In this document: positions 1-34,628 of the stretch, one piece after another | Numbering within the stretch: the stretch's first letter is position 1 | Layout: each line of letters begins with the position of its first letter | NCBI GenBank assembly: GCA_003696645.1 | Contig: RFGN01000738.1 | Location: forward strand, 1-34,628 | Direction: 5' to 3' | Source of the DNA: Gammaproteobacteria bacterium | GTDB taxonomy: Bacteria; Pseudomonadota; Gammaproteobacteria; J025 | Length of the DNA stretch: 34,628 bases | Made by a program: the position numbers and the translations under genes | Notes under the pieces: model-generated | What the model was told of the DNA's origin: nothing | What the model saw: only the letters and a program-made list of their open reading frames with translations | Databases searched by the model: none

Positions 1-286
1 CAGCGCACGCCCCGGCGGAAGGCGGAGTTCAGGGCTCGGCAGCGACCGGTCCCGCGGAAGCCGTCCCTGCCGCCTCAGACCGGAAAAGCGTGAAGTTGAT
101 CAACCCCAAAGGAACCCAATCCATGACCAAGTAAATCACACAACCTGACAATACCTCACCAATCATGAATGTTATGTGCACTGCCACTGTTGCCTGTCCA
201 TGGCAAGGCGACACGATGTATGAATGAAAAACAGAATGTGGCAGACAGCCTGCAATCAACGGCAGGGCGTGATGATCTTCTCGCGG

Positions 287-2530
287 CTAATGGGCGGGAC
301 GCCCCCCTTTCAACGGGACGGTATCGGAAGGCATTCCGAAAATATTCGATGTCGCACCGGGGACGTGCGGCACGGGCTTCACCGTCAAGTCAGGGATATC
401 ACTCGAATCTGCTATCACGATTGTCTCACCGGCTTTAAGATCGATTTCGAAGATACCGCCTGAACGTGGTGTGATATCGAACCGTCGCGCTCCCTCAACC
501 TGAACAGGTTGCTTGAGGTCGGTCATGATCAGGCAGCGTTCGCCGGCCTCGCTGGTGATACGAATCCATTGAGTTATGCCATCCGCACGTGAAGCACTGA
601 CAAGAAATGCCCCTTCTGCACGCAGGTTGTGGAAAACCACATCATCCCAGGCTTTGGGCGTAGCTATGAATACTTTAATCACACTCTGCATTACAGGCGA
701 TCTATTGGGATCGGTGTGGCTTTGCAGCAGCATGTCGTGGATCGACTCGGTCGCGGCCAAGGGCGTTTCGATGACCGGCCCGTTTTCTTTGTACATCGTG
801 TTGGGTTGGATGTAATCCTTGAGTTGATTGAGCAGGTCAAGGGCCCGATCACCGTCGTGGAAAAACCGTGAGTACATGCAGGAAGCGGCCAGAAAGGTGT
901 AACCTTGCAGTTCGTCATCCAGACTCAACCAGTGTTCGATCGAACGTTTCGCCAGCTCTCTTTCTTCTTCGATCTCGGGTTGCAGAAGCCCAAGTGGGAA
1001 GATTGAAAATAGATGAGAAAAATGGCGATGGCTCTTATCAAAGGGTGTATCTCGGCCGACTCGTAAACCGGATTCATCCACGGGAGGGGGCGTGAGATGT
1101 TCGAGGACGTCCCGCCAGTCAGGTATACGCTCGTCCTCAATTCCTAAGCGTTCGGCAAGAGACAACAGGGTGGCACATCCCCATCGAAGCAGGGCCAAAT
1201 CGTAGTTGGCGTCGCGTGTGGTTCCCTGGCCATATTCCGGCGAGTGGGTGGGGAGCAGGTGGATGGTGCCGTCGTCTTCACGTTCCATCAAGTAGAAGTA
1301 GAAGTTCACCGCTCCGCGCAGCATGGGATAGAGCCGATCCCGCAGCATGTCCTGATCCATGCAACAGCGATAATGACGGAAGTAGTTATGGCAGACCCAA
1401 GTCAAGTTGCCGGTCTCCCATCCGGCTGAAGTTCGGGAATTCAGGTCAACACATGAGGATGCCCGGCCAATCCCCAGCGCGTCCCGACGACAGAGATCGG
1501 GCACATTCATCCGCAGTGTGGCGATGCTGTCATCCAACTTGGTATACAGCGATTCACCGAGATCACCGCGATTGGAGGTAAGCAACGGCCAATAGCTCAG
1601 CTGTACGTTCAGGTTCCAGACGCACGTCGGCCAAGGTGTGCTGGTCAGCCATGGCCCCTGAGAATCAATTAAAGCACGATCGCTCCTGGTAGCGGAAGCG
1701 ATCTTGTACATCTGGATCCAGTAGAAACTTTCCCAATATGGATCGCTGATTGAGACAAAGCTCCTCGGAAAATAGTCGTGCCACCAGGCGCGGTGCGATT
1801 CAATCCATCCGTCCACATCCTTGGCGGCTATATCCCGAACCGTCTGTATGGCGTGTGACGCAGCCCCCTTACGAGGCCAGCTGTTTGCAACGGTCGCCCA
1901 TAGTCGTCGGGTGCCGTCACCGTCGCGCTGTTCGGTCCATGCGGTGGCATAGTCACCGCCTGCCAACAAATCCTGAACCGCACAATGAATGCCCCCTTCA
2001 CATGAAACCACCGGTTCGGGCGGCGTGTGGGCTTTCAGCCATTCCCGGGATACGTGAACGGGCTCGTAAAATTCCAGACAGGGAGAAACCCCGTGCTTGG
2101 GCCGGAAGGAAAGATCAGCGTCGATTTCCTCCCCCTCGGCACGGACTTCAATGAGTAATCCCATGTCGACAGAATGGATCAGGGAACGCCAGCGGATCAC
2201 TCCACGGTCAGTGACGATTTCGCCACGAGCTTCCGCGTTCCAAAGGTCCAAGCGCATCTGCTCTTGCCGAACGTTACCCACCGGGCTGAGAAGAAAGTCT
2301 CCGATAGGCAGACGCGGGTCCGCCCAGTCGAACATGGGAATCTGGAAATGGGCGGTGACATCACTTCGGCCCATCTCCCAGCGCAAGGACCCGGATGCGT
2401 CCTTGTAGATCATGGCCCCCAGCATGCCGTTTCCAAGGAAGGCACCCTGTTCCCACTGTTCACCAATGTCTGTCCAAGTCAGGTCGTGTCGGGCGAGGAA
2501 GGCCGGCCAATCTATGTTGCAAACGATCAC
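287..2530 (-). CDS. GH95-like six-hairpin glycoside hydrolase (alpha-L-fucosidase/alpha-L-galactosidase type), probably cytoplasmic
   Basis: 747-aa ORF with an ATG start. The N-terminal block GAFLGNGMLGAMIYKD resembles the conserved GNGxLGAM block near the N-terminus of GH95 enzymes. The length is typical of GH95 (about 750-800 aa). There is no hydrophobic leader. The family call is from motif memory, not a search. Confidence 0.6.
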   Translation of the reverse strand: MIVCNIDWPAFLARHDLTWTDIGEQWEQGAFLGNGMLGAMIYKDASGSLRWEMGRSDVTAHFQIPMFDWADPRLPIGDFLLSPVGNVRQEQMRLDLWNAEARGEIVTDRGVIRWRSLIHSVDMGLLIEVRAEGEEIDADLSFRPKHGVSPCLEFYEPVHVSREWLKAHTPPEPVVSCEGGIHCAVQDLLAGGDYATAWTEQRDGDGTRRLWATVANSWPRKGAASHAIQTVRDIAAKDVDGWIESHRAWWHDYFPRSFVSISDPYWESFYWIQMYKIASATRSDRALIDSQGPWLTSTPWPTCVWNLNVQLSYWPLLTSNRGDLGESLYTKLDDSIATLRMNVPDLCRRDALGIGRASSCVDLNSRTSAGWETGNLTWVCHNYFRHYRCCMDQDMLRDRLYPMLRGAVNFYFYLMEREDDGTIHLLPTHSPEYGQGTTRDANYDLALLRWGCATLLSLAERLGIEDERIPDWRDVLEHLTPPPVDESGLRVGRDTPFDKSHRHFSHLFSIFPLGLLQPEIEEERELAKRSIEHWLSLDDELQGYTFLAASCMYSRFFHDGDRALDLLNQLKDYIQPNTMYKENGPVIETPLAATESIHDMLLQSHTDPNRSPVMQSVIKVFIATPKAWDDVVFHNLRAEGAFLVSASRADGITQWIRITSEAGERCLIMTDLKQPVQVEGARRFDITPRSGGIFEIDLKAGETIVIADSSDIPDLTVKPVPHVPGATSNIFGMPSDTVPLKGGRPAH

Positions 2531-2595
2531 GTGTCACTACTTTCTGACAATTAACGCAGGTTCATCCGACCCGGGCAAAGGGTCAGTGCGTATCA

Positions 2596-4827
2596 TTAAT
2601 CTTCCGGCACCGGGTGAGGCGACTGACCGGGAGGATACAAGCCTATTTTATCGAACGGGATAATCTCAAAGCCGGGAATCTGCTCGTAAACCGAGCTGTT
2701 TTCTTTCAATTGAAAATTCAGATTATCCGGGTCCACGAACTGGGAATAGTCGCCCTGAACGATGTAATTGCGGTCAGTGTGTGTATAAACTTTTCCGCCT
2801 CCATAGACATCCATGATCCAAGGGTACCTTGTTCGATAAGGCGGCTTGGAGACATCGACATCCTCAAACAACCGTCGATGTCCAAGGGACGTGTCGGTCG
2901 GGTCGGGGTTCTGTTTGTGCATGAATTCGTAGATCAACTCGGTGTTGCCGTATTTAGCCTTTGGCCCGCCCCTGCCACCGCTTCCCTGGAGTTGCAGCAA
3001 TGGCGGACAGTCGATGACGATGTTATTCACGATATGTGAACCACCGCCCCGGAAAAACTTCACCACTCCTGTGCTGCCTGCCTTATAGAATACGTTCCCC
3101 CATATGGTGGCGGTATTCAATGAGCAGTCGTCGAAGAAGATAGCCTGAACGCCATGGCTCTTCTCATGTTGGTTGTAGATGTCATGGAAAAAGTTGTAGC
3201 GGATGATTGATCCGGTTTCGCTTGGGTTGCGTCCGGCATAGATGGCGCCCTGGTCGGACATATTTTTCAGAACGTGATCAATCTCATTGAATTCGATGAG
3301 ATGATCATTGCCATACATCAGAATTGCCTGACCATCACAATCGTAGAGATGGCAATTACGGATGACATTCCCAACGCCCGTAATCAGAACCGGTGGTTTG
3401 TATTTCTTGTCCCAACGGTTGACACGGGAGATGTCACAGTTTTCCACGACATTGTTGCCGGGAACCAGAGTCCTGCGGTCACCACCACCCAACAGGATAC
3501 CCCCGGCACCGGTGTCGTAAATCGTGCAATCAATGATGGTGTGATGGGTACCAGCCAGACGGTTCCATGCGGTGTGCAAGTAGCCATAGTTTGCCTTGGC
3601 CCCGTAGATTCGGGGGGCGGGGACAGATTGAAAGTCCGGCATGCCATGGGTGTACATCCCGCCGGGTGGACTGGTAGCGCCCTGCCCCATCTGAACCGCC
3701 AAGATCCCCAGGTTGCGGAACAGGCAACCACGAATCGTGTTGCCCGTACCACGTTCCATGTAGATGCCCGTGCCACGAGCGTTTTCAAATACCAGACCCT
3801 CAATACACAGATGGGATGCGTTCTCAATGGCGAACAGGGGTTCTTCCGTCAGCGAGACCTGAATCAATGCGTCGGAAGGATTCACCCCGTCGGGCGGGAA
3901 AAAGTACAGGCGGCCGGCCTCACGATCAATGTAATACTCGCCGGGCTGATCCATCTCGACCAACAGATTCAGTGCCCGCCAACGGGTAAAATCTCTGCGC
4001 ACAAATCCGTACAGGTGAGGTAGAGCCGTCTTTATTGTGCCGTTTTCCAGATCCAGTTTTTCAACAGGTAAAAGGTCATCAGCAAAGCCGTTGTTGAAGT
4101 GGCCTTCGATATACCACTCTTTCTCGTCTTTCCATCGTTTGGCCCGATCCACTTCATATTCAAACACCGCGCCCCGATTACTGGTATCACCAAAACGAGG
4201 CACGCTGCCCTTGTCGATGACCTTGCCCATGAGGATCCCAGGCTCGTTGTCGTTCGGCCAGCGTGATAGCTTCATAGGCTGACCATTGACAAACAGCTCC
4301 AGCGGTGCAGGCCAAACGCCACGCGCAAAACCCCGTGGCCCGATACGGCCGAAATCCGAGATGCCCAGTGCATGAAGGTCAATCACCCTGATCCTATCCC
4401 GAACATCCGGAGCGAGGTATTTAAGTACCTCGGATTCAGCTTCTGCACTACTCACATGAGCCGGATCGATAATCATGCCGCCGTCTATGACACTTTGATG
4501 TGCTTTCGACGCCCGGTAAATAACCGGATGCTCCGGGGAGCCGGAATCTCGTTCGTCCAACTCAAATGTGTGATCCAGAAAATAACGGCCGGGCATCAAT
4601 GTCACGATCACGGTTTCCTTGCCCGCATACTGCCGGGCAAGATCCCGCGCCGCTTCGAGTGTACGCAGAGGTTGATCCTTCGTGCCCGGAGAAGCATCGG
4701 ACCCCGTCGGCGAGATATAAATCTCGTAGCCATACGTGACATTGGGACAAGAAAGACAACATATCGTCACTAAAACACCCAACCATCGACCAATCTCCCG
4801 ACCCACAGGCGTGCTTATTGCCCACAT
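2596..4827 (-). CDS. Secreted right-handed parallel beta-helix repeat protein (pectate-lyase fold; putative polysaccharide lyase/hydrolase)
   Basis: 743-aa ORF with a hydrophobic leader (WLGVLVTICCLSCPNVTYG). The mature start YISPTGSDASPGTKDQPLRTLEAARDLAR is typical of beta-helix enzymes. PbH1-like repeats are present: GNTIRGCLFRNLGILAVQM, HHTIIDCTIYDTGAGGILLGG, NNVVENCDISRVN and GNVIRNCHLYDCDGQAILMYG. It is paralogous to 12808..15219, sharing the LSRWPN/LARWPN block and the C-terminal DPxxLNFxLK...IPGF...DKxGLY block. Confidence 0.75.
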   Translation of the reverse strand: MWAISTPVGREIGRWLGVLVTICCLSCPNVTYGYEIYISPTGSDASPGTKDQPLRTLEAARDLARQYAGKETVIVTLMPGRYFLDHTFELDERDSGSPEHPVIYRASKAHQSVIDGGMIIDPAHVSSAEAESEVLKYLAPDVRDRIRVIDLHALGISDFGRIGPRGFARGVWPAPLELFVNGQPMKLSRWPNDNEPGILMGKVIDKGSVPRFGDTSNRGAVFEYEVDRAKRWKDEKEWYIEGHFNNGFADDLLPVEKLDLENGTIKTALPHLYGFVRRDFTRWRALNLLVEMDQPGEYYIDREAGRLYFFPPDGVNPSDALIQVSLTEEPLFAIENASHLCIEGLVFENARGTGIYMERGTGNTIRGCLFRNLGILAVQMGQGATSPPGGMYTHGMPDFQSVPAPRIYGAKANYGYLHTAWNRLAGTHHTIIDCTIYDTGAGGILLGGGDRRTLVPGNNVVENCDISRVNRWDKKYKPPVLITGVGNVIRNCHLYDCDGQAILMYGNDHLIEFNEIDHVLKNMSDQGAIYAGRNPSETGSIIRYNFFHDIYNQHEKSHGVQAIFFDDCSLNTATIWGNVFYKAGSTGVVKFFRGGGSHIVNNIVIDCPPLLQLQGSGGRGGPKAKYGNTELIYEFMHKQNPDPTDTSLGHRRLFEDVDVSKPPYRTRYPWIMDVYGGGKVYTHTDRNYIVQGDYSQFVDPDNLNFQLKENSSVYEQIPGFEIIPFDKIGLYPPGQSPHPVPED

Positions 4828-4916
4828 GATGATGCCCCAATCTCGCTATGGTTTGCTGATGAACCTGCCTTCCGGTTGACAGCCCCGGGGATGACCCTAA
4901 ACCAGCAATGCAGGAA

Positions 4917-4938
4917 GTTAAATATATATAAATTTAAC
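4917..4938. promoter_or_regulatory. Near-perfect 22-nt palindrome GTTAAATATATATAAATTTAAC (GTTAAAT-N8-ATTTAAC)
   Basis: Read directly from the sequence. Only one symmetric mismatch pair is present. It lies about 90 bp upstream of the beta-helix gene start at 4827. It belongs to the GTTAA..TTAAC motif family seen in other spacers. Confidence 0.4.
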
Positions 4939-4992
4939 CTATTTTAATCCCACTTTAACAATGGGCCGCCCAACGGTCAATCCCCTAATAAG

Positions 4993-5018
4993 AAAAAAAG
5001 TCGCCGCGAAGGGCTGAC
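4993..5018 (-). terminator. Orphan intrinsic-terminator-like hairpin plus U7 tract on the minus strand
   Basis: The minus-strand RNA would read GUC(A)GCC-CUUCGC-GGCGAC followed by UUUUUUUCUU. On the plus strand the stem spans 5000-5018 and the A7 run spans 4993-4999. No annotated minus-strand gene lies upstream of it. Confidence 0.4.
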
Positions 5019-5207
5019 TCCCGCAAATAATTAACACACATGCTTTTACAGGACTTTATACCTCCATAGGCCATCGAAAGCCACATTGAACCGGATTTCA
5101 CAGAAGGCCTACTGGGATCACCGACCGCAAGTTTCATACGTACCCTTGGCAGACATGAAAAACAACCCCTAAACCAGCCCTTCTTCCCCCAAGACCTTAA
5201 TGATCGA

Positions 5208-5227
5208 CTGCTTAACTAGTTAAGCAG
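5208..5227. promoter_or_regulatory. Perfect 20-bp palindrome CTGCTTAACTAGTTAAGCAG (candidate operator)
   Basis: Read directly: CTGCTTAACT is the exact reverse complement of AGTTAAGCAG. It sits in the 540-bp divergent spacer between the beta-helix gene and GH2, about 140-400 bp upstream of the possible GH2 starts. Confidence 0.45.
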
Positions 5228-5367
5228 CCACATGCCGCGCTCGTTCTTAGCTATTTAACATTAGAAAATCTGGATAATAATATCACACTATTTCCCTAAT
5301 AATCTATTTTGCATGGCATTACAGTATTTACGCAAATGGGTTAATTTCACTACCATTTCACCATTCT

Positions 5368-8300
5368 TTGGATTATACTTACGGGAGTAGTGGCGTTCCA
5401 AGGAGCCACGCGAGTGCATACCCGCCTAAGAGGTCTGCTGTGAAGCCCAACAGCCGAAAGAAGAATGATCAGTACGCGGATATTGCGGCGCAGCCGGAGG
5501 TCTATCGTTCAGACAATCTGTTTACTCCGGAACCGCTACCGCTGCCGGACAGAGTACTCCCCCTAACCTACGAGGCCTCCACCGCGCCGACACTGCCCGA
5601 CAAGATGGAAACCGTGGAGGCGTTCGAGAAAGCCTTGCAAGAATACGAGGAGCGTTACCGCCCTTTTTTGCAAGACCTGGCGCCTGAGCTTCCGCCGTTA
5701 CGTAAACGGGTCTATCTCAAGCAGTTCGAGTACCTGCGTGACGGGCATGGGTTGAATCATGAAAATGAGGATGCGGCGTGGGAGACGGTCACTATCCCGC
5801 ATTACGGCGGTCCGGTCGGCCGTCACACGTCGTGGTATCGCACCCGGTTCCAAGTTGATGCCGAAGACCTGGAATCGGGTCGGGCTGTCATGATCCGATT
5901 CAAGGGCGTGGACTATCGCGCCCATGTTTTTGTCAACGATCAATACCTGGGATCACACGAAGGCTTTTTTGCCCCCTTCGGTTTCAACGCCGCCGCTTAT
6001 CTTCAGCCTGGAGAAAACCGGTTGTCGGTTCGGGTGGAAAACGAAGAAAAAGGTGAAAAGATCTACGCGGCGACCGGCCCGGGCTGGGATGAACCCGGCG
6101 TCGGCTGGCATCATTGCCCCCCCGGGATGGGGATCTTTCAGGATGTGTATGTTGACATCTGTGACCCGATCCATATCCACGACGTGTTCGTGCGTCCCCT
6201 ACCCCAACACAACAAAGCCGAGGTCTGGCTTGAGGTTTCCAACCTTGGAACCTCTTCGCAAGCCATCTGGTTCGACCTTTCTGTGTACGGCCAGAACTTC
6301 GAAGCCACGATTATTGAGCACCAGCCATTCCATCCCACCGACACCTACACCGTGGGCGAGGGCGATAGCCTGCATGAAGCAAAGGCCTTGCGCGAAGGGG
6401 TTTTAGGTAATCACATACAACTGCAGGCAGAGCCCGGAATCAGTTACTACAAGTGCCAACTGGATCTGACAGGTTTCCGATACTGGACCCTCGAAGAACC
6501 GTGGCTGTACCAGTTACAGGTTAGGTTGCTGGGAGAAGACGGCCAGATCAAGGATGCGGTGGCCCAACAATTCGGGATGAGGTCTTTCGTCATGGACGAA
6601 GACTGCAATCCCAAGGGGGTATTCCGCCTCAATGGGAAACAGGTCCGCCTGCGTGGCGCCAACACCATGGGATACATGCAGCAGGATGTGATGCGGGGCG
6701 ATTACGATCAACTGATCCGAGACATCCTGATCGCCAAGCTGTGTAACCTCAACTTCCTTCGGCTCACCCAGCGTCCCGTTCAAAAGGAGATTTACGAATA
6801 CTGCGATCGCTTAGGCATCATGCTTCAGACCGATTTGCCCCTGTTCGGATCCCTGCGGCGATCCAAGCTGATGGAGGCGGTCAAGCAGGCTGGGGAGATG
6901 GAACGGCTGATCAGAAGCCACCCGTCCAACGTGTTGGTGTCCTATATCAACGAACCAACCCGCAACGGTGACAACGCACCGCACATCAATGTCGACCGAG
7001 AAACGCTGCATCGCTTTTTCGAGGCGGCGACCATCATGGTTCGTCACGAAAATCCGGACAGAGTCATCAAGCCGGCGGATGGGGATTATGACCCGCCGAT
7101 CCCGGGCTATCCCGATCGACACTGCTACACGTGCTGGTACAACGGGCAGGGCGTGGATTTCGGGAGACTCCACAAGGGGTATGGGCAACCGATCCAACCC
7201 GGTTGGTACTACGGGTGCGGAGAGTTTGGTGCTGAAGCGCTCGATCCGGCGGATCTGATGCGTCGACGTTATCCCCAAGCGTGGCTGCCGATAAACCGGG
7301 AAGACGAAGCCGAGTGGACGCCACACCGGATCCACATGGCTCAAACCGGCAACTTCTACGGTTTCTTCTACCAGAAACCTCGCTCTTTCCAGGAATGGAT
7401 CGATGCCAGTCGGTCGTGGCAGGCCTGGGCCATGAAGATGCAGATGTCGGCGTTCCGTCGTCAGCCGCTGCTGAACTCCACCGCCATTCACCTGCTGATC
7501 GACGCCTGGCCGGCAGGATGGATGAAGACCATCGTGGATTGTGAACGTCGGCCCAAACCCGCGTACTTCACCTACCGCGATGCTTTGACCCCACTGATGG
7601 TAAACTTGAGAACGGATCGGTTCTCCGGATACTCCGGTGATGTAATCCCGGTCGAAGTGTGGGTGTGCAATGATCGCGACGATCAACCTGACGGGTTGGA
7701 GTTGCACTACTGGGTTGAAGACGACGGCAAAGTGCTTGCACACGGCAACACGAAGGCGTCGATCGCTCGCTGTGGCCCCGAATGCCAGGGTGTGTTGAAT
7801 CTCAAACTACCGATTTTCAACAAGCGCCGTCCGGTAACCGTTCGAGTGGCCTTGTTTGATCCGTTCAAAGGTAGTTTCTGCCATCACGACAGCTGGACGA
7901 TCGAGGTCTATCCCAAACCGGAATCCATCCCGCACAGGCGGGCTTACGTGGCTGGGCGACCGGGAGAGACGGTGAGTTATCTCGCACACCTGAACTGGAT
8001 TAAACCCACCTCAACCCTCGGGCAGGACGAGTCGGCTCTGATCCTGATTGAAGATTACGAAGGATACGCGGCGGAACGAGAAGCCATTGATGCGGCCGTC
8101 CGTCAAGGGGCGTTGGCGTTGTTCCTTCGGCTTCCCGGTGGCGAGTACGGTATTGGTGATTCGCTGGTGGAAGTTCGGCCGAGCGCCATGAATCCCCTTC
8201 ATTTTGCAGACTGCAGCACAGGTCATCCCGTGGTTCAGAGTTTCAAAGCCAACGATTTCCGGTATTGGTACGATGAATCGAAGGACTACATCTGTCCGAT

Positions 8301-8583
8301 TATTGATAACACATTCACTTCGGACAGGTTTACCCCAATCCTCAGTTCGATCAACGTCGATCAGAATGCCGAATGGGGCCCGGCCATGGCCTGCGGAGAG
8401 ATGCCGTATGGATTAGGCCGATATGTTGTCTGTCAGGTCGATCTGGCGCACCGTCTTCTGACTAATCCGGCCGCGGCCAGGTTCACCAACAGGCTGTTGG
8501 GGGCAGCGGGACGTACGACACCGGCCATCGGTCACCCGGAAGTTACGATCACCGTCAAGACCGCTTCACAGCTCACACCGTAA
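5368..8583 (+). CDS. Glycoside hydrolase family 2 (beta-galactosidase/beta-mannosidase-like) with an extra C-terminal domain
   Basis: 1071-aa ORF. RFKGVDYRAHVFVNDQYLGSHEGFFAPFGFN matches the GH2 sugar-binding-domain signature. LVSYINEP supplies the NEP acid/base context and YGCGEFGAEAL the nucleophile Glu context. The start is uncertain. The ORF-track start at 5368 is TTG. In-frame alternatives are GTG at 5440 (preceded by AAGAGG) and ATG at 5605. No signal peptide is visible. Confidence 0.8.
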   Translation: MDYTYGSSGVPRSHASAYPPKRSAVKPNSRKKNDQYADIAAQPEVYRSDNLFTPEPLPLPDRVLPLTYEASTAPTLPDKMETVEAFEKALQEYEERYRPFLQDLAPELPPLRKRVYLKQFEYLRDGHGLNHENEDAAWETVTIPHYGGPVGRHTSWYRTRFQVDAEDLESGRAVMIRFKGVDYRAHVFVNDQYLGSHEGFFAPFGFNAAAYLQPGENRLSVRVENEEKGEKIYAATGPGWDEPGVGWHHCPPGMGIFQDVYVDICDPIHIHDVFVRPLPQHNKAEVWLEVSNLGTSSQAIWFDLSVYGQNFEATIIEHQPFHPTDTYTVGEGDSLHEAKALREGVLGNHIQLQAEPGISYYKCQLDLTGFRYWTLEEPWLYQLQVRLLGEDGQIKDAVAQQFGMRSFVMDEDCNPKGVFRLNGKQVRLRGANTMGYMQQDVMRGDYDQLIRDILIAKLCNLNFLRLTQRPVQKEIYEYCDRLGIMLQTDLPLFGSLRRSKLMEAVKQAGEMERLIRSHPSNVLVSYINEPTRNGDNAPHINVDRETLHRFFEAATIMVRHENPDRVIKPADGDYDPPIPGYPDRHCYTCWYNGQGVDFGRLHKGYGQPIQPGWYYGCGEFGAEALDPADLMRRRYPQAWLPINREDEAEWTPHRIHMAQTGNFYGFFYQKPRSFQEWIDASRSWQAWAMKMQMSAFRRQPLLNSTAIHLLIDAWPAGWMKTIVDCERRPKPAYFTYRDALTPLMVNLRTDRFSGYSGDVIPVEVWVCNDRDDQPDGLELHYWVEDDGKVLAHGNTKASIARCGPECQGVLNLKLPIFNKRRPVTVRVALFDPFKGSFCHHDSWTIEVYPKPESIPHRRAYVAGRPGETVSYLAHLNWIKPTSTLGQDESALILIEDYEGYAAEREAIDAAVRQGALALFLRLPGGEYGIGDSLVEVRPSAMNPLHFADCSTGHPVVQSFKANDFRYWYDESKDYICPIIDNTFTSDRFTPILSSINVDQNAEWGPAMACGEMPYGLGRYVVCQVDLAHRLLTNPAAARFTNRLLGAAGRTTPAIGHPEVTITVKTASQLTP

Positions 8584-8640
8584 AACGAGCCGTCCATCTA
8601 TGGAGCCGGGGCTTCTTTACTTTCATCACACGAGGCAATC

Positions 8641-10080
8641 ATGTTTGATTCTTCCGTAAAGCGAAACAGGCTGTCATTCGCGCTCATGGCAATCATGGTT
8701 ATACCCGCGTTATGCTTGGCAGACGATGGGTGGCGTAAGCCCGCTGTTCAACCCGAAGTTCACAGGTTGATATTGGCTGTCGACGTCGATCACGATGCTT
8801 TTGAAAACCACTTCAAAGGATCAGAGGAAGAACTGGATCGTCGTTTGCGAGAGGAATTCATCCCGGCCTTGAACGAAGCGTTTACGCCGGAGACGGGGAT
8901 CCTGTGGGAGCTTGGTCCGGTCGTGGCAAGACCGAACGTGAACGAATCTCCCTATGCTGACAGTCATGATGGATATGAGATATACCGTCGGTTAAGGGAG
9001 AACTGGGAGCCAAGGGACGATGAGTTCGACCGCGTGATATGTTTTACGGACAGAAGGATCGGCGTGGCGGGCCTGGCGGGGGGCAAGTGGACCGTACTGA
9101 CCGGTGTCTGGGGTGCGTGGTGGCACGAGCTGTCACACACGTTCGGCAATCCGCACGGCGGTCGCGGCACATTGGAGACCGGCTCAATGAGTCAGCGGAA
9201 TGATCGCAGACTCTTGGAGCTGGAAAAAACACATCGTTACACCGACACCGAGGTCGACTCGACCTGGCGGATACTTGCCGAAAATGCGGATCGGTTTGAG
9301 CGGGTGCAAGGCCCTATTGATCCATACCCGCCGTATGCCCGGCTCGATCTTGCAGTCATAGATTCACGCACCGAGTCATCCATCATAATTGACCCGCTGG
9401 ACAACGATCATGACATCAACGGGGACCGAATCCGTATATCTTCATTTGATTCGATCACCCGTTTCGGGGGAAGTGTTAAAAAGACAATCCGCGAGGATGA
9501 CGGAGTGGAGGTACTTCGCTACACACCGCCACCCGGCGGCCGGATGATGCCAGACCGTTTCATGTACACACTGGAAGATGAATCAGGAAGAACGAACCGG
9601 GGGCACGTGGTCGTGCAGGTTCTGGGCACGTTCGACAAGGACACCGAGTACGAAATCACACACACCGAAGAAGGACGGGCCATTGCGGGTGAAACCGACG
9701 GAAAGATCAACATAGGTATCCATGGTTCAGACCTGAACGCGATCGCCCCGTTGATCCGCTGGAAACTCGAACCTGCGGAAGAGGGCGGCTTCTATCTTCA
9801 TCACGTTCATACTGGTATGTACCTGGGATACGCCGGCCCACGACCAAGTGAAGGTGCGGAGGTGCTTTTCATTGATCCGGCTGAAGGCCAAAACCCCCCA
9901 CGATGGACGATCACCCATCACAGTGGCGTGTATTTCACGCTCCAGCCTTATGGCTCGGAACTCAGGCTGCTTTCACCATACCCAGCAAGCACACCACTGA
10001 CTTTAGGACGCCCCAAGAACGAAGTTGATAAAGGATATCGCAGCCAATTCTGGGTTATCGATCCACTTCAATCACCATGA
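8641..10080 (+). CDS. Secreted metzincin-like zinc metallopeptidase with cadherin-like and ricin-type beta-trefoil-like C-terminal domains
   Basis: 479-aa ORF with a signal peptide (LSFALMAIMVIPALCLA/DD). An exact HExxHxxGxxH motif, HELSHTFGNPH, lies at residues 162-172 (nt 9124-9156). A possible Met-turn, GSMSQ, lies at nt 9181-9195. Residues of about 235-330 look like a bacterial cadherin/VCBS-type repeat (IIIDPLDNDHDINGDRIRISSF...LRYTPPPGG..DRFMYTLEDESGRTNRGHVVVQV). The C-terminal 140 aa or so has three evenly spaced (Q/R)xW-like motifs: IRWKL, PRWTI and QFWVI. Confidence 0.6.
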   Translation: MFDSSVKRNRLSFALMAIMVIPALCLADDGWRKPAVQPEVHRLILAVDVDHDAFENHFKGSEEELDRRLREEFIPALNEAFTPETGILWELGPVVARPNVNESPYADSHDGYEIYRRLRENWEPRDDEFDRVICFTDRRIGVAGLAGGKWTVLTGVWGAWWHELSHTFGNPHGGRGTLETGSMSQRNDRRLLELEKTHRYTDTEVDSTWRILAENADRFERVQGPIDPYPPYARLDLAVIDSRTESSIIIDPLDNDHDINGDRIRISSFDSITRFGGSVKKTIREDDGVEVLRYTPPPGGRMMPDRFMYTLEDESGRTNRGHVVVQVLGTFDKDTEYEITHTEEGRAIAGETDGKINIGIHGSDLNAIAPLIRWKLEPAEEGGFYLHHVHTGMYLGYAGPRPSEGAEVLFIDPAEGQNPPRWTITHHSGVYFTLQPYGSELRLLSPYPASTPLTLGRPKNEVDKGYRSQFWVIDPLQSP

Positions 10081-10386
10081 TCACATGTGGCATGAGGCCA
10101 CGGTTTATGATGCCATATTGAAAACACCATTGGCGATACTAAAGCGGCCCGTACATTCTTCTCTGAATTACATTGCCTTTTCTTTGGATGGGAAGATCAT
10201 GCTGTTCATGTCGAAGGCGTGCAATTGAAACCTCTGGGGTCGACTTCAAACCAGACATGAGTCGGGCCGATATTGATCCAATCACCTGCACCGGGAAAAA
10301 CAATTTCTCGACGTTCTCATCTCGCCGATATCGGTCTTCCTCTTGAATCGGGGAAGCGGGGAAACAGGAACGGGTAACCGGCCTAT

Positions 10387-10421
10387 GGAAAAGGCCGCCA
10401 GCCGATCAAGGCGGGCGGCCT
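10387..10421 (-). terminator. Intrinsic terminator candidate downstream of the PEP-CTERM/dockerin gene
   Basis: On the minus strand, AGGCCGCC (10421-10414), a 14-nt loop and GGCGGCCU (10399-10392) form a perfect 8-bp GC-rich stem. UUUCC follows the stem. It begins 35 nt after the stop codon at 10456. Confidence 0.5.
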
Positions 10422-10455
10422 CAATAGAAGGATCACTGAGTGTGGGCACGATGGG

Positions 10456-11460
10456 TCAACGGCGACGCAGAGCAGCCAGACCTCCCAGACCCAGCAAGCA
10501 GAGGGATGCCGGTTCGGGCACGGCAGCGGCCGGGGGCGGCGTGCCGGCGTTCCAGTTCCCCAAAACAATATTGAGGTCCGCGATACCTACGAACGCATCA
10601 CCAGAAGGATCCGCCGCTGCAGGAGCCGGGGGCACGTTCAGATTCCAGGCACCAAGGATCAGGTTAAGGTCACTGATACCAACGAACCCGTCGTTGTCCA
10701 GATCACCATCCAGAGAGCCGGGATTCAGCGTCACGTCAAGCTGAACATTGTCGACCAATGCACGGCCCACCGGCGGGTCCGCCCCCATCAGGATCATCAG
10801 ACGAACCGTGGAATACGGTGCGGTCGCGGTCAACGAGTCGGAAAGCTCATTGGGGCCACCCGATGTTCGGTCGGTTCCTCCGAGGTTTGTCGCGCTGGCG
10901 CCGGTCAACTCGGTAATGGTGGTATCGTCGAAAACGAGGAAGGTACGGAAATCCGCAGAGGTCGATTGATCGCTGCCCGCCAGGTAGGAAACATCAAACA
11001 CATCGCCCGCGGAACCGGCAACGGCATAGGCGTCGGAGACCACCGCGACTTCACCGGCGTTCGTAAACGCCTGACCACCGGGAGCATCCGGGTCGTCAAA
11101 ACCGTACAAACCGTCGATCCCGAAAGCGCCGTTACCTGCGTCAGCAAATGTACGGTAGACCGTCCACCCGTCAATCACCACGCCGACGCCATCGGTGATG
11201 GTCGTAAAATCGGCCAGATCATTAGGCGCTCCGTACTGATAAATGTCATACATCACACGGGGGCGTTCCGGGATGTAAATCGGAACGTCGAAACGGTTGA
11301 CCAGACTGGTCTCATTAATACTGGTGACTTCGAATTCACCATTTCCCAGACCAATGCCGGCCGTGATCAGTGTATCCGCCTGCGTGACGTTCGAGGTCAT
11401 CATGACCGCAGGCACCGCCAAACATAACAGGGACCATTTTCTCATTCGGGAAACCTCCAT
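10456..11460 (-). CDS. PEP-CTERM sorting-domain protein with a two-repeat dockerin-like module
   Basis: 334-aa ORF with a signal peptide (KWSLLCLAVPAVMMTSNVTQA). The C-terminal VPEPASLCLLGLGGLAALRRR (nt 10459-10521) has the three PEP-CTERM elements: a PEP motif, a TM helix and an Arg cluster. About 220 aa of the N-terminal domain is shared with the adjacent paralogue. Confidence 0.85.
   Translation of the reverse strand: MEVSRMRKWSLLCLAVPAVMMTSNVTQADTLITAGIGLGNGEFEVTSINETSLVNRFDVPIYIPERPRVMYDIYQYGAPNDLADFTTITDGVGVVIDGWTVYRTFADAGNGAFGIDGLYGFDDPDAPGGQAFTNAGEVAVVSDAYAVAGSAGDVFDVSYLAGSDQSTSADFRTFLVFDDTTITELTGASATNLGGTDRTSGGPNELSDSLTATAPYSTVRLMILMGADPPVGRALVDNVQLDVTLNPGSLDGDLDNDGFVGISDLNLILGAWNLNVPPAPAAADPSGDAFVGIADLNIVLGNWNAGTPPPAAAVPEPASLCLLGLGGLAALRRR
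10522..10725 (-). other. Dockerin-like module (two Ca-loop/helix repeats) inserted before the PEP-CTERM signal
   Basis: This 68-aa segment reads NPGSLDGDLDNDGFVGISDLNLILGAWN...DPSGDAFVGIADLNIVLGNWNAGTPPPAAA. It contains two copies of a D-x-[DS]-x-D-[GA]-F-V-G-I-x-D-L-N-x-x-L-G-x-W-N pattern. The segment is absent from the paralogue at 11638..12432. Confidence 0.7.
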
Positions 11461-11637
11461 TTAGAGTTTCAAAGGTGACTTGCTTAGTCTCGTATCCCAC
11501 CTCCGCGGCCCGTCAATCCGATCAGACAATGCCGAGAGGAAGATCACGCCTTGCCCAAGACCGATGTTCAATCGGGTGAGGGCCACGGGGGAGGGATATT
11601 CACTTGCGAATCGATCACATCAACACTGACCACTCAA

Positions 11638-12432
11638 TCAACGACGCCGAAGCATCGCCAGCCCTCCCAGCCCCAACAAGGCCAAAGAAGCGGGTTCAGG
11701 GACGAGGGTCACATCCATCTGAACATTGTCCACCAATGCCCGGTTCAGCGCCCCGCCGGCATTACCGGTGATCATCAGGCGAACGGTCGAATATGCCGCA
11801 GGAGCCACAAGCGTATCGGAAAGCTCATTGGGGCCGCCAGCGGTGCGATCCGTACCGCCAAGGTTATCCGCCGCAGCGCCAGCCAGTTCGATGATCGTGG
11901 TGTCATCAAAAACCAGGTATGCACGGAAATCAACCACGGAACTTTGATCGCTGCCGGCCAGGAACGACACGTCGAATTGATCACCGGCGGAACCTGTCAC
12001 GGCGTATGCATCCGACACCACCGCGATTTCACCCGCGTTGGCGAAAGCCTGCCCGCCGGGGGTCGATCCGAACGGGCCGGGCGCGAATCCGTAGAGACCG
12101 TCGACGCCGAAGGCCCCGTTGCTCGAGGTGTAATGCGACCGGTAGATGGTCCAGCCGTCAATCTTCACCCCGATCCCGTCGGTGATGGTAGAGAAATCTG
12201 CCAAATCGGTCGGCGCCCCAAAATTAGCGGAGTCGGTCATGGCCCGGGGCCGATTCAAGGCGATGATGGGTGAACTGAGTGTGTTGACCAGTGAAACCTG
12301 TGACGCGTCCGTAACATGGAACTCCCCGTTACCCGACCCGAGATTGGGCCCGATCAGAGTAGCCGCGTCGCTGGTGTTCAAGGTCACCATCAGAGCGGGG
12401 GCTGCCAACAACATTGCGGTCAAACTTTTCAT
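11638..12432 (-). CDS. PEP-CTERM sorting-domain protein (paralogue without dockerin)
   Basis: 264-aa ORF with a signal peptide (MKSLTAMLLAAPALMVTLNTSDA). The C-terminal signal is VPEPASLALLGLGGLAMLRRR (nt 11641-11703). A long block is conserved with 10456..11460: GQAFxNAGExAVVSDAYAVxGSAGDxFDVSxLAGSDQS...FLVFDDTTIxEL...NLGGTDRTxGGPNELSD...YSTVRLMI. Confidence 0.85.
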   Translation of the reverse strand: MKSLTAMLLAAPALMVTLNTSDAATLIGPNLGSGNGEFHVTDASQVSLVNTLSSPIIALNRPRAMTDSANFGAPTDLADFSTITDGIGVKIDGWTIYRSHYTSSNGAFGVDGLYGFAPGPFGSTPGGQAFANAGEIAVVSDAYAVTGSAGDQFDVSFLAGSDQSSVVDFRAYLVFDDTTIIELAGAAADNLGGTDRTAGGPNELSDTLVAPAAYSTVRLMITGNAGGALNRALVDNVQMDVTLVPEPASLALLGLGGLAMLRRR

Positions 12433-12558
12433 CGTAACTCCTCCTCCAAAACTATGGACATGGTAAAAATCAAGTACACGCCAATCGCAGATAACTAAAC
12501 GAATCTCAACTCAAGCAATACTGAACTGACGACACGGGTATTACCCGCACCAAGACTA

Positions 12559-12569
12559 GTTAATTTAAC
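12559..12569. promoter_or_regulatory. Perfect palindrome GTTAA-T-TTAAC
   Basis: Read directly. It lies about 130 bp upstream of the PEP-CTERM gene start at 12432 and is preceded by CTA, as in CTAGTTAA at 5216-5223. Confidence 0.45.
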
Positions 12570-12661
12570 CCACCCGTAATTCCTCCCATTCATCTGCTTT
12601 ACGACCCGTATTATGCCGCAAACATGCATGTATTTCAAGAGTAAATTGAAGATTTTGATAT

Positions 12662-12672
12662 GTTAAATTAAC
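12662..12672. promoter_or_regulatory. Perfect palindrome GTTAA-A-TTAAC
   Basis: Read directly. This is the second copy in the same spacer, 103 bp from the first, and is followed by an extra ATTTAAC half-site at 12675-12681. Confidence 0.45.
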
Positions 12673-12774
12673 TCATTTAACCTCCCAGAACTGGCTGTGC
12701 CCCACAGACTTGTGCGCAAACGCGGTCCAACGGGTAAATTTTGGGTATGCGTTATGAAGACCTGCCCGAGTAAC

Positions 12775-12804
12775 CGCAGACCCCAAAAAAAGGTGGGATC
12801 CGCG
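12775..12804 (-). terminator. Strand-specific stem-loop just after the beta-helix gene stop (possible terminator or 3' stability element)
   Basis: The minus-strand RNA reads CGCGGAUCCC-ACCUUUUUUU-GGGGUCUGCG. This gives a 10-bp stem containing two G.U pairs, which would be A.C mismatches on the plus strand. The U7 run is in the loop rather than after the stem, so it is not a canonical terminator. Confidence 0.3.
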
Positions 12805-12807
12805 CCT

Positions 12808-15219
12808 TTATTCGATCATCCAAGGCTGGATCGGATATCGGAGATAGGCCGTTGCCTGGTCGTAACGACCACCCGTTGAGGGTGTATCACGGTACCGCTG
12901 GTAGAGGGCTGAACGATACGTGTCGGGGTTCGGAGGATGGGGCCGGTAGACACTTTGATACAGGCCTACTTTGTCAAGATCACAGGCCCGAAACCCGGGG
13001 ATCGGCTGAAATCCGGGTTTGAGACGGAAGTTCAGACGGGCCGGGTCGACAAAATCGTCCATGCTGATCTTCATGGGGGCGTTGTATTCAAACGTATCCG
13101 GCAGATCTTCCATGGTGGGCTTGATACGCGGTTGATCTTCCTCCAACAGACTCCAGTTCGGGTGGATATGGACTACCGCATAAGGGTCGTCTTCCCGAAC
13201 TTGATCGCTGTAGTTATTCAACATCGACCCGTAACTCTGCGCAAAGGGATTCTCATTCATATATCGAGCAAAGACGGGGAAGGCTTCGCTCCAGGGCGGT
13301 CTGTTCCAGCCTTGCGGGCCAACGACCTGCTCCACGTTATAGATCACGTCTTCTTTGCCCCCTCGAGGATAACGCCCACTCTCAAAGTGACGGGCAATCT
13401 CATCAAAAGCGGCCTTGACCTGTTCGGGGGTGCTGGGCATATGCGAAGTCCACCAGATCAATGGGCAATCCAACACGATATTGTCCCGGATGTGGCTGTT
13501 CGGCCCGCCGAACGCGATCGCACCACGCCCGGTCTTGTAAAAAATATTGCTCTGGTAAGTTGTCCCGGTTCCCCCATCATCATTGCGCGCCGCCATCACG
13601 GGATAGCGCGTCGGCTCCTCCATCATGTGATGGAAGAAGTTGTTCTCAACACGGTTACCGTTGCAAAACTTACTGGCCCCCTGGTAGAGCACATTCCAGT
13701 CACCCATCTCCCAACCCACATTGAAGAATTCGTTGTTGACAAAGTCGATGTAAGCGCCCGAGTAAGTGATGCCGGCGTTGGTGTCGTGATAAATGTTGTT
13801 GGTAAACCGGATCCCGCATCCGCTCAACCCGACCCCGCCGTATCCTCTTAAACGGATATGATGAAAATCGCAGTTCTCGATGTAATGATCCGCCCGGATC
13901 AGGTTTCGCAGATCACCCCCATCGATGGTCAAGGCGTTATGCAGGTTGTAGAAATCACAAGCGTTGAAGCCGTGTCGGCTACCTCCCACGACCCGAGCCC
14001 CTCGGCCTATGAAATTGCGAAATATACATGAAGCGATTGTGACGTCGTTACCACCTTCGATCGACAGGCCCAACTCGCCTCCCCCCTCGAAGATGAACCC
14101 ACGCAGGATGATGTGCTGCGCATCCTGAATGCGCACCATGACCGGGCCTCCAGGGATCATGATCCGGGCCTGCTCGATGTCAGGATCGATCGGCCAGAGA
14201 TAGAGCTTCTGCTCTTTCCGGTCGTAATACCACTCACCGGGCATGTCGAGCTCACACAAGATATTTTCAAAATAGAGTCGGCGATTCGGCGCGAATTTCG
14301 GCTTATCATTAGGGTTGGCAAAACCACCACGGTAGCGAACGCCCCCGATACCGTAGCGCGTGGAATCCAGCAGCTGAATCACACCGTCCTGACTGACGCG
14401 TGCAACCTGATTCGCGTCTTTGGTCCAATCGGTGCTGAGATACCCATCCTGCCGAATATCCTGCGTGCGTTGCAGTTCGCGACCCCACGCAGCAAAGTCC
14501 GTTTTTTCCACGGTCGTAAACTTGCCGCCTATCGGTTTATCAAAACTATATTCAGGCTCTTTTTCACCCGCCTTCAACCACCGCAGTGTCGGCCCCATAT
14601 CGATAACCTTGTCCAGGTGCACAAAGCCCCTGTTGGGCCAACGAGCCAACTGCAGGGTGTATTCGTTCCAAGTCAGCATGCCATATTTCCCGTGCCCACC
14701 CGAAAACGCACCTGCAATGAGCTGATCTTGAGACGTTTGAGACGTTTCAGACCCTCCCGGGAATGCTTTCGCCATGGACGTGCCCGCCAGATCAGCCACT
14801 ATGACGTGACCTCGCGCCTTGGGATTCAAATAAGTTAATTCCCGGCTATCAGGCTCTCGAAACAAGTCCGTGGGGACACGGACGCCGGTGGTAAGAATGA
14901 CCTGCTCACCCTCAGCCACGCGATAGGTGATCGGGGCGTTGGCACTGCCGCTGTCCTCCGGCCCCAGCACCAACGGGCCCTCCATACGATATTCACCCGC
15001 ATGTACGATTACCGTGTGAGATTCTTGACGATCCGGGTTCTGTTGGCGATAGCGCCGGATAGCATCCCGAGCCTGACTCAATGATGAAAAGGGCTGTTCT
15101 TGCGTACCGAGTTGATCCGGGCTACCTGCCGGAGAAACATGCCACTGCCCGGCCAACGCCCCCGTGATGCATACAGATACCACCAATAACGAAGCAACTA
15201 AGCGTCCGAGCCTGCCCAT
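12808..15219 (-). CDS. Secreted right-handed parallel beta-helix repeat protein (paralogue of 2596..4827)
   Basis: The ORF track gives 12808..15240 with a TTG start. I prefer the ATG at 15219 (MGRLGRLVASLLVVSVCITGALAG), which is preceded by GGAGG 7 nt upstream. The mature start is WHVSPAGSPDQLGTQEQPFSSLSQARDAIRRY. PbH1-like repeats are present: NDVTIASCIFRNFIGRGARVVGG, HYIENCDFHHIRLRGYGGVGLSG and GIRFTNNIYHDTNAGITYSG. Confidence 0.75.
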   Translation of the reverse strand: MGRLGRLVASLLVVSVCITGALAGQWHVSPAGSPDQLGTQEQPFSSLSQARDAIRRYRQQNPDRQESHTVIVHAGEYRMEGPLVLGPEDSGSANAPITYRVAEGEQVILTTGVRVPTDLFREPDSRELTYLNPKARGHVIVADLAGTSMAKAFPGGSETSQTSQDQLIAGAFSGGHGKYGMLTWNEYTLQLARWPNRGFVHLDKVIDMGPTLRWLKAGEKEPEYSFDKPIGGKFTTVEKTDFAAWGRELQRTQDIRQDGYLSTDWTKDANQVARVSQDGVIQLLDSTRYGIGGVRYRGGFANPNDKPKFAPNRRLYFENILCELDMPGEWYYDRKEQKLYLWPIDPDIEQARIMIPGGPVMVRIQDAQHIILRGFIFEGGGELGLSIEGGNDVTIASCIFRNFIGRGARVVGGSRHGFNACDFYNLHNALTIDGGDLRNLIRADHYIENCDFHHIRLRGYGGVGLSGCGIRFTNNIYHDTNAGITYSGAYIDFVNNEFFNVGWEMGDWNVLYQGASKFCNGNRVENNFFHHMMEEPTRYPVMAARNDDGGTGTTYQSNIFYKTGRGAIAFGGPNSHIRDNIVLDCPLIWWTSHMPSTPEQVKAAFDEIARHFESGRYPRGGKEDVIYNVEQVVGPQGWNRPPWSEAFPVFARYMNENPFAQSYGSMLNNYSDQVREDDPYAVVHIHPNWSLLEEDQPRIKPTMEDLPDTFEYNAPMKISMDDFVDPARLNFRLKPGFQPIPGFRACDLDKVGLYQSVYRPHPPNPDTYRSALYQRYRDTPSTGGRYDQATAYLRYPIQPWMIE

Positions 15220-15259
15220 GTCATGCCTCCATCCAAACAAGCAGCGGAAGTGAAATCAT

Positions 15260-15276
15260 AAAGTTAATTTAACTTT
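15260..15276. promoter_or_regulatory. Perfect 17-bp palindrome AAAGTTAA-T-TTAACTTT
   Basis: Read directly. It lies 41 bp upstream of the preferred ATG (15219) of the beta-helix gene. It is the longest instance of the GTTAA-N-TTAAC family. Confidence 0.5.
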
Positions 15277-15600
15277 TATATTACACATTTTACATTTCCC
15301 CGCAAGGCCGAACTTTGATAAACTATGCTCATGAGCCGTGAAACATAGCGAACGGACAGTGTTGACGAGAAGGCGCCGCAGCCACACTATGTATTAAAAG
15401 TTTTATTTCAATGGTTTATATATCTCAAAACAACTCAGCTGCTTTGTTGGCAATTCCAATCTGTCCGTTCGTTACCGCCAACAAGACTTTTCCAGGGATG
15501 CCGGGCAATTAGTTAAAATCAGTTAATTTATAGCGGTTCATGGCCGGACTCTTCACATACTCTGATACATGAGATCCCCTTAACACCATACCCAACTGTC

Positions 15601-16404
15601 ATGCTCACATTTCCAGACCAACTCAATCGCATACGCGACCGGATGAAAAGCCAGGAAGGCCTGCTGCATAAAGTGGCGGGGCATTACGCAGACGCCATCG
15701 AAGCCGGCGGACTGATCCACATGTACGCTAACGGTCATTCCTTGATGACGGTGGCCGAGACGGTGGTACGGATGGGTGCATTGACCGGCTTTCACCCCGT
15801 CATTGCGGACGGGCTGACTTCGTTTATCGACGTGGTAGGTTCCAATGGGATCCGCGTCTGCCAGCACTTCGAAAAGTACGAAAGTATCGGGGGAAAGCTA
15901 CTCGACGAAATCGACTTCGGGCCGAAGGATGTGATGGTATTCATATCAGCGACCGGCCAAACGCAGGCGGCTGTGGATATCGCAATCGAATTCAACCGCC
16001 GTTATCCCGATCTACCCCTTGTAGTCATTGCCTCTCTCGAACAATCCCGAGGCGCAACGCCCAAGCATAGCTCGGGCAAAACACTGTATCACGTGGCTAA
16101 AGAGGCGCGTCTGGGCTATCACATTGATAACGGAATGCCGACAGGTGACCTGTCAGTACACGTTAAGGGTAATACCGGCAATTATTCGATCTGCCCGTTG
16201 TCATCGATCGGCGCGTTTTGCGTAACCCATTGCCTGAACGAGCTGACCCTACGTGAACTTGATCGGCGTGGCATCCCCCCCACCGTACTTCAGAACATGC
16301 ATCTGGGGGAGACAGGCGTTAACTACGAAGCTTGGGTCCGCGATCAGCGTCGTCGTTACGCCCGATGCATGCATAACCCGGATGCGGTCAAGCCGAATCT
16401 TTAA
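15601..16404 (+). CDS. SIS-domain protein (UPF0309-like single-SIS sugar-phosphate isomerase/binding family)
   Basis: 267-aa ORF. The N-terminal helix followed by GGLIHMYANGHSLMTVAETVVRMGALTGFHPV matches the pattern I recall for UPF0309/SIS_2 proteins (GG.IH.FG.GHS...E...RAGGL....I). The nucleotide-binding-like segment VMVFISATGQT is also present. Confidence 0.65.
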   Translation: MLTFPDQLNRIRDRMKSQEGLLHKVAGHYADAIEAGGLIHMYANGHSLMTVAETVVRMGALTGFHPVIADGLTSFIDVVGSNGIRVCQHFEKYESIGGKLLDEIDFGPKDVMVFISATGQTQAAVDIAIEFNRRYPDLPLVVIASLEQSRGATPKHSSGKTLYHVAKEARLGYHIDNGMPTGDLSVHVKGNTGNYSICPLSSIGAFCVTHCLNELTLRELDRRGIPPTVLQNMHLGETGVNYEAWVRDQRRRYARCMHNPDAVKPNL

Positions 16405-16418
16405 TCATACGTATAACC

Positions 16419-17204
16419 ATGACCACGCCCACCTGCCTAATTACCGCCTCGACCGGAATCGGCGCAGAAACCGCCAAAATTCTGGCGTCGAGGGGAACCC
16501 ACGTATTTGTGATGAGTCGGACCGAGTCGAATCTGCATACACTCGCCCAGGAGATACGGAATGCTGGCGGCCAATGCGATTATGCTGTCGCGGATGTGAC
16601 ACGGGGCGATATGGTTGAAGCCGCGGTTGAGCAATGCCTGAATATAACTGGTCGAATCGACGCGCTGTTCAACGTGGCGGGGATCAGTGGCAGCAAGTAC
16701 TGCGACGGGCCCATCCATGCCTGTACGGAATCGGGGTGGGATAAGGTGATGAGTATCAACGTCAAGGGCATGTTTCTGGTCTGTCGAGCCGTGCTGAAAC
16801 AGATGCTGGAACAAGAGCCTGATTCATATGGTATACGCGGGTCTATTTTGAACATGTCCAGTGTGCTGGGGATCTCGCCGATGCCGGCACACTTTGTCAC
16901 GCATGGCTATGCCGCCAGCAAAGGAGCCATCATCTCCATGAGCCGATCAATGGCAGGGTATTACGCCCGGCACAAGATCCGTGTCAATGTCATCGCTCCG
17001 GGACTGACCGAAACTCCCATGGCGGGGCGGGCAGTACAAAACGAGACAATTTGCGACGCGATGAAAAACAAGCAACCGCTGACTGAAGGTGTAATGGACA
17101 CGTCATCGGTCGCCGAATCGGCGGCATTCCTGCTTTCTCACGAGTCACGTGCGATTACGGGAGACGTATTGATAGTGGACGGTGGCTGGTGCGTAATGGG
17201 CTGA
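16419..17204 (+). CDS. Short-chain dehydrogenase/reductase (classical SDR)
   Basis: 261-aa ORF. It has the cofactor motif LITASTGIGAETA, the NVAG motif and the catalytic YAASKGAI (YxxxK) motif. A 14-nt gap separates it from the SIS gene. Confidence 0.85.
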   Translation: MTTPTCLITASTGIGAETAKILASRGTHVFVMSRTESNLHTLAQEIRNAGGQCDYAVADVTRGDMVEAAVEQCLNITGRIDALFNVAGISGSKYCDGPIHACTESGWDKVMSINVKGMFLVCRAVLKQMLEQEPDSYGIRGSILNMSSVLGISPMPAHFVTHGYAASKGAIISMSRSMAGYYARHKIRVNVIAPGLTETPMAGRAVQNETICDAMKNKQPLTEGVMDTSSVAESAAFLLSHESRAITGDVLIVDGGWCVMG

Positions 17205-17244
17205 CTGCCTGCTGAAACATAATCCAGGAGCAAGTTGTCAAGTA

Positions 17245-18576
17245 ATGTGGAAGTCAAGTAAAGCTATTCCTGATCTCGGACAATACGATGTCATAGTCGT
17301 TGGAAGCGGATCGGCCGGAACACCCGCTGCTATAGCCGCCGCGAGAATGGGCAAAACAACCCTGCTGATCGAACGTTTACCCTTTCTTGGCGGGACAAGC
17401 ACGGCGGTGCTGGACACGTTCTACGGCTATTACATGCCCGGCAAGACTTCACGACGGATCATTGGGGGAATCGCCAACGATGTTTATGATGAGCTCCAAC
17501 GCCTAGATCGTGTTATTGAACGCCCGAATACTCATGGTGCGGGGACAGCGGTCACTTACCACCCGGAATACCTGAAGGTGGCATGGGAAAACCTGGCACG
17601 CCAGGCCGGCGTCAAAGTCATTCTTAATGGCTTTGTGCAGGATGTGATCGTTGATCAAGACCGCATAACTGGTCTGGTGCTGGCTACGATTGGGGGGTTG
17701 CGCACAGTAAAAGGCAGGGTTTTCGTGGATGCAACCGGCGACGCAAACCTGTGCCACTTTGCGGGCTTCGAGTATGAACTTGCAGGCGAACTTGAACCGG
17801 CCCAGACACTGACAACCACTTTCAAGATGGTCAATGTCGATGTGACCAAGCGAAAGACATTGAGCAAGGAAGCATTTCATTCACTCATGGCGGAGGCGGC
17901 GGATAGCGGGCGGTACCGCCTGCCACGACGCGAAGGCAGCGACCATATCACGCCTGTCGACCATATGACAGCTACCATCATGACCCGGCTGGATTCATAT
18001 CAGAAACAGGCGGACGGCAGCATTATCAATGCGTCCGATCCCTGCTATCTGTCACAGGCAGAACAGGCGGGGCGTCTTCAAGCCATCGAATACATTCGTT
18101 TCCTGCGTGATATGGTGCCGGGGTATGAACATGCCCAACTGGCTACGCTTGGGACAACCATCGGCGTCAGAGAAACACGGCGAGTCTACGGCGAATACCG
18201 ATTGACACGCGATGATGTCTTGCAGGCCAGACAATTCGATGACCAGATCGGCTTGTGCGGCGCTCCGATCGAAGATCACCACGGCGGCACCGATACCCGA
18301 TGGGTATACCTTCCTGAAGGTCAATGTGTTGGTATTCCGTACCGAACCCTGATCCCGAAAGGCTCAGAGAATCTCTTTGTTGCGGGCCGATGTTTCTCGG
18401 CAACGCATGACGCCCACGCGTCGGTTCGATCGATGGGTCAATGCATGGTCATGGGGCAAGCGGCTGGCACCGCGGCCGCGATGTGTGCTGATCAACATAT
18501 CACGCCCTTGGAAATCAATACGGATAGACTTCGCCACATCCTCCTTGATCAAGGCGCCGTCCTGGAGCTTTCCTGA
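17245..18576 (+). CDS. FAD-dependent oxidoreductase (PF12831-like)
   Basis: 443-aa ORF. It has the dinucleotide-binding motif YDVIVVGSGSAGTPAAIAAARMG..LLIER...GGT and a C-terminal GRCFSATHDAHASVRSMGQCMVMGQAAG block typical of this family. AGGAG lies upstream of the ATG. Confidence 0.75.
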   Translation: MWKSSKAIPDLGQYDVIVVGSGSAGTPAAIAAARMGKTTLLIERLPFLGGTSTAVLDTFYGYYMPGKTSRRIIGGIANDVYDELQRLDRVIERPNTHGAGTAVTYHPEYLKVAWENLARQAGVKVILNGFVQDVIVDQDRITGLVLATIGGLRTVKGRVFVDATGDANLCHFAGFEYELAGELEPAQTLTTTFKMVNVDVTKRKTLSKEAFHSLMAEAADSGRYRLPRREGSDHITPVDHMTATIMTRLDSYQKQADGSIINASDPCYLSQAEQAGRLQAIEYIRFLRDMVPGYEHAQLATLGTTIGVRETRRVYGEYRLTRDDVLQARQFDDQIGLCGAPIEDHHGGTDTRWVYLPEGQCVGIPYRTLIPKGSENLFVAGRCFSATHDAHASVRSMGQCMVMGQAAGTAAAMCADQHITPLEINTDRLRHILLDQGAVLELS

Positions 18577-19538
18577 TGGGAACTTATGCCATTGGAATCG
18601 ATATCGGCGGAACGCGGATGAAATGCGGAGCGGTATCCCCCTCGGGCAAGATACTGGCTCAACATGTCGTTCCGTCTAATGCATCCAGAGGAACACGCGG
18701 GCTGCTGAAGGGTATCGCCGAGACGGTCAACGAGTTTGAAAGACGATTGGGCAAGCCCGCCGGCATCGGCTTGGGTTTATCCGGCGTGGTGGACCCGGAG
18801 TTCGGCGTCCGATACCTGCCGGGGAAGTTCAAAGGACTGGAAGGCTTTGACATAGTCCCCCGTCTGAGAAAGAGGCTGGGTGTCCCGGTGTGGGCGGACA
18901 ACGACGGGCTTTTGGCCATGTTAGCCGAACACCGGTTCGGACAGGCGAAACAAGTGAAATGGGCAGCCACCCTGACCATCGGAACCGGTGTCGGGTCGGG
19001 GGTCATCCTTGACGGACGGATCCTACGAGAGCCTTCGTTTCTGTTTGGTACTCAGATCGGACATTGTGTGCTTCAGAACTATGGCGGCAAATATTGTCTG
19101 ACGACGGCCCGGGGTACCGCCGAAACGCTGTGCTCCTGTACCGCGCTGGCGCTTTCCGTCCGTGACGGGCTGCAACGGGGTATCCCTTCAATACTGACGG
19201 ACCTGTACTGGAAGGACGCTCACGCCATTGACTTCAAGAAGGTGATAGAAGGGGTCCGCAAGAAAGATAAGCTCTGTCTGGATGAATTCGACCGTTGGGT
19301 TCACAACCTCGGATGCCTGCTAGTCACCGTTACCCACGCATACACGCCACAGATGATTATCCTGAGTGGCGGCGGGGCCAATGCGGCCGACCTGTACCTG
19401 ACGCGGTTAAAAAAACACATTCACCATAACACGTTCCGTTATCCCCCTGACCGACGTATCCGACTGGTCACATCGCGCCTGGCAGATATGGCCGGTGTGC
19501 TGGGGGGAGCAGCTCATGTATGGAGCCGGCTGTCATGA
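18576..19538 (+). CDS. ROK-family sugar kinase with a degenerate zinc motif
   Basis: 320-aa ORF. It has the ATP-binding start YAIGIDIGGTRMKCG and the ROK signature LTIGTGVGSGVILDGRIL...GTQIGH. The canonical CxCGxxGCxE motif reads CLTTARGTAE here, so two Cys are replaced by Thr. Its start overlaps the preceding stop (TGATG). Confidence 0.75.
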   Translation: MGTYAIGIDIGGTRMKCGAVSPSGKILAQHVVPSNASRGTRGLLKGIAETVNEFERRLGKPAGIGLGLSGVVDPEFGVRYLPGKFKGLEGFDIVPRLRKRLGVPVWADNDGLLAMLAEHRFGQAKQVKWAATLTIGTGVGSGVILDGRILREPSFLFGTQIGHCVLQNYGGKYCLTTARGTAETLCSCTALALSVRDGLQRGIPSILTDLYWKDAHAIDFKKVIEGVRKKDKLCLDEFDRWVHNLGCLLVTVTHAYTPQMIILSGGGANAADLYLTRLKKHIHHNTFRYPPDRRIRLVTSRLADMAGVLGGAAHVWSRLS

Positions 19539-20491
19539 GTTTCATACGTACAGTTCTGGGGGATATTTCTCCCGACAATCTGGGGGTGTGTTATGCCCAT
19601 GAGCACATCATCATCGATCCGAGCTATACCACCCAATTATTTCCGGATTTTCTTCTTGATGACGTGCAACTCGCGATACAGGAATTAAGGCAATTCCATA
19701 CTGACGGCGGGCGAGCCATGGTGGATTCGATGCCGTGTGACAGCGGGCGAAACGTCCTCAAGCTTGCTGAAATCAGCCGAGAAACCTGCGTGCATATTCT
19801 CTGTCCGACCGGATACCACCTGAAAAAATACTATCCGACAGGTTCATGGGGCACCCGGCTTTCAGCAACCGAACTAGCAAAAGTTTTTATCGCCGATATT
19901 GAAGATGGAATAGACAGGCATGATTACGGCGGACCCATATGTGAGCGTACGCAACACAAAGCGGGGCTGATCAAGATCGCCAGTGGATTGAACCGACTGG
20001 ATGATCACGAGCTACGACTGTTCGAGGCCGCCGCCATCACCCATCTTCAGACCGGGGCCCCCATCCTGACCCATACGGAAAAAGGTACCGCGGCGCTGGA
20101 GCAGATTGATGTGCTTGGCAGACATGGTGTGAAACCTGATCGAGTCGTACTTTCGCACACCGATCGCAAGCCGGACCCGGCATACCATAAGGAGATCCTC
20201 AGCACAGGCGTTTTTGTGGAATATGACGCCCACTTCCGGTGGAAAGACTGCGATGGCAATCCCACCCTTGACTTGGTCCTTTCGATGGCCGAGGCAGGCC
20301 ATATAGACCAGATCATGCTGGGCATGGACGCTGCCCGACGATCTTATTGGAAAGCATACGGGGGATCGCCGGGGTTGAGTTACCTGCTGACTGAGTTTTC
20401 GAGCAATCTGCGGGAGGCCGGTCTTTCAGGCCATGACCTGAACCGGATTTTTATCGAAAACCCGGCACGAGCTTACCAATTTCAAGCCTGA
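19535..20491 (+). CDS. Phosphotriesterase-related (PTE/Php family) amidohydrolase, probable lactonase
   Basis: The ORF track starts at 19520. I prefer the ATG at 19535 (MSFIRT), which forms an ATGA overlap with the ROK stop. All binuclear-metal ligand contexts are present: YAHEHI (HxH), GLIKIASG (bridging Lys), PILTHTE, VVLSHTD and MLGMDAA (Asp). Confidence 0.8.
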   Translation: MSFIRTVLGDISPDNLGVCYAHEHIIIDPSYTTQLFPDFLLDDVQLAIQELRQFHTDGGRAMVDSMPCDSGRNVLKLAEISRETCVHILCPTGYHLKKYYPTGSWGTRLSATELAKVFIADIEDGIDRHDYGGPICERTQHKAGLIKIASGLNRLDDHELRLFEAAAITHLQTGAPILTHTEKGTAALEQIDVLGRHGVKPDRVVLSHTDRKPDPAYHKEILSTGVFVEYDAHFRWKDCDGNPTLDLVLSMAEAGHIDQIMLGMDAARRSYWKAYGGSPGLSYLLTEFSSNLREAGLSGHDLNRIFIENPARAYQFQA

Positions 20492-20514
20492 ATAAGACAG
20501 CAAGAGGAACCGGA

Positions 20515-21561
20515 TCATTTCACCTTGGGTAGATCGCCCGGAATCAACGTCGGGGCGATTCGGATCCGAACTGGTGGTGCATCCGGATGTTCAATGCGGT
20601 AGAGCAGAGCATTAACCGCCCGGGCGCCGATTTCTTCGGCATGGATATCAATAACCGTTGGCTTGATGTCGAGCTGCTCGAGGTATTCCGGCTCGTTATT
20701 ACAGGTTACAAACGCTACCTGTTTCATGACATCCTTGCCTTGACGTCGCCACTCGGCATTGAGTCGCGCGGTTAACGCGTCGGCGGGGGACATAAACGCG
20801 GTCGGTCGGTCTTTGGCTTCCGCAAACTGTCTAGCGAGAGATGACAGGATCCGCTCACTTTCCGGATTACCGAAACGCGCGTGCCCGTGAAAGTTATGCC
20901 CTTCGAGAGTCATCACCCGTCCCCCCCCGGCTTCAAACACCTTGATAAAAGCGTCATGACGCTGCACATAGACCGGGTGTGCGGTATCGACAATAAAAGC
21001 TGCATGACGGTGCCCGTGTTCCAAGAAAAACTCTGCAGCAAGTCGGCCGACCTCTTCAGAATCCGCATTGATGTGATCCACACCCGGTACCGGCATCCCG
21101 AACACCGGGATGGTCGGCAGCCGTTTGAAACTACGAGACATCCGATCCGCATAGGCCTGATAACCCGGAGCAATACAGCCACGCACCGATTCCGTAATCC
21201 CGTAGTCGATCTCACCGGATTCTTTGGAAATCTTGTAGAGAACGGTTCGCATCCCGCGCTTGGTAAGCTCGGATTCGACGCCGTGGACAAAATCGCTGTA
21301 AAGGGGTGTCCGCCAGAAACGTCCCCCCTCACTCTTGAACGTGATGAGCACATCCCCCATCAACCCGTTGGCGTCGGGCTTCATGGATCGACCACGGCTT
21401 TTAGACTTACGTCGTTTGGGCGTATAGTTCAGTTCTTTCATCGCGCGTTCAACCGCTGCGATGGTTTTGCTCGATGCACGCGCCTTGTTGTTGATGATCA
21501 ACGAGACGGTGGCGATCGAAACGCCAGCCCGTTCAGCAACGTCCTTGAGTTTTGCTGCCAT
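20515..21561 (-). CDS. LacI-family transcriptional regulator with an unusually basic hinge
   Basis: 348-aa ORF. It has the N-terminal HTH KLKDVAERAGVSIATVSLIINNK and a C-terminal periplasmic-binding-protein-like sugar-sensor domain. The hinge region reads PKRRKSKSRGRSMKP (nt 21376-21420). Confidence 0.85.
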   Translation of the reverse strand: MAAKLKDVAERAGVSIATVSLIINNKARASSKTIAAVERAMKELNYTPKRRKSKSRGRSMKPDANGLMGDVLITFKSEGGRFWRTPLYSDFVHGVESELTKRGMRTVLYKISKESGEIDYGITESVRGCIAPGYQAYADRMSRSFKRLPTIPVFGMPVPGVDHINADSEEVGRLAAEFFLEHGHRHAAFIVDTAHPVYVQRHDAFIKVFEAGGGRVMTLEGHNFHGHARFGNPESERILSSLARQFAEAKDRPTAFMSPADALTARLNAEWRRQGKDVMKQVAFVTCNNEPEYLEQLDIKPTVIDIHAEEIGARAVNALLYRIEHPDAPPVRIRIAPTLIPGDLPKVK

Positions 21562-21818
21562 GGATATAGGGTTCCCATAGTCTGCCTGATTGTGCCCATG
21601 CCCGGCCCCCGACCCGGTAAAATCCTGTTATTCGCCCCCGCCTCATATTGTCTCAATTTACCAACTTACAGATGGTTACACGCATTACTCCCAGTGTCGG
21701 TTGTTAAATATACCCTGTTTAACCTCCTCTGGCAACGGGGTATGTCGAACATGATTTCGAAACGAAGGCGTAGATGATGAGTCTGTTTACATACCCAGCA
21801 TACCTTGGAGGTGCCGAC

Positions 21819-22694
21819 TTATTCTTTCACGCCGCCAAGCTGGATCCCTTTGATGAAGTAACGCTGAAGGAAAGGATACAGCAACAGCATCGGGAGGATT
21901 GTGATCACCACGGTCGCGGCCTTGATCGTGTCGGGGGTGTAAGCCAGCAGGTCAGGGTTGGGTATGCCCTTCTCGATCATCTCTACACTGTCATCAATCA
22001 CAATACGCTGGAGAAAAGTCTGCATGACCTGTTTTGAGTTGCTGGTGATATAAAGCATGGCATCAAGCCACATGTTCCAATGCAGGACAGCCGTCCACAG
22101 CCCCACGGTGGCAAGCACTGGCTTGGAAAGCGGGATAAATATCTGGAACAACACCCGAAACTCGCTAGCCCCGTCGATCCGAGCCGCCTCGGCCATGCTG
22201 TTCGGGACACGCTCGAAGAAGTTCTTGACCACGATCACATTGAATCCGGTCAACATCACAGGGAGGATGTAAACCAGCCGGTTATCAATCAGCCCGATCC
22301 CTTTGATCAGCAGATAGGTCGGCACAATACCGCCCGAAAACAACATGGTAAAAATCACAAGAAACGTGAGCGCTTTACGGTGCGGCATGTGTGCCCGCGA
22401 TAATGGATACGCACACAGACAGGTCATGATCAGGGTAGCGATCGTCCCGAATACAGTCCGAAGGATGGTGTTGAAATAGCCCGTCAGGATTTCTGGATTC
22501 CCGAACACCATGCGGTAGGCGGTCAGGGTGATATCTCGTGGGTAGAGGTTCAGCCCTCCGCGAGCCGCCTCCGCAGCCGTACTCACGGACAGCACCACCA
22601 TGTAAACAAACGGGTAGATCGCCATCATCCCAATCAAGGCCAGGATCAGGTAATTGACGGCCTGAAATATTTTCTCACCGGGAGACATCCGCAT
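21819..22694 (-). CDS. Carbohydrate ABC transporter permease (LplC/YtcP-like, CUT1 family)
   Basis: 291-aa ORF with six predicted TM segments. It has the EAA-loop context AEAARIDGASEFRVLFQIFIPLSKP. Confidence 0.85.
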   Translation of the reverse strand: MRMSPGEKIFQAVNYLILALIGMMAIYPFVYMVVLSVSTAAEAARGGLNLYPRDITLTAYRMVFGNPEILTGYFNTILRTVFGTIATLIMTCLCAYPLSRAHMPHRKALTFLVIFTMLFSGGIVPTYLLIKGIGLIDNRLVYILPVMLTGFNVIVVKNFFERVPNSMAEAARIDGASEFRVLFQIFIPLSKPVLATVGLWTAVLHWNMWLDAMLYITSNSKQVMQTFLQRIVIDDSVEMIEKGIPNPDLLAYTPDTIKAATVVITILPMLLLYPFLQRYFIKGIQLGGVKE

Positions 22695-22749
22695 GGTTCA
22701 ATCTCTCTTAATCATGGCCGATCGAGGAACGGTATCCAGCCACGCCTAA

Positions 22750-23673
22750 TTACCACACCCCCTGCTCACCCCCGGAAACCCGGCGGGCCACCCAGTTGGC
22801 GGAGATAATCAGTATCAAACCCACGGTGGATTTGAACATCCCCGCCGCGGTCGACAGCCCGAAATCCATGGTCATCAGGCGACGGATGACGTAGGTATCG
22901 ATAATATCACTAACGTCATAGACACTCGGGTTGTAGAGGTTGTAGACCTGATCAAAACCCGCACTGAGAATGTAACCCACCTGAAGAATCGCCAGCACAA
23001 TAATTGTCGGGACTAAGCACGGCAGCGTGACATGCCACATCGAATGCCATTTCCCAGCCCCATCCACAGTGGCAGCTTCGTATAGGGACGGGTTGATGCC
23101 CGCAAGGGCAGCCAGGTAGATCACCGCAGCGTACCCGGCAGCGTGCCAGATCCCAGTCAGGATCAGCATCACGATGAACCATACATCGTGGCTCAAGAAA
23201 AGAATCGGCCCAATCCCGAACAGCCCCAACAGGTAATTGATCGGACCGGTACTAGTCAAGAGTATCTGTAGAATCCCGCCTAATACCACCCAGGAAAAGA
23301 AGTAAGGCAGATACGTCGCGGTCTGAACTGCTCTAGAGAACCACCGCGACCGGACTTCATTCAGCAGCAGCGCCAGAACTATGGGGGCAACAAAACCAAT
23401 CGTCATTCGTAACGAGCTGATGATCAGGGTGTTTCGAAGCGCCCGCGGGAAATCCTCACTGCTGAAAAGGCGCACGAAGTGATCCCATCCGACCCAGGGA
23501 CTTTTGAGAATGCCTAACGACAACCGGTAGTCTTTGAATGCGACAATCAGCCCCATCATGGGGATATAGTTGAAGACCAGGAGTGTCGCCGCACAGGGTA
23601 AAAACATCAGGAGCAGGTCGCGGTTGCCCCGATACTGTTTCAGCCAAGAAGTTCCTTGCCGATGGTATCTCAT
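22750..23673 (-). CDS. Carbohydrate ABC transporter permease (LplB/YteP-like, CUT1 family)
   Basis: 307-aa ORF. It has the N-terminal LLLMFLPCAATLLVFNYIPMMGLIVAFKDY typical of LplB-type permeases and the EAA loop YEAATVDGAGKWHSMWHVTLP. Its start forms an ATGA overlap with the upstream SBP stop. Confidence 0.85.
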   Translation of the reverse strand: MRYHRQGTSWLKQYRGNRDLLLMFLPCAATLLVFNYIPMMGLIVAFKDYRLSLGILKSPWVGWDHFVRLFSSEDFPRALRNTLIISSLRMTIGFVAPIVLALLLNEVRSRWFSRAVQTATYLPYFFSWVVLGGILQILLTSTGPINYLLGLFGIGPILFLSHDVWFIVMLILTGIWHAAGYAAVIYLAALAGINPSLYEAATVDGAGKWHSMWHVTLPCLVPTIIVLAILQVGYILSAGFDQVYNLYNPSVYDVSDIIDTYVIRRLMTMDFGLSTAAGMFKSTVGLILIISANWVARRVSGGEQGVW

Positions 23674-25400
23674 CCGCCCCCCCTCACTTCCTGGTAGAGG
23701 CGGTCCCTGACCTGCAACAGTTCATTGGCTTCCTCCGTCAGGATGCGGCCGCCGCGATCAAGCCATCGGGCGGTGAACTGTTCGAAGGCTTCGATTGGCA
23801 CCTTGCCACAGATAACATCGGTGTAAAACGTCAACTGCATGTTCTGAAGATCTGACAGATAGATGGGGGCGGAGGGGACAATGTCCGGCTTACCCAACGC
23901 GTCGACCATCAGCTTGTCTTTGGGCTGGTACTTGGATCGATGCTGTTTTTCTTCTTCGGAATACAAGAGTTCTTCATAAAGCGGACATTCCGGCCGCCAG
24001 ATCGTCAGCACCTCTCGTTCCCAGACGTTCTGATCGGTATAGGGTTCAAGCAACCGAATACCGCCGGCGTACTCACGGGTCGGGTCGATGAAATCCCAAT
24101 GCTTTCCTCGTTCACCATGACGATGACGGATATAGACTTCGGGACCGTTTGCAACAAAATACTCCATCATTTTTAGCGCGCGGATCACGATTTCGGGTTT
24201 CTCGGCCACACTCGTACCGAAAACAATGATATTGGCGGCACTCCCCCAGTTCCGACAACCACTATCACCGTAAGGCCCGACCGGGAATGAGCCGACGGCA
24301 ATCTCGGCGTCCGGGTTCAGCTGCGCCATCATCGGCTTGAGGGCGTTAGGATTCATCTCCCATTCGAAGTCGAGGTAACGCCCCAGTTGAGAGATGTAGC
24401 CGACCCGCCCGTTGATAAATTTGCTCCGTTCCTGGTTTCGGGTCATGCCATCGGTGACGAATTCCGGATCGATAATGCCTTCTTCGTACCACTCAGCCAA
24501 CATTTCAAGGGCTTCTTTAGCTCTAGGCGTGATTCCGCCCCAAACGATCCGCTTGCGTCCGTCTTCCTCGAGTTCCATCCAGTCGAACGGCAGTACGCCA
24601 TATGCCCCAAAGAATTCGGAGAACGTGATGTGCCAGGCTTGGGCGTTGCCGCTCATGCCGTAGGTATCGTCCCGCCCGTTACCATCCGGATCGTCATACG
24701 TGAACCGCCGCAGTGCCTCATGAAACTCCTCAAGGGTCTGCGGAATTCTTTCGATCCCGACGTTACGAAGCCAATCCACACGCCAGACCCCCGGGTTGGG
24801 ATACCCGCCGTCGATCCAGAGTGTTGGGATCCCCCAGTTTTCGCCGTAGGCATTAGCAAACAGCCACCCATTGGGATCGGTATCACTGATCATCTTGAAA
24901 TAAACGGGTGCGTGTTTTCGTATCAGCCAACGCGGTACGGGCACGATGACGCCGTGATGCGCATCGCTACGGGCGTGGGCCGGATTACCTTCAAAGATCA
25001 CGTGAGGGATATCGCCCCCAGCAAGCATCAGGGGTTTTCTACGTTCATACCCTTGGGCATCCATGAAAATCGGCTTGAGATCGATATTGATGATCTCCTC
25101 AATGATCCGTTCACCAAATGCCCCCTCCACGCCATTGGGAAATCTCGGCAGAGGCATCCACGAAATCACGAGACGCTCGCTCGGATCGTCTTCGACCTGC
25201 GACCAGTCGATGTAGGTTTTTTCAATGATCGCCTGGTTTGCCTGCTCAGGCGTCAACGCCGCACGGTAGACAGCGTAACCACAGGCTAATACACCGCCCC
25301 CCATCACGATGACTATCCAGAATATCAGGCCTGCTGTTTTCATACTCAAGCTTCTGGCGCGATTCGCCGAGCCAACAAGTCGTGTCGAAGCGGCCCGCAT
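23670..25400 (-). CDS. Large extracellular solute-binding lipoprotein (LplA/YtcQ-like) of the ABC importer
   Basis: 576-aa ORF. It has a hydrophobic leader with a lipobox-like GVLAC. The size and the position ahead of LplB/LplC-type permeases fit this family. An alternative ATG at 25343 (MKTAGLIF) is possible. Confidence 0.75.
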   Translation of the reverse strand: MRAASTRLVGSANRARSLSMKTAGLIFWIVIVMGGGVLACGYAVYRAALTPEQANQAIIEKTYIDWSQVEDDPSERLVISWMPLPRFPNGVEGAFGERIIEEIINIDLKPIFMDAQGYERRKPLMLAGGDIPHVIFEGNPAHARSDAHHGVIVPVPRWLIRKHAPVYFKMISDTDPNGWLFANAYGENWGIPTLWIDGGYPNPGVWRVDWLRNVGIERIPQTLEEFHEALRRFTYDDPDGNGRDDTYGMSGNAQAWHITFSEFFGAYGVLPFDWMELEEDGRKRIVWGGITPRAKEALEMLAEWYEEGIIDPEFVTDGMTRNQERSKFINGRVGYISQLGRYLDFEWEMNPNALKPMMAQLNPDAEIAVGSFPVGPYGDSGCRNWGSAANIIVFGTSVAEKPEIVIRALKMMEYFVANGPEVYIRHRHGERGKHWDFIDPTREYAGGIRLLEPYTDQNVWEREVLTIWRPECPLYEELLYSEEEKQHRSKYQPKDKLMVDALGKPDIVPSAPIYLSDLQNMQLTFYTDVICGKVPIEAFEQFTARWLDRGGRILTEEANELLQVRDRLYQEVRGGG

Positions 25401-25488
25401 CCCTTGTCACAGATATCCATACATAGACTGCCAAGATGGGCCATCTTGTACCGGCGGGACGCTTATGATTTCAATAACACCAACGACT

Positions 25489-26250
25489 TCACCGAATCGC
25501 ATCCCACTTTGAATCGTTGAAGTCGTTCAGGTTGTTATCTTTGGCGTTTTCAAAGAGCACGTCGAATGGTGTCTGTTCGACGTGCCCATCACAGAACACT
25601 TGATTTACTTTGCTCTTATGGGCTGCCATACGATTCGGATTTCGGTAAGCGGTTGCGGCAGCGACACGCCCTACGTTGATCCAACCGTTCACCCCACCAT
25701 CGATGTGATAATCAACAATCAGGATCGTATCGGAAGGCATGGTAACCTCAGGAACGGTCAATGACTTGAACTTCCAAGGCCCGGTCGCGTAGCCGTATTG
25801 CGAGCCGCAGATTCCCGGCGCAGCGGGTGTCTCTTTGCCGTAGTTGTCTGCTAAAGAATTCATCGCATAACTGAGAATGCTTTGCCGGTCATTTCGAATG
25901 ATAACCCGTTCCACCTCGTCTGAAGGGCAGGCGTATAACTCCTGATTTCCGCCGTAGACCGCGCCGTTCTGCATCTGAATCTCTCCCCTGCCGTCATAGG
26001 CGGGCAGCCGATTATTGAAGGTGTCATACTTACCATACGGGAGCATCTGCTCGGAATCTTCGGCATAAGTGAGACTCGCGATCGCGATCTGTCGCATATT
26101 GGATTTACATACCGACGACTTAGCCGCTTCCCGAGCTGCCCCCAAGGCGGGCAACAGAATCCCCACCAACAGGGCGATAATGCTGATGACAACAAGCAAT
26201 TCAATAAGAGTAAACCCCCATCGAGCCGAACGTTTTACATTTTTTAACAT
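25489..26250 (-). CDS. Prepilin-type N-terminal cleavage/methylation protein with H-X9-DG motif (DUF1559-like pseudopilin-like protein)
   Basis: 253-aa ORF. It has the class III signal [28 protein letters not shown]. The C-terminal [12 protein letters not shown] (nt 25585-25620) is an exact H-X9-DG motif. Confidence 0.85.
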
Positions 26251-26583
26251 CCTAAACCTCGCTTTTTACCTTCCAGGCCCAGGTCCGCTCCAGCCCCGTA
26301 AACACAATAATTATCGCGCTAATTGGGCTTTGGCGCGGTTTATATCATATCGAACCAAGCAAAAAGATCAAGTCAAATAAAGTTAAACATGACAGTTTTA
26401 CATGCCCTGTGATCCCGAGGCCTTATACCTCAACGGACGCCACGGATCATACCACTGTGATTGCAGACACATACTTATGCTATCCCCCCACCTCACGCAC
26501 CATCGACACAAGAATTAAATGCTGGGGATGTGTGTTTTTATGGTAGCTCGTTGCGTCCGTGAAGTTACCTATTCCCCGTCCCG

Positions 26584-27750
26584 CTATACGTAGAAGTGCT
26601 TGTGCGAATGTATTTCACGAATCCCCGGATGCTTTTCCATTTCCTCTTCAATCAGATCCACCCCCAGCCCGGAACGATTGGACAGGTGTAAATAGCCTGA
26701 CCGGACATCAAGCGGATGAGAAATTACGGTATCACGCCAAGGCACATCATTAACCATAAACTCGCAGCGGAAAAAATTGGGGATAGATGCACACACATGG
26801 GCGCTGGCCAGGGTGCTAAGTGGGCCGTTGGGGTTATGCGGAGCGACCAATACGTTATACGCCTCAGCCATGGTTGCGATCCGTTTCATTTCACTGGGGC
26901 CTCCGCATCGCGTGATATCGGGCATGATGACATCACATATGTGTTTCTCAAGAACGGGTCTGAACCCGTGGCGGGTGTAGTGGCGTTCGCCGACACAGAT
27001 CGGAACATTCGCGGGCAGCCGTTTCCGCAGCGCCGCCAAGGTGTCTGCCGACTCAGGTCCGGCCGGCTCTTCGTACCACGTCACCCCCAATGGAGCCAGC
27101 CGATTGGCCATCTTGACTGCCACCTCCCCGTTGAGCATCGCATGCGTTTCTATCATGATGGCGATGCCCGGACCGACCGAATCCCGAACCGCCTGTGTGA
27201 TATCGAAAGCCAGATCCTGCTGATCGGGAGAGAGGGCGAGGTTGTCGTGCAGATCTTCGCCATAGAAGTAGTTCACGTGAGCAAAAGGATCAAACTTCAA
27301 GCCTGTGAACCCCTTTTCAACCACCGCCTTGGCCTGCTCCGCGTAGTCTTCGGGCGAGTGCCGACCGCCTGTAAACCAGTAATTCGCATACAACTGAATA
27401 CGGTCGCGGTATGCCCCCCCCAATAAATTGTAGACCGGCGTCCCCAATGCCTTGCCTTTCAAGTCAAGTAATGCCATGTCGAGACCAGAGATGGCACATA
27501 AACTCGCCCCATAAGGACCAATCCAATTCAGATCGCGATACAGCTTGGTCCAGATGTAGTCCGTGCGCATCGGGTCCATTCCGATTACCCGCTCGCCGAC
27601 ATGCCTGGTTGCCGCTTCGATAATGGGAGATCCCGGCCAGTTGGTGGATTCACCGACCCCTGTGAGTCCCTCATCTGTATAGACTTTTAGAAGGGTCCAA
27701 TTGTATTTCACCCCTTCCACCAACCAGACTTTCACATCGGTAATCTTCAT
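26584..27750 (-). CDS. Enolase-superfamily acid-sugar dehydratase (D-galactonate/D-mannonate dehydratase-like)
   Basis: 388-aa ORF. The N-terminus MKITDVKVWLV...TDEGLTGVGEST and the block AISGLDMALLDLKGKALGTPVYNLLGG are typical of this group. The metal-ligand contexts LKFDPF, WYEEP and VGERH are present. Confidence 0.8.
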   Translation of the reverse strand: MKITDVKVWLVEGVKYNWTLLKVYTDEGLTGVGESTNWPGSPIIEAATRHVGERVIGMDPMRTDYIWTKLYRDLNWIGPYGASLCAISGLDMALLDLKGKALGTPVYNLLGGAYRDRIQLYANYWFTGGRHSPEDYAEQAKAVVEKGFTGLKFDPFAHVNYFYGEDLHDNLALSPDQQDLAFDITQAVRDSVGPGIAIMIETHAMLNGEVAVKMANRLAPLGVTWYEEPAGPESADTLAALRKRLPANVPICVGERHYTRHGFRPVLEKHICDVIMPDITRCGGPSEMKRIATMAEAYNVLVAPHNPNGPLSTLASAHVCASIPNFFRCEFMVNDVPWRDTVISHPLDVRSGYLHLSNRSGLGVDLIEEEMEKHPGIREIHSHKHFYV

Positions 27751-27801
27751 GTCGCCTCGTTTATAATTGAATCTGGACTAAATACTATCCTGAATACACT
27801 T

Positions 27802-28956
27802 TTATCGATTCGGGACCAACGGAGACCTGAGGGCCTCGACGGTTTCATCCAATGATGCCGCCCCGGACCAGAAACGATCCAGAGTGTCGGCATTGCGGAG
27901 TTCAATATCATGGAACCCGCTATACCTTGGGCGGATAAAGCTGTGCTCCATCAAAGATGACATGTCTGAATAAAACCCGTTAACGGTATCGTTGATTTTC
28001 ACATCATCCCAGACAGACCGATCGGCGGGTTGGCCTGAGTTTGACGGGAATATGCGGCGCTGAACGGATTCAGACATGACATACATCGCGTATGCTGACG
28101 CGGCTTCTACCTCCCGGCACGTCTGGGTTACTGCCAGTCCGACACCGCCCAATATTGGCGTTGGTGGCTTGTTCCATAAGGTGGGACATCCGGCCAGTCT
28201 GAGCTTGCGATTGCCGGCAGTATTGAAGTAATTGACATATCCGAAAATCTGGGGACAGTATGAGACGTCGTCATGAGTCGTCATGTACTCATAGATATCC
28301 CACGGCCCCCAAGTCGTGGAACCCGGAGGGACGAAAGTCAACAATTCAGACAGCATAACCAAGATCTTCCTGGCCGCTTCGGGGTCACAGGTCGGGTTTT
28401 CGGGATCGGTATAAGCGGGAGTGCCGAGGGAATTCATTAAGGCCAGAAAAAGACAATTGCCCAGCACCGAGTTAATGCTTAACACCAACGGGTAACTTCT
28501 AGGCGGATCGAACCGCTGTTTGGCCCATTCTCCAAGCACACTCCAATCTCGTGGCAAGTCATGAATCGCCAACAAGTCTTCACGTATCAAGCCTGCGTGA
28601 CATGCGGCATCAACCGGAAGCGCCCATAGCCGGTCATGCCATACATAACTGTCATAGCTAGGAGGAACGACACGTCGCTTAAGATCATCAAGATAAGACT
28701 GATCTACCAAAGAGTCCCACGCGCGGAGATAGCTATGGCTTACCAGTGTTCCAACCCAAGGATGATCGAGCATGACCATGTCATAAGGCTTGCACTTACC
28801 CGTCACAGCATCGAGCAGACGATGTTCAAACTCAATCCACGGCAAGGCTTCCCACACGACTTCCACATCTGGGTGTAACTCTCGCCACAAGCGTGCCGCG
28901 GCCATTAACGGATCCACCCCCCTTGGGTTCTGCCACGTCAAGCCTATTAAACGCAT
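27802..28956 (-). CDS. Leaderless (cytoplasmic) solute-binding-protein-fold protein, function unknown
   Basis: 384-aa ORF. It begins MRLIGLTWQNPRGVDPL with no signal peptide or lipobox. The layout (WQNP...W.E.HP.V.V.W...PW..F..RL, YDMVMLDHPWVG, LWALPVDAACH) resembles family-1 ABC substrate-binding proteins. The family call is moderate. Confidence 0.55.
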   Translation of the reverse strand: MRLIGLTWQNPRGVDPLMAAARLWRELHPDVEVVWEALPWIEFEHRLLDAVTGKCKPYDMVMLDHPWVGTLVSHSYLRAWDSLVDQSYLDDLKRRVVPPSYDSYVWHDRLWALPVDAACHAGLIREDLLAIHDLPRDWSVLGEWAKQRFDPPRSYPLVLSINSVLGNCLFLALMNSLGTPAYTDPENPTCDPEAARKILVMLSELLTFVPPGSTTWGPWDIYEYMTTHDDVSYCPQIFGYVNYFNTAGNRKLRLAGCPTLWNKPPTPILGGVGLAVTQTCREVEAASAYAMYVMSESVQRRIFPSNSGQPADRSVWDDVKINDTVNGFYSDMSSLMEHSFIRPRYSGFHDIELRNADTLDRFWSGAASLDETVEALRSPLVPNR

Positions 28957-28966
28957 CGGCTGCCCC

Positions 28967-29278
28967 TTATTTCAACGGGCTAAGTTCGGTGGGCGAAAGA
29001 AAGACGGCTTCCTGAGTGACGTAGTGTTGTCGACACTCCTCCAGGTATTCAGCAAAACCCGGATGCTTGAGCAGTGCTTGGCGCGCTTCCTGTCGGTGGT
29101 TCAGATCCTTGAATGCCCAAAGGGTATAAATCTGGTTACAAGTTCCTGACTCACCGACCCACTGGCCGACCATGCCAAAATAGGGTTCCAACATCGCCCG
29201 GCCTCGTTCCCGCCACATCTGTAAAACCTTATTAACGCTTCCGGGCTTGCAGGTATAGATCCGCAGTTCGTAGATCAC
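28967..29278 (-). CDS. NIPSNAP-family protein (dimeric alpha/beta-barrel fold)
   Basis: 103-aa ORF with a GTG start that forms a GTGA overlap with the upstream SDR stop. The start IYELRIYTCKPG and the internal block IYTLWAFKDLNHRQEAR are typical NIPSNAP features. Confidence 0.7.
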   Translation of the reverse strand: MIYELRIYTCKPGSVNKVLQMWRERGRAMLEPYFGMVGQWVGESGTCNQIYTLWAFKDLNHRQEARQALLKHPGFAEYLEECRQHYVTQEAVFLSPTELSPLK

Positions 29279-30060
29279 GCTTCACCTCCAAGCTTCGGGA
29301 TACTAGCCCCCAGGTCCACTTTGATGACCTGCCCATTCACATCTTCAGCCAACGGCGAACACAGCCAGACAAAGGCATCCCCGATCGCTTCGGGACGTAC
29401 CATCCGCTTAAGCGGGATGACTCGATTGACCATGGACCGGTATTCGGGATCGTTTTCATAAACGATCAGGCAAGAACCGGCGGCCACATGGCCGGGCGCT
29501 ACTAGGTTGTAACGGATACCGGCCTCCGCATGCTCGAGCGCCAGCGTTCTGGCAAACATCTCAAGCGCGGCTTTGGCTGGGTTGTAGGCAGAGAGATCAA
29601 CCCAAGGCACCGAGCCACACAACGATGAGGTATAGATCATGTGACCGCGTATCCCGGCATCCAACCAATAGCGAGTCACGGCACGAGTCAGATAGACCTG
29701 GCCATGGAAATTGAATCTGAAGATCCGTTCGTATTCCTCCGGACTGGTTTCATGAAACGGATGCAGAGGACAGCCGCCGGCATGACCGAGACATATTTCG
29801 ATCTGTTTATAACGCCTGCTCAGCTCTGAAACAGCTGTGTTAACCGATTCAGGATCCATCACATCCATCACGGTATAGGGGGTTCTGTCTTCCGGTACAC
29901 CCCAGGAATCAATACGTTCACGAGCCTGATCCGGGGGAACAATATCCGTACACAACACAACAGCACCAGCCTCCACAAGCCGTTTGGTCACGAACTCGGC
30001 AATCGCACCGAGCGCCCCGGTCAACAAGATGGTCTTACCTGTCAAGTCGATCGTGATCAT
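29275..30060 (-). CDS. Short-chain dehydrogenase/reductase
   Basis: 261-aa ORF. It has the cofactor motif LLTGALGAIAEFV and the catalytic SAYNPAKAAL (YxxxK) motif. An ATGA overlap links it to the upstream gene. Confidence 0.8.
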   Translation of the reverse strand: MITIDLTGKTILLTGALGAIAEFVTKRLVEAGAVVLCTDIVPPDQARERIDSWGVPEDRTPYTVMDVMDPESVNTAVSELSRRYKQIEICLGHAGGCPLHPFHETSPEEYERIFRFNFHGQVYLTRAVTRYWLDAGIRGHMIYTSSLCGSVPWVDLSAYNPAKAALEMFARTLALEHAEAGIRYNLVAPGHVAAGSCLIVYENDPEYRSMVNRVIPLKRMVRPEAIGDAFVWLCSPLAEDVNGQVIKVDLGASIPKLGGEA

Positions 30061-31163
30061 GTTTCCTTGCTCCGGTATGTGTTAACAGCGTTCCAGTCCC
30101 ACTCAATGCCGATCCCGCTGAAATCATGATGAAAATCAGGTTTGCTCGGTTTCGGTGCCGTCCGCCAGAGAAGATGGGCCGAGTCAAGCCCCAGGCTTTC
30201 CGGCATACGTTCGACCCAATTGACATTCGGCGCCGCGTAAGCCAACTGGGTGTGAAGTTGGTCGAATATGTGACAGGCCACCGGCAACCCATGTCGATCG
30301 GCCAACTCAGCAATCTTCAGAAACGCACGCACACCACCGCACACGGTGGCATCCAAACGCACGACATTGACCCGACCGGGCTCCATCAGACGAGAAAAAG
30401 CTCTCAAGCCGCTCTGCTCATCTCCGACCGCGATCGGCACGCCGGCCTCGCGCCGCAACAACTCAATCCCCTCGTAATCATCAAATGCAACCGGGTCTTC
30501 GATCCATCCGAGATTCAAGTCTTTCCAGCATCGGATCTCACGGGCAAAGCGATGTGGGTCCTGCACCTGCCAGAACAGGTCGATCATGACCGGAAAATCC
30601 GGCCCCAACACCTCTCGACACACCTTAAGGCGGGCCGTATCACGAGCCGGATCACCGCTGCTGGCGATCTTGACACCATCAGCCCCGGCTTCTCGCATGG
30701 CCTGTACCTGAGTACCCAGCGAATCATGCGTTTCGTCAGGAGTGGGATAGCCCCCTACCAACAGCAGATGGATCGGACGGCCAATCCCATTCAGATATTC
30801 ACCCAGCGGTTTTTCCGCCCGCTTGGCAAGCAGGTCATACAAGGCGCAATCACACAGACTGAGTGCTCGCCAGAATATCCCGTGGGTTCCCAAGCACACA
30901 TTTGCCTGAACTGTTTGGTTATAAACTTCATCGTGGCGATCAAGATCAGCGCCTTGCCAGGCGGGTGAAATCGTCTGGCGGACAGTTGCACCGATTGGGG
31001 CATTCCGTGTTAGCCCATACGAAACACCTTCAGTACCCTGTTCATCACGAACACGGACTATGCAATATTCACGATCTTTTATCTGCATCCGGCCAAGGGT
31101 AAAAGGCTTCGGAAGTGGAACCCGTACGGTATACGTTTCGATATCGACAATCCGTCCGCTCAT
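30057..31163 (-). CDS. Enolase-superfamily (mandelate racemase/muconate lactonizing enzyme family) protein, probable acid-sugar dehydratase
   Basis: 368-aa ORF. It has an N-terminal capping domain (IVDIETYTVRVPL) and the barrel metal-ligand contexts VMIDLF, GWIEDP and AVGDEQ. An ATGA overlap links it to the upstream gene. Confidence 0.75.
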   Translation of the reverse strand: MSGRIVDIETYTVRVPLPKPFTLGRMQIKDREYCIVRVRDEQGTEGVSYGLTRNAPIGATVRQTISPAWQGADLDRHDEVYNQTVQANVCLGTHGIFWRALSLCDCALYDLLAKRAEKPLGEYLNGIGRPIHLLLVGGYPTPDETHDSLGTQVQAMREAGADGVKIASSGDPARDTARLKVCREVLGPDFPVMIDLFWQVQDPHRFAREIRCWKDLNLGWIEDPVAFDDYEGIELLRREAGVPIAVGDEQSGLRAFSRLMEPGRVNVVRLDATVCGGVRAFLKIAELADRHGLPVACHIFDQLHTQLAYAAPNVNWVERMPESLGLDSAHLLWRTAPKPSKPDFHHDFSGIGIEWDWNAVNTYRSKET

Positions 31164-31954
31164 GATGGGGCATCCTCCGCGGCCCCGTATATGGAATATC
31201 CGCCGTCAATAAACAACACCTGCCCGGTCACGTATTGCGACAAATCTGAGCTGAGGAATACGGATGCTTTACCAATATCTCCAGGTTCACCGATCCGCCG
31301 CATGGGGATACGGGCCAGGATTCGATTTTCATCAATAGCGCCTTTCGCTCTATATTCTTCGTATAAAGGTGTCCGGTGGTAACCCGGGCAAATCACATTG
31401 ACACGGATCCGGTGCCGAGCCCAGTCCACTGCCAAGCTGCGGGTCAAACCGACTACCGCGGTTTTACTGGTCCCGTAAATCCCCCGTCGTGGCATCCCGA
31501 AGGCGGCGTTCAAACTGCCTATGTTGATGATGGATCCCGGACTACCGGAATCGATCCAGCGCCTTGCCACCAGCTGACTCATCATCAAAACCGCGGTCAG
31601 ATTGACACTCATCACGCGGTCCCACTGTTCCTGCGTGATCTGCTCTGCGGGCGCATGAAGTTGTATGCCCGCATTGTTGACCAGTGTGTCAAGACGCCCT
31701 AGTCGCCGGAATGCTTCTGACACAGCCTGTTCACGTTGTTCCGGGCTCGTCACGTCACCGGCCAAACCGATGTGTCCATCGCCCGGCAGATTGCTGGCCG
31801 ACTCCTCTACTAAGACACGGTTGCGATCCATCAATGCCACGACTGCGCCGTGACGTGCCATACAAGTGGCGATGGCCAGCCCCAGCCCTTGGGCGCCGCC
31901 AGTCACCAGCACCCGAACACCCTGCAATAATGGCTTTGCGCCCTCGCCCGTCAT
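31160..31954 (-). CDS. Short-chain dehydrogenase/reductase (classical)
   Basis: The ORF track extends to 31993. I prefer the ATG at 31954 (MTGEGAKPLLQG), which forms an ATGA overlap with the MBL stop. It has the motifs VLVTGGAQGLGLAIA, NNAG and YGTSKTAV (YxxxK). Confidence 0.85.
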   Translation of the reverse strand: MTGEGAKPLLQGVRVLVTGGAQGLGLAIATCMARHGAVVALMDRNRVLVEESASNLPGDGHIGLAGDVTSPEQREQAVSEAFRRLGRLDTLVNNAGIQLHAPAEQITQEQWDRVMSVNLTAVLMMSQLVARRWIDSGSPGSIINIGSLNAAFGMPRRGIYGTSKTAVVGLTRSLAVDWARHRIRVNVICPGYHRTPLYEEYRAKGAIDENRILARIPMRRIGEPGDIGKASVFLSSDLSQYVTGQVLFIDGGYSIYGAAEDAPS

Positions 31955-32904
31955 GTCCTCACCACCAGTCCATTGTCGGATATTTCCACACACCCCTGAT
32001 TACTGAGATAGTCCAAGTAGCCGTCCAAAGCGTATGAATAGTGGGCGTAATCGGCTTCCCCCCAAGTTCCCCACGACCGGTTCAACACGAGCAACAGTTC
32101 TGAAAAAGACGCCTGACCTTGGGCTCTGATGAAATCATGAAGCAAGCCAAGATCGCGATAGACCGTCTCCCTGCTTTGCCTCAGGAACTCGGTAAACATG
32201 TCACCGCTCATCGGCTCCCAATGGCAGGGCATGGCAGTGCTCACCGATAGTTCCACCAATCGTTGCAATGTCTTGAGGTAATCCGCGATGTATTGATGCG
32301 TAGGCGGCATTGAAGGCTTGCCGGTCGCATCCGGCGGGCCATATCCCAACACCGCGTCTCCCAAGAGAAGTTCACCTGTTTCCGCACACCACAGACACAC
32401 ATGCCCGGGGCTGTGGCCCGGGGTATGCAGGACACACCAAGCCTGATCCGCCCCGTCGATTTGATCTCCCTCGTTCAATTCACAGTCGACGACACAATGA
32501 TCCCCACACATCTGCCTCAACGCGGACATGACCTCGGGTGGATAGCAATGACCGAAACGATTCTTGGCATGGCCATAACGTTCTTGAACAAGACGATCAT
32601 GATCTTCCACCCATGCGCGGTCAGCCTGATGACAGGCCACCACCATCTCGGGGTATTGCTGCTTCAGGGACGCGACATCGCCTAGATGATCGGCGTCGGC
32701 GTGCGAGATGATGGCCTTGCGGATGTCTCCCGACCACACCCCCTGCCTTAATCGGCTGGTCAATGAACCGGGCACGCCCGCATCAAACAGCACCCACCCA
32801 TCCTCGTGCCTGAGCGCGTAAAACGACAACAACCGTTCGCCCAAGGGCTCAAACAGACGCCATAGGCCCGGTCGTATTTCTTCTGCCCCCTTCGTCAAGT
32901 TCAT
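31951..32904 (-). CDS. Metallo-beta-lactamase-fold hydrolase with a variant HxDxDH motif (candidate lactonase)
   Basis: 317-aa ORF. Motif 2 reads SHADADHLGD (nt 32686-32703) instead of HxHxDH. The other ligand contexts (HTPGHSPGH, LLLGD, PCHWEP) are present. An ATGA overlap links it to the regulator stop. Confidence 0.75.
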   Translation of the reverse strand: MNLTKGAEEIRPGLWRLFEPLGERLLSFYALRHEDGWVLFDAGVPGSLTSRLRQGVWSGDIRKAIISHADADHLGDVASLKQQYPEMVVACHQADRAWVEDHDRLVQERYGHAKNRFGHCYPPEVMSALRQMCGDHCVVDCELNEGDQIDGADQAWCVLHTPGHSPGHVCLWCAETGELLLGDAVLGYGPPDATGKPSMPPTHQYIADYLKTLQRLVELSVSTAMPCHWEPMSGDMFTEFLRQSRETVYRDLGLLHDFIRAQGQASFSELLLVLNRSWGTWGEADYAHYSYALDGYLDYLSNQGCVEISDNGLVVRT

Positions 32905-33632
32905 GGCTTAGCACCCGTTGTATCAAGGCCCAGTGTCGCACGAAGGTCTTCTGTTGCGGATTCAATCAGACGGGTCATGGCACGATAGGCGGTGGTTGCC
33001 GATCCACGAACGATGGCATTGGCCACCGACTTATGCAAGGGCAATGATCGTTCGATCGGTTTAGGCACACGAGATGACACCGCATGGCTGATACGTAATG
33101 CCCCGAGCAGGATCTCACCCATCTGGCCAATCAATTCGTTGCCACAGGCACGGTAGATCGAACGGTGAAATTCGATATCCGCATTGAGGTATGCCTGAAG
33201 ATCGGTTCCCGCTTCAATCATGCCTTGCATCGCATCAGAGACAGCTTGAATCCCCCCCGGATCCCTCCGTTTGGCGGCCAACATCGCTGCAGAAGGTTCA
33301 ATCATCCGACGGGCCTCGACCACCTGCCGAAGCATGTCCTTCCTGCGCTCTGGGGCCTTGGCATGCCAAGCGATGACGTCGTCATCAAGCAGATTCCACC
33401 GGTCCCGTTCGGTCACCCGGGTACCGACGCGTTTTTTGGGCTCCACCAACCCCTTGGCTGCCAGCGTACGCATCGCCTCCCGTAGGACGCTACGACTGAC
33501 CCCCAATGTGGCGATCAGATCCTGTTCGTGCGGCAGCAAATCACCACTCGGATAGACACCGCGGATAATCCGCAACCCCACTTCGTGCTTGACACGTGCG
33601 TGCTGCGATTGCTGTCCTGTCTTGTTGACCAT
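32901..33632 (-). CDS. GntR/FadR-family transcriptional regulator (first gene of the operon)
   Basis: 243-aa ORF. It has the winged-HTH LPHEQDLIATLGVSRSVLREAMRTLAAKGLVEPKKRVGTRV and an all-helical FCD-type C-terminal domain. Confidence 0.85.
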   Translation of the reverse strand: MVNKTGQQSQHARVKHEVGLRIIRGVYPSGDLLPHEQDLIATLGVSRSVLREAMRTLAAKGLVEPKKRVGTRVTERDRWNLLDDDVIAWHAKAPERRKDMLRQVVEARRMIEPSAAMLAAKRRDPGGIQAVSDAMQGMIEAGTDLQAYLNADIEFHRSIYRACGNELIGQMGEILLGALRISHAVSSRVPKPIERSLPLHKSVANAIVRGSATTAYRAMTRLIESATEDLRATLGLDTTGAKP

Positions 33633-33641
33633 GGCTCCAGA

Positions 33642-33659
33642 ATAAAGTATGATTTATTT
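33642..33659. promoter_or_regulatory. Inverted repeat AATAAA-GTATGA-TTTATT in the divergent GntR/RraA spacer
   Basis: Read directly. It has perfect 6-bp arms and a 6-nt spacer and begins 10 bp upstream of the regulator ATG at 33632. It could be an operator or simply AT-rich promoter DNA. Confidence 0.3.
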
Positions 33660-33757
33660 GGACGCAAGGGGCCAGGAGCTTTTTCTGCTTCGCCTGTACC
33701 GAGTAGCACCTGTGCGACCGGTTATGTGACCGATACGCAGCAACCAGCATTCACTCT

Positions 33758-34483
33758 ATGGCAACACTCGATCACCATTCCTCATCCACCAACAAACCAC
33801 CCACAGAAGATGGCGAACGCTTTTCCTGGGCCAAAACCCACCTGTTTTCAGCGGTCATTGGCGACGTCATGGACACGATGGGGCTGCGCGATCAGTTTCT
33901 GCCACCGCAAATCCAGCCGTTGTCACCCGAAATGGTGGTAATTGGTCGAGCGATGCCTGTGTTGGAAGCGGATGATGAAGGCGGAGAAGGTCCTGGCAGA
34001 ATATGTGAAGCCTTGAACCAACCGTTCGGCTTGATGCTGCGGGCGTTGGATAACCTACGACCCAATGAAGTCTACATCTGTACGGGCTCTTCTCCCACTT
34101 ATGCTTTATGGGGCGAGCTGATGAGTACAGCGGCCAGAAACCGCGGAGCTGTCGGTGCGGTCGTCAACGGATACTCTCGTGATACTCGTGGTATCCTGAA
34201 GATTGGATTTCCGACTTTTTCCTACGGCCGATATGCTCAGGACCAACGTGTTCGCGGCAAGGTGATTGACTACCGGTGCCGGATACGAATCGGCCAGGTC
34301 ACGATTCAACCGGGTGATATGATCTTCGGCGATCTGGACGGCGTCTGTGTAGTACCACAACAGGCAGAAAACGATGTACTTGCTGCGGCATATGAAAAAG
34401 CGGTTGGCGAGAGACGCGTGTTTGAAGCCATTAAAAACGGCATGGGCGCCCAAGAAGCTTGGGATCGATTTGGGATCATGTAA
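33758..34483 (+). CDS. RraA / 4-hydroxy-4-methyl-2-oxoglutarate aldolase-family protein
   Basis: 241-aa ORF. It has the family blocks SAVIGDVMDTMGL and WGELMSTAARNRGAVGAVVNGYSRDTRGI (G..M...A...G..G.V..G..RD), plus DLDGVCVVP near the C-terminus. Confidence 0.8.
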   Translation: MATLDHHSSSTNKPPTEDGERFSWAKTHLFSAVIGDVMDTMGLRDQFLPPQIQPLSPEMVVIGRAMPVLEADDEGGEGPGRICEALNQPFGLMLRALDNLRPNEVYICTGSSPTYALWGELMSTAARNRGAVGAVVNGYSRDTRGILKIGFPTFSYGRYAQDQRVRGKVIDYRCRIRIGQVTIQPGDMIFGDLDGVCVVPQQAENDVLAAAYEKAVGERRVFEAIKNGMGAQEAWDRFGIM

Positions 34484-34525
34484 CCATGCCCGGCTAAATA
34501 CAGGACGGACACGCGTAACCAAGTA

Positions 34526-34628
34526 TTACCCCTTGACCGCCCCACTGGTCAGCCCGGCTATAAACTCCCTCTGCAACGCGAAAAACAGCACCGCGACAGG
34601 AAACACCGACAGCAGCGTCCCCGCCATC
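34526..34628 (-). CDS. Partial CDS: C-terminus of a carbohydrate ABC transporter permease (continues beyond the window)
   Basis: The reverse strand translates to ...MAGTLLSVFPVAVLFFALQREFIAGLTSGAVKG*, a typical MalG/CUT1 permease C-terminal tail. The stop codon is at 34526-34528. Confidence 0.6.
   Translation of the reverse strand, partial: MAGTLLSVFPVAVLFFALQREFIAGLTSGAVKG

Follow-up and report, generated by a model that had tools for sequence, protein, structure and literature searches.

The question raised by this locus is why two adjacent paralogous genes on the minus strand differ by one clean block of 68 residues ahead of a shared C-terminal sorting signal, and whether this block makes the longer protein part of a cohesin-dependent, cellulosome-like assembly, as the original prediction had suggested. 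The genes lie in a stretch of DNA of 34,628 nucleotides, which was analyzed as a whole and is called the window here; its source would be a Phycisphaerae-type planctomycete of a hot spring. With a probability of roughly 65%, we propose that the genes go back to an old tandem duplication of a gene for a small secreted PEP-CTERM protein resembling carbohydrate-binding modules (CBMs), and that one copy gained a calcium-loop module that is standard in its lineage and non-cellulosomal.

The short paralogue (264 aa, 11638..12432, minus strand) is an open reading frame for a signal peptide, a CBM-like beta-sandwich and a bare PEP-CTERM tail, with the ribosome binding site GGAGGAGGAG 5' of its ATG. 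The long paralogue is listed with 334 aa (10456..11460, minus strand) and probably starts at the second ATG (M6, at 11445), in register with the short gene, which gives 329 aa; GGAGG is located 8 nt 5' of this ATG, and M6 aligns with M1 of the short paralogue in BLASTP. The signal peptides of both proteins were assigned by eye. The predicted relationship of their N-terminal parts was borne out by BLASTP, with 156 of 245 identical residues (64%, E = 2e-105). Due to the nucleotide identity of only about 64%, the duplication must be old. The shared N-terminal domain, termed domain X, covers residues 24-243 of the short paralogue (11704..12363, minus strand), as defined by a profile match at positions 2-218 and by family alignments, and residues 29-245 of the long paralogue (10726..11376, minus strand), where AlphaFold2 and Foldseek indicate a jelly-roll beta-sandwich. 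The predicted insertion was found to be exact: the 68 residues 246-313 of the long paralogue (10522..10725, minus strand), absent from the short one, fall between ...VDNVQLDVTL and VPEPASL..., after the last beta-strand and before the sorting signal. The 66 nt of tail DNA have no power to tell insertion of the module only from replacement of the whole C-terminus. In the phylogenetic tree, the window pair and the homologue P0003 (support 99/99) are nested among members of the domain X family with bare tails. Module and PEP tail together are referred to as the cassette in the following.

The window's assembly is a fragmented, composite bin. Tetranucleotide PCA and GC3 show that it mixes at least three populations, as does the failure to find paralogues of the DUF1559-like gene encoded in the window. 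PF07596 (DUF1559), taken as a hallmark of PVC bacteria, gave no match in the relatives and none even in the window itself, which makes this marker uninformative. In such a bin, where near-identical cassette copies exist (C36 and C112), the tandem or the insert could be a chimeric join of paralogous metagenome reads. We consider this extremely improbable because the Logan contigs of the source study, produced by an independent assembler, cover the junction of the insert (10209-11083) as well as the join between the two genes (11060-11942), each within single contigs and with zero differences. Moreover, both genes are intact, each with its own ribosome binding site, and the low DNA identity of the paralogues also speaks against a join of this kind. 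A search for RNA evidence found the locus only in DNA runs of the hot-spring study.

The model of domain X from the long paralogue is confident (pLDDT 85-97), and its top Foldseek matches are CBM61, CBM4, CBM22, CBM16, alginate- and porphyran-binding CBMs and MAM domains. Against solved CBMs the probability is 1.0, with E of about 1e-5 and a target-normalised TM of 0.5-0.6, in agreement with the suspected CBM- or lectin-like beta-sandwich. HpiC1-type cyclases and MAM domains share the fold as well. By sequence, we found no Pfam or NCBIfam domain match, no membership in a curated CBM family and no meaningful match of the domain X profile to PDB chains. The family is rare, with 41 cluster representatives among 1.84 billion. 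Some members end in a bare PEP tail, others carry a true Dockerin_1, and in others the domain is part of giant proteins that also contain GH141_M, CBM6, CBM4_9, F5/8C, Reprolysin_5 and Big_9. The surroundings of the pair are as predicted, with beta-helix, glycoside hydrolase and peptidase genes, namely GH95, GH2, beta-helix/GH141-like and metzincin genes. The upstream neighbour on the same strand (12808..15240, minus strand) encodes a beta-helix protein of 810 aa with a weak GH141_M match; it is marginally similar to the fusion protein P0019 in the N-terminal region of the latter (E = 0.001). The convergent neighbour (8641..10080, plus strand) encodes a peptidase of the metzincin type (HELSHTFGNPH), which also has Big_9 and ricin-type lectin domains; it is homologous to the Reprolysin_5 and Big_9 part of P0019, which also has domain X (E = 3e-12).

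The most likely ligand of domain X is a glycan or glycoprotein, and the domain would serve the genes next to it, which encode GH141-like beta-helix, GH95, GH2 and metzincin proteins. Domain X could also be a protein-binding or structural module of the MAM-like, adhesin or surface-layer type, and would then belong with the neighbouring peptidase rather than with the glycoside hydrolases. The homology of this peptidase to the one fused in P0019 would fit such a role, as would the fusions of domain X to M12-type or S8 peptidases in P0019, P0030 and P0025 and the MAM domains of meprins and other astacin/metzincin peptidases among the structural matches. However, CBMs make up most of the top structural neighbours, P0019 also carries CBM6, CBM4_9, F5/8C and GH141_M, and glycoside hydrolases abound in both genomic contexts known so far, with beta-helix, GH97 and GH29 genes adjoining P0003. 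Therefore, we regard a purely protein-directed or structural role as rather unlikely. Domain X adds a CBM-like family that is rare, has no curated model and is associated with GH141-like and M12-type enzymes; its glycan specificity may be new.

At their extreme C-termini, immediately before the stop codon, both proteins read VPEPASL(A/C)LLGLGGLA(M/A)LRRR, that is, a PEP motif, a hydrophobic helix and a basic cluster. These sorting signals, VPEPASLALLGLGGLAMLRRR in the short paralogue (11641..11703, minus strand) and VPEPASLCLLGLGGLAALRRR in the long paralogue (10459..10521, minus strand), exceed the cutoffs of PF07589 (25.3 and 26.0 bits, respectively; cutoff 20.7) and TIGR02595 (22.4 and 20.1 bits; cutoff 16). 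The claim that the proteins are PEP-CTERM proteins is thereby confirmed, and their processing by an exosortase is probable in so far as the signals are concerned; searches of the window's assembly for an exosortase (PF09721, TIGR04178, and tblastn with ten Phycisphaeraceae exosortases) gave no match. Since the assembly is a composite bin, this missing match is uninformative, and so is the presence of a cohesin contig (C18) in the same bin. In the genomes rich in cassettes described below, two exosortases are encoded in each of the nine, of which one is fused to an EpsI domain and the other has a different C-terminal domain, and none of them reaches the cutoff of a named Xrt subtype.

The insert of the long paralogue is a duplicated loop-helix segment of about 22 residues with putative calcium ligands at loop positions 1, 3, 5 and 12, and Pro-rich linkers lie between and after the two dockerin/EF-hand-like repeats. 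Repeat 1 (DLDNDGFVGISDLNLILGAWN, residues 253-273; 10642..10704, minus strand) fits the pattern of an EF-hand calcium loop. Repeat 2 (DPSGDAFVGIADLNIVLGNWN, residues 284-304; 10549..10611, minus strand) misses it only at loop position 6, where Ala stands in place of the G, N or D of the family; none of about 124 family repeats has Ala there. Judged from these residues, the calcium site of repeat 2 may be impaired in this copy. Across the cassette alignment, the EF-hand ligand positions are kept. The insert alone aligns to positions 2-52 of the 57-position profile Dockerin_1 (PF00404), which agrees with the two dockerin-like calcium-loop repeats described originally. With 15.2 bits it stays under the cutoff of 22.9, the outcome that had been named beforehand as refuting the proposed docking system, and the whole long protein gave no match to the dockerin profile at E <= 1. 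The structural model of the cassette (pLDDT 84.7) has helices at cassette residues 17-30 and 48-59 and a predicted transmembrane helix at residues 72-87. Foldseek found no significant neighbour of this model in the PDB (E >= 1.5); the best non-significant matches were polcalcins, other EF-hands and the dockerins 2vn5_D, 6kgc_B, 8x39_B and 4fl4_G. Curated libraries gave nothing for the cassette beyond the weak dockerin match.

The cassette comprises about 85 aa, is conserved far above the passenger domains to which it is attached, and is not specific to this locus. Nine Phycisphaeraceae MAGs contain 67-151 cassette matches each, and more than 575 loci were found in named Phycisphaeraceae/Planctomycetota MAGs; elsewhere in the phylum, only one of 200 sampled other genomes had it. 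Within one length band, 603 cassette proteins are 70-83% identical in the cassette and have many different N-terminal domains. While ordinary proteins of cassette-rich MAGs are 30-50% identical to those of the window's bin, the cassettes are 70-84% identical. The cassette is a portable, lineage-standard tail part used on about 70 to 150 or more unrelated proteins per genome, and the event seen in the tandem pair is ordinary domain shuffling that exposes an undescribed, lineage-specific tail module. Our literature search found no paper describing the cassette and no paper that mentions both dockerins and PEP-CTERM. The single paper that mentions both dockerins and exosortases deals with them separately, in archaea.

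The coupling of the module to the sorting signal is strict, as 118 of the 119 top cassette matches have the PEP tail and the linker between module and PEP motif measures 10-11 aa in 77 of 94 cases. Together with the extreme conservation of the cassette across paralogues and genomes and with the two unclassified exosortases of different architecture per genome, this could mean that the cassette extends the sorting signal and is read by one exosortase paralogue or an export factor, so that a subset of proteins is sent elsewhere than the bare-tail substrates. A precedent would be the archaeal PGF-pre-PGF domain (IPR026453), which is listed in PMC5244752 and precedes the PGF-CTERM signal of archaeosortases. 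However, bare and cassette-bearing tails coexist side by side with a single consensus, which is identical for the cassette and the domain X family, and consequently the PEP tail seems to be recognized independently of the cassette. In addition, a giant protein that has no PEP tail also contains cassette-type repeats. We therefore consider a sorting extension unlikely.

A dockerin-like module could instead plug into a cohesin-bearing scaffold and build a surface enzyme assembly like a cellulosome or the cohesin/dockerin “planctosome” with M12B peptidases that was proposed for related planctomycetes (Andrei et al. 2019, ISME J, PMC6461901). The alignment over nearly the whole Dockerin_1 profile would be compatible with this, and P0003 and P0036 have a Dockerin_1 above the cutoff at the same junction as the insert, while P0030 combines Reprolysin, Dockerin_1 and domain X. 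Cohesin matches are also present in the window's bin on contig C18. However, the cohesin proteins of C18 carry their own canonical dockerins, and this contig is separated by its tetranucleotide composition from the contigs that group with the window; its GC3 is 0.54, against 0.58-0.62 in that group. Among the nine cassette-rich genomes, only one encodes a cohesin, in a protein of 1,671 aa that combines two cohesins with cassette-type repeats (genome G031). As this lone cohesin-bearing protein carries such repeats itself, some room is left for a cohesin link. Nevertheless, of the features of a cellulosome or “planctosome”, many module-bearing proteins are found, whereas eight of the nine genomes are devoid of cohesin proteins. 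The module's sub-cutoff dockerin score and the odd placement of a second, non-covalent anchor at a covalent or membrane sorting signal point in the same direction. Because exosortases occur in nine of nine genomes and a cohesin in one, and because bare and cassette tails share a consensus, the cohesin-dependent, cellulosome-like assembly of the original prediction is unsupported, and we judge a scaffold of this type to be quite improbable.

Our preferred explanation thus remains a CBM-like PEP-CTERM protein that was duplicated and in one copy extended by a non-cellulosomal module. Each protein would start with a Sec signal peptide and end with the PEP-CTERM signal, and would have between them a single jelly-roll beta-sandwich, which comprises about 215 aa and belongs to the rare CBM-like family. 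After export, the helix of this signal would retain the protein in the membrane until an exosortase cleaves it and hands it on to the cell surface. Presumably the bare tail is ancestral, and one copy would later have gained the module with its two putatively calcium-binding EF-hand/dockerin-like loop-helix repeats, 10-11 residues ahead of the PEP motif. Most likely, the module would act outside any cellulosome as a calcium-stabilised docking or spacer element that touches one conserved surface partner other than a canonical cohesin.

We speculate, with considerable reserve, that the module is the plug of an unrecognised surface-display system in a sub-lineage of Phycisphaerae, by which about 70 to 150 or more different proteins per cell, once processed by an exosortase, sit on a common, conserved non-cohesin receptor. 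If so, covalent-type sorting and dockerin-type docking would be joined in one system, and the bare and module-bearing twins of the window would be a natural pair routed to two surface locations. Such a system would touch on the open questions of where exosortase substrates are attached and how PVC bacteria organise their large sets of secreted enzymes at the surface. The cassette offers a concrete handle on them, being a single small module confined to one narrow planctomycete lineage, and the twins provide a minimal natural comparison.

Compared with known systems, domain X has the fold of the jelly-roll modules CBM4/9, CBM16, CBM22 and CBM61 (3p6b, 1ulo, 2zex, 4xuo, 2xom) and of MAM domains. 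It shares with these CBMs a first strand of the GNGxFE type and a last strand (I/V)D(D/N)V and takes the position of a CBM in multidomain enzymes, but with about 215 aa it is larger than most of them and differs from them in having no Pfam, NCBIfam or PDB sequence match. The module resembles the type I dockerin of cellulosomes (PF00404) in its two loop-helix repeats of about 22 residues with Asp/Asn/Ser at loop positions 1, 3, 5 and 12, in its size of about 55 aa with a match to nearly the full profile, and in having clostridial dockerins among its nearest, non-significant folds. In contrast to that dockerin, it scores under the gathering cutoff, has its own stereotyped consensus GDLDGDGFVGIxDLNxVLGNWN, and is fused to a PEP-CTERM signal in genomes that, with one exception, are free of cohesin. 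Dockerin-like modules outside cellulosomes have been described before (Peer et al. 2009, as cited in PMC6461901 and PMC5244752). The “planctosome” of the Nemodlikiaceae (PMC6461901) likewise concerns planctomycetes with dockerin-type modules, M12B reprolysin-like peptidases and no link to cellulose; however, it needs cohesin-bearing anchoring and adaptor proteins, whereas cohesins are generally absent here and the module goes together with exosortase signals. The PGF-pre-PGF domain is comparable by analogy alone, as a conserved domain that habitually stands immediately N-terminal to an exosortase/archaeosortase-type signal, although it is archaeal, unrelated in sequence and not EF-hand-like. 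A further known relative is the PEP-CTERM/exosortase system (2006, PMC1569441; TIGR02595, PF07589): both paralogues end in the same order of PEP motif, transmembrane helix and Arg cluster, and all cassette-rich genomes encode exosortases. What sets the present case apart is that the exosortases of the cassette lineage fit no named Xrt subtype, with none found in the window's composite bin, and that in one of the two copies a conserved double calcium-loop module directly precedes the signal.

The two adjacent minus-strand genes encode a short protein of 264 aa (11638-12432) and a long one listed with 334 aa (10456-11460), which share 64% identity across 245 aa (E = 2e-105). Their DNA identity is also ~64%, thus the duplication is old. 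Both proteins end in VPEPASL(A/C)LLGLGGLA(M/A)LRRR and both tails exceed the cutoffs of PF07589 (26.0 and 25.3 bits, cutoff 20.7) and TIGR02595 (20.1 and 22.4 bits, cutoff 16), which agrees with the original prediction of two neighboring paralogues with PEP-CTERM ends. Its claim of an exact module insertion at the junction with the sorting signal held as well: the long protein contains exactly 68 additional residues (246-313, nt 10522-10725) between the last shared strand, ...VDNVQ(L/M)DVTL, and the VPEP motif. In the contigs that a second assembler produced from the source hot-spring metagenome study, the insert junction and the intergenic join are both covered without a difference. A strong RBS precedes the short gene. 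For the long gene, GGAGG lies 8 nt ahead of a second ATG at 11445, downstream of the listed ATG at 11460; because this second ATG lines up with the start of the short gene, the listed start is probably wrong and the protein probably has 329 aa. The 375 nt that precede the short gene contain two GTTAA-N-TTAAC palindromes (about 12559-12569 and 12662-12672, within 12555-12680), which flank a sigma-70-like promoter match at 12638-12610.

Aligned alone, the insert covers positions 2-52 of the 57 in the Pfam Dockerin_1 profile and, at 15.2 bits (E = 0.025), stays below the cutoff of 22.9; the whole long protein gives no Pfam dockerin match, and by the curated membership test the module stands outside the dockerin family. 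The two dockerin-like Ca-loop repeats described earlier were nevertheless recovered. Repeat 1 (DLDNDGFVGISDL) obeys the canonical EF-hand loop pattern, and repeat 2 (DPSGDAFVGIADL) departs from it solely at loop position 6, which is Ala; in the family of cassettes, each consisting of the two-repeat module and a PEP-CTERM tail, this position is G (95), N (19) or D (5). The pattern seldom arises by chance: six-frame translation of the window's bin (3.9 million residues) yields 19 matches, 9 of which fall in cassette copies. The AlphaFold2 model built from 20 cassette sequences (pLDDT 84.7) has the order loop-helix, loop-helix, PEP-CTERM helix. A Foldseek search of the PDB returned no significant neighbor (E >= 1.5); the non-significant ones were polcalcins, other EF-hands and the clostridial dockerins 2vn5_D, 6kgc_B, 8x39_B and 4fl4_G. 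Together these results suggest that the module works in the manner of the EF-hand/dockerin kind, from which it probably descends. Such a module might act as a rigid Ca-stabilized spacer, a role that we regard as doubtful. With a probability of about 0.35, we favor a role in Ca-dependent docking to a single conserved partner other than cohesin.

It is well supported that the insert is the standard anchor-proximal module of a lineage. The bin contains exactly five cassette loci; outside the window, two repeats with a (V/I)PEP tail follow unrelated N-terminal parts on contigs C36, C112, C744 (739 aa) and C739 (1,462 aa). C36:918-1448 and C112:918-1373 are near-identical copies of one gene pair, including a cassette protein cut at the contig end, and represent either strain variants or a collapsed repeat. 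With residues 246-334 of the long protein as query, 603 proteins matched within a single length band, typically with 70-83% identity across 89 aa. Their passengers are LamG, SASA-esterase, phosphoesterase, GSDH, LTD and many unannotated domains, and those carrying NCBI names come from Phycisphaerales. A PEP tail terminates 118 of the 119 best matches, and the number of repeats is exactly two in 98; between the last repeat and the PEP motif lie 10-11 residues in 77 of 94 cases. GTDB species genomes contain more than 575 loci, the best 80 of which all lie in Phycisphaeraceae, Phycisphaerales or Planctomycetota MAGs or in unnamed MAGs. Nine such genomes have at least 67-151 matches each, 200 other genomes sampled evenly over the phylum gave a single match to a diverged version, and the cassette is entirely absent from the 30 "same-class" relatives of the bin. 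Between those MAGs and this bin, cassettes are 70-84% identical compared with 30-50% for ordinary proteins, which points to strong selection on the cassette. Apart from the weak match to dockerin, the module has no counterpart in Pfam or NCBIfam. In Phycisphaeraceae MAGs, cassette genes (about 320-450 aa) often form tandem arrays with 1-1.2 kb spacing (G037:C143, G037:C135, G034:C134, G033:C232, G039:C7), so that small PEP-CTERM proteins seem to occur there, as a rule, in tandem families.

Two exosortases are encoded in each of the nine cassette-rich genomes (E = 1e-45 to 1e-50). Both exceed the cutoff of the generic TIGR02602 model but of no named Xrt subtype, and one of the two has a fused EpsI domain. 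At the fetched exosortase loci (L106-L115) the sizes are about 690 aa and about 600 aa per genome, and the C-terminal part of the longer enzyme, about 380 aa, matches no NCBIfam model. Of the tails in all loci retrieved, 99 bear the cassette and 27 lying among them are bare, and both kinds follow one consensus, which makes it unlikely that the cassette would be needed for tail recognition; that the module is an extension of the sorting signal is likewise improbable. Pfam cohesin occurs in only one of the nine genomes, in a single protein (1,671-aa ORF, G031 contig C65, L116/L117). This distribution does not support the proposed cellulosome-like assembly, and we consider it very unlikely that the module binds cohesin. 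The 1,671-aa ORF combines two cohesin domains with cassette-type dockerin-like repeats, followed by a Gln-rich region, and has no PEP-CTERM tail.

The window's own bin is a MAG of 783 contigs (96.5% completeness, 6.2% contamination), in which two HMMs and tblastn with ten Phycisphaeraceae exosortases detected no exosortase. Three cohesin matches above the Pfam cutoff lie on the 6.4-kb contig C18, where the cohesin genes bear their own canonical dockerins (Dockerin_1, 32.5 bits) and composition is quite different; this cluster probably comes from another organism. C18:2223-6434 encodes N/S/T-rich proteins with N-terminal membrane anchors. Tetranucleotide PCA and mixture models divide the contigs into a main group of about 1.4 Mb, a group of about 0.6-0.7 Mb, which includes C744, C739 and C205 and contains the window and the other cassette contigs, and a third around C393, while chunks of a single contig cluster tightly. 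GC3 in the window's group (0.58-0.62) exceeds that of the main group (0.545-0.558) and of C18 (0.541). In the rest of the bin there is no paralogue of the DUF1559-like (H-X9-DG) gene that the window contains. The bin is composite, with the window in a minority population, and therefore does not decide on the presence of exosortase or cohesin in the window's genome.

The shared N-terminal domain, here domain X, is a beta-sandwich (AlphaFold2, pLDDT 85-97). Its best PDB folds (Foldseek E about 1e-5, probability 1.0, target-normalized TM 0.5-0.6) include CBM61, CBM4, CBM22 and CBM16, in line with the carbohydrate-binding fold considered in the original prediction, and also alginate-, porphyran- and hyaluronan-binding modules, MAM domains and HpiC1-type cyclases. 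By sequence it matches no curated family or PDB chain. A word-based search found only three real homologues; 41 members, 27 of them at E <= 1e-10, emerged when 1.84 billion representatives were searched exhaustively with a profile. Most are about 260 aa long and consist of signal peptide, domain and bare PEP-CTERM tail. In P0003 and P0036 (also P0029, and probably P0042) the PEP tail is missing and another dockerin-type module stands at this junction; it exceeds the Pfam cutoff in P0003 and P0036 (23.1 and 23.6 bits). Others are embedded in giant planctomycete proteins. One of them, P0019 (2,885 aa), has the order GH141_M, CBM4_9, CBM6, three F5/8C, domain X, Reprolysin_5, Big_9; the window's convergent neighbor at 8641-10080 is a homologue of its peptidase-Big_9 part (E = 3e-12), and the upstream beta-helix/GH141-like gene matches P0019 marginally (E = 0.001). 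The giants (P0019, P0025, P0028, P0030, P0031, P0046, P0049) share, at the N-terminus, the motif "...LE.R.LLAAD" and, at the C-terminus, an acidic tail whose last residues read "...DLAF", "...ELLFG", "...FELWNEW" or similar, which may be a separate, uncharacterized sorting signal. P0003 adjoins a Pel9A-like beta-helix protein, GH97, a GH29 fucosidase and a DUF1559 gene, a neighborhood similar to the GH95, beta-helix, GH2 and metzincin set around the window's pair.

In the maximum-likelihood tree, both window proteins and P0003 form one clade (support 99/99) nested in a larger one (100/99), whose other eight members all have bare PEP tails. By this nesting, domain plus bare tail was the ancestral state, from which the long copy gained the lineage's cassette and P0003 an unrelated dockerin with loss of the tail. 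Because the two modules are so different, these gains were most likely independent. The long copy took either the 68-aa module alone or a complete cassette in exchange for its former C-terminus; both routes are compatible with tails so similar.

In conclusion, it is well supported that the paralogues are exported, exosortase-sorted, CBM-like proteins which functionally belong to the surrounding glycan- and glycoprotein-degrading genes; we infer that they would bind glycans, be cleaved and be exposed at the surface, and that the module would bind calcium. Our literature search found no paper naming dockerin together with PEP-CTERM. Closest among known systems are PEP-CTERM/exosortase sorting (PMC1569441), the non-cellulosomal dockerin-like modules reported by Peer et al. 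2009 and the "planctosome", a hypothetical system based on cohesin (PMC6461901). The archaeal PGF-pre-PGF domain is comparable to the module by analogy only. While the pair itself is ordinary domain shuffling between paralogues, the scale, conservation and narrow distribution of a module ahead of the PEP-CTERM signal are new, as is the rare CBM-like family of domain X.

Follow-up and report, generated by a model that had tools for sequence, protein, structure and literature searches.

A compact five-gene cassette

The window analysed here, a 34,628-nt stretch of DNA, contains five same-strand (+) ORFs in the ORF listing between positions 15601 and 20491. They encode a single-domain SIS_2/UPF0309 protein (SIS; 15601-16404, 267 aa), a classical short-chain dehydrogenase/reductase (SDR; 16419-17204, 261 aa), a PF12831 FAD-dependent oxidoreductase (17245-18576, 443 aa), a ROK-family sugar kinase (18576-19538, 320 aa) and a PTE-family (cog1735) binuclear-metal hydrolase (PTE; listed as an ORF at 19520-20491, gene at 19535-20491, 318 aa). 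The five family assignments made in an earlier note on this DNA were all correct, as judged by Pfam matches to SIS_2 (1.9e-18), adh_short_C2 (1.6e-55), FAD_oxidored (PF12831; 1.8e-109, whole profile), ROK (6.9e-45) and PTE (2.5e-52).

The genes are packed as in an operon. Direct reading of the sequence confirmed the spacing described before: gaps of 14 nt and then 40 nt between the first genes, a TGATG stop/start overlap at the FAD/ROK junction (18574-18578) and, if PTE starts at 19535, an ATGA overlap at the ROK/PTE junction. This start yields MSFIRTVLGDI..., an N-terminus that matches those of homologues, and a gene prediction made independently on a second contig with the same sequence also picks 19535, giving 318 aa. 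Promoter and terminator signals inside the cassette were not above chance. Signal-peptide-like N-termini are absent from all five proteins, and on this basis the enzymes are predicted to be cytoplasmic.

Surroundings of the cassette

Upstream of the cassette lies a divergent intergenic region of 360 bp (15241-15600), the presumed promoter/operator. The palindrome GTTAATTTAAC lies within this region at 15263-15273; it is enriched in the window and absent from related loci. No sigma-70-like site was scored in the region. At the other end, the gene of a LacI-family regulator (20515-21561, - strand; Pfam LacI and Peripla_BP_3) ends 23 nt past the PTE stop codon. It lies downstream of the genes for an ABC importer (21819-25400, - strand), which Pfam resolves into two BPD_transp_1 permeases and a 576-aa solute-binding protein. 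Regulator and importer thus do converge on the + strand cassette, as the earlier note had it. A homologue of this LacI regulator was found beside the cassette in none of 85 related loci (L001-L085), and the importer and surrounding glycoside hydrolases are not conserved with the cassette in related loci. All of these are features of this genome only; LacI and the importer are candidates for a local regulator and a local uptake system, respectively. In locus L086, another gene of LacI type is found near the cassette, and a 374-aa ORF without a family match is inserted in the compact layout described below.

Conservation across bacteria

Conservation was assessed in two samples. The first comprised 47 loci in which a PTE gene was flanked by at least 6 kb upstream and at least 7 kb downstream; they came from Planctomycetota, Verrucomicrobiota, Acidobacteriota, Gemmatimonadota, Rhodothermales and Abditibacteriaceae. 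The flavoenzyme was encoded beside the PTE homologue in 46 of these loci, SIS in 43, SDR in 40 and ROK in 34; all four partners were present in 30. The second sample was seeded with the flavoenzyme and consisted of 39 metagenome loci with a minimum length of 8 kb. PTE was found in 26 of them and a creatininase-family enzyme in 10, either one in 36 and both in none. Well over 100 independent loci repeat the gene set beside PTE or the flavoenzyme, with rearranged gene order and different flanks among carriers from at least six phyla. Cultured carriers include Granulicella, Edaphobacter aggregans, Chitinophaga polysaccharea and Planctomycete CA13. The genes are strongly co-conserved across phyla, with the qualification that what is conserved does not coincide exactly with this set of five. 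The constant core is the flavoenzyme, a binuclear-metal hydrolase and SIS; SDR and a kinase are usual.

Two of the slots are interchangeable. The hydrolase is either PTE or a creatininase-family enzyme, and it has been swapped in place, since the window and the creatininase type share the order SIS-SDR-FAD-ROK-hydrolase. The enzymes known from the creatininase family are amide hydrolases rather than lactonases, and the common step could therefore be amide or other ester hydrolysis. In the kinase slot, a pfkB-type "prokaryotic ketohexokinase" (Khk, PF25270) replaces ROK in eight related loci.

Compact relatives (MFS-SIS-SDR-FAD-ROK-creatininase-Eda) carry an extra MFS sugar porter and a KDPG-type aldolase, neither of which is in this window; no classical sugar-acid dehydratase was seen in this layout. 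Aldolase genes adjoin the cassette in three or more arrangements; the proteins score 186-217 bits against the TIGR01182 eda cut-off of 156, KDPG models outscoring KDPGal models by far. Only some 14 of about 120 loci have Eda next to the cassette. The transporters of relatives are MFS sugar porters (XylE/GlcP-like; TIGR00879, 383 bits) or RhaT-like symporters.

Several neighbours are less regular. Extended Verrucomicrobial and Acidobacterial versions have an inserted MBL hydrolase with a weak match to L-ascorbate-6-P lactonase. In nine loci, an AP_endonuc_2 (xylose-isomerase-like TIM) protein scores only 35-38 bits with L-ribulose-5-P 3-epimerase models, whose cut-offs are 200 or higher. Of 10 GntR regulators sampled among the neighbours, five have a UTRA domain. 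A sialidase, a NanA-like lyase and a NanM-SSF transporter adjoin the cassette in a few loci, sialic-acid genes being found in about four.

Properties of the enzymes

None of the five proteins reached an NCBIfam equivalog cut-off. PTE had its best PDB matches, end to end, in 3pnz (1.7e-54) and 3msr (2.7e-53), with 3ovg also matched; the earlier note was thus right to point to Lmo2620 (3pnz). The six metal ligands (H22, H24, K147, H180, H208 and D265), which the earlier note had described as intact, are all present and are invariant in 84 homologues, as are R235, R268 and Y271. In a full-length alignment with Lmo2620, PTE keeps R235, K237, R268 and Y271. We take these positions to be the distal-phosphate residues of Lmo2620, reportedly identified by Xiang and co-workers in 2012. 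PTE is predicted to be a phospho-sugar lactonase; its score of 221.7 bits with the phospho-furanose lactonase equivalog model NF045706 falls far below the cut-off of 630, which argues against this role.

The ROK protein has no DNA-binding (HTH) domain in Pfam. It scored 133 bits with the ROK glucokinase subfamily model (cut-off 260), and the structures most similar to it are those of glucokinases and ManNAc kinases (~1e-24 to 1e-21).

SIS barely exceeded the cut-off of the UPF0309-type subfamily NF002805 (135.8 versus 135 bits) and matched the PDB entries 3cvj (1.6e-14) and NagS 9eol (3e-8). NagS, a sugar-phosphate dehydratase, is the sole characterised UPF0309 enzyme, and its homologues of ~30% identity are without GlcNAc-6P dehydratase activity (PMC12680351). 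The equivalents of the essential NagS residues (H46, R57, E91 and D183 in SIS) are at least 97% conserved among 69 cassette-linked homologues. The comparison with NagS also shows that the phosphate-binding Ser positions are retained and that other residues stand in place of S91 and N228, which contact the sugar in NagS. SIS is predicted to be a sugar-phosphate enzyme, a candidate dehydratase or isomerase.

SDR fell below every NCBIfam cut-off, its best partial matches being generic SDR, glucose 1-dehydrogenase and FabG models. The flavoenzyme has a GxGxxG motif at residues 20-25 and many invariant Arg, His and Lys residues; its DAO match lies below the Pfam cut-off. A Foldseek search of its AF2 model (pLDDT 80) against the PDB returned only a generic flavoprotein fold (TM ≤0.46) and no close solved structure.

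A possible route of sugar breakdown

The cassette matches no pathway that we found, and it probably breaks down a sugar. The earlier note, which could not place the genes in any textbook pathway, is supported, and the phosphorylative oxidative route it proposed is still a hypothesis. Clear orthologues that belong to a characterised pathway were not found: besides the equivalog result, PDB matches were remote or generic, and a full-text literature search returned nothing on the cassette, the NagS paper covering only a distant SIS relative.

Tentatively, and giving it slightly less than an even chance, we favour a catabolic unit that handles a single neutral monosaccharide or a small group of related ones. 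The ROK kinase would phosphorylate the sugar, and the sugar phosphate would be handled by SIS, SDR and the PF12831 flavoenzyme. SIS would open the ring and enolise the sugar, most likely in a NagS-type 2,3-dehydration, otherwise in an aldose/ketose isomerisation. One oxidation would give a phosphorylated lactone, whose ring PTE would open; the end product would probably be 2-keto-3-deoxy-6-phosphogluconate (KDPG), to be cleaved to pyruvate and glyceraldehyde 3-phosphate by an Eda-type aldolase encoded outside the window.

Phosphorylated substrates are suggested because PTE aligns with Lmo2620 and keeps the distal-phosphate positions, and because SIS keeps the phosphate-binding Ser and the NagS essentials. 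A neutral sugar is suggested by the cassette-linked porters and symporters, and KDPG as the end point by the eda-scoring aldolases in several arrangements and by the dehydratase activity of NagS. As no classical dehydratase was seen in the compact layout, a cassette enzyme must create the 3-deoxy-2-keto function. The families, catalytic residues, packing, conservation and slot swaps are observed, whereas the substrate, KDPG as product, the sequence of the SDR, flavoenzyme and SIS steps and the part played by the second redox enzyme are inferred. Hexose-to-KDPG conversion calls for a single net oxidation, which leaves one of the two redox enzymes unexplained. The inactivity of distant NagS homologues on GlcNAc-6P and the loss of S91/N228 argue against the route, as does the small share of loci with Eda, this window not among them.

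The same NagS-like residues would suit an N-acetylhexosamine. GlcNAc or ManNAc would be phosphorylated by ROK, dehydrated by SIS to a 2,3-unsaturated acetamido sugar phosphate, de-acylated by PTE or creatininase and oxidised to KDPG, acetate and ammonia. ManNAc kinases are among the best structural matches of ROK, and an amide-cleaving step would account for the exchange of PTE for creatininase. The GntR/UTRA type that recurs near the cassette includes NagR and DasR, which regulate amino-sugar genes, and a few loci have the sialidase, lyase and transporter genes. We consider this route unlikely, however, given the replaced NagS contacts and inactive distant homologues, a PTE closest to phospho-lactonases with its phosphate site kept, neutral-sugar porters as linked transporters and the scarcity of sialic-acid genes; NagA, NagB and GH20 were outside the 25 commonest families of the neighbour census.

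Equally unlikely, in our judgement, is a route through polyol or ketose phosphates that resembles erythritol catabolism. The kinase would form the polyol or ketose phosphate, and the flavoenzyme (as GlpD or EryB), SIS (ketose-P to aldose-P), SDR (C1 oxidation) and PTE (opening of the phospho-lactone) would deliver a phospho-aldonate to the pentose-phosphate or Entner-Doudoroff pathway. Each enzyme family would keep to the chemistry most typical of it, the kinase slot can be occupied by a ketohexokinase-type enzyme, and the closest characterised relatives of PTE use pentono-1,4-lactone 5-phosphates. But ROK kinases act on ring-form sugars, polyol kinases being usually FGGY, PF12831 differs from the DAO/GlpD family, and a separate dehydratase, none of which is linked, would be needed before Eda.

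If instead an imported lactone (ascorbate-like or an aldonolactone) were phosphorylated by the kinase rather than a PTS, PTE could open the ring as UlaG does, followed by rearrangement by SIS, SDR and the flavoenzyme. PTE-type lactonases of Listeria and Mycoplasma presumably take the place of UlaG in Ula-like operons, and the inserted MBL hydrolase would fit. This order of events is quite improbable: the linked transporters are neutral-sugar porters, a UlaD-like decarboxylase and UlaE/UlaF-type epimerase are absent among recurrent neighbour families, the AP_endonuc_2 match being weak, and we know of no lactone that serves as a ROK substrate.

Deglycation of Amadori or fructosamine-type compounds, with a flavin amadoriase, appears very improbable. 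A kinase (pfkB or ROK) and a SIS protein recall the FrlD/FrlB logic of fructoselysine breakdown, GntR/UTRA regulators resemble FrlR, and the flavoenzyme carries the label "glycine/D-amino acid oxidase-like" in some sources; yet SIS is a single-domain UPF0309 protein and not FrlB-like, amadoriases belong to the DAO family rather than to PF12831, no transporter for amino acids or opines is linked, and PTE, SDR and Eda would have no role. That five unrelated genes were packed by chance is hardly credible, even with no promoter scored upstream, in view of the rearranged recurrence in at least six phyla, the overlapping start and stop codons and the internal signals at chance level.

Comparison with known systems

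Like the Entner-Doudoroff and oxidative pentose-phosphate pathways (kinase, C1 dehydrogenase, 6-phosphogluconolactonase, Edd, Eda), the cassette would combine a kinase, a dehydrogenase and a lactonase, with an Eda-type KDPG aldolase in relatives. It differs in having no Zwf, Pgl or Edd homologues, a lactonase of PTE or creatininase type, and a flavoenzyme and SIS as obligatory partners; it also sits in, and is regulated like, glycan-utilisation regions. The Ula/Sga L-ascorbate pathway likewise has hydrolysis of a phosphorylated sugar lactone (UlaG) as a committed step, and some cassette relatives have a UlaG-like MBL gene. However, the cassette has no PTS or UlaD, its kinase would be soluble, and the only UlaE-like signal is the weak epimerase-model match of the AP_endonuc_2 protein.

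The haloarchaeal ketohexokinase (pfkB superfamily; PMC11519228) has counterparts in the full-length PF25270 proteins (1e-52) of the kinase slot in the eight loci; this window has ROK instead, and the bacterial PF25270 kinases are putative. NagS (SCO4393), the GlcNAc-6-phosphate dehydratase of Streptomycetaceae (PMC12680351), belongs with SIS to the UPF0309/SIS_2 family, and its H53, R64, E94 and D179 and phosphate-binding serines have conserved equivalents there. The match is remote, and SIS, unlike NagS, has an extra invariant N-G-x-R motif, does not keep the S91/N228 contacts and lacks the dmdR1 synteny.

The hydrolase resembles the cog1735 phospho-sugar lactonases Lmo2620, Bh0225 and Mycoplasma synoviae MS53_0025 (3msr/3ovg), with which PTE has full-length similarity and the six metal ligands in common; at all four distal-phosphate positions of Lmo2620 it has basic or Tyr residues. 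Those lactonases are presumably encoded in PTS/Ula-like operons of Firmicutes and Mollicutes, whereas the cassette PTE keeps company with a kinase, a flavoenzyme, SIS and SDR in PVC bacteria, Acidobacteria and other phyla. Its clade retains 57-74% identity across the carrier phyla, which points to a distinct, conserved specificity.

Gene organization and family assignments

The cassette is a predicted sugar catabolic operon on the + strand. It codes for a SIS_2/UPF0309 protein (15601-16404; ORF listing, Pfam and NCBIfam) followed, each by ORF listing and Pfam, by an SDR (16419-17204), a PF12831 FAD oxidoreductase (17245-18576), a ROK kinase (18576-19538) and a PTE-family amidohydrolase (ORF 19520/19535-20491). 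Direct reading of the junctions gave gaps of 14 nt and 40 nt, a TGATG overlap and, with the last start at 19535, an ATGA overlap; together with the ORFs, this confirmed the tight packing described in the earlier note. Use of 19535 gives the N-terminus MSFIRTVLGDI, typical of the family, and an independent gene prediction for a second contig carrying this sequence starts there too. Internal promoter-like or terminator-like signals above chance were not found in the cassette. One strand, short gaps or overlaps and no such signals are consistent with one transcription unit.

All five family names proposed from the sequence were upheld by HMM checks against Pfam and NCBIfam. The flavoenzyme matched PF12831 with 367 bits (cut-off 27) over profile positions 1-416 of 416 (Pfam). 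The ROK domain is full length (residues 6-314 of 320 aa, Pfam), and Pfam detected no N-terminal HTH or other DNA-binding domain in the kinase, which also fell below every NCBIfam equivalog cut-off. The SIS protein barely attained the UPF0309-type subfamily NF002805 (NCBIfam). No signal peptide was evident at the N-terminus of any of the five proteins. By both profile and structure comparison, the ROK and SDR proteins are generic. Assignment as NagS, glucokinase, allose kinase, phospho-furanose lactonase or glucose 1-dehydrogenase was rejected, every score being under the curated cut-off. We thus found no clear orthologs in a characterized pathway, in line with the novelty proposed earlier: none of the cassette proteins attains a curated equivalog threshold, and searches of 8 million full texts turned up nothing on the gene set.

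Conservation of the cassette across phyla

Using the five window proteins, we searched 80 genome loci. Homologs of the PTE-type hydrolase (57-74% identity) occur in Planctomycetota, Verrucomicrobiota (Opitutales, Luteolibacter, Akkermansiaceae and Chthoniobacteraceae), Acidobacteriota (Granulicella, Edaphobacter, Bryobacteraceae and Pyrinomonadaceae), Gemmatimonadota, Rhodothermales and Abditibacteriaceae. The nearest relatives of the cassette proteins come from Planctomycetota MAGs, with 74% identity for PTE and up to 82% for SIS. The first three neighborhoods contained the same partners in differing gene order and with differing regulators. Partners were then counted in 47 PTE-seeded loci having at least 6 kb upstream and at least 7 kb downstream. 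The PTE homolog adjoined the flavoenzyme in 46/47 loci, SIS in 43/47, the SDR in 40/47 and ROK in 34/47, and all four partners were present in 30 of the 47. The commonest order elsewhere was SDR-kinase-SIS-FAD-(MetE-like-MBL)-PTE-(two GFO/IDH/MocA genes).

Such co-occurrence in distant taxa with varying flanks makes this a conserved gene cluster. Because the cassette is conserved, chance adjacency of five unrelated genes is ruled out. The expectation that the five-gene set is co-conserved was borne out across phyla, although the core that is kept is not quite identical to the five genes. The chief glycan-degrading phyla of soils and waters (Acidobacteriota, Verrucomicrobiota, Planctomycetota, Gemmatimonadota and Bacteroidota/Rhodothermota) commonly carry the cassette.

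Surroundings, regulators and accessory genes

The window is a glycan-utilization region of a PVC-type bacterium. By Pfam, it contains a GH95 protein, two beta-helix proteins (one with a weak GH141 signal), a GH2 protein, a pair of PEP-CTERM proteins and a DUF1559/N-methyl protein. The GH95 protein (287-2530) and the 810-aa beta-helix protein (12808-15240; weak GH141_M) are both very divergent. The PEP-CTERM pair and the DUF1559 protein, which has an N-terminal methylation motif (10456-11460, 11638-12432 and 25489-26250), are hallmarks of the PVC group and agree with the cassette proteins being closest to Planctomycetota.

A LacI gene (20515-21561) and ABC permease and binding-protein genes (21819-25400), all on the - strand, run toward the cassette, so that the convergence noted earlier is correct. 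The 576-aa putative solute-binding protein (23670-25400) matched SBP_bac_1 only at 3e-4 and had no NCBIfam match, and no ABC ATPase gene lies alongside the two permeases. The right side of the window (26584-34483) holds a sugar-acid cluster with two MR_MLE enolase-superfamily dehydratases, two SDRs, an MBL-fold hydrolase, a GntR/FCD regulator, a solute-binding protein and an RraA-like aldolase. This cluster resembles a non-phosphorylative pathway for sugar acids or for deoxy-sugars of the fucose/rhamnose type.

We detected no counterparts of the window GH95, beta-helix, GH2, LacI and ABC proteins adjoining the cassette in the related loci L001-L085. Genes for GH95 occur close to the cassette not only in the window but also in Chitinophaga and Planctomycete CA13, and the window GH95 gave no match at 1e-15 even to those adjoining the L084 and L085 cassettes. 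Reading the substrate from neighboring glycosidases was dropped, as there is no conserved link in related loci. The earlier note's proposal of a new sugar or phospho-sugar-lactone pathway is supported overall, but the core differs as stated, a transporter and an aldolase join it in relatives, and the association with LacI and an oligosaccharide ABC importer is specific to this genome rather than a general feature. Regulators at cassette loci vary (GntR/UTRA, DeoR, AraC, GntR-PBP and LacI). Since the window neighbors lack counterparts elsewhere, the cassette behaves as a portable monosaccharide module inserted in different glycan loci under different regulators. In a few loci (L009, L011, L014, L057 and L076), its neighbors are genes of sialic-acid type, namely for a BNR_2 sialidase, a DHDPS/NanA-like lyase and a NanM-SSF fusion transporter.

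The window is enriched in the palindrome GTTAA-N-TTAAC: it has exact copies at 12559-12569, 12662-12672 and 15263-15273, plus one with a single mismatch at 5340-5350, against a chance expectation of 0.48 even with one mismatch allowed. The three exact copies are all intergenic and adjoin glycan genes. Absence of the palindrome from 2.19 Mb of related loci rules it out as a conserved cassette operator; it could be the operator of a regulator peculiar to this genome.

A census of neighbors returned mainly GntR/AraC regulators, GFO/IDH/MocA, MFS, RhaT, xylose-isomerase-like TIM and Eda proteins, and no family identifying the substrate. At least 30 Verrucomicrobial and Acidobacterial loci carry a MetE-like gene (Meth_synt_2, short archaeal type) and an MBL hydrolase gene between flavoenzyme and PTE (for example L058 7453-9400, L078 6815-9960, L014 7693-9990 and L017 12021-13900). 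Two GFO/IDH/MocA genes often follow this insert, and a URO-D-like protein occurs in six loci. We considered a methyl-sugar or 3-keto-glycoside link from these accessory genes and left them out of the model because none is universal.

Exchange of kinase and hydrolase

At 8 loci, the ROK kinase is replaced by a full-length protein of PF25270, the 'prokaryotic ketohexokinase' (Khk) family within the pfkB superfamily. Haloarchaeal fructose 1-kinases define this family (PMC11519228). The hydrolase is exchanged as well: flavoenzyme-seeded searches found SIS-SDR-FAD-ROK with a creatininase-family PF02633 protein and without PTE in Chitinophaga polysaccharea and Planctomycete CA13. Of 39 metagenome loci seeded on FAD and spanning 8 kb or more, 26 had PTE, 10 had creatininase, none had both and 36 had either. 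The creatininase-type layout is (MFS sugar porter)-SIS-SDR-FAD-ROK-creatininase-(Eda), which is the gene order of the window with the final gene exchanged. In the creatininase-type operon of L086, a 374-aa ORF without Pfam or NCBIfam match (5000-6124) lies between SDR and flavoenzyme.

These non-homologous swaps are strong evidence that every slot is a required step in one pathway. The PTE/creatininase and ROK/Khk pairs are natural controls: the two members of each pair must act on a common substrate, and the problem is therefore unusually tractable for enzyme screening.

Properties of the individual enzymes

The PTE-type hydrolase aligned end-to-end with Lmo2620 (3pnz, 1.7e-54) and with a Mycoplasma enzyme (3msr, 2.7e-53). 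As the earlier note had seen, it retains the binuclear-metal ligands H22, H24, K147, H180, H208 and D265 (HxH, carboxylated Lys, two His and Asp), and these are invariant in 84 homologs. The distal phosphate site of Lmo2620 was reportedly identified as K242, K244, R275 and Y278 by Xiang et al. in 2012. R235, K237, R268 and Y271 of the window protein align to these positions; R235 and Y271 are found in 84/84 homologs, R268 in 83/84 and K237 in 48/84. Since metal ligands and phosphate-site positions are both conserved, the best reading of the protein is a putative active hydrolase whose substrate would be a cyclic ester that is anionic and probably phosphorylated. It scored 221.7 bits against the phospho-furanose lactonase equivalog NF045706 (cut-off 630), and by this measure is no equivalog of the known phospho-furanose lactonases.

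Flavoenzymes of the PF12831 type are often found in glycan loci. In the cassette flavoenzyme, G20, G22 and G25 are invariant, the FAD-binding motif is intact and numerous basic residues are invariant. An AF2 model (pLDDT 80) gave only generic two-domain flavoprotein matches in the PDB (TM ≤0.46), from which no function could be transferred. The clade comprises thousands of sequences, and the wider PF12831 family 1580 clusters at 50% identity (E ≤1e-30).

To our knowledge, NagS is the sole characterized UPF0309 SIS protein. It is a GlcNAc-6P dehydratase, and its distant homologs are inactive on GlcNAc-6P (PMC12680351). The window SIS matched the NagS structure 9eol with 36.9 bits (3e-8). The essential NagS residues H53, R64, E94 and D179 correspond to H46, R57, E91 and D183, which are at least 97% conserved in a set of 69 cassette-linked SIS proteins with an identity of only 25-30% elsewhere. 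The GlcNAc contacts S91 and N228 of NagS are not kept, the aligned residues being Q and H, and the cassette SIS proteins have a family-specific N-G-x-R motif. Orthologs of NagS share at least 58.7% identity and nagS-dmdR1 synteny and are confined to Streptomycetaceae (PMC12680351); the window SIS, with 36.9 bits to 9eol and a differing neighborhood, falls outside this group. SIS and NagS likely have a common chemistry (ring opening, enolization, elimination or isomerization), and their substrates likely differ. A route for N-acetylhexosamine via a NagS-like step would explain some features of the cassette, but others remain unexplained.

A pathway model

The transporters linked to the cassette are sugar-porter MFS (XylE/GlcP-like) or RhaT-like symporters and point to a neutral monosaccharide as the putative substrate. 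At the other end, an aldolase above the TIGR01182 eda cut-off (186-217 bits) adjoins the cassette in three or more arrangements in a subset of relatives, and KDPG models score far above KDPGal models for it. We found no classical sugar-acid dehydratase in the compact creatininase-type layout (the insert ORF of L086 matches no family), so some cassette enzyme must make the 3-deoxy-2-keto function; the NagS-like SIS protein would be the obvious candidate. ILVD_EDD had no Pfam match among the scanned window ORFs (150 aa or longer), and Edd was never found in the neighbor census of related loci.

In our model, the kinase would phosphorylate the sugar, dehydration or isomerization by SIS together with oxidation would yield a phospho-lactone, PTE or creatininase would open it to KDPG, and Eda would split the KDPG. 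The model has weak points. Conversion of hexose to KDPG takes just one net oxidation, and the SDR or the flavoenzyme is therefore left without a role. Eda is linked in a minority of loci only and is absent from the window. Creatininase-family enzymes, finally, are known as amidases.

A polyol- or ketose-phosphate route would likewise explain some features, but leaves others unexplained, and the same holds for a Ula-like route in which the lactone comes first. An Amadori deglycation system also explains some features but not the rest.

The phospho-lactone model has a more specific form, which we hold to be rather improbable: a hitherto undescribed way of turning a neutral hexose into KDPG without Zwf, Pgl or Edd. 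Here the UPF0309 SIS protein would convert a hexose 6-phosphate by dehydration into a 3-deoxy-2-ulose phosphate, the PF12831 flavoenzyme and/or the SDR would oxidize this to a 2-keto-3-deoxy phospho-lactone, and the PTE-type or creatininase-type hydrolase would open the lactone. If true, this would give the PF12831 clade and the non-Streptomyces UPF0309 proteins their first physiological reactions, and a creatininase-family enzyme its first reaction in sugar metabolism.

Significance and relation to known systems

PF12831 and UPF0309 are the two cassette families with essentially no assigned biochemistry, and new enzyme activities in these proteins are likely. Solving the cassette would provide a physiological substrate for PTE-type phospho-lactonases and a missing carbon-source pathway for metabolic models of poorly cultured groups.

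Among known systems, NagS resembles the window SIS in having equivalents of its 4 essential residues, but differs in sugar contacts and neighborhood. The Lmo2620-type cog1735 lactonases share metal ligands and phosphate-site positions with the window PTE, which misses their equivalog score; they act on pentono-1,4-lactone 5-phosphates, and the window enzyme is a predicted phospho-sugar lactonase. The Entner-Doudoroff pathway relies on Edd and Eda; the window lacks Eda and gave no Edd match among its scanned ORFs, and Eda adjoins the cassette in a subset of relatives. Belonging neither to the ED- nor to the Ula-style phosphorylative oxidative routes, the cassette would nevertheless work in a like manner.

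Follow-up and report, generated by a model that had tools for sequence, protein, structure and literature searches.

A conserved six-gene cassette with a leaderless MalE-fold protein, a candidate oxidative route for a galacto-configured sugar, in an eight-gene bacterial operon

The window, which is the whole analysed stretch of 34,628 nucleotides of contig RFGN01000738.1, carries an eight-gene operon with all ORFs on the minus strand (33632-26584), as read from the ORF coordinates and the reverse strand. As shown in Table 1, its junctions consist of four ATGA overlaps, one GTGA overlap, one 10-nt gap and one 51-nt gap. A sequence-only reading of this DNA had described the same gene order, positions, overlaps and gaps, and all of these were confirmed; its domain calls also matched the Pfam results for all eight genes. 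The 125-bp region between the regulator gene and the divergent RraA-like gene contained no inverted repeat reaching 8 bases and no Rfam family, and its one promoter-like match occurred at chance frequency. Since consensus promoter and terminator scans also gave matches at chance level only, the case for a single transcript comes from the overlaps and from the gene order kept at other loci.

Table 1. Features of the operon and related genes in the window
Feature	Position	Strand	Remarks
GntR/FCD regulator	33632-32901	-	First gene of the operon; ATGA overlap with MBL gene
MBL hydrolase	32904-31951	-	ATGA overlap with SDR-A gene
SDR-A	31954-31160	-	True ATG at 31954; ATGA overlap with enolase-A gene
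Enolase-A, 368 aa	31163-30057	-	ATGA overlap with SDR-B gene
SDR-B	30060-29275	-	GTGA overlap with NIPSNAP gene
NIPSNAP, 103 aa	29278-28967	-	GTG start; 10-nt gap (ggggcagccg) before SBP-fold gene
SBP-fold (MalE-fold) gene, 384 aa	28956-27802	-	51-nt gap before enolase-B gene
Enolase-B, 388 aa	27750-26584	-	End of the operon
RraA-like gene	33758-34483	+	Divergent from the operon; Pfam RraA-like 2.9e-32
Divergent intergenic region, 125 bp	33633-33757	.	Between regulator and RraA-like gene; presumed control region
ABC importer	21819-25400		Downstream of the operon; 576-aa binding protein and two permeases
GH95-like gene	287-2530	-	PF22124 3.7e-31

Six of the genes form a conserved core, namely the MBL hydrolase, an SDR, the 368-aa enolase-superfamily protein, a second SDR, NIPSNAP and the leaderless MalE-fold protein. 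This cassette was found at 16 further loci in Planctomycetota, Verrucomicrobiota and Bacteroidota-type PULs, with per-protein identity of 44-75%, and its carriers are marine and soil bacteria of several phyla, among them the cultured Wocania/Sabulilitoribacter arenilitoris HMF6543 and Cerasicoccus frondis. Conservation thus extends to these six genes and not to the whole operon: the regulator is swapped elsewhere, and the 388-aa enolase-B has its one clear ortholog in L103 (67% identity, in the same operon as the cassette). The regulator has GntR (8e-17) and FCD (5e-26) domains of the FadR type, and its best NCBIfam similarity was to NanR/LldR-type models, every score being far under the cut-off. 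In L002 and L102 the cassette begins with an ortholog of this gene (52-57% identity), and AraC, LacI or ECF/FecR regulators are present instead at other loci. The GntR/FCD protein would be a local, lineage-specific regulator. The RraA-like gene, which had been pointed out as a divergent neighbor, proved to be a true recurrent companion, present at 8/17 cassette loci and often co-directional within the operon; its orthologs (46-60% identity) are located within the cassette or next to it in L006, L084, L086, L102, L103, L104 and L089. Its conserved motif G-Y-S/H-R-D-T bears an Arg-Asp pair at the site of R-Q in E. coli RraA, and by this motif the protein is predicted to be of the aldolase/decarboxylase type. 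Activity on a 2-keto-3-deoxy sugar acid has been demonstrated for an RraA-family protein of a flavobacterium (PMC8563752).

The neighbors of the cassette include SusC/SusD pairs, SSF importers, a XylE-like sugar porter (407 bits) and a GalM-subfamily mutarotase (244 bits vs cut-off 240). Adjoining glycan genes encode GH29, GH95-like, GH2 and GH3 glycosidases, sulfatases and fucosidases. Beta-helix proteins of lyase-like type occur at several cassette loci. In Bacteroidota, a new GH-D-like glycosidase family adjoins the cassette; its fold resembles clan GH-D/GH129 alpha-galactosidase-type enzymes, and its best fold match was the Zobellia GH129 3,6-anhydro-D-galactosidase (TM ~0.5). The GH95-like enzyme previously placed in the same island as the operon is indeed present, though 24 kb away. 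Since the cassette-side glycosidases vary by locus, they do not name a single sugar. These results support the view that the operon genes together serve the breakdown of a sugar or sugar acid.

The MBL protein matched Pfam Lactamase_B (3.5e-23), scored below the cut-offs of all NCBIfam models, and its best PDB relatives, glyoxalase II, a paraoxonase and TTHA1429, reached only 1e-8 to 1e-9. Its metal motif is the variant H-A-D-A-D-H, and the motifs HADADH, LPGHSxGH, GD, PSMPxTH and HW were kept in 8/8 aligned orthologs. We propose that this putatively cytoplasmic MBL-fold hydrolase serves as the lactonase; because it has no close characterised relative, it could have another activity, for example that of a sulfatase-type enzyme or a C-C hydrolase. 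The SDR-A gene invariably follows the MBL gene. SDR-A (Pfam adh_short_C2 4.7e-64) contains TGxxxGxG, an Asp after strand 2 and YxxxK, and it scored above the NCBIfam 'glucose 1-dehydrogenase' subfamily cut-off (232 bits vs 215). Its best PDB matches were gluconate 5-dehydrogenase and KduD-type enzymes (1e-42 to 1e-47), and orthologs with 46-68% identity were found at cassette loci whose contigs span that position. SDR-B (adh_short_C2 6e-44) had no PDB relative better than 1e-22. L002, L004, L102 and L093 carry orthologs of SDR-B (59-70% identity). In other lineages its place is taken by a different SDR (24% identical), or an SDR directly precedes the binding-protein homolog, and a cassette has up to three SDRs. 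SDR-A, a classical NAD-type SDR, is proposed as an aldose 1-dehydrogenase and SDR-B as a dehydrogenase acting on the 2-keto-3-deoxy acid, with the limit that SDR and enolase specificities are not readable from sequence at 25-35% identity.

The NIPSNAP protein (Pfam NIPSNAP 2.5e-21, no NCBIfam match) is the most conserved protein of the cassette, with 58-75% identity across phyla, and its PDB relatives come from structural genomics and have no assigned function. It was seen in cassette loci only, never beside distant relatives of the binding-protein homolog, and is the obligate partner of the leaderless MalE-fold gene. The MalE-fold protein gave weak Pfam matches to SBP_bac_1 and SBP_bac_8 (~2e-6) and no NCBIfam match. 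The best fold matches of its AlphaFold model (pLDDT 95.2) were ligand-bound MalE-type binding proteins (TM 0.84, ~17% identity), and its invariant cleft residues coincide with or adjoin MalE ligand-contact positions. The protein is leaderless, as had been noted: its ORF begins at the first start codon past an in-frame stop, core strand 1 of the model comprises residues 2-8, and the homologs agree. All 68 homologs found were about 365-405 aa long. At E<=1e-30 the family comprises at least 766 sequence clusters, and among the best 150 of the 766 representatives the match started at protein residue 1-19 with two exceptions. The sequence and the model together indicate a cytoplasmic homolog of CUT1-type sugar-binding proteins. 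The gene could instead encode an ordinary extracytoplasmic ABC binding protein with a missed start or export signal, which would leave the operon without an odd component and would fit both the MalE-type fold and the ABC importer just downstream. This explanation is barely credible, and the sequence already contradicts it. The ATG at 28956, 10 nt past the NIPSNAP stop, has no in-frame start codon ahead of it, core strand 1 begins as early as residue 2, and the listed family members are consistently leaderless. Furthermore, the Bacteroidota gene overlaps or abuts the NIPSNAP gene at loci without any ABC permeases, and the downstream importer already owns a binding protein. The parts list of the operon had been called unusual, and NIPSNAP and the leaderless MalE-fold protein are its most tightly conserved pair, not decoration.

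Both enolase-superfamily proteins contain MR_MLE_N and MR_MLE_C. Enolase-A (MR_MLE_C 9e-38) belongs to the mandelate-racemase subgroup. Its best PDB match was L-talarate/galactarate dehydratase (2.8e-33), and over its full length (residues 4-363) it matched 3,6-anhydro-L-galactonate cycloisomerase (1.2e-32; Zobellia entry 5olc, 4e-25). These nearest solved relatives all work on galacto-configured acids, and about 100 enolase-A clusters at 40% identity or more bear generic names only. Enolase-A retains the metal ligands and the His/Asp dyad, and its KxK motif reads K-I-A-S, without the second lysine, in 8/8 aligned orthologs; therefore its mechanism would differ from that of its nearest solved relatives. 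We propose that it is an acid-sugar dehydratase (or cycloisomerase) using the His-Asp dyad alone. Enolase-B (MR_MLE_C 9.5e-60) scored 243 bits against the NCBIfam galactonate dehydratase cut-off of 311, and its best PDB matches were the function-unknown 'putative dehydratases' 2poz and 2qq6. Its translation shows the complete catalytic set of GalD-type residues (E-T-H, YEEP, GER, PD and PHN). L087, L089 and L095 have unrelated enolase paralogs (28-29%) upstream. Enolase-B is probably an added GalD-type dehydratase that would broaden the range of acids handled.

L-talarate/galactarate dehydratase was also the best NCBIfam model for enolase-A, which would suit an oxidative uronate/aldarate route. 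In that case the SDRs would make an aldarate, either from a uronate or by oxidising both ends of a hexose; enolase-A would dehydrate this aldarate, and the RraA-like protein would dehydrate and decarboxylate the 2-keto-3-deoxy-aldarate to alpha-ketoglutarate semialdehyde. FlDet, an RraA-family protein of Flavobacterium sp. UMI-01, has the last of these activities (PMC8563752), the likeness being at family level. MBL or NIPSNAP could handle aldarolactones, and the lyase-like beta-helix proteins at several loci would fit. We consider this route quite unlikely. The model score was 138 bits vs a cut-off of 500, and enolase-A lacks the lysine that serves as base in L-talarate/galactarate dehydratase. 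No alpha-ketoglutarate semialdehyde dehydrogenase was found in or beside the examined cassettes, and the importers are of the neutral-sugar type (SSF, XylE-like), not the acid-sugar type.

The full-length match to the cycloisomerase and the GH129 fold match raise another possibility, that the cassette serves an anhydro- or otherwise modified galactose (3,6-anhydro-D-galactose, 3,6-anhydro-L-galactose, or a sulfated or methylated sugar). Enolase-A would open the ether ring, like the Vibrio and Zobellia anhydrogalactonate cycloisomerases, the SDRs would convert 2-keto-3-deoxy-galactonate via a diketo intermediate, and MBL, NIPSNAP and the binding-protein homolog would pre-process the modified sugar. 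Sulfatases are common beside the cassette, and up to three SDRs suit the dehydrogenase/reductase steps known for 2-keto-3-deoxy-L-galactonate. However, enolase-A is ~30% identical to the cycloisomerases, no better than to L-talarate/galactarate dehydratase, and has K-x-A in place of their KxK. The cassette lacks both the aldehyde dehydrogenase that opens known anhydrogalactose routes and the kinase and aldolase that close them. In addition, the neighboring GalM mutarotase argues for a normal anomeric centre, and the glycosidase fold match is barely above those to GH36 and GH31. This explanation is unlikely, though it deserves some weight.

In the wider MalE-fold family, SDR genes lie near 69/87 and enolase-superfamily genes near 46/87 sequences, and the homologs often adjoin enolase, SDR or CoA-transferase genes. 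Relatives also occur in CoA-transferase/enoyl-CoA-hydratase operons, so the chemistry of the family may not be sugar-acid-specific. Distant relatives adjoin peptide/opine-type (Dpp) ABC transporters, IclR, CoA-transferases and enoyl-CoA hydratases, and the enolase superfamily has many non-sugar enzymes. These observations would accord with a non-carbohydrate substrate (a hydroxy-amino-acid, betaine or other small carboxylate), the enolases being racemases or epimerases and the glycan-gene neighborhood incidental. That is improbable: every sufficiently long cassette locus has sugar importers, mutarotase, glycosidases or SusC/SusD nearby, enolase-A is without the second base required for a racemase or epimerase, and acid-sugar dehydratases gave the top scores for both enolases.

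Taken jointly, the best fit, to which we give somewhat better than even chances, is that the eight genes are a single translationally coupled catabolic operon in a glycan-utilisation island of a planctomycete-like bacterium, that the cassette moves between phyla, and that it encodes an oxidative, non-phosphorylative route for a galacto-configured aldose. The substrate of the cassette in the cytoplasm would be a neutral aldose, released from algal glycans that are sulfated and contain fucose, and taken up via an SSF, MFS or ABC transporter. SDR-A with NAD+ would oxidise C1 of the sugar to a lactone, the MBL hydrolase would open it, and enolase-A would dehydrate the aldonate via the His-Asp dyad only, giving a 2-keto-3-deoxy acid. 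The RraA-like protein, as a metal-dependent aldolase, would split this acid into pyruvate and an aldehyde, or the second SDR may oxidise it first. Of all the steps, the least certain is that of NIPSNAP and the MalE-fold homolog, which would act paired on the sugar or its acid in a ring or keto form, filling the slot held in known routes by a mutarotase or by a hydrolase of the ring-opening or diketo-acid type; the GalM mutarotase already in some cassettes weakens the mutarotase role of NIPSNAP. The sugar is probably L-fucose, L-galactose, D-galactose or a modified relative.

Known non-phosphorylative fucose/rhamnose routes rely on an amidohydrolase lactonase together with either an FAH hydrolase or a DapA-type aldolase. 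The order of dehydrogenase, lactonase-type hydrolase and enolase-superfamily dehydratase, with an aldolase or a second SDR as the last step, can be traced in the genes here, whereas the amidohydrolase lactonase, FAH hydrolase and DapA-type aldolase are all absent. The non-phosphorylative sugar-acid route suggested earlier kept its sugar context and its enzyme logic, with the conserved unit reduced to six genes. The tie to L-fucose is weak because the amidohydrolase-type lactonase and the FAH hydrolase are both missing and the importers and mutarotase found with the cassette resemble those for xylose/galactose; characterised L-fuconate dehydratase aligns with enolase-A over a partial stretch only (1e-13).

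No characterised ortholog of the operon was found, and the cassette is not covered by any curated family model, close solved structure or open-access paper. To our knowledge, no known sugar pathway has a NIPSNAP protein or a transporter-type sugar-binding protein kept intracellular. The cassette is a good target for pathway discovery.

The sequence-only reading had described eight consecutive minus-strand genes as one operon, and the ORF table and the reverse-strand reading agreed with it. The genes encode, in order, a GntR regulator, an MBL hydrolase, SDR-A, enolase-A, SDR-B, a NIPSNAP protein, a leaderless binding-protein homolog with the MalE fold, and enolase-B. In the reverse-strand sequence, the four proposed ATGA overlaps lie at 32904/32901, 31954/31951, 31163/31160, and 30060/30057, and the GTGA overlap lies at 29278/29275. 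The spacers of 10 nt before ATG 28956 and 51 nt before ATG 27750 were also found. All of the proposed domains agreed with Pfam: GntR and FCD, Lactamase_B, two classical SDRs, NIPSNAP, MR_MLE_N/MR_MLE_C in both enolase-superfamily proteins, and a weak SBP_bac_1/SBP_bac_8 match in the binding-protein homolog. The regulator belongs to the FadR (FCD) subfamily of the GntR family (GntR at residues 12-73, FCD at residues 104-224). The divergent RraA-like gene and the GH95-like gene of the same island were likewise located as proposed, and the positions of these and other features are collected in the table. Promoter and terminator consensus scans over 25300-34628 gave counts at or below shuffle expectation and were uninformative, so the case for a single transcript rests on the overlaps and on gene order conserved elsewhere. 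The region between the regulator and the RraA-like gene was searched for an inverted repeat and gave none, and no Rfam family was found anywhere in the window. The window holds no ATPase gene; the permease and binding-protein genes of the downstream ABC system lie at 21819-25400. A DUF1559/N-methyl prepilin-like gene and PEP-CTERM genes in the island suggest a planctomycete-like host, and a single metagenome assembly is the only known source of the sequence.

Coordinates of features in the window and in related loci (L numbers denote other loci or contigs carrying the cassette, relatives of its proteins, or proteins found beside it)
Feature	Location	Strand	Remarks
GH95-like gene	window 287-2530		same island as the operon
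Right-handed beta-helix protein	window 2596-4827	-	paralogous pair with 12808-15240, 25% identical
PEP-CTERM-anchored proteins, two	window 10456-11460, 11638-12432	-	flanked by the GH2/Big_9-ricin genes on one side and the beta-helix gene on the other
Right-handed beta-helix protein	window 12808-15240	-	paralog of 2596-4827
SIS_2, SDR, FAD-dependent oxidoreductase (PF12831), ROK kinase, PTE-family protein	window 15601-20491	+	second catabolic module
LacI regulator	window 20515-21561	-	beside the second module
ABC permease genes, two	window 22750-23673, 21819-22694	-	
SBP_bac_1-type protein, 576 aa	window 23670-25400	-	binding protein of the downstream ABC system
DUF1559/N-methyl prepilin-like gene	window 25489-26250	-	separated from the end of the operon by 333 nt
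Eight-gene operon	window 33632-26584	-	
Enolase-B, 388 aa	window 26584-27750	-	
Binding-protein homolog	window 27802-28956	-	
Enolase-A, 368 aa	window 30057-31163	-	
RraA-like gene	window 33758-34483		divergent from the operon
C-terminal end of sugar-type ABC permease (...FALQREFIAGLTSGAVKG, stop)	window 34527-34628	-	convergent with the RraA-like gene
Unk740 family, 670-750 aa, without Pfam match	L006 6545-8767; L003 18412-20664; L084 6057-8069; L086 12651-14792; L105 10001-12268		
CoA-transferase-linked subfamily of the binding-protein homolog	L018, L020, L023-L025, L030, L035, L038, L043, L047, L054, L055, L083, at about 7000-11200 in each		
Evansella halocellulosilytica operon: IclR, family III CoA-transferase (two ORFs), MBL, SDR, binding-protein homolog, aldose-epimerase-like gene, Gfo/Idh/MocA oxidoreductase (two ORFs), xylose-isomerase-like TIM barrel, FAH, aldehyde dehydrogenase	L021 5977-16793		

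Related loci were searched for with the leaderless SBP-fold protein as the query. Cassette loci were taken from the contigs of its 68 homologs, all approximately 365-405 aa long, and from scans of species genomes and metagenomes; the metagenome scan yielded 15 loci, mostly short. The same six-gene core (MBL hydrolase, SDR-A, enolase-A, a second SDR, NIPSNAP, and the binding-protein homolog), here called the cassette, was found in 16 further loci. They include a Pirellulales MAG (L004), planctomycete-like contigs (L002 and L102), a Verrucomicrobiia MAG (L005/L085), Bacteroidota-type loci with SusC/SusD (L003, L084, and L086), and the cultured flavobacterium Wocania (Sabulilitoribacter) arenilitoris HMF6543 (L006). 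Cerasicoccus frondis is another cultured carrier of the cassette. Identity to the window proteins was 58-75% (NIPSNAP), 44-60% (binding-protein homolog), 46-60% (enolase-A), 46-68% (SDR-A), and 38-56% (MBL protein). The second SDR is non-orthologous between lineages, the window type being 24% identical to the Bacteroidota type. Gene order varies among phyla, yet in 15 of the 16 loci the NIPSNAP and binding-protein-homolog genes were immediate neighbours or had a single SDR gene between them. Conservation covers the six-gene core and leaves out the regulator: close relatives have GntR, and other loci have AraC, LacI, or an ECF/FecR pair. Enolase-B had one clear ortholog, located within the cassette operon of L103 (67% identity), and unrelated enolase paralogs lie upstream of the cassette in three other loci. 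An RraA-like gene was present in 8 of 17 cassette loci, several other contigs being too short to judge, and it often lies inside the cassette operon, followed by a third SDR. The RraA-like gene of the window has no SDR gene after it, unlike those of L086, L102, and L104.

Enolase-A was assigned to the mandelate-racemase subgroup by its MR_MLE_N and MR_MLE_C domains (Pfam). Its closest solved relative is L-talarate/galactarate dehydratase (Salmonella STM3697; PDB 2pp0/2pp3; 2.8e-33), with which it shares the barrel of this subgroup, three carboxylate metal ligands, and a His-Asp dyad. The metal ligands, which in this subgroup end strands 3, 4, and 5, are D226, E252, and E278 in that enzyme; their counterparts in enolase-A are D (VMID), E (WIEDP), and D/E (VGDEQ), kept in eight aligned orthologs. 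The dyad residues D301 and H328, from the ends of strands 6 and 7, correspond to RLDATVCGG and A-C-H, and the dyad His is kept in 8/8 orthologs. The KxK motif that closes strand 2 in the subgroup, with its second Lys as a general base, is absent from enolase-A, which reads K-I-A-S there (K-[IVL]-A-S, invariant in eight orthologs). In the alignment, Ala stands opposite the second Lys of the cycloisomerase and opposite Lys197, the base for L-talarate in the dehydratase, and is the same residue as in the K197A mutant structure. Enolase-A also scored only 138 bits against the NCBIfam model of that dehydratase (cut-off 500), and its gene context is neutral-sugar uptake rather than the use of aldarates. 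L-rhamnonate dehydratase carries out a single-base, His-driven elimination. By this analogy, enolase-A would be expected to do the same rather than to racemise its substrate. Membership in the FucD family was not found: the FucD structures 1yey, 2hxt, and 2hne match residues 152-298 only, at about 1e-13, and no FucD model was among the NCBIfam matches. The enolase-A family comprises approximately 100 clusters at >=40% identity, every one with a generic name. Enolase-B scored 243 bits against the NCBIfam galactonate dehydratase model, under the equivalog cut-off of 311, and its catalytic set is complete and GalD-like (E-T-H, YEEP, GER, PD, and PHN).

Since 3,6-anhydrogalactonate cycloisomerase of Vibrio sp. 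EJY3 (ACI, PDB 5xd7) is 368 aa long like enolase-A and aligns with it end to end (1.2e-32), we considered a route for a modified or anhydro-galactose in which enolase-A is a cycloisomerase. The marine algal-glycan setting is shared, as is a GH129-like glycosidase family that accompanies the cassette in Bacteroidota. However, enolase-A is only about 30% identical to the cycloisomerases, which also include the Zobellia galactanivorans entry PDB 5olc, and KxK is intact in the cycloisomerase but not in enolase-A. The partners of the anhydrogalactose route (aldehyde dehydrogenase, 2-keto-3-deoxy-galactonate kinase, and aldolase) are also absent with the cassette. We consider this route unlikely.

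SDR-A scored above the cut-off of the NCBIfam glucose 1-dehydrogenase subfamily. In SDRs, a preference for NAD(H) is marked by an Asp just past strand 2. Both SDRs carry this Asp in their sequences, which indicates that both probably use NAD(H); their PDB relatives gave generic matches only and pointed to no substrate. The MBL protein has its Pfam domain, a first motif reading H-A-D-A-D-H, in which the second His of HxHxDH is replaced by Asp in 8/8 orthologs, and the later HSPGH, GD, and HW motifs. No close characterised relative of it was found in NCBIfam or PDB, and a review of pentose oxidation did not confirm an MBL fold for the haloarchaeal pentonolactonase.

The RraA-like protein falls in the RraA / HMG-CHA aldolase family (Pfam RraA-like 2.9e-32). 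G-Y-S/H-R-D-T is conserved in seven orthologs, and E. coli RraA has R-Q there. We take the Arg-Asp pair of the G-x-x-R-D motif to be the metal/enolate-binding element of the aldolases, which the E. coli RNase E regulator lacks, and the protein is accordingly predicted to be of the aldolase type. [quoted passage not shown] UMI-01, a 2-keto-3-deoxy-glucarate dehydratase/decarboxylase, resemble the window protein in the RraA-like domain, the length of approximately 230-240 aa, and the Arg-Asp pair. Both act on 4-hydroxy-2-keto acids, the kind of product that an acid-sugar dehydratase makes, although the match to the solved HMG/CHA aldolase was only 1.5e-10 and the NCBIfam score was 66 bits (cut-off 179). 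FlDet, a flavobacterial member of the RraA family, has a 2-keto-3-deoxy sugar acid as its substrate (PMC8563752). A route through an aldarate, with chemistry of the FlDet type, would join this likeness to that of enolase-A to the talarate/galactarate enzyme; set against the neutral-sugar context of the enolase-A gene, it appears quite improbable.

This gene set fits best, with a little better than an even chance, an oxidative, non-phosphorylative route that breaks down a galacto-configured aldose in the cytoplasm. SDR-A would oxidise the sugar to a lactone, the MBL protein would open the lactone, and enolase-A would dehydrate the acid. The resulting 2-keto-3-deoxy acid would be processed by the RraA-like enzyme and/or the second SDR, with enolase-B contributing a further dehydratase specificity. 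NIPSNAP and the binding-protein homolog would take the slot of a mutarotase, or of a ring-opening or diketo-acid hydrolase, in known routes. The sequence-only reading had found that the enzyme logic fits a fucose/rhamnose-type non-phosphorylative pathway, with an unusual parts list. The overall logic of the L-fucose and L-rhamnose routes (Xanthomonas campestris FucD; Azotobacter/Sphingomonas LRA1-6) can indeed match that of the cassette: 1-dehydrogenase, lactone hydrolase, and enolase-superfamily dehydratase, followed by an aldolase in one version and by an SDR 4-dehydrogenase with a hydrolase in the other. Clustered genes, a cytoplasmic location, and pyruvate as the end product would also be shared, and fucosidase genes lie near several cassette loci. 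The components, however, differ. The lactonase slot holds an MBL-fold protein in place of an amidohydrolase; the dehydratase is outside the FucD and RhamD families (1e-13 and 1e-20 to those structures); an RraA-like protein stands where the known routes have an FAH hydrolase or a DapA-type aldolase; and NIPSNAP and the leaderless MalE-fold protein are extra. The mutarotase, where present, is of the GalM type, not FucU or RhaM. Amidohydrolase-type lactonase, FAH hydrolase, and DapA-type aldolase were absent from the operon, the window flanks, and the Pfam-annotated cassette loci. The enzyme logic of the sequence-only reading can be fitted to the cassette, but the usual lactonase and FAH/DapA components of the known routes are missing. 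The type of pathway is known, and the parts list is not.

We then considered the surroundings of the cassette. Importers of the neutral-sugar type lie nearby, namely SSF symporters (orthologous in L004, L084, and L093), XylE-like MFS sugar porters (L006 and L086), and ABC systems (L103 and the window), and a GalM-subfamily mutarotase is encoded in L003, L006, L084, and L086. Beside these genes, a non-carbohydrate substrate seems very improbable. The galacto configuration of the aldose is a guess based on four lines, each weak: the substrates of the nearest enolase relatives, the GalM mutarotase, the fucosidase/galactosidase-type glycosidases, and the glycosidase family that accompanies the cassette, whose fold is GH-D-like. 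The glycosidases comprise GH95-like and GH2 proteins in the window and L102, GH29 in L002 and L086, GH3 in L006 and L086, GH20/GH172 in L085 and L104, and a GH78-like protein in L104. Beta-helix proteins occur in the window, L003, and L086, and the sulfatases near cassettes vary among loci. Reading the identity of the substrate from the neighbouring glycosidases was rejected because the set differs from locus to locus. As for the beta-helix proteins of the window, the one at 12808-15240 has a weak GH141 insertion-domain match, a 37% homolog of the other adjoins the L003 cassette, and the Zobellia locus contains weaker matches to both.

The accompanying family, designated Unk740, lies beside the cassette in four Bacteroidota-type loci and occurs in Zobellia too; the window has no homolog. 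Its AlphaFold model (pLDDT 92) gave as best fold matches the Zobellia GH129 3,6-anhydro-D-galactosidase, GH36 alpha-galactosidases, GH101, and GH31 (TM about 0.5, 10% identity). Unk740 is therefore most likely, as judged from the model, a new relative of the clan GH-D alpha-glycosidases and probably an undescribed glycoside hydrolase family. The Unk740 protein is the sole glycosidase candidate in the L084 PUL, which suggests a role for it in freeing the sugar on which the cassette feeds.

The window also contains a second catabolic module, whose PTE-family protein best matched phospho-furanose lactonase (222 bits, under the cut-off). Orthologs of its SIS, SDR, FAD-oxidoreductase, and ROK proteins were found in Zobellia galactanivorans with 47-63% identity and the same order, in a locus that also carries GH29, sulfatases, beta-helix proteins, an Unk740-family protein, and GalM. 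The sugar porter of this Zobellia locus is 72% identical to the porter beside the cassette in Wocania. Z. galactanivorans itself lacks the cassette. The SIS-SDR-FAD-ROK module and the cassette may handle one and the same sugar, either as alternatives or one after the other.

We next turned to the two components that are extra to the known routes. The NIPSNAP protein matched its Pfam family with 76.2 bits (cut-off 22.3) over residues 3-101 of 103. The binding-protein homolog was modelled by AlphaFold with pLDDT 95.2 and has a two-lobe class II fold, with Foldseek TM 0.84 and about 17% identity to ligand-bound MalE-type proteins (MalE3, SmoF, and GacH); the hhalign probability against E. coli MalE was 97.6%. 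In the profile alignment to MalE, the invariant residues R12/G13, D64-H65-P66-W67, D116, F238/Y240, and E352 fall on or beside the positions that we take to be the maltose contacts of the E. coli protein. The homolog thus shares the fold of MalE/CUT1-type receptors (T. maritima MalE3, A. tumefaciens SmoF) and has its conserved residues at the canonical ligand cleft. In contrast to those receptors, its family has no signal peptide or lipobox, and its genes lie inside cytoplasmic enzyme operons. In the window protein, neither a signal peptide nor a lipoprotein signal was found; it begins MRLIGLTWQNPRG, with strand 1 at residues 2-8, and there is no in-frame start upstream of its ATG. A whole-library profile search gave 766 clusters at E<=1e-30. 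The missing leader is a family trait, because the match begins within the first 19 residues in 148 of the best 150 of these clusters. The cleft residues Asp-His-Pro-Trp, Asp116, Tyr240/243, Gln309, and Arg342 are invariant across very different operon types, and such invariant polar residues are more typical of an enzyme than of a transport-receptor set.

Relatives of the homolog are encoded by no fewer than 563 stretches of species-representative genomes, and within 10 kb of its gene, enolase-superfamily genes were found in 46 of 87 sequences and SDR genes in 69 of 87. No ABC permease was found in the L003, L006, L084, and L086 loci. In the Mesorhizobium locus L028, the homolog gene lies beside a complete Dpp-type ABC importer with its own SBP_bac_5 binding protein, and the downstream importer of the window likewise has its own 576-aa binding protein. 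That the SBP-fold protein is a mis-called transport protein, as its fold might suggest, is thus extremely improbable.

In a distant subfamily (approximately 30% identity), the gene comes after one for a family III CoA-transferase and, in many loci, one for an enoyl-CoA hydratase; therefore, the family is not confined to enolase-type operons. The Acidobacteriota loci of this subfamily have a 600-aa family-I-like CoA-transferase and an SDR upstream. In the Firmicutes operon of Evansella, whose MBL protein is 27% identical to that of the window, the trio of MBL, SDR, and binding-protein homolog exists without an enolase. The immediate neighbours of the homolog vary across 71 loci (NIPSNAP, CoA-transferase, enoyl-CoA hydratase, IclR, and SBP_bac_5), and no single partner reaction could be deduced from them. 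A role as a regulatory sensor was rejected, because GntR, AraC, LacI, IclR, and ECF/FecR interchange while the homolog stays. From its sequence context, the binding-protein homolog is predicted to work in the cytoplasm alongside carboxylate-activating enzymes and not to serve as a receptor for transport. A bolder proposal, possible but doubtful, is that NIPSNAP and the MalE-fold protein form a two-protein catalytic unit, in which a binding protein was recruited into the cytoplasm as an enzyme or an obligate substrate-presenting subunit. This unit would perform a step absent from known oxidative sugar pathways, and the cassette would degrade a rare algal sugar without a known pathway.

The sequence-only reading would have failed had an orthologous operon with this gene set been characterised already, and none turned up. 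A full-text literature search, in which the open literature is incompletely covered, returned no paper on the gene set, and the database names of the homologs are generic. In NCBIfam (June 2026), enolase-A, enolase-B, the MBL protein, and the RraA-like protein reached no model at its cut-off, and the NIPSNAP protein and the binding-protein homolog had no match at all; PDB contained no close solved structure for the cassette proteins. Sulfated, fucose-rich algal glycans are a large marine carbon pool with slow turnover, and for Planctomycetota, Verrucomicrobiota, and Bacteroidota, knowledge of the final oxidation of their sugars is incomplete. The cassette is a compact cross-phylum unit directly behind the importers in such loci, with an assigned reaction for none of its parts, and it is a well-defined and testable target for pathway discovery with one surprising component. 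Solving it would give a substrate to an orphan enolase-superfamily family of approximately 100 clusters and would test whether MBL-fold and RraA-like proteins replace the usual lactonase and aldolase/hydrolase. It would also give a first function to widespread binding-protein homologs confined to the cytoplasm, which bears on the re-use of transport receptors as enzymes or enzyme partners. If the two-protein unit is real, the leaderless family, with at least 766 clusters, would be a previously unrecognised cytoplasmic class whose members take part in carboxylate catabolism together with SDRs, CoA-transferases, and enolase-superfamily enzymes.
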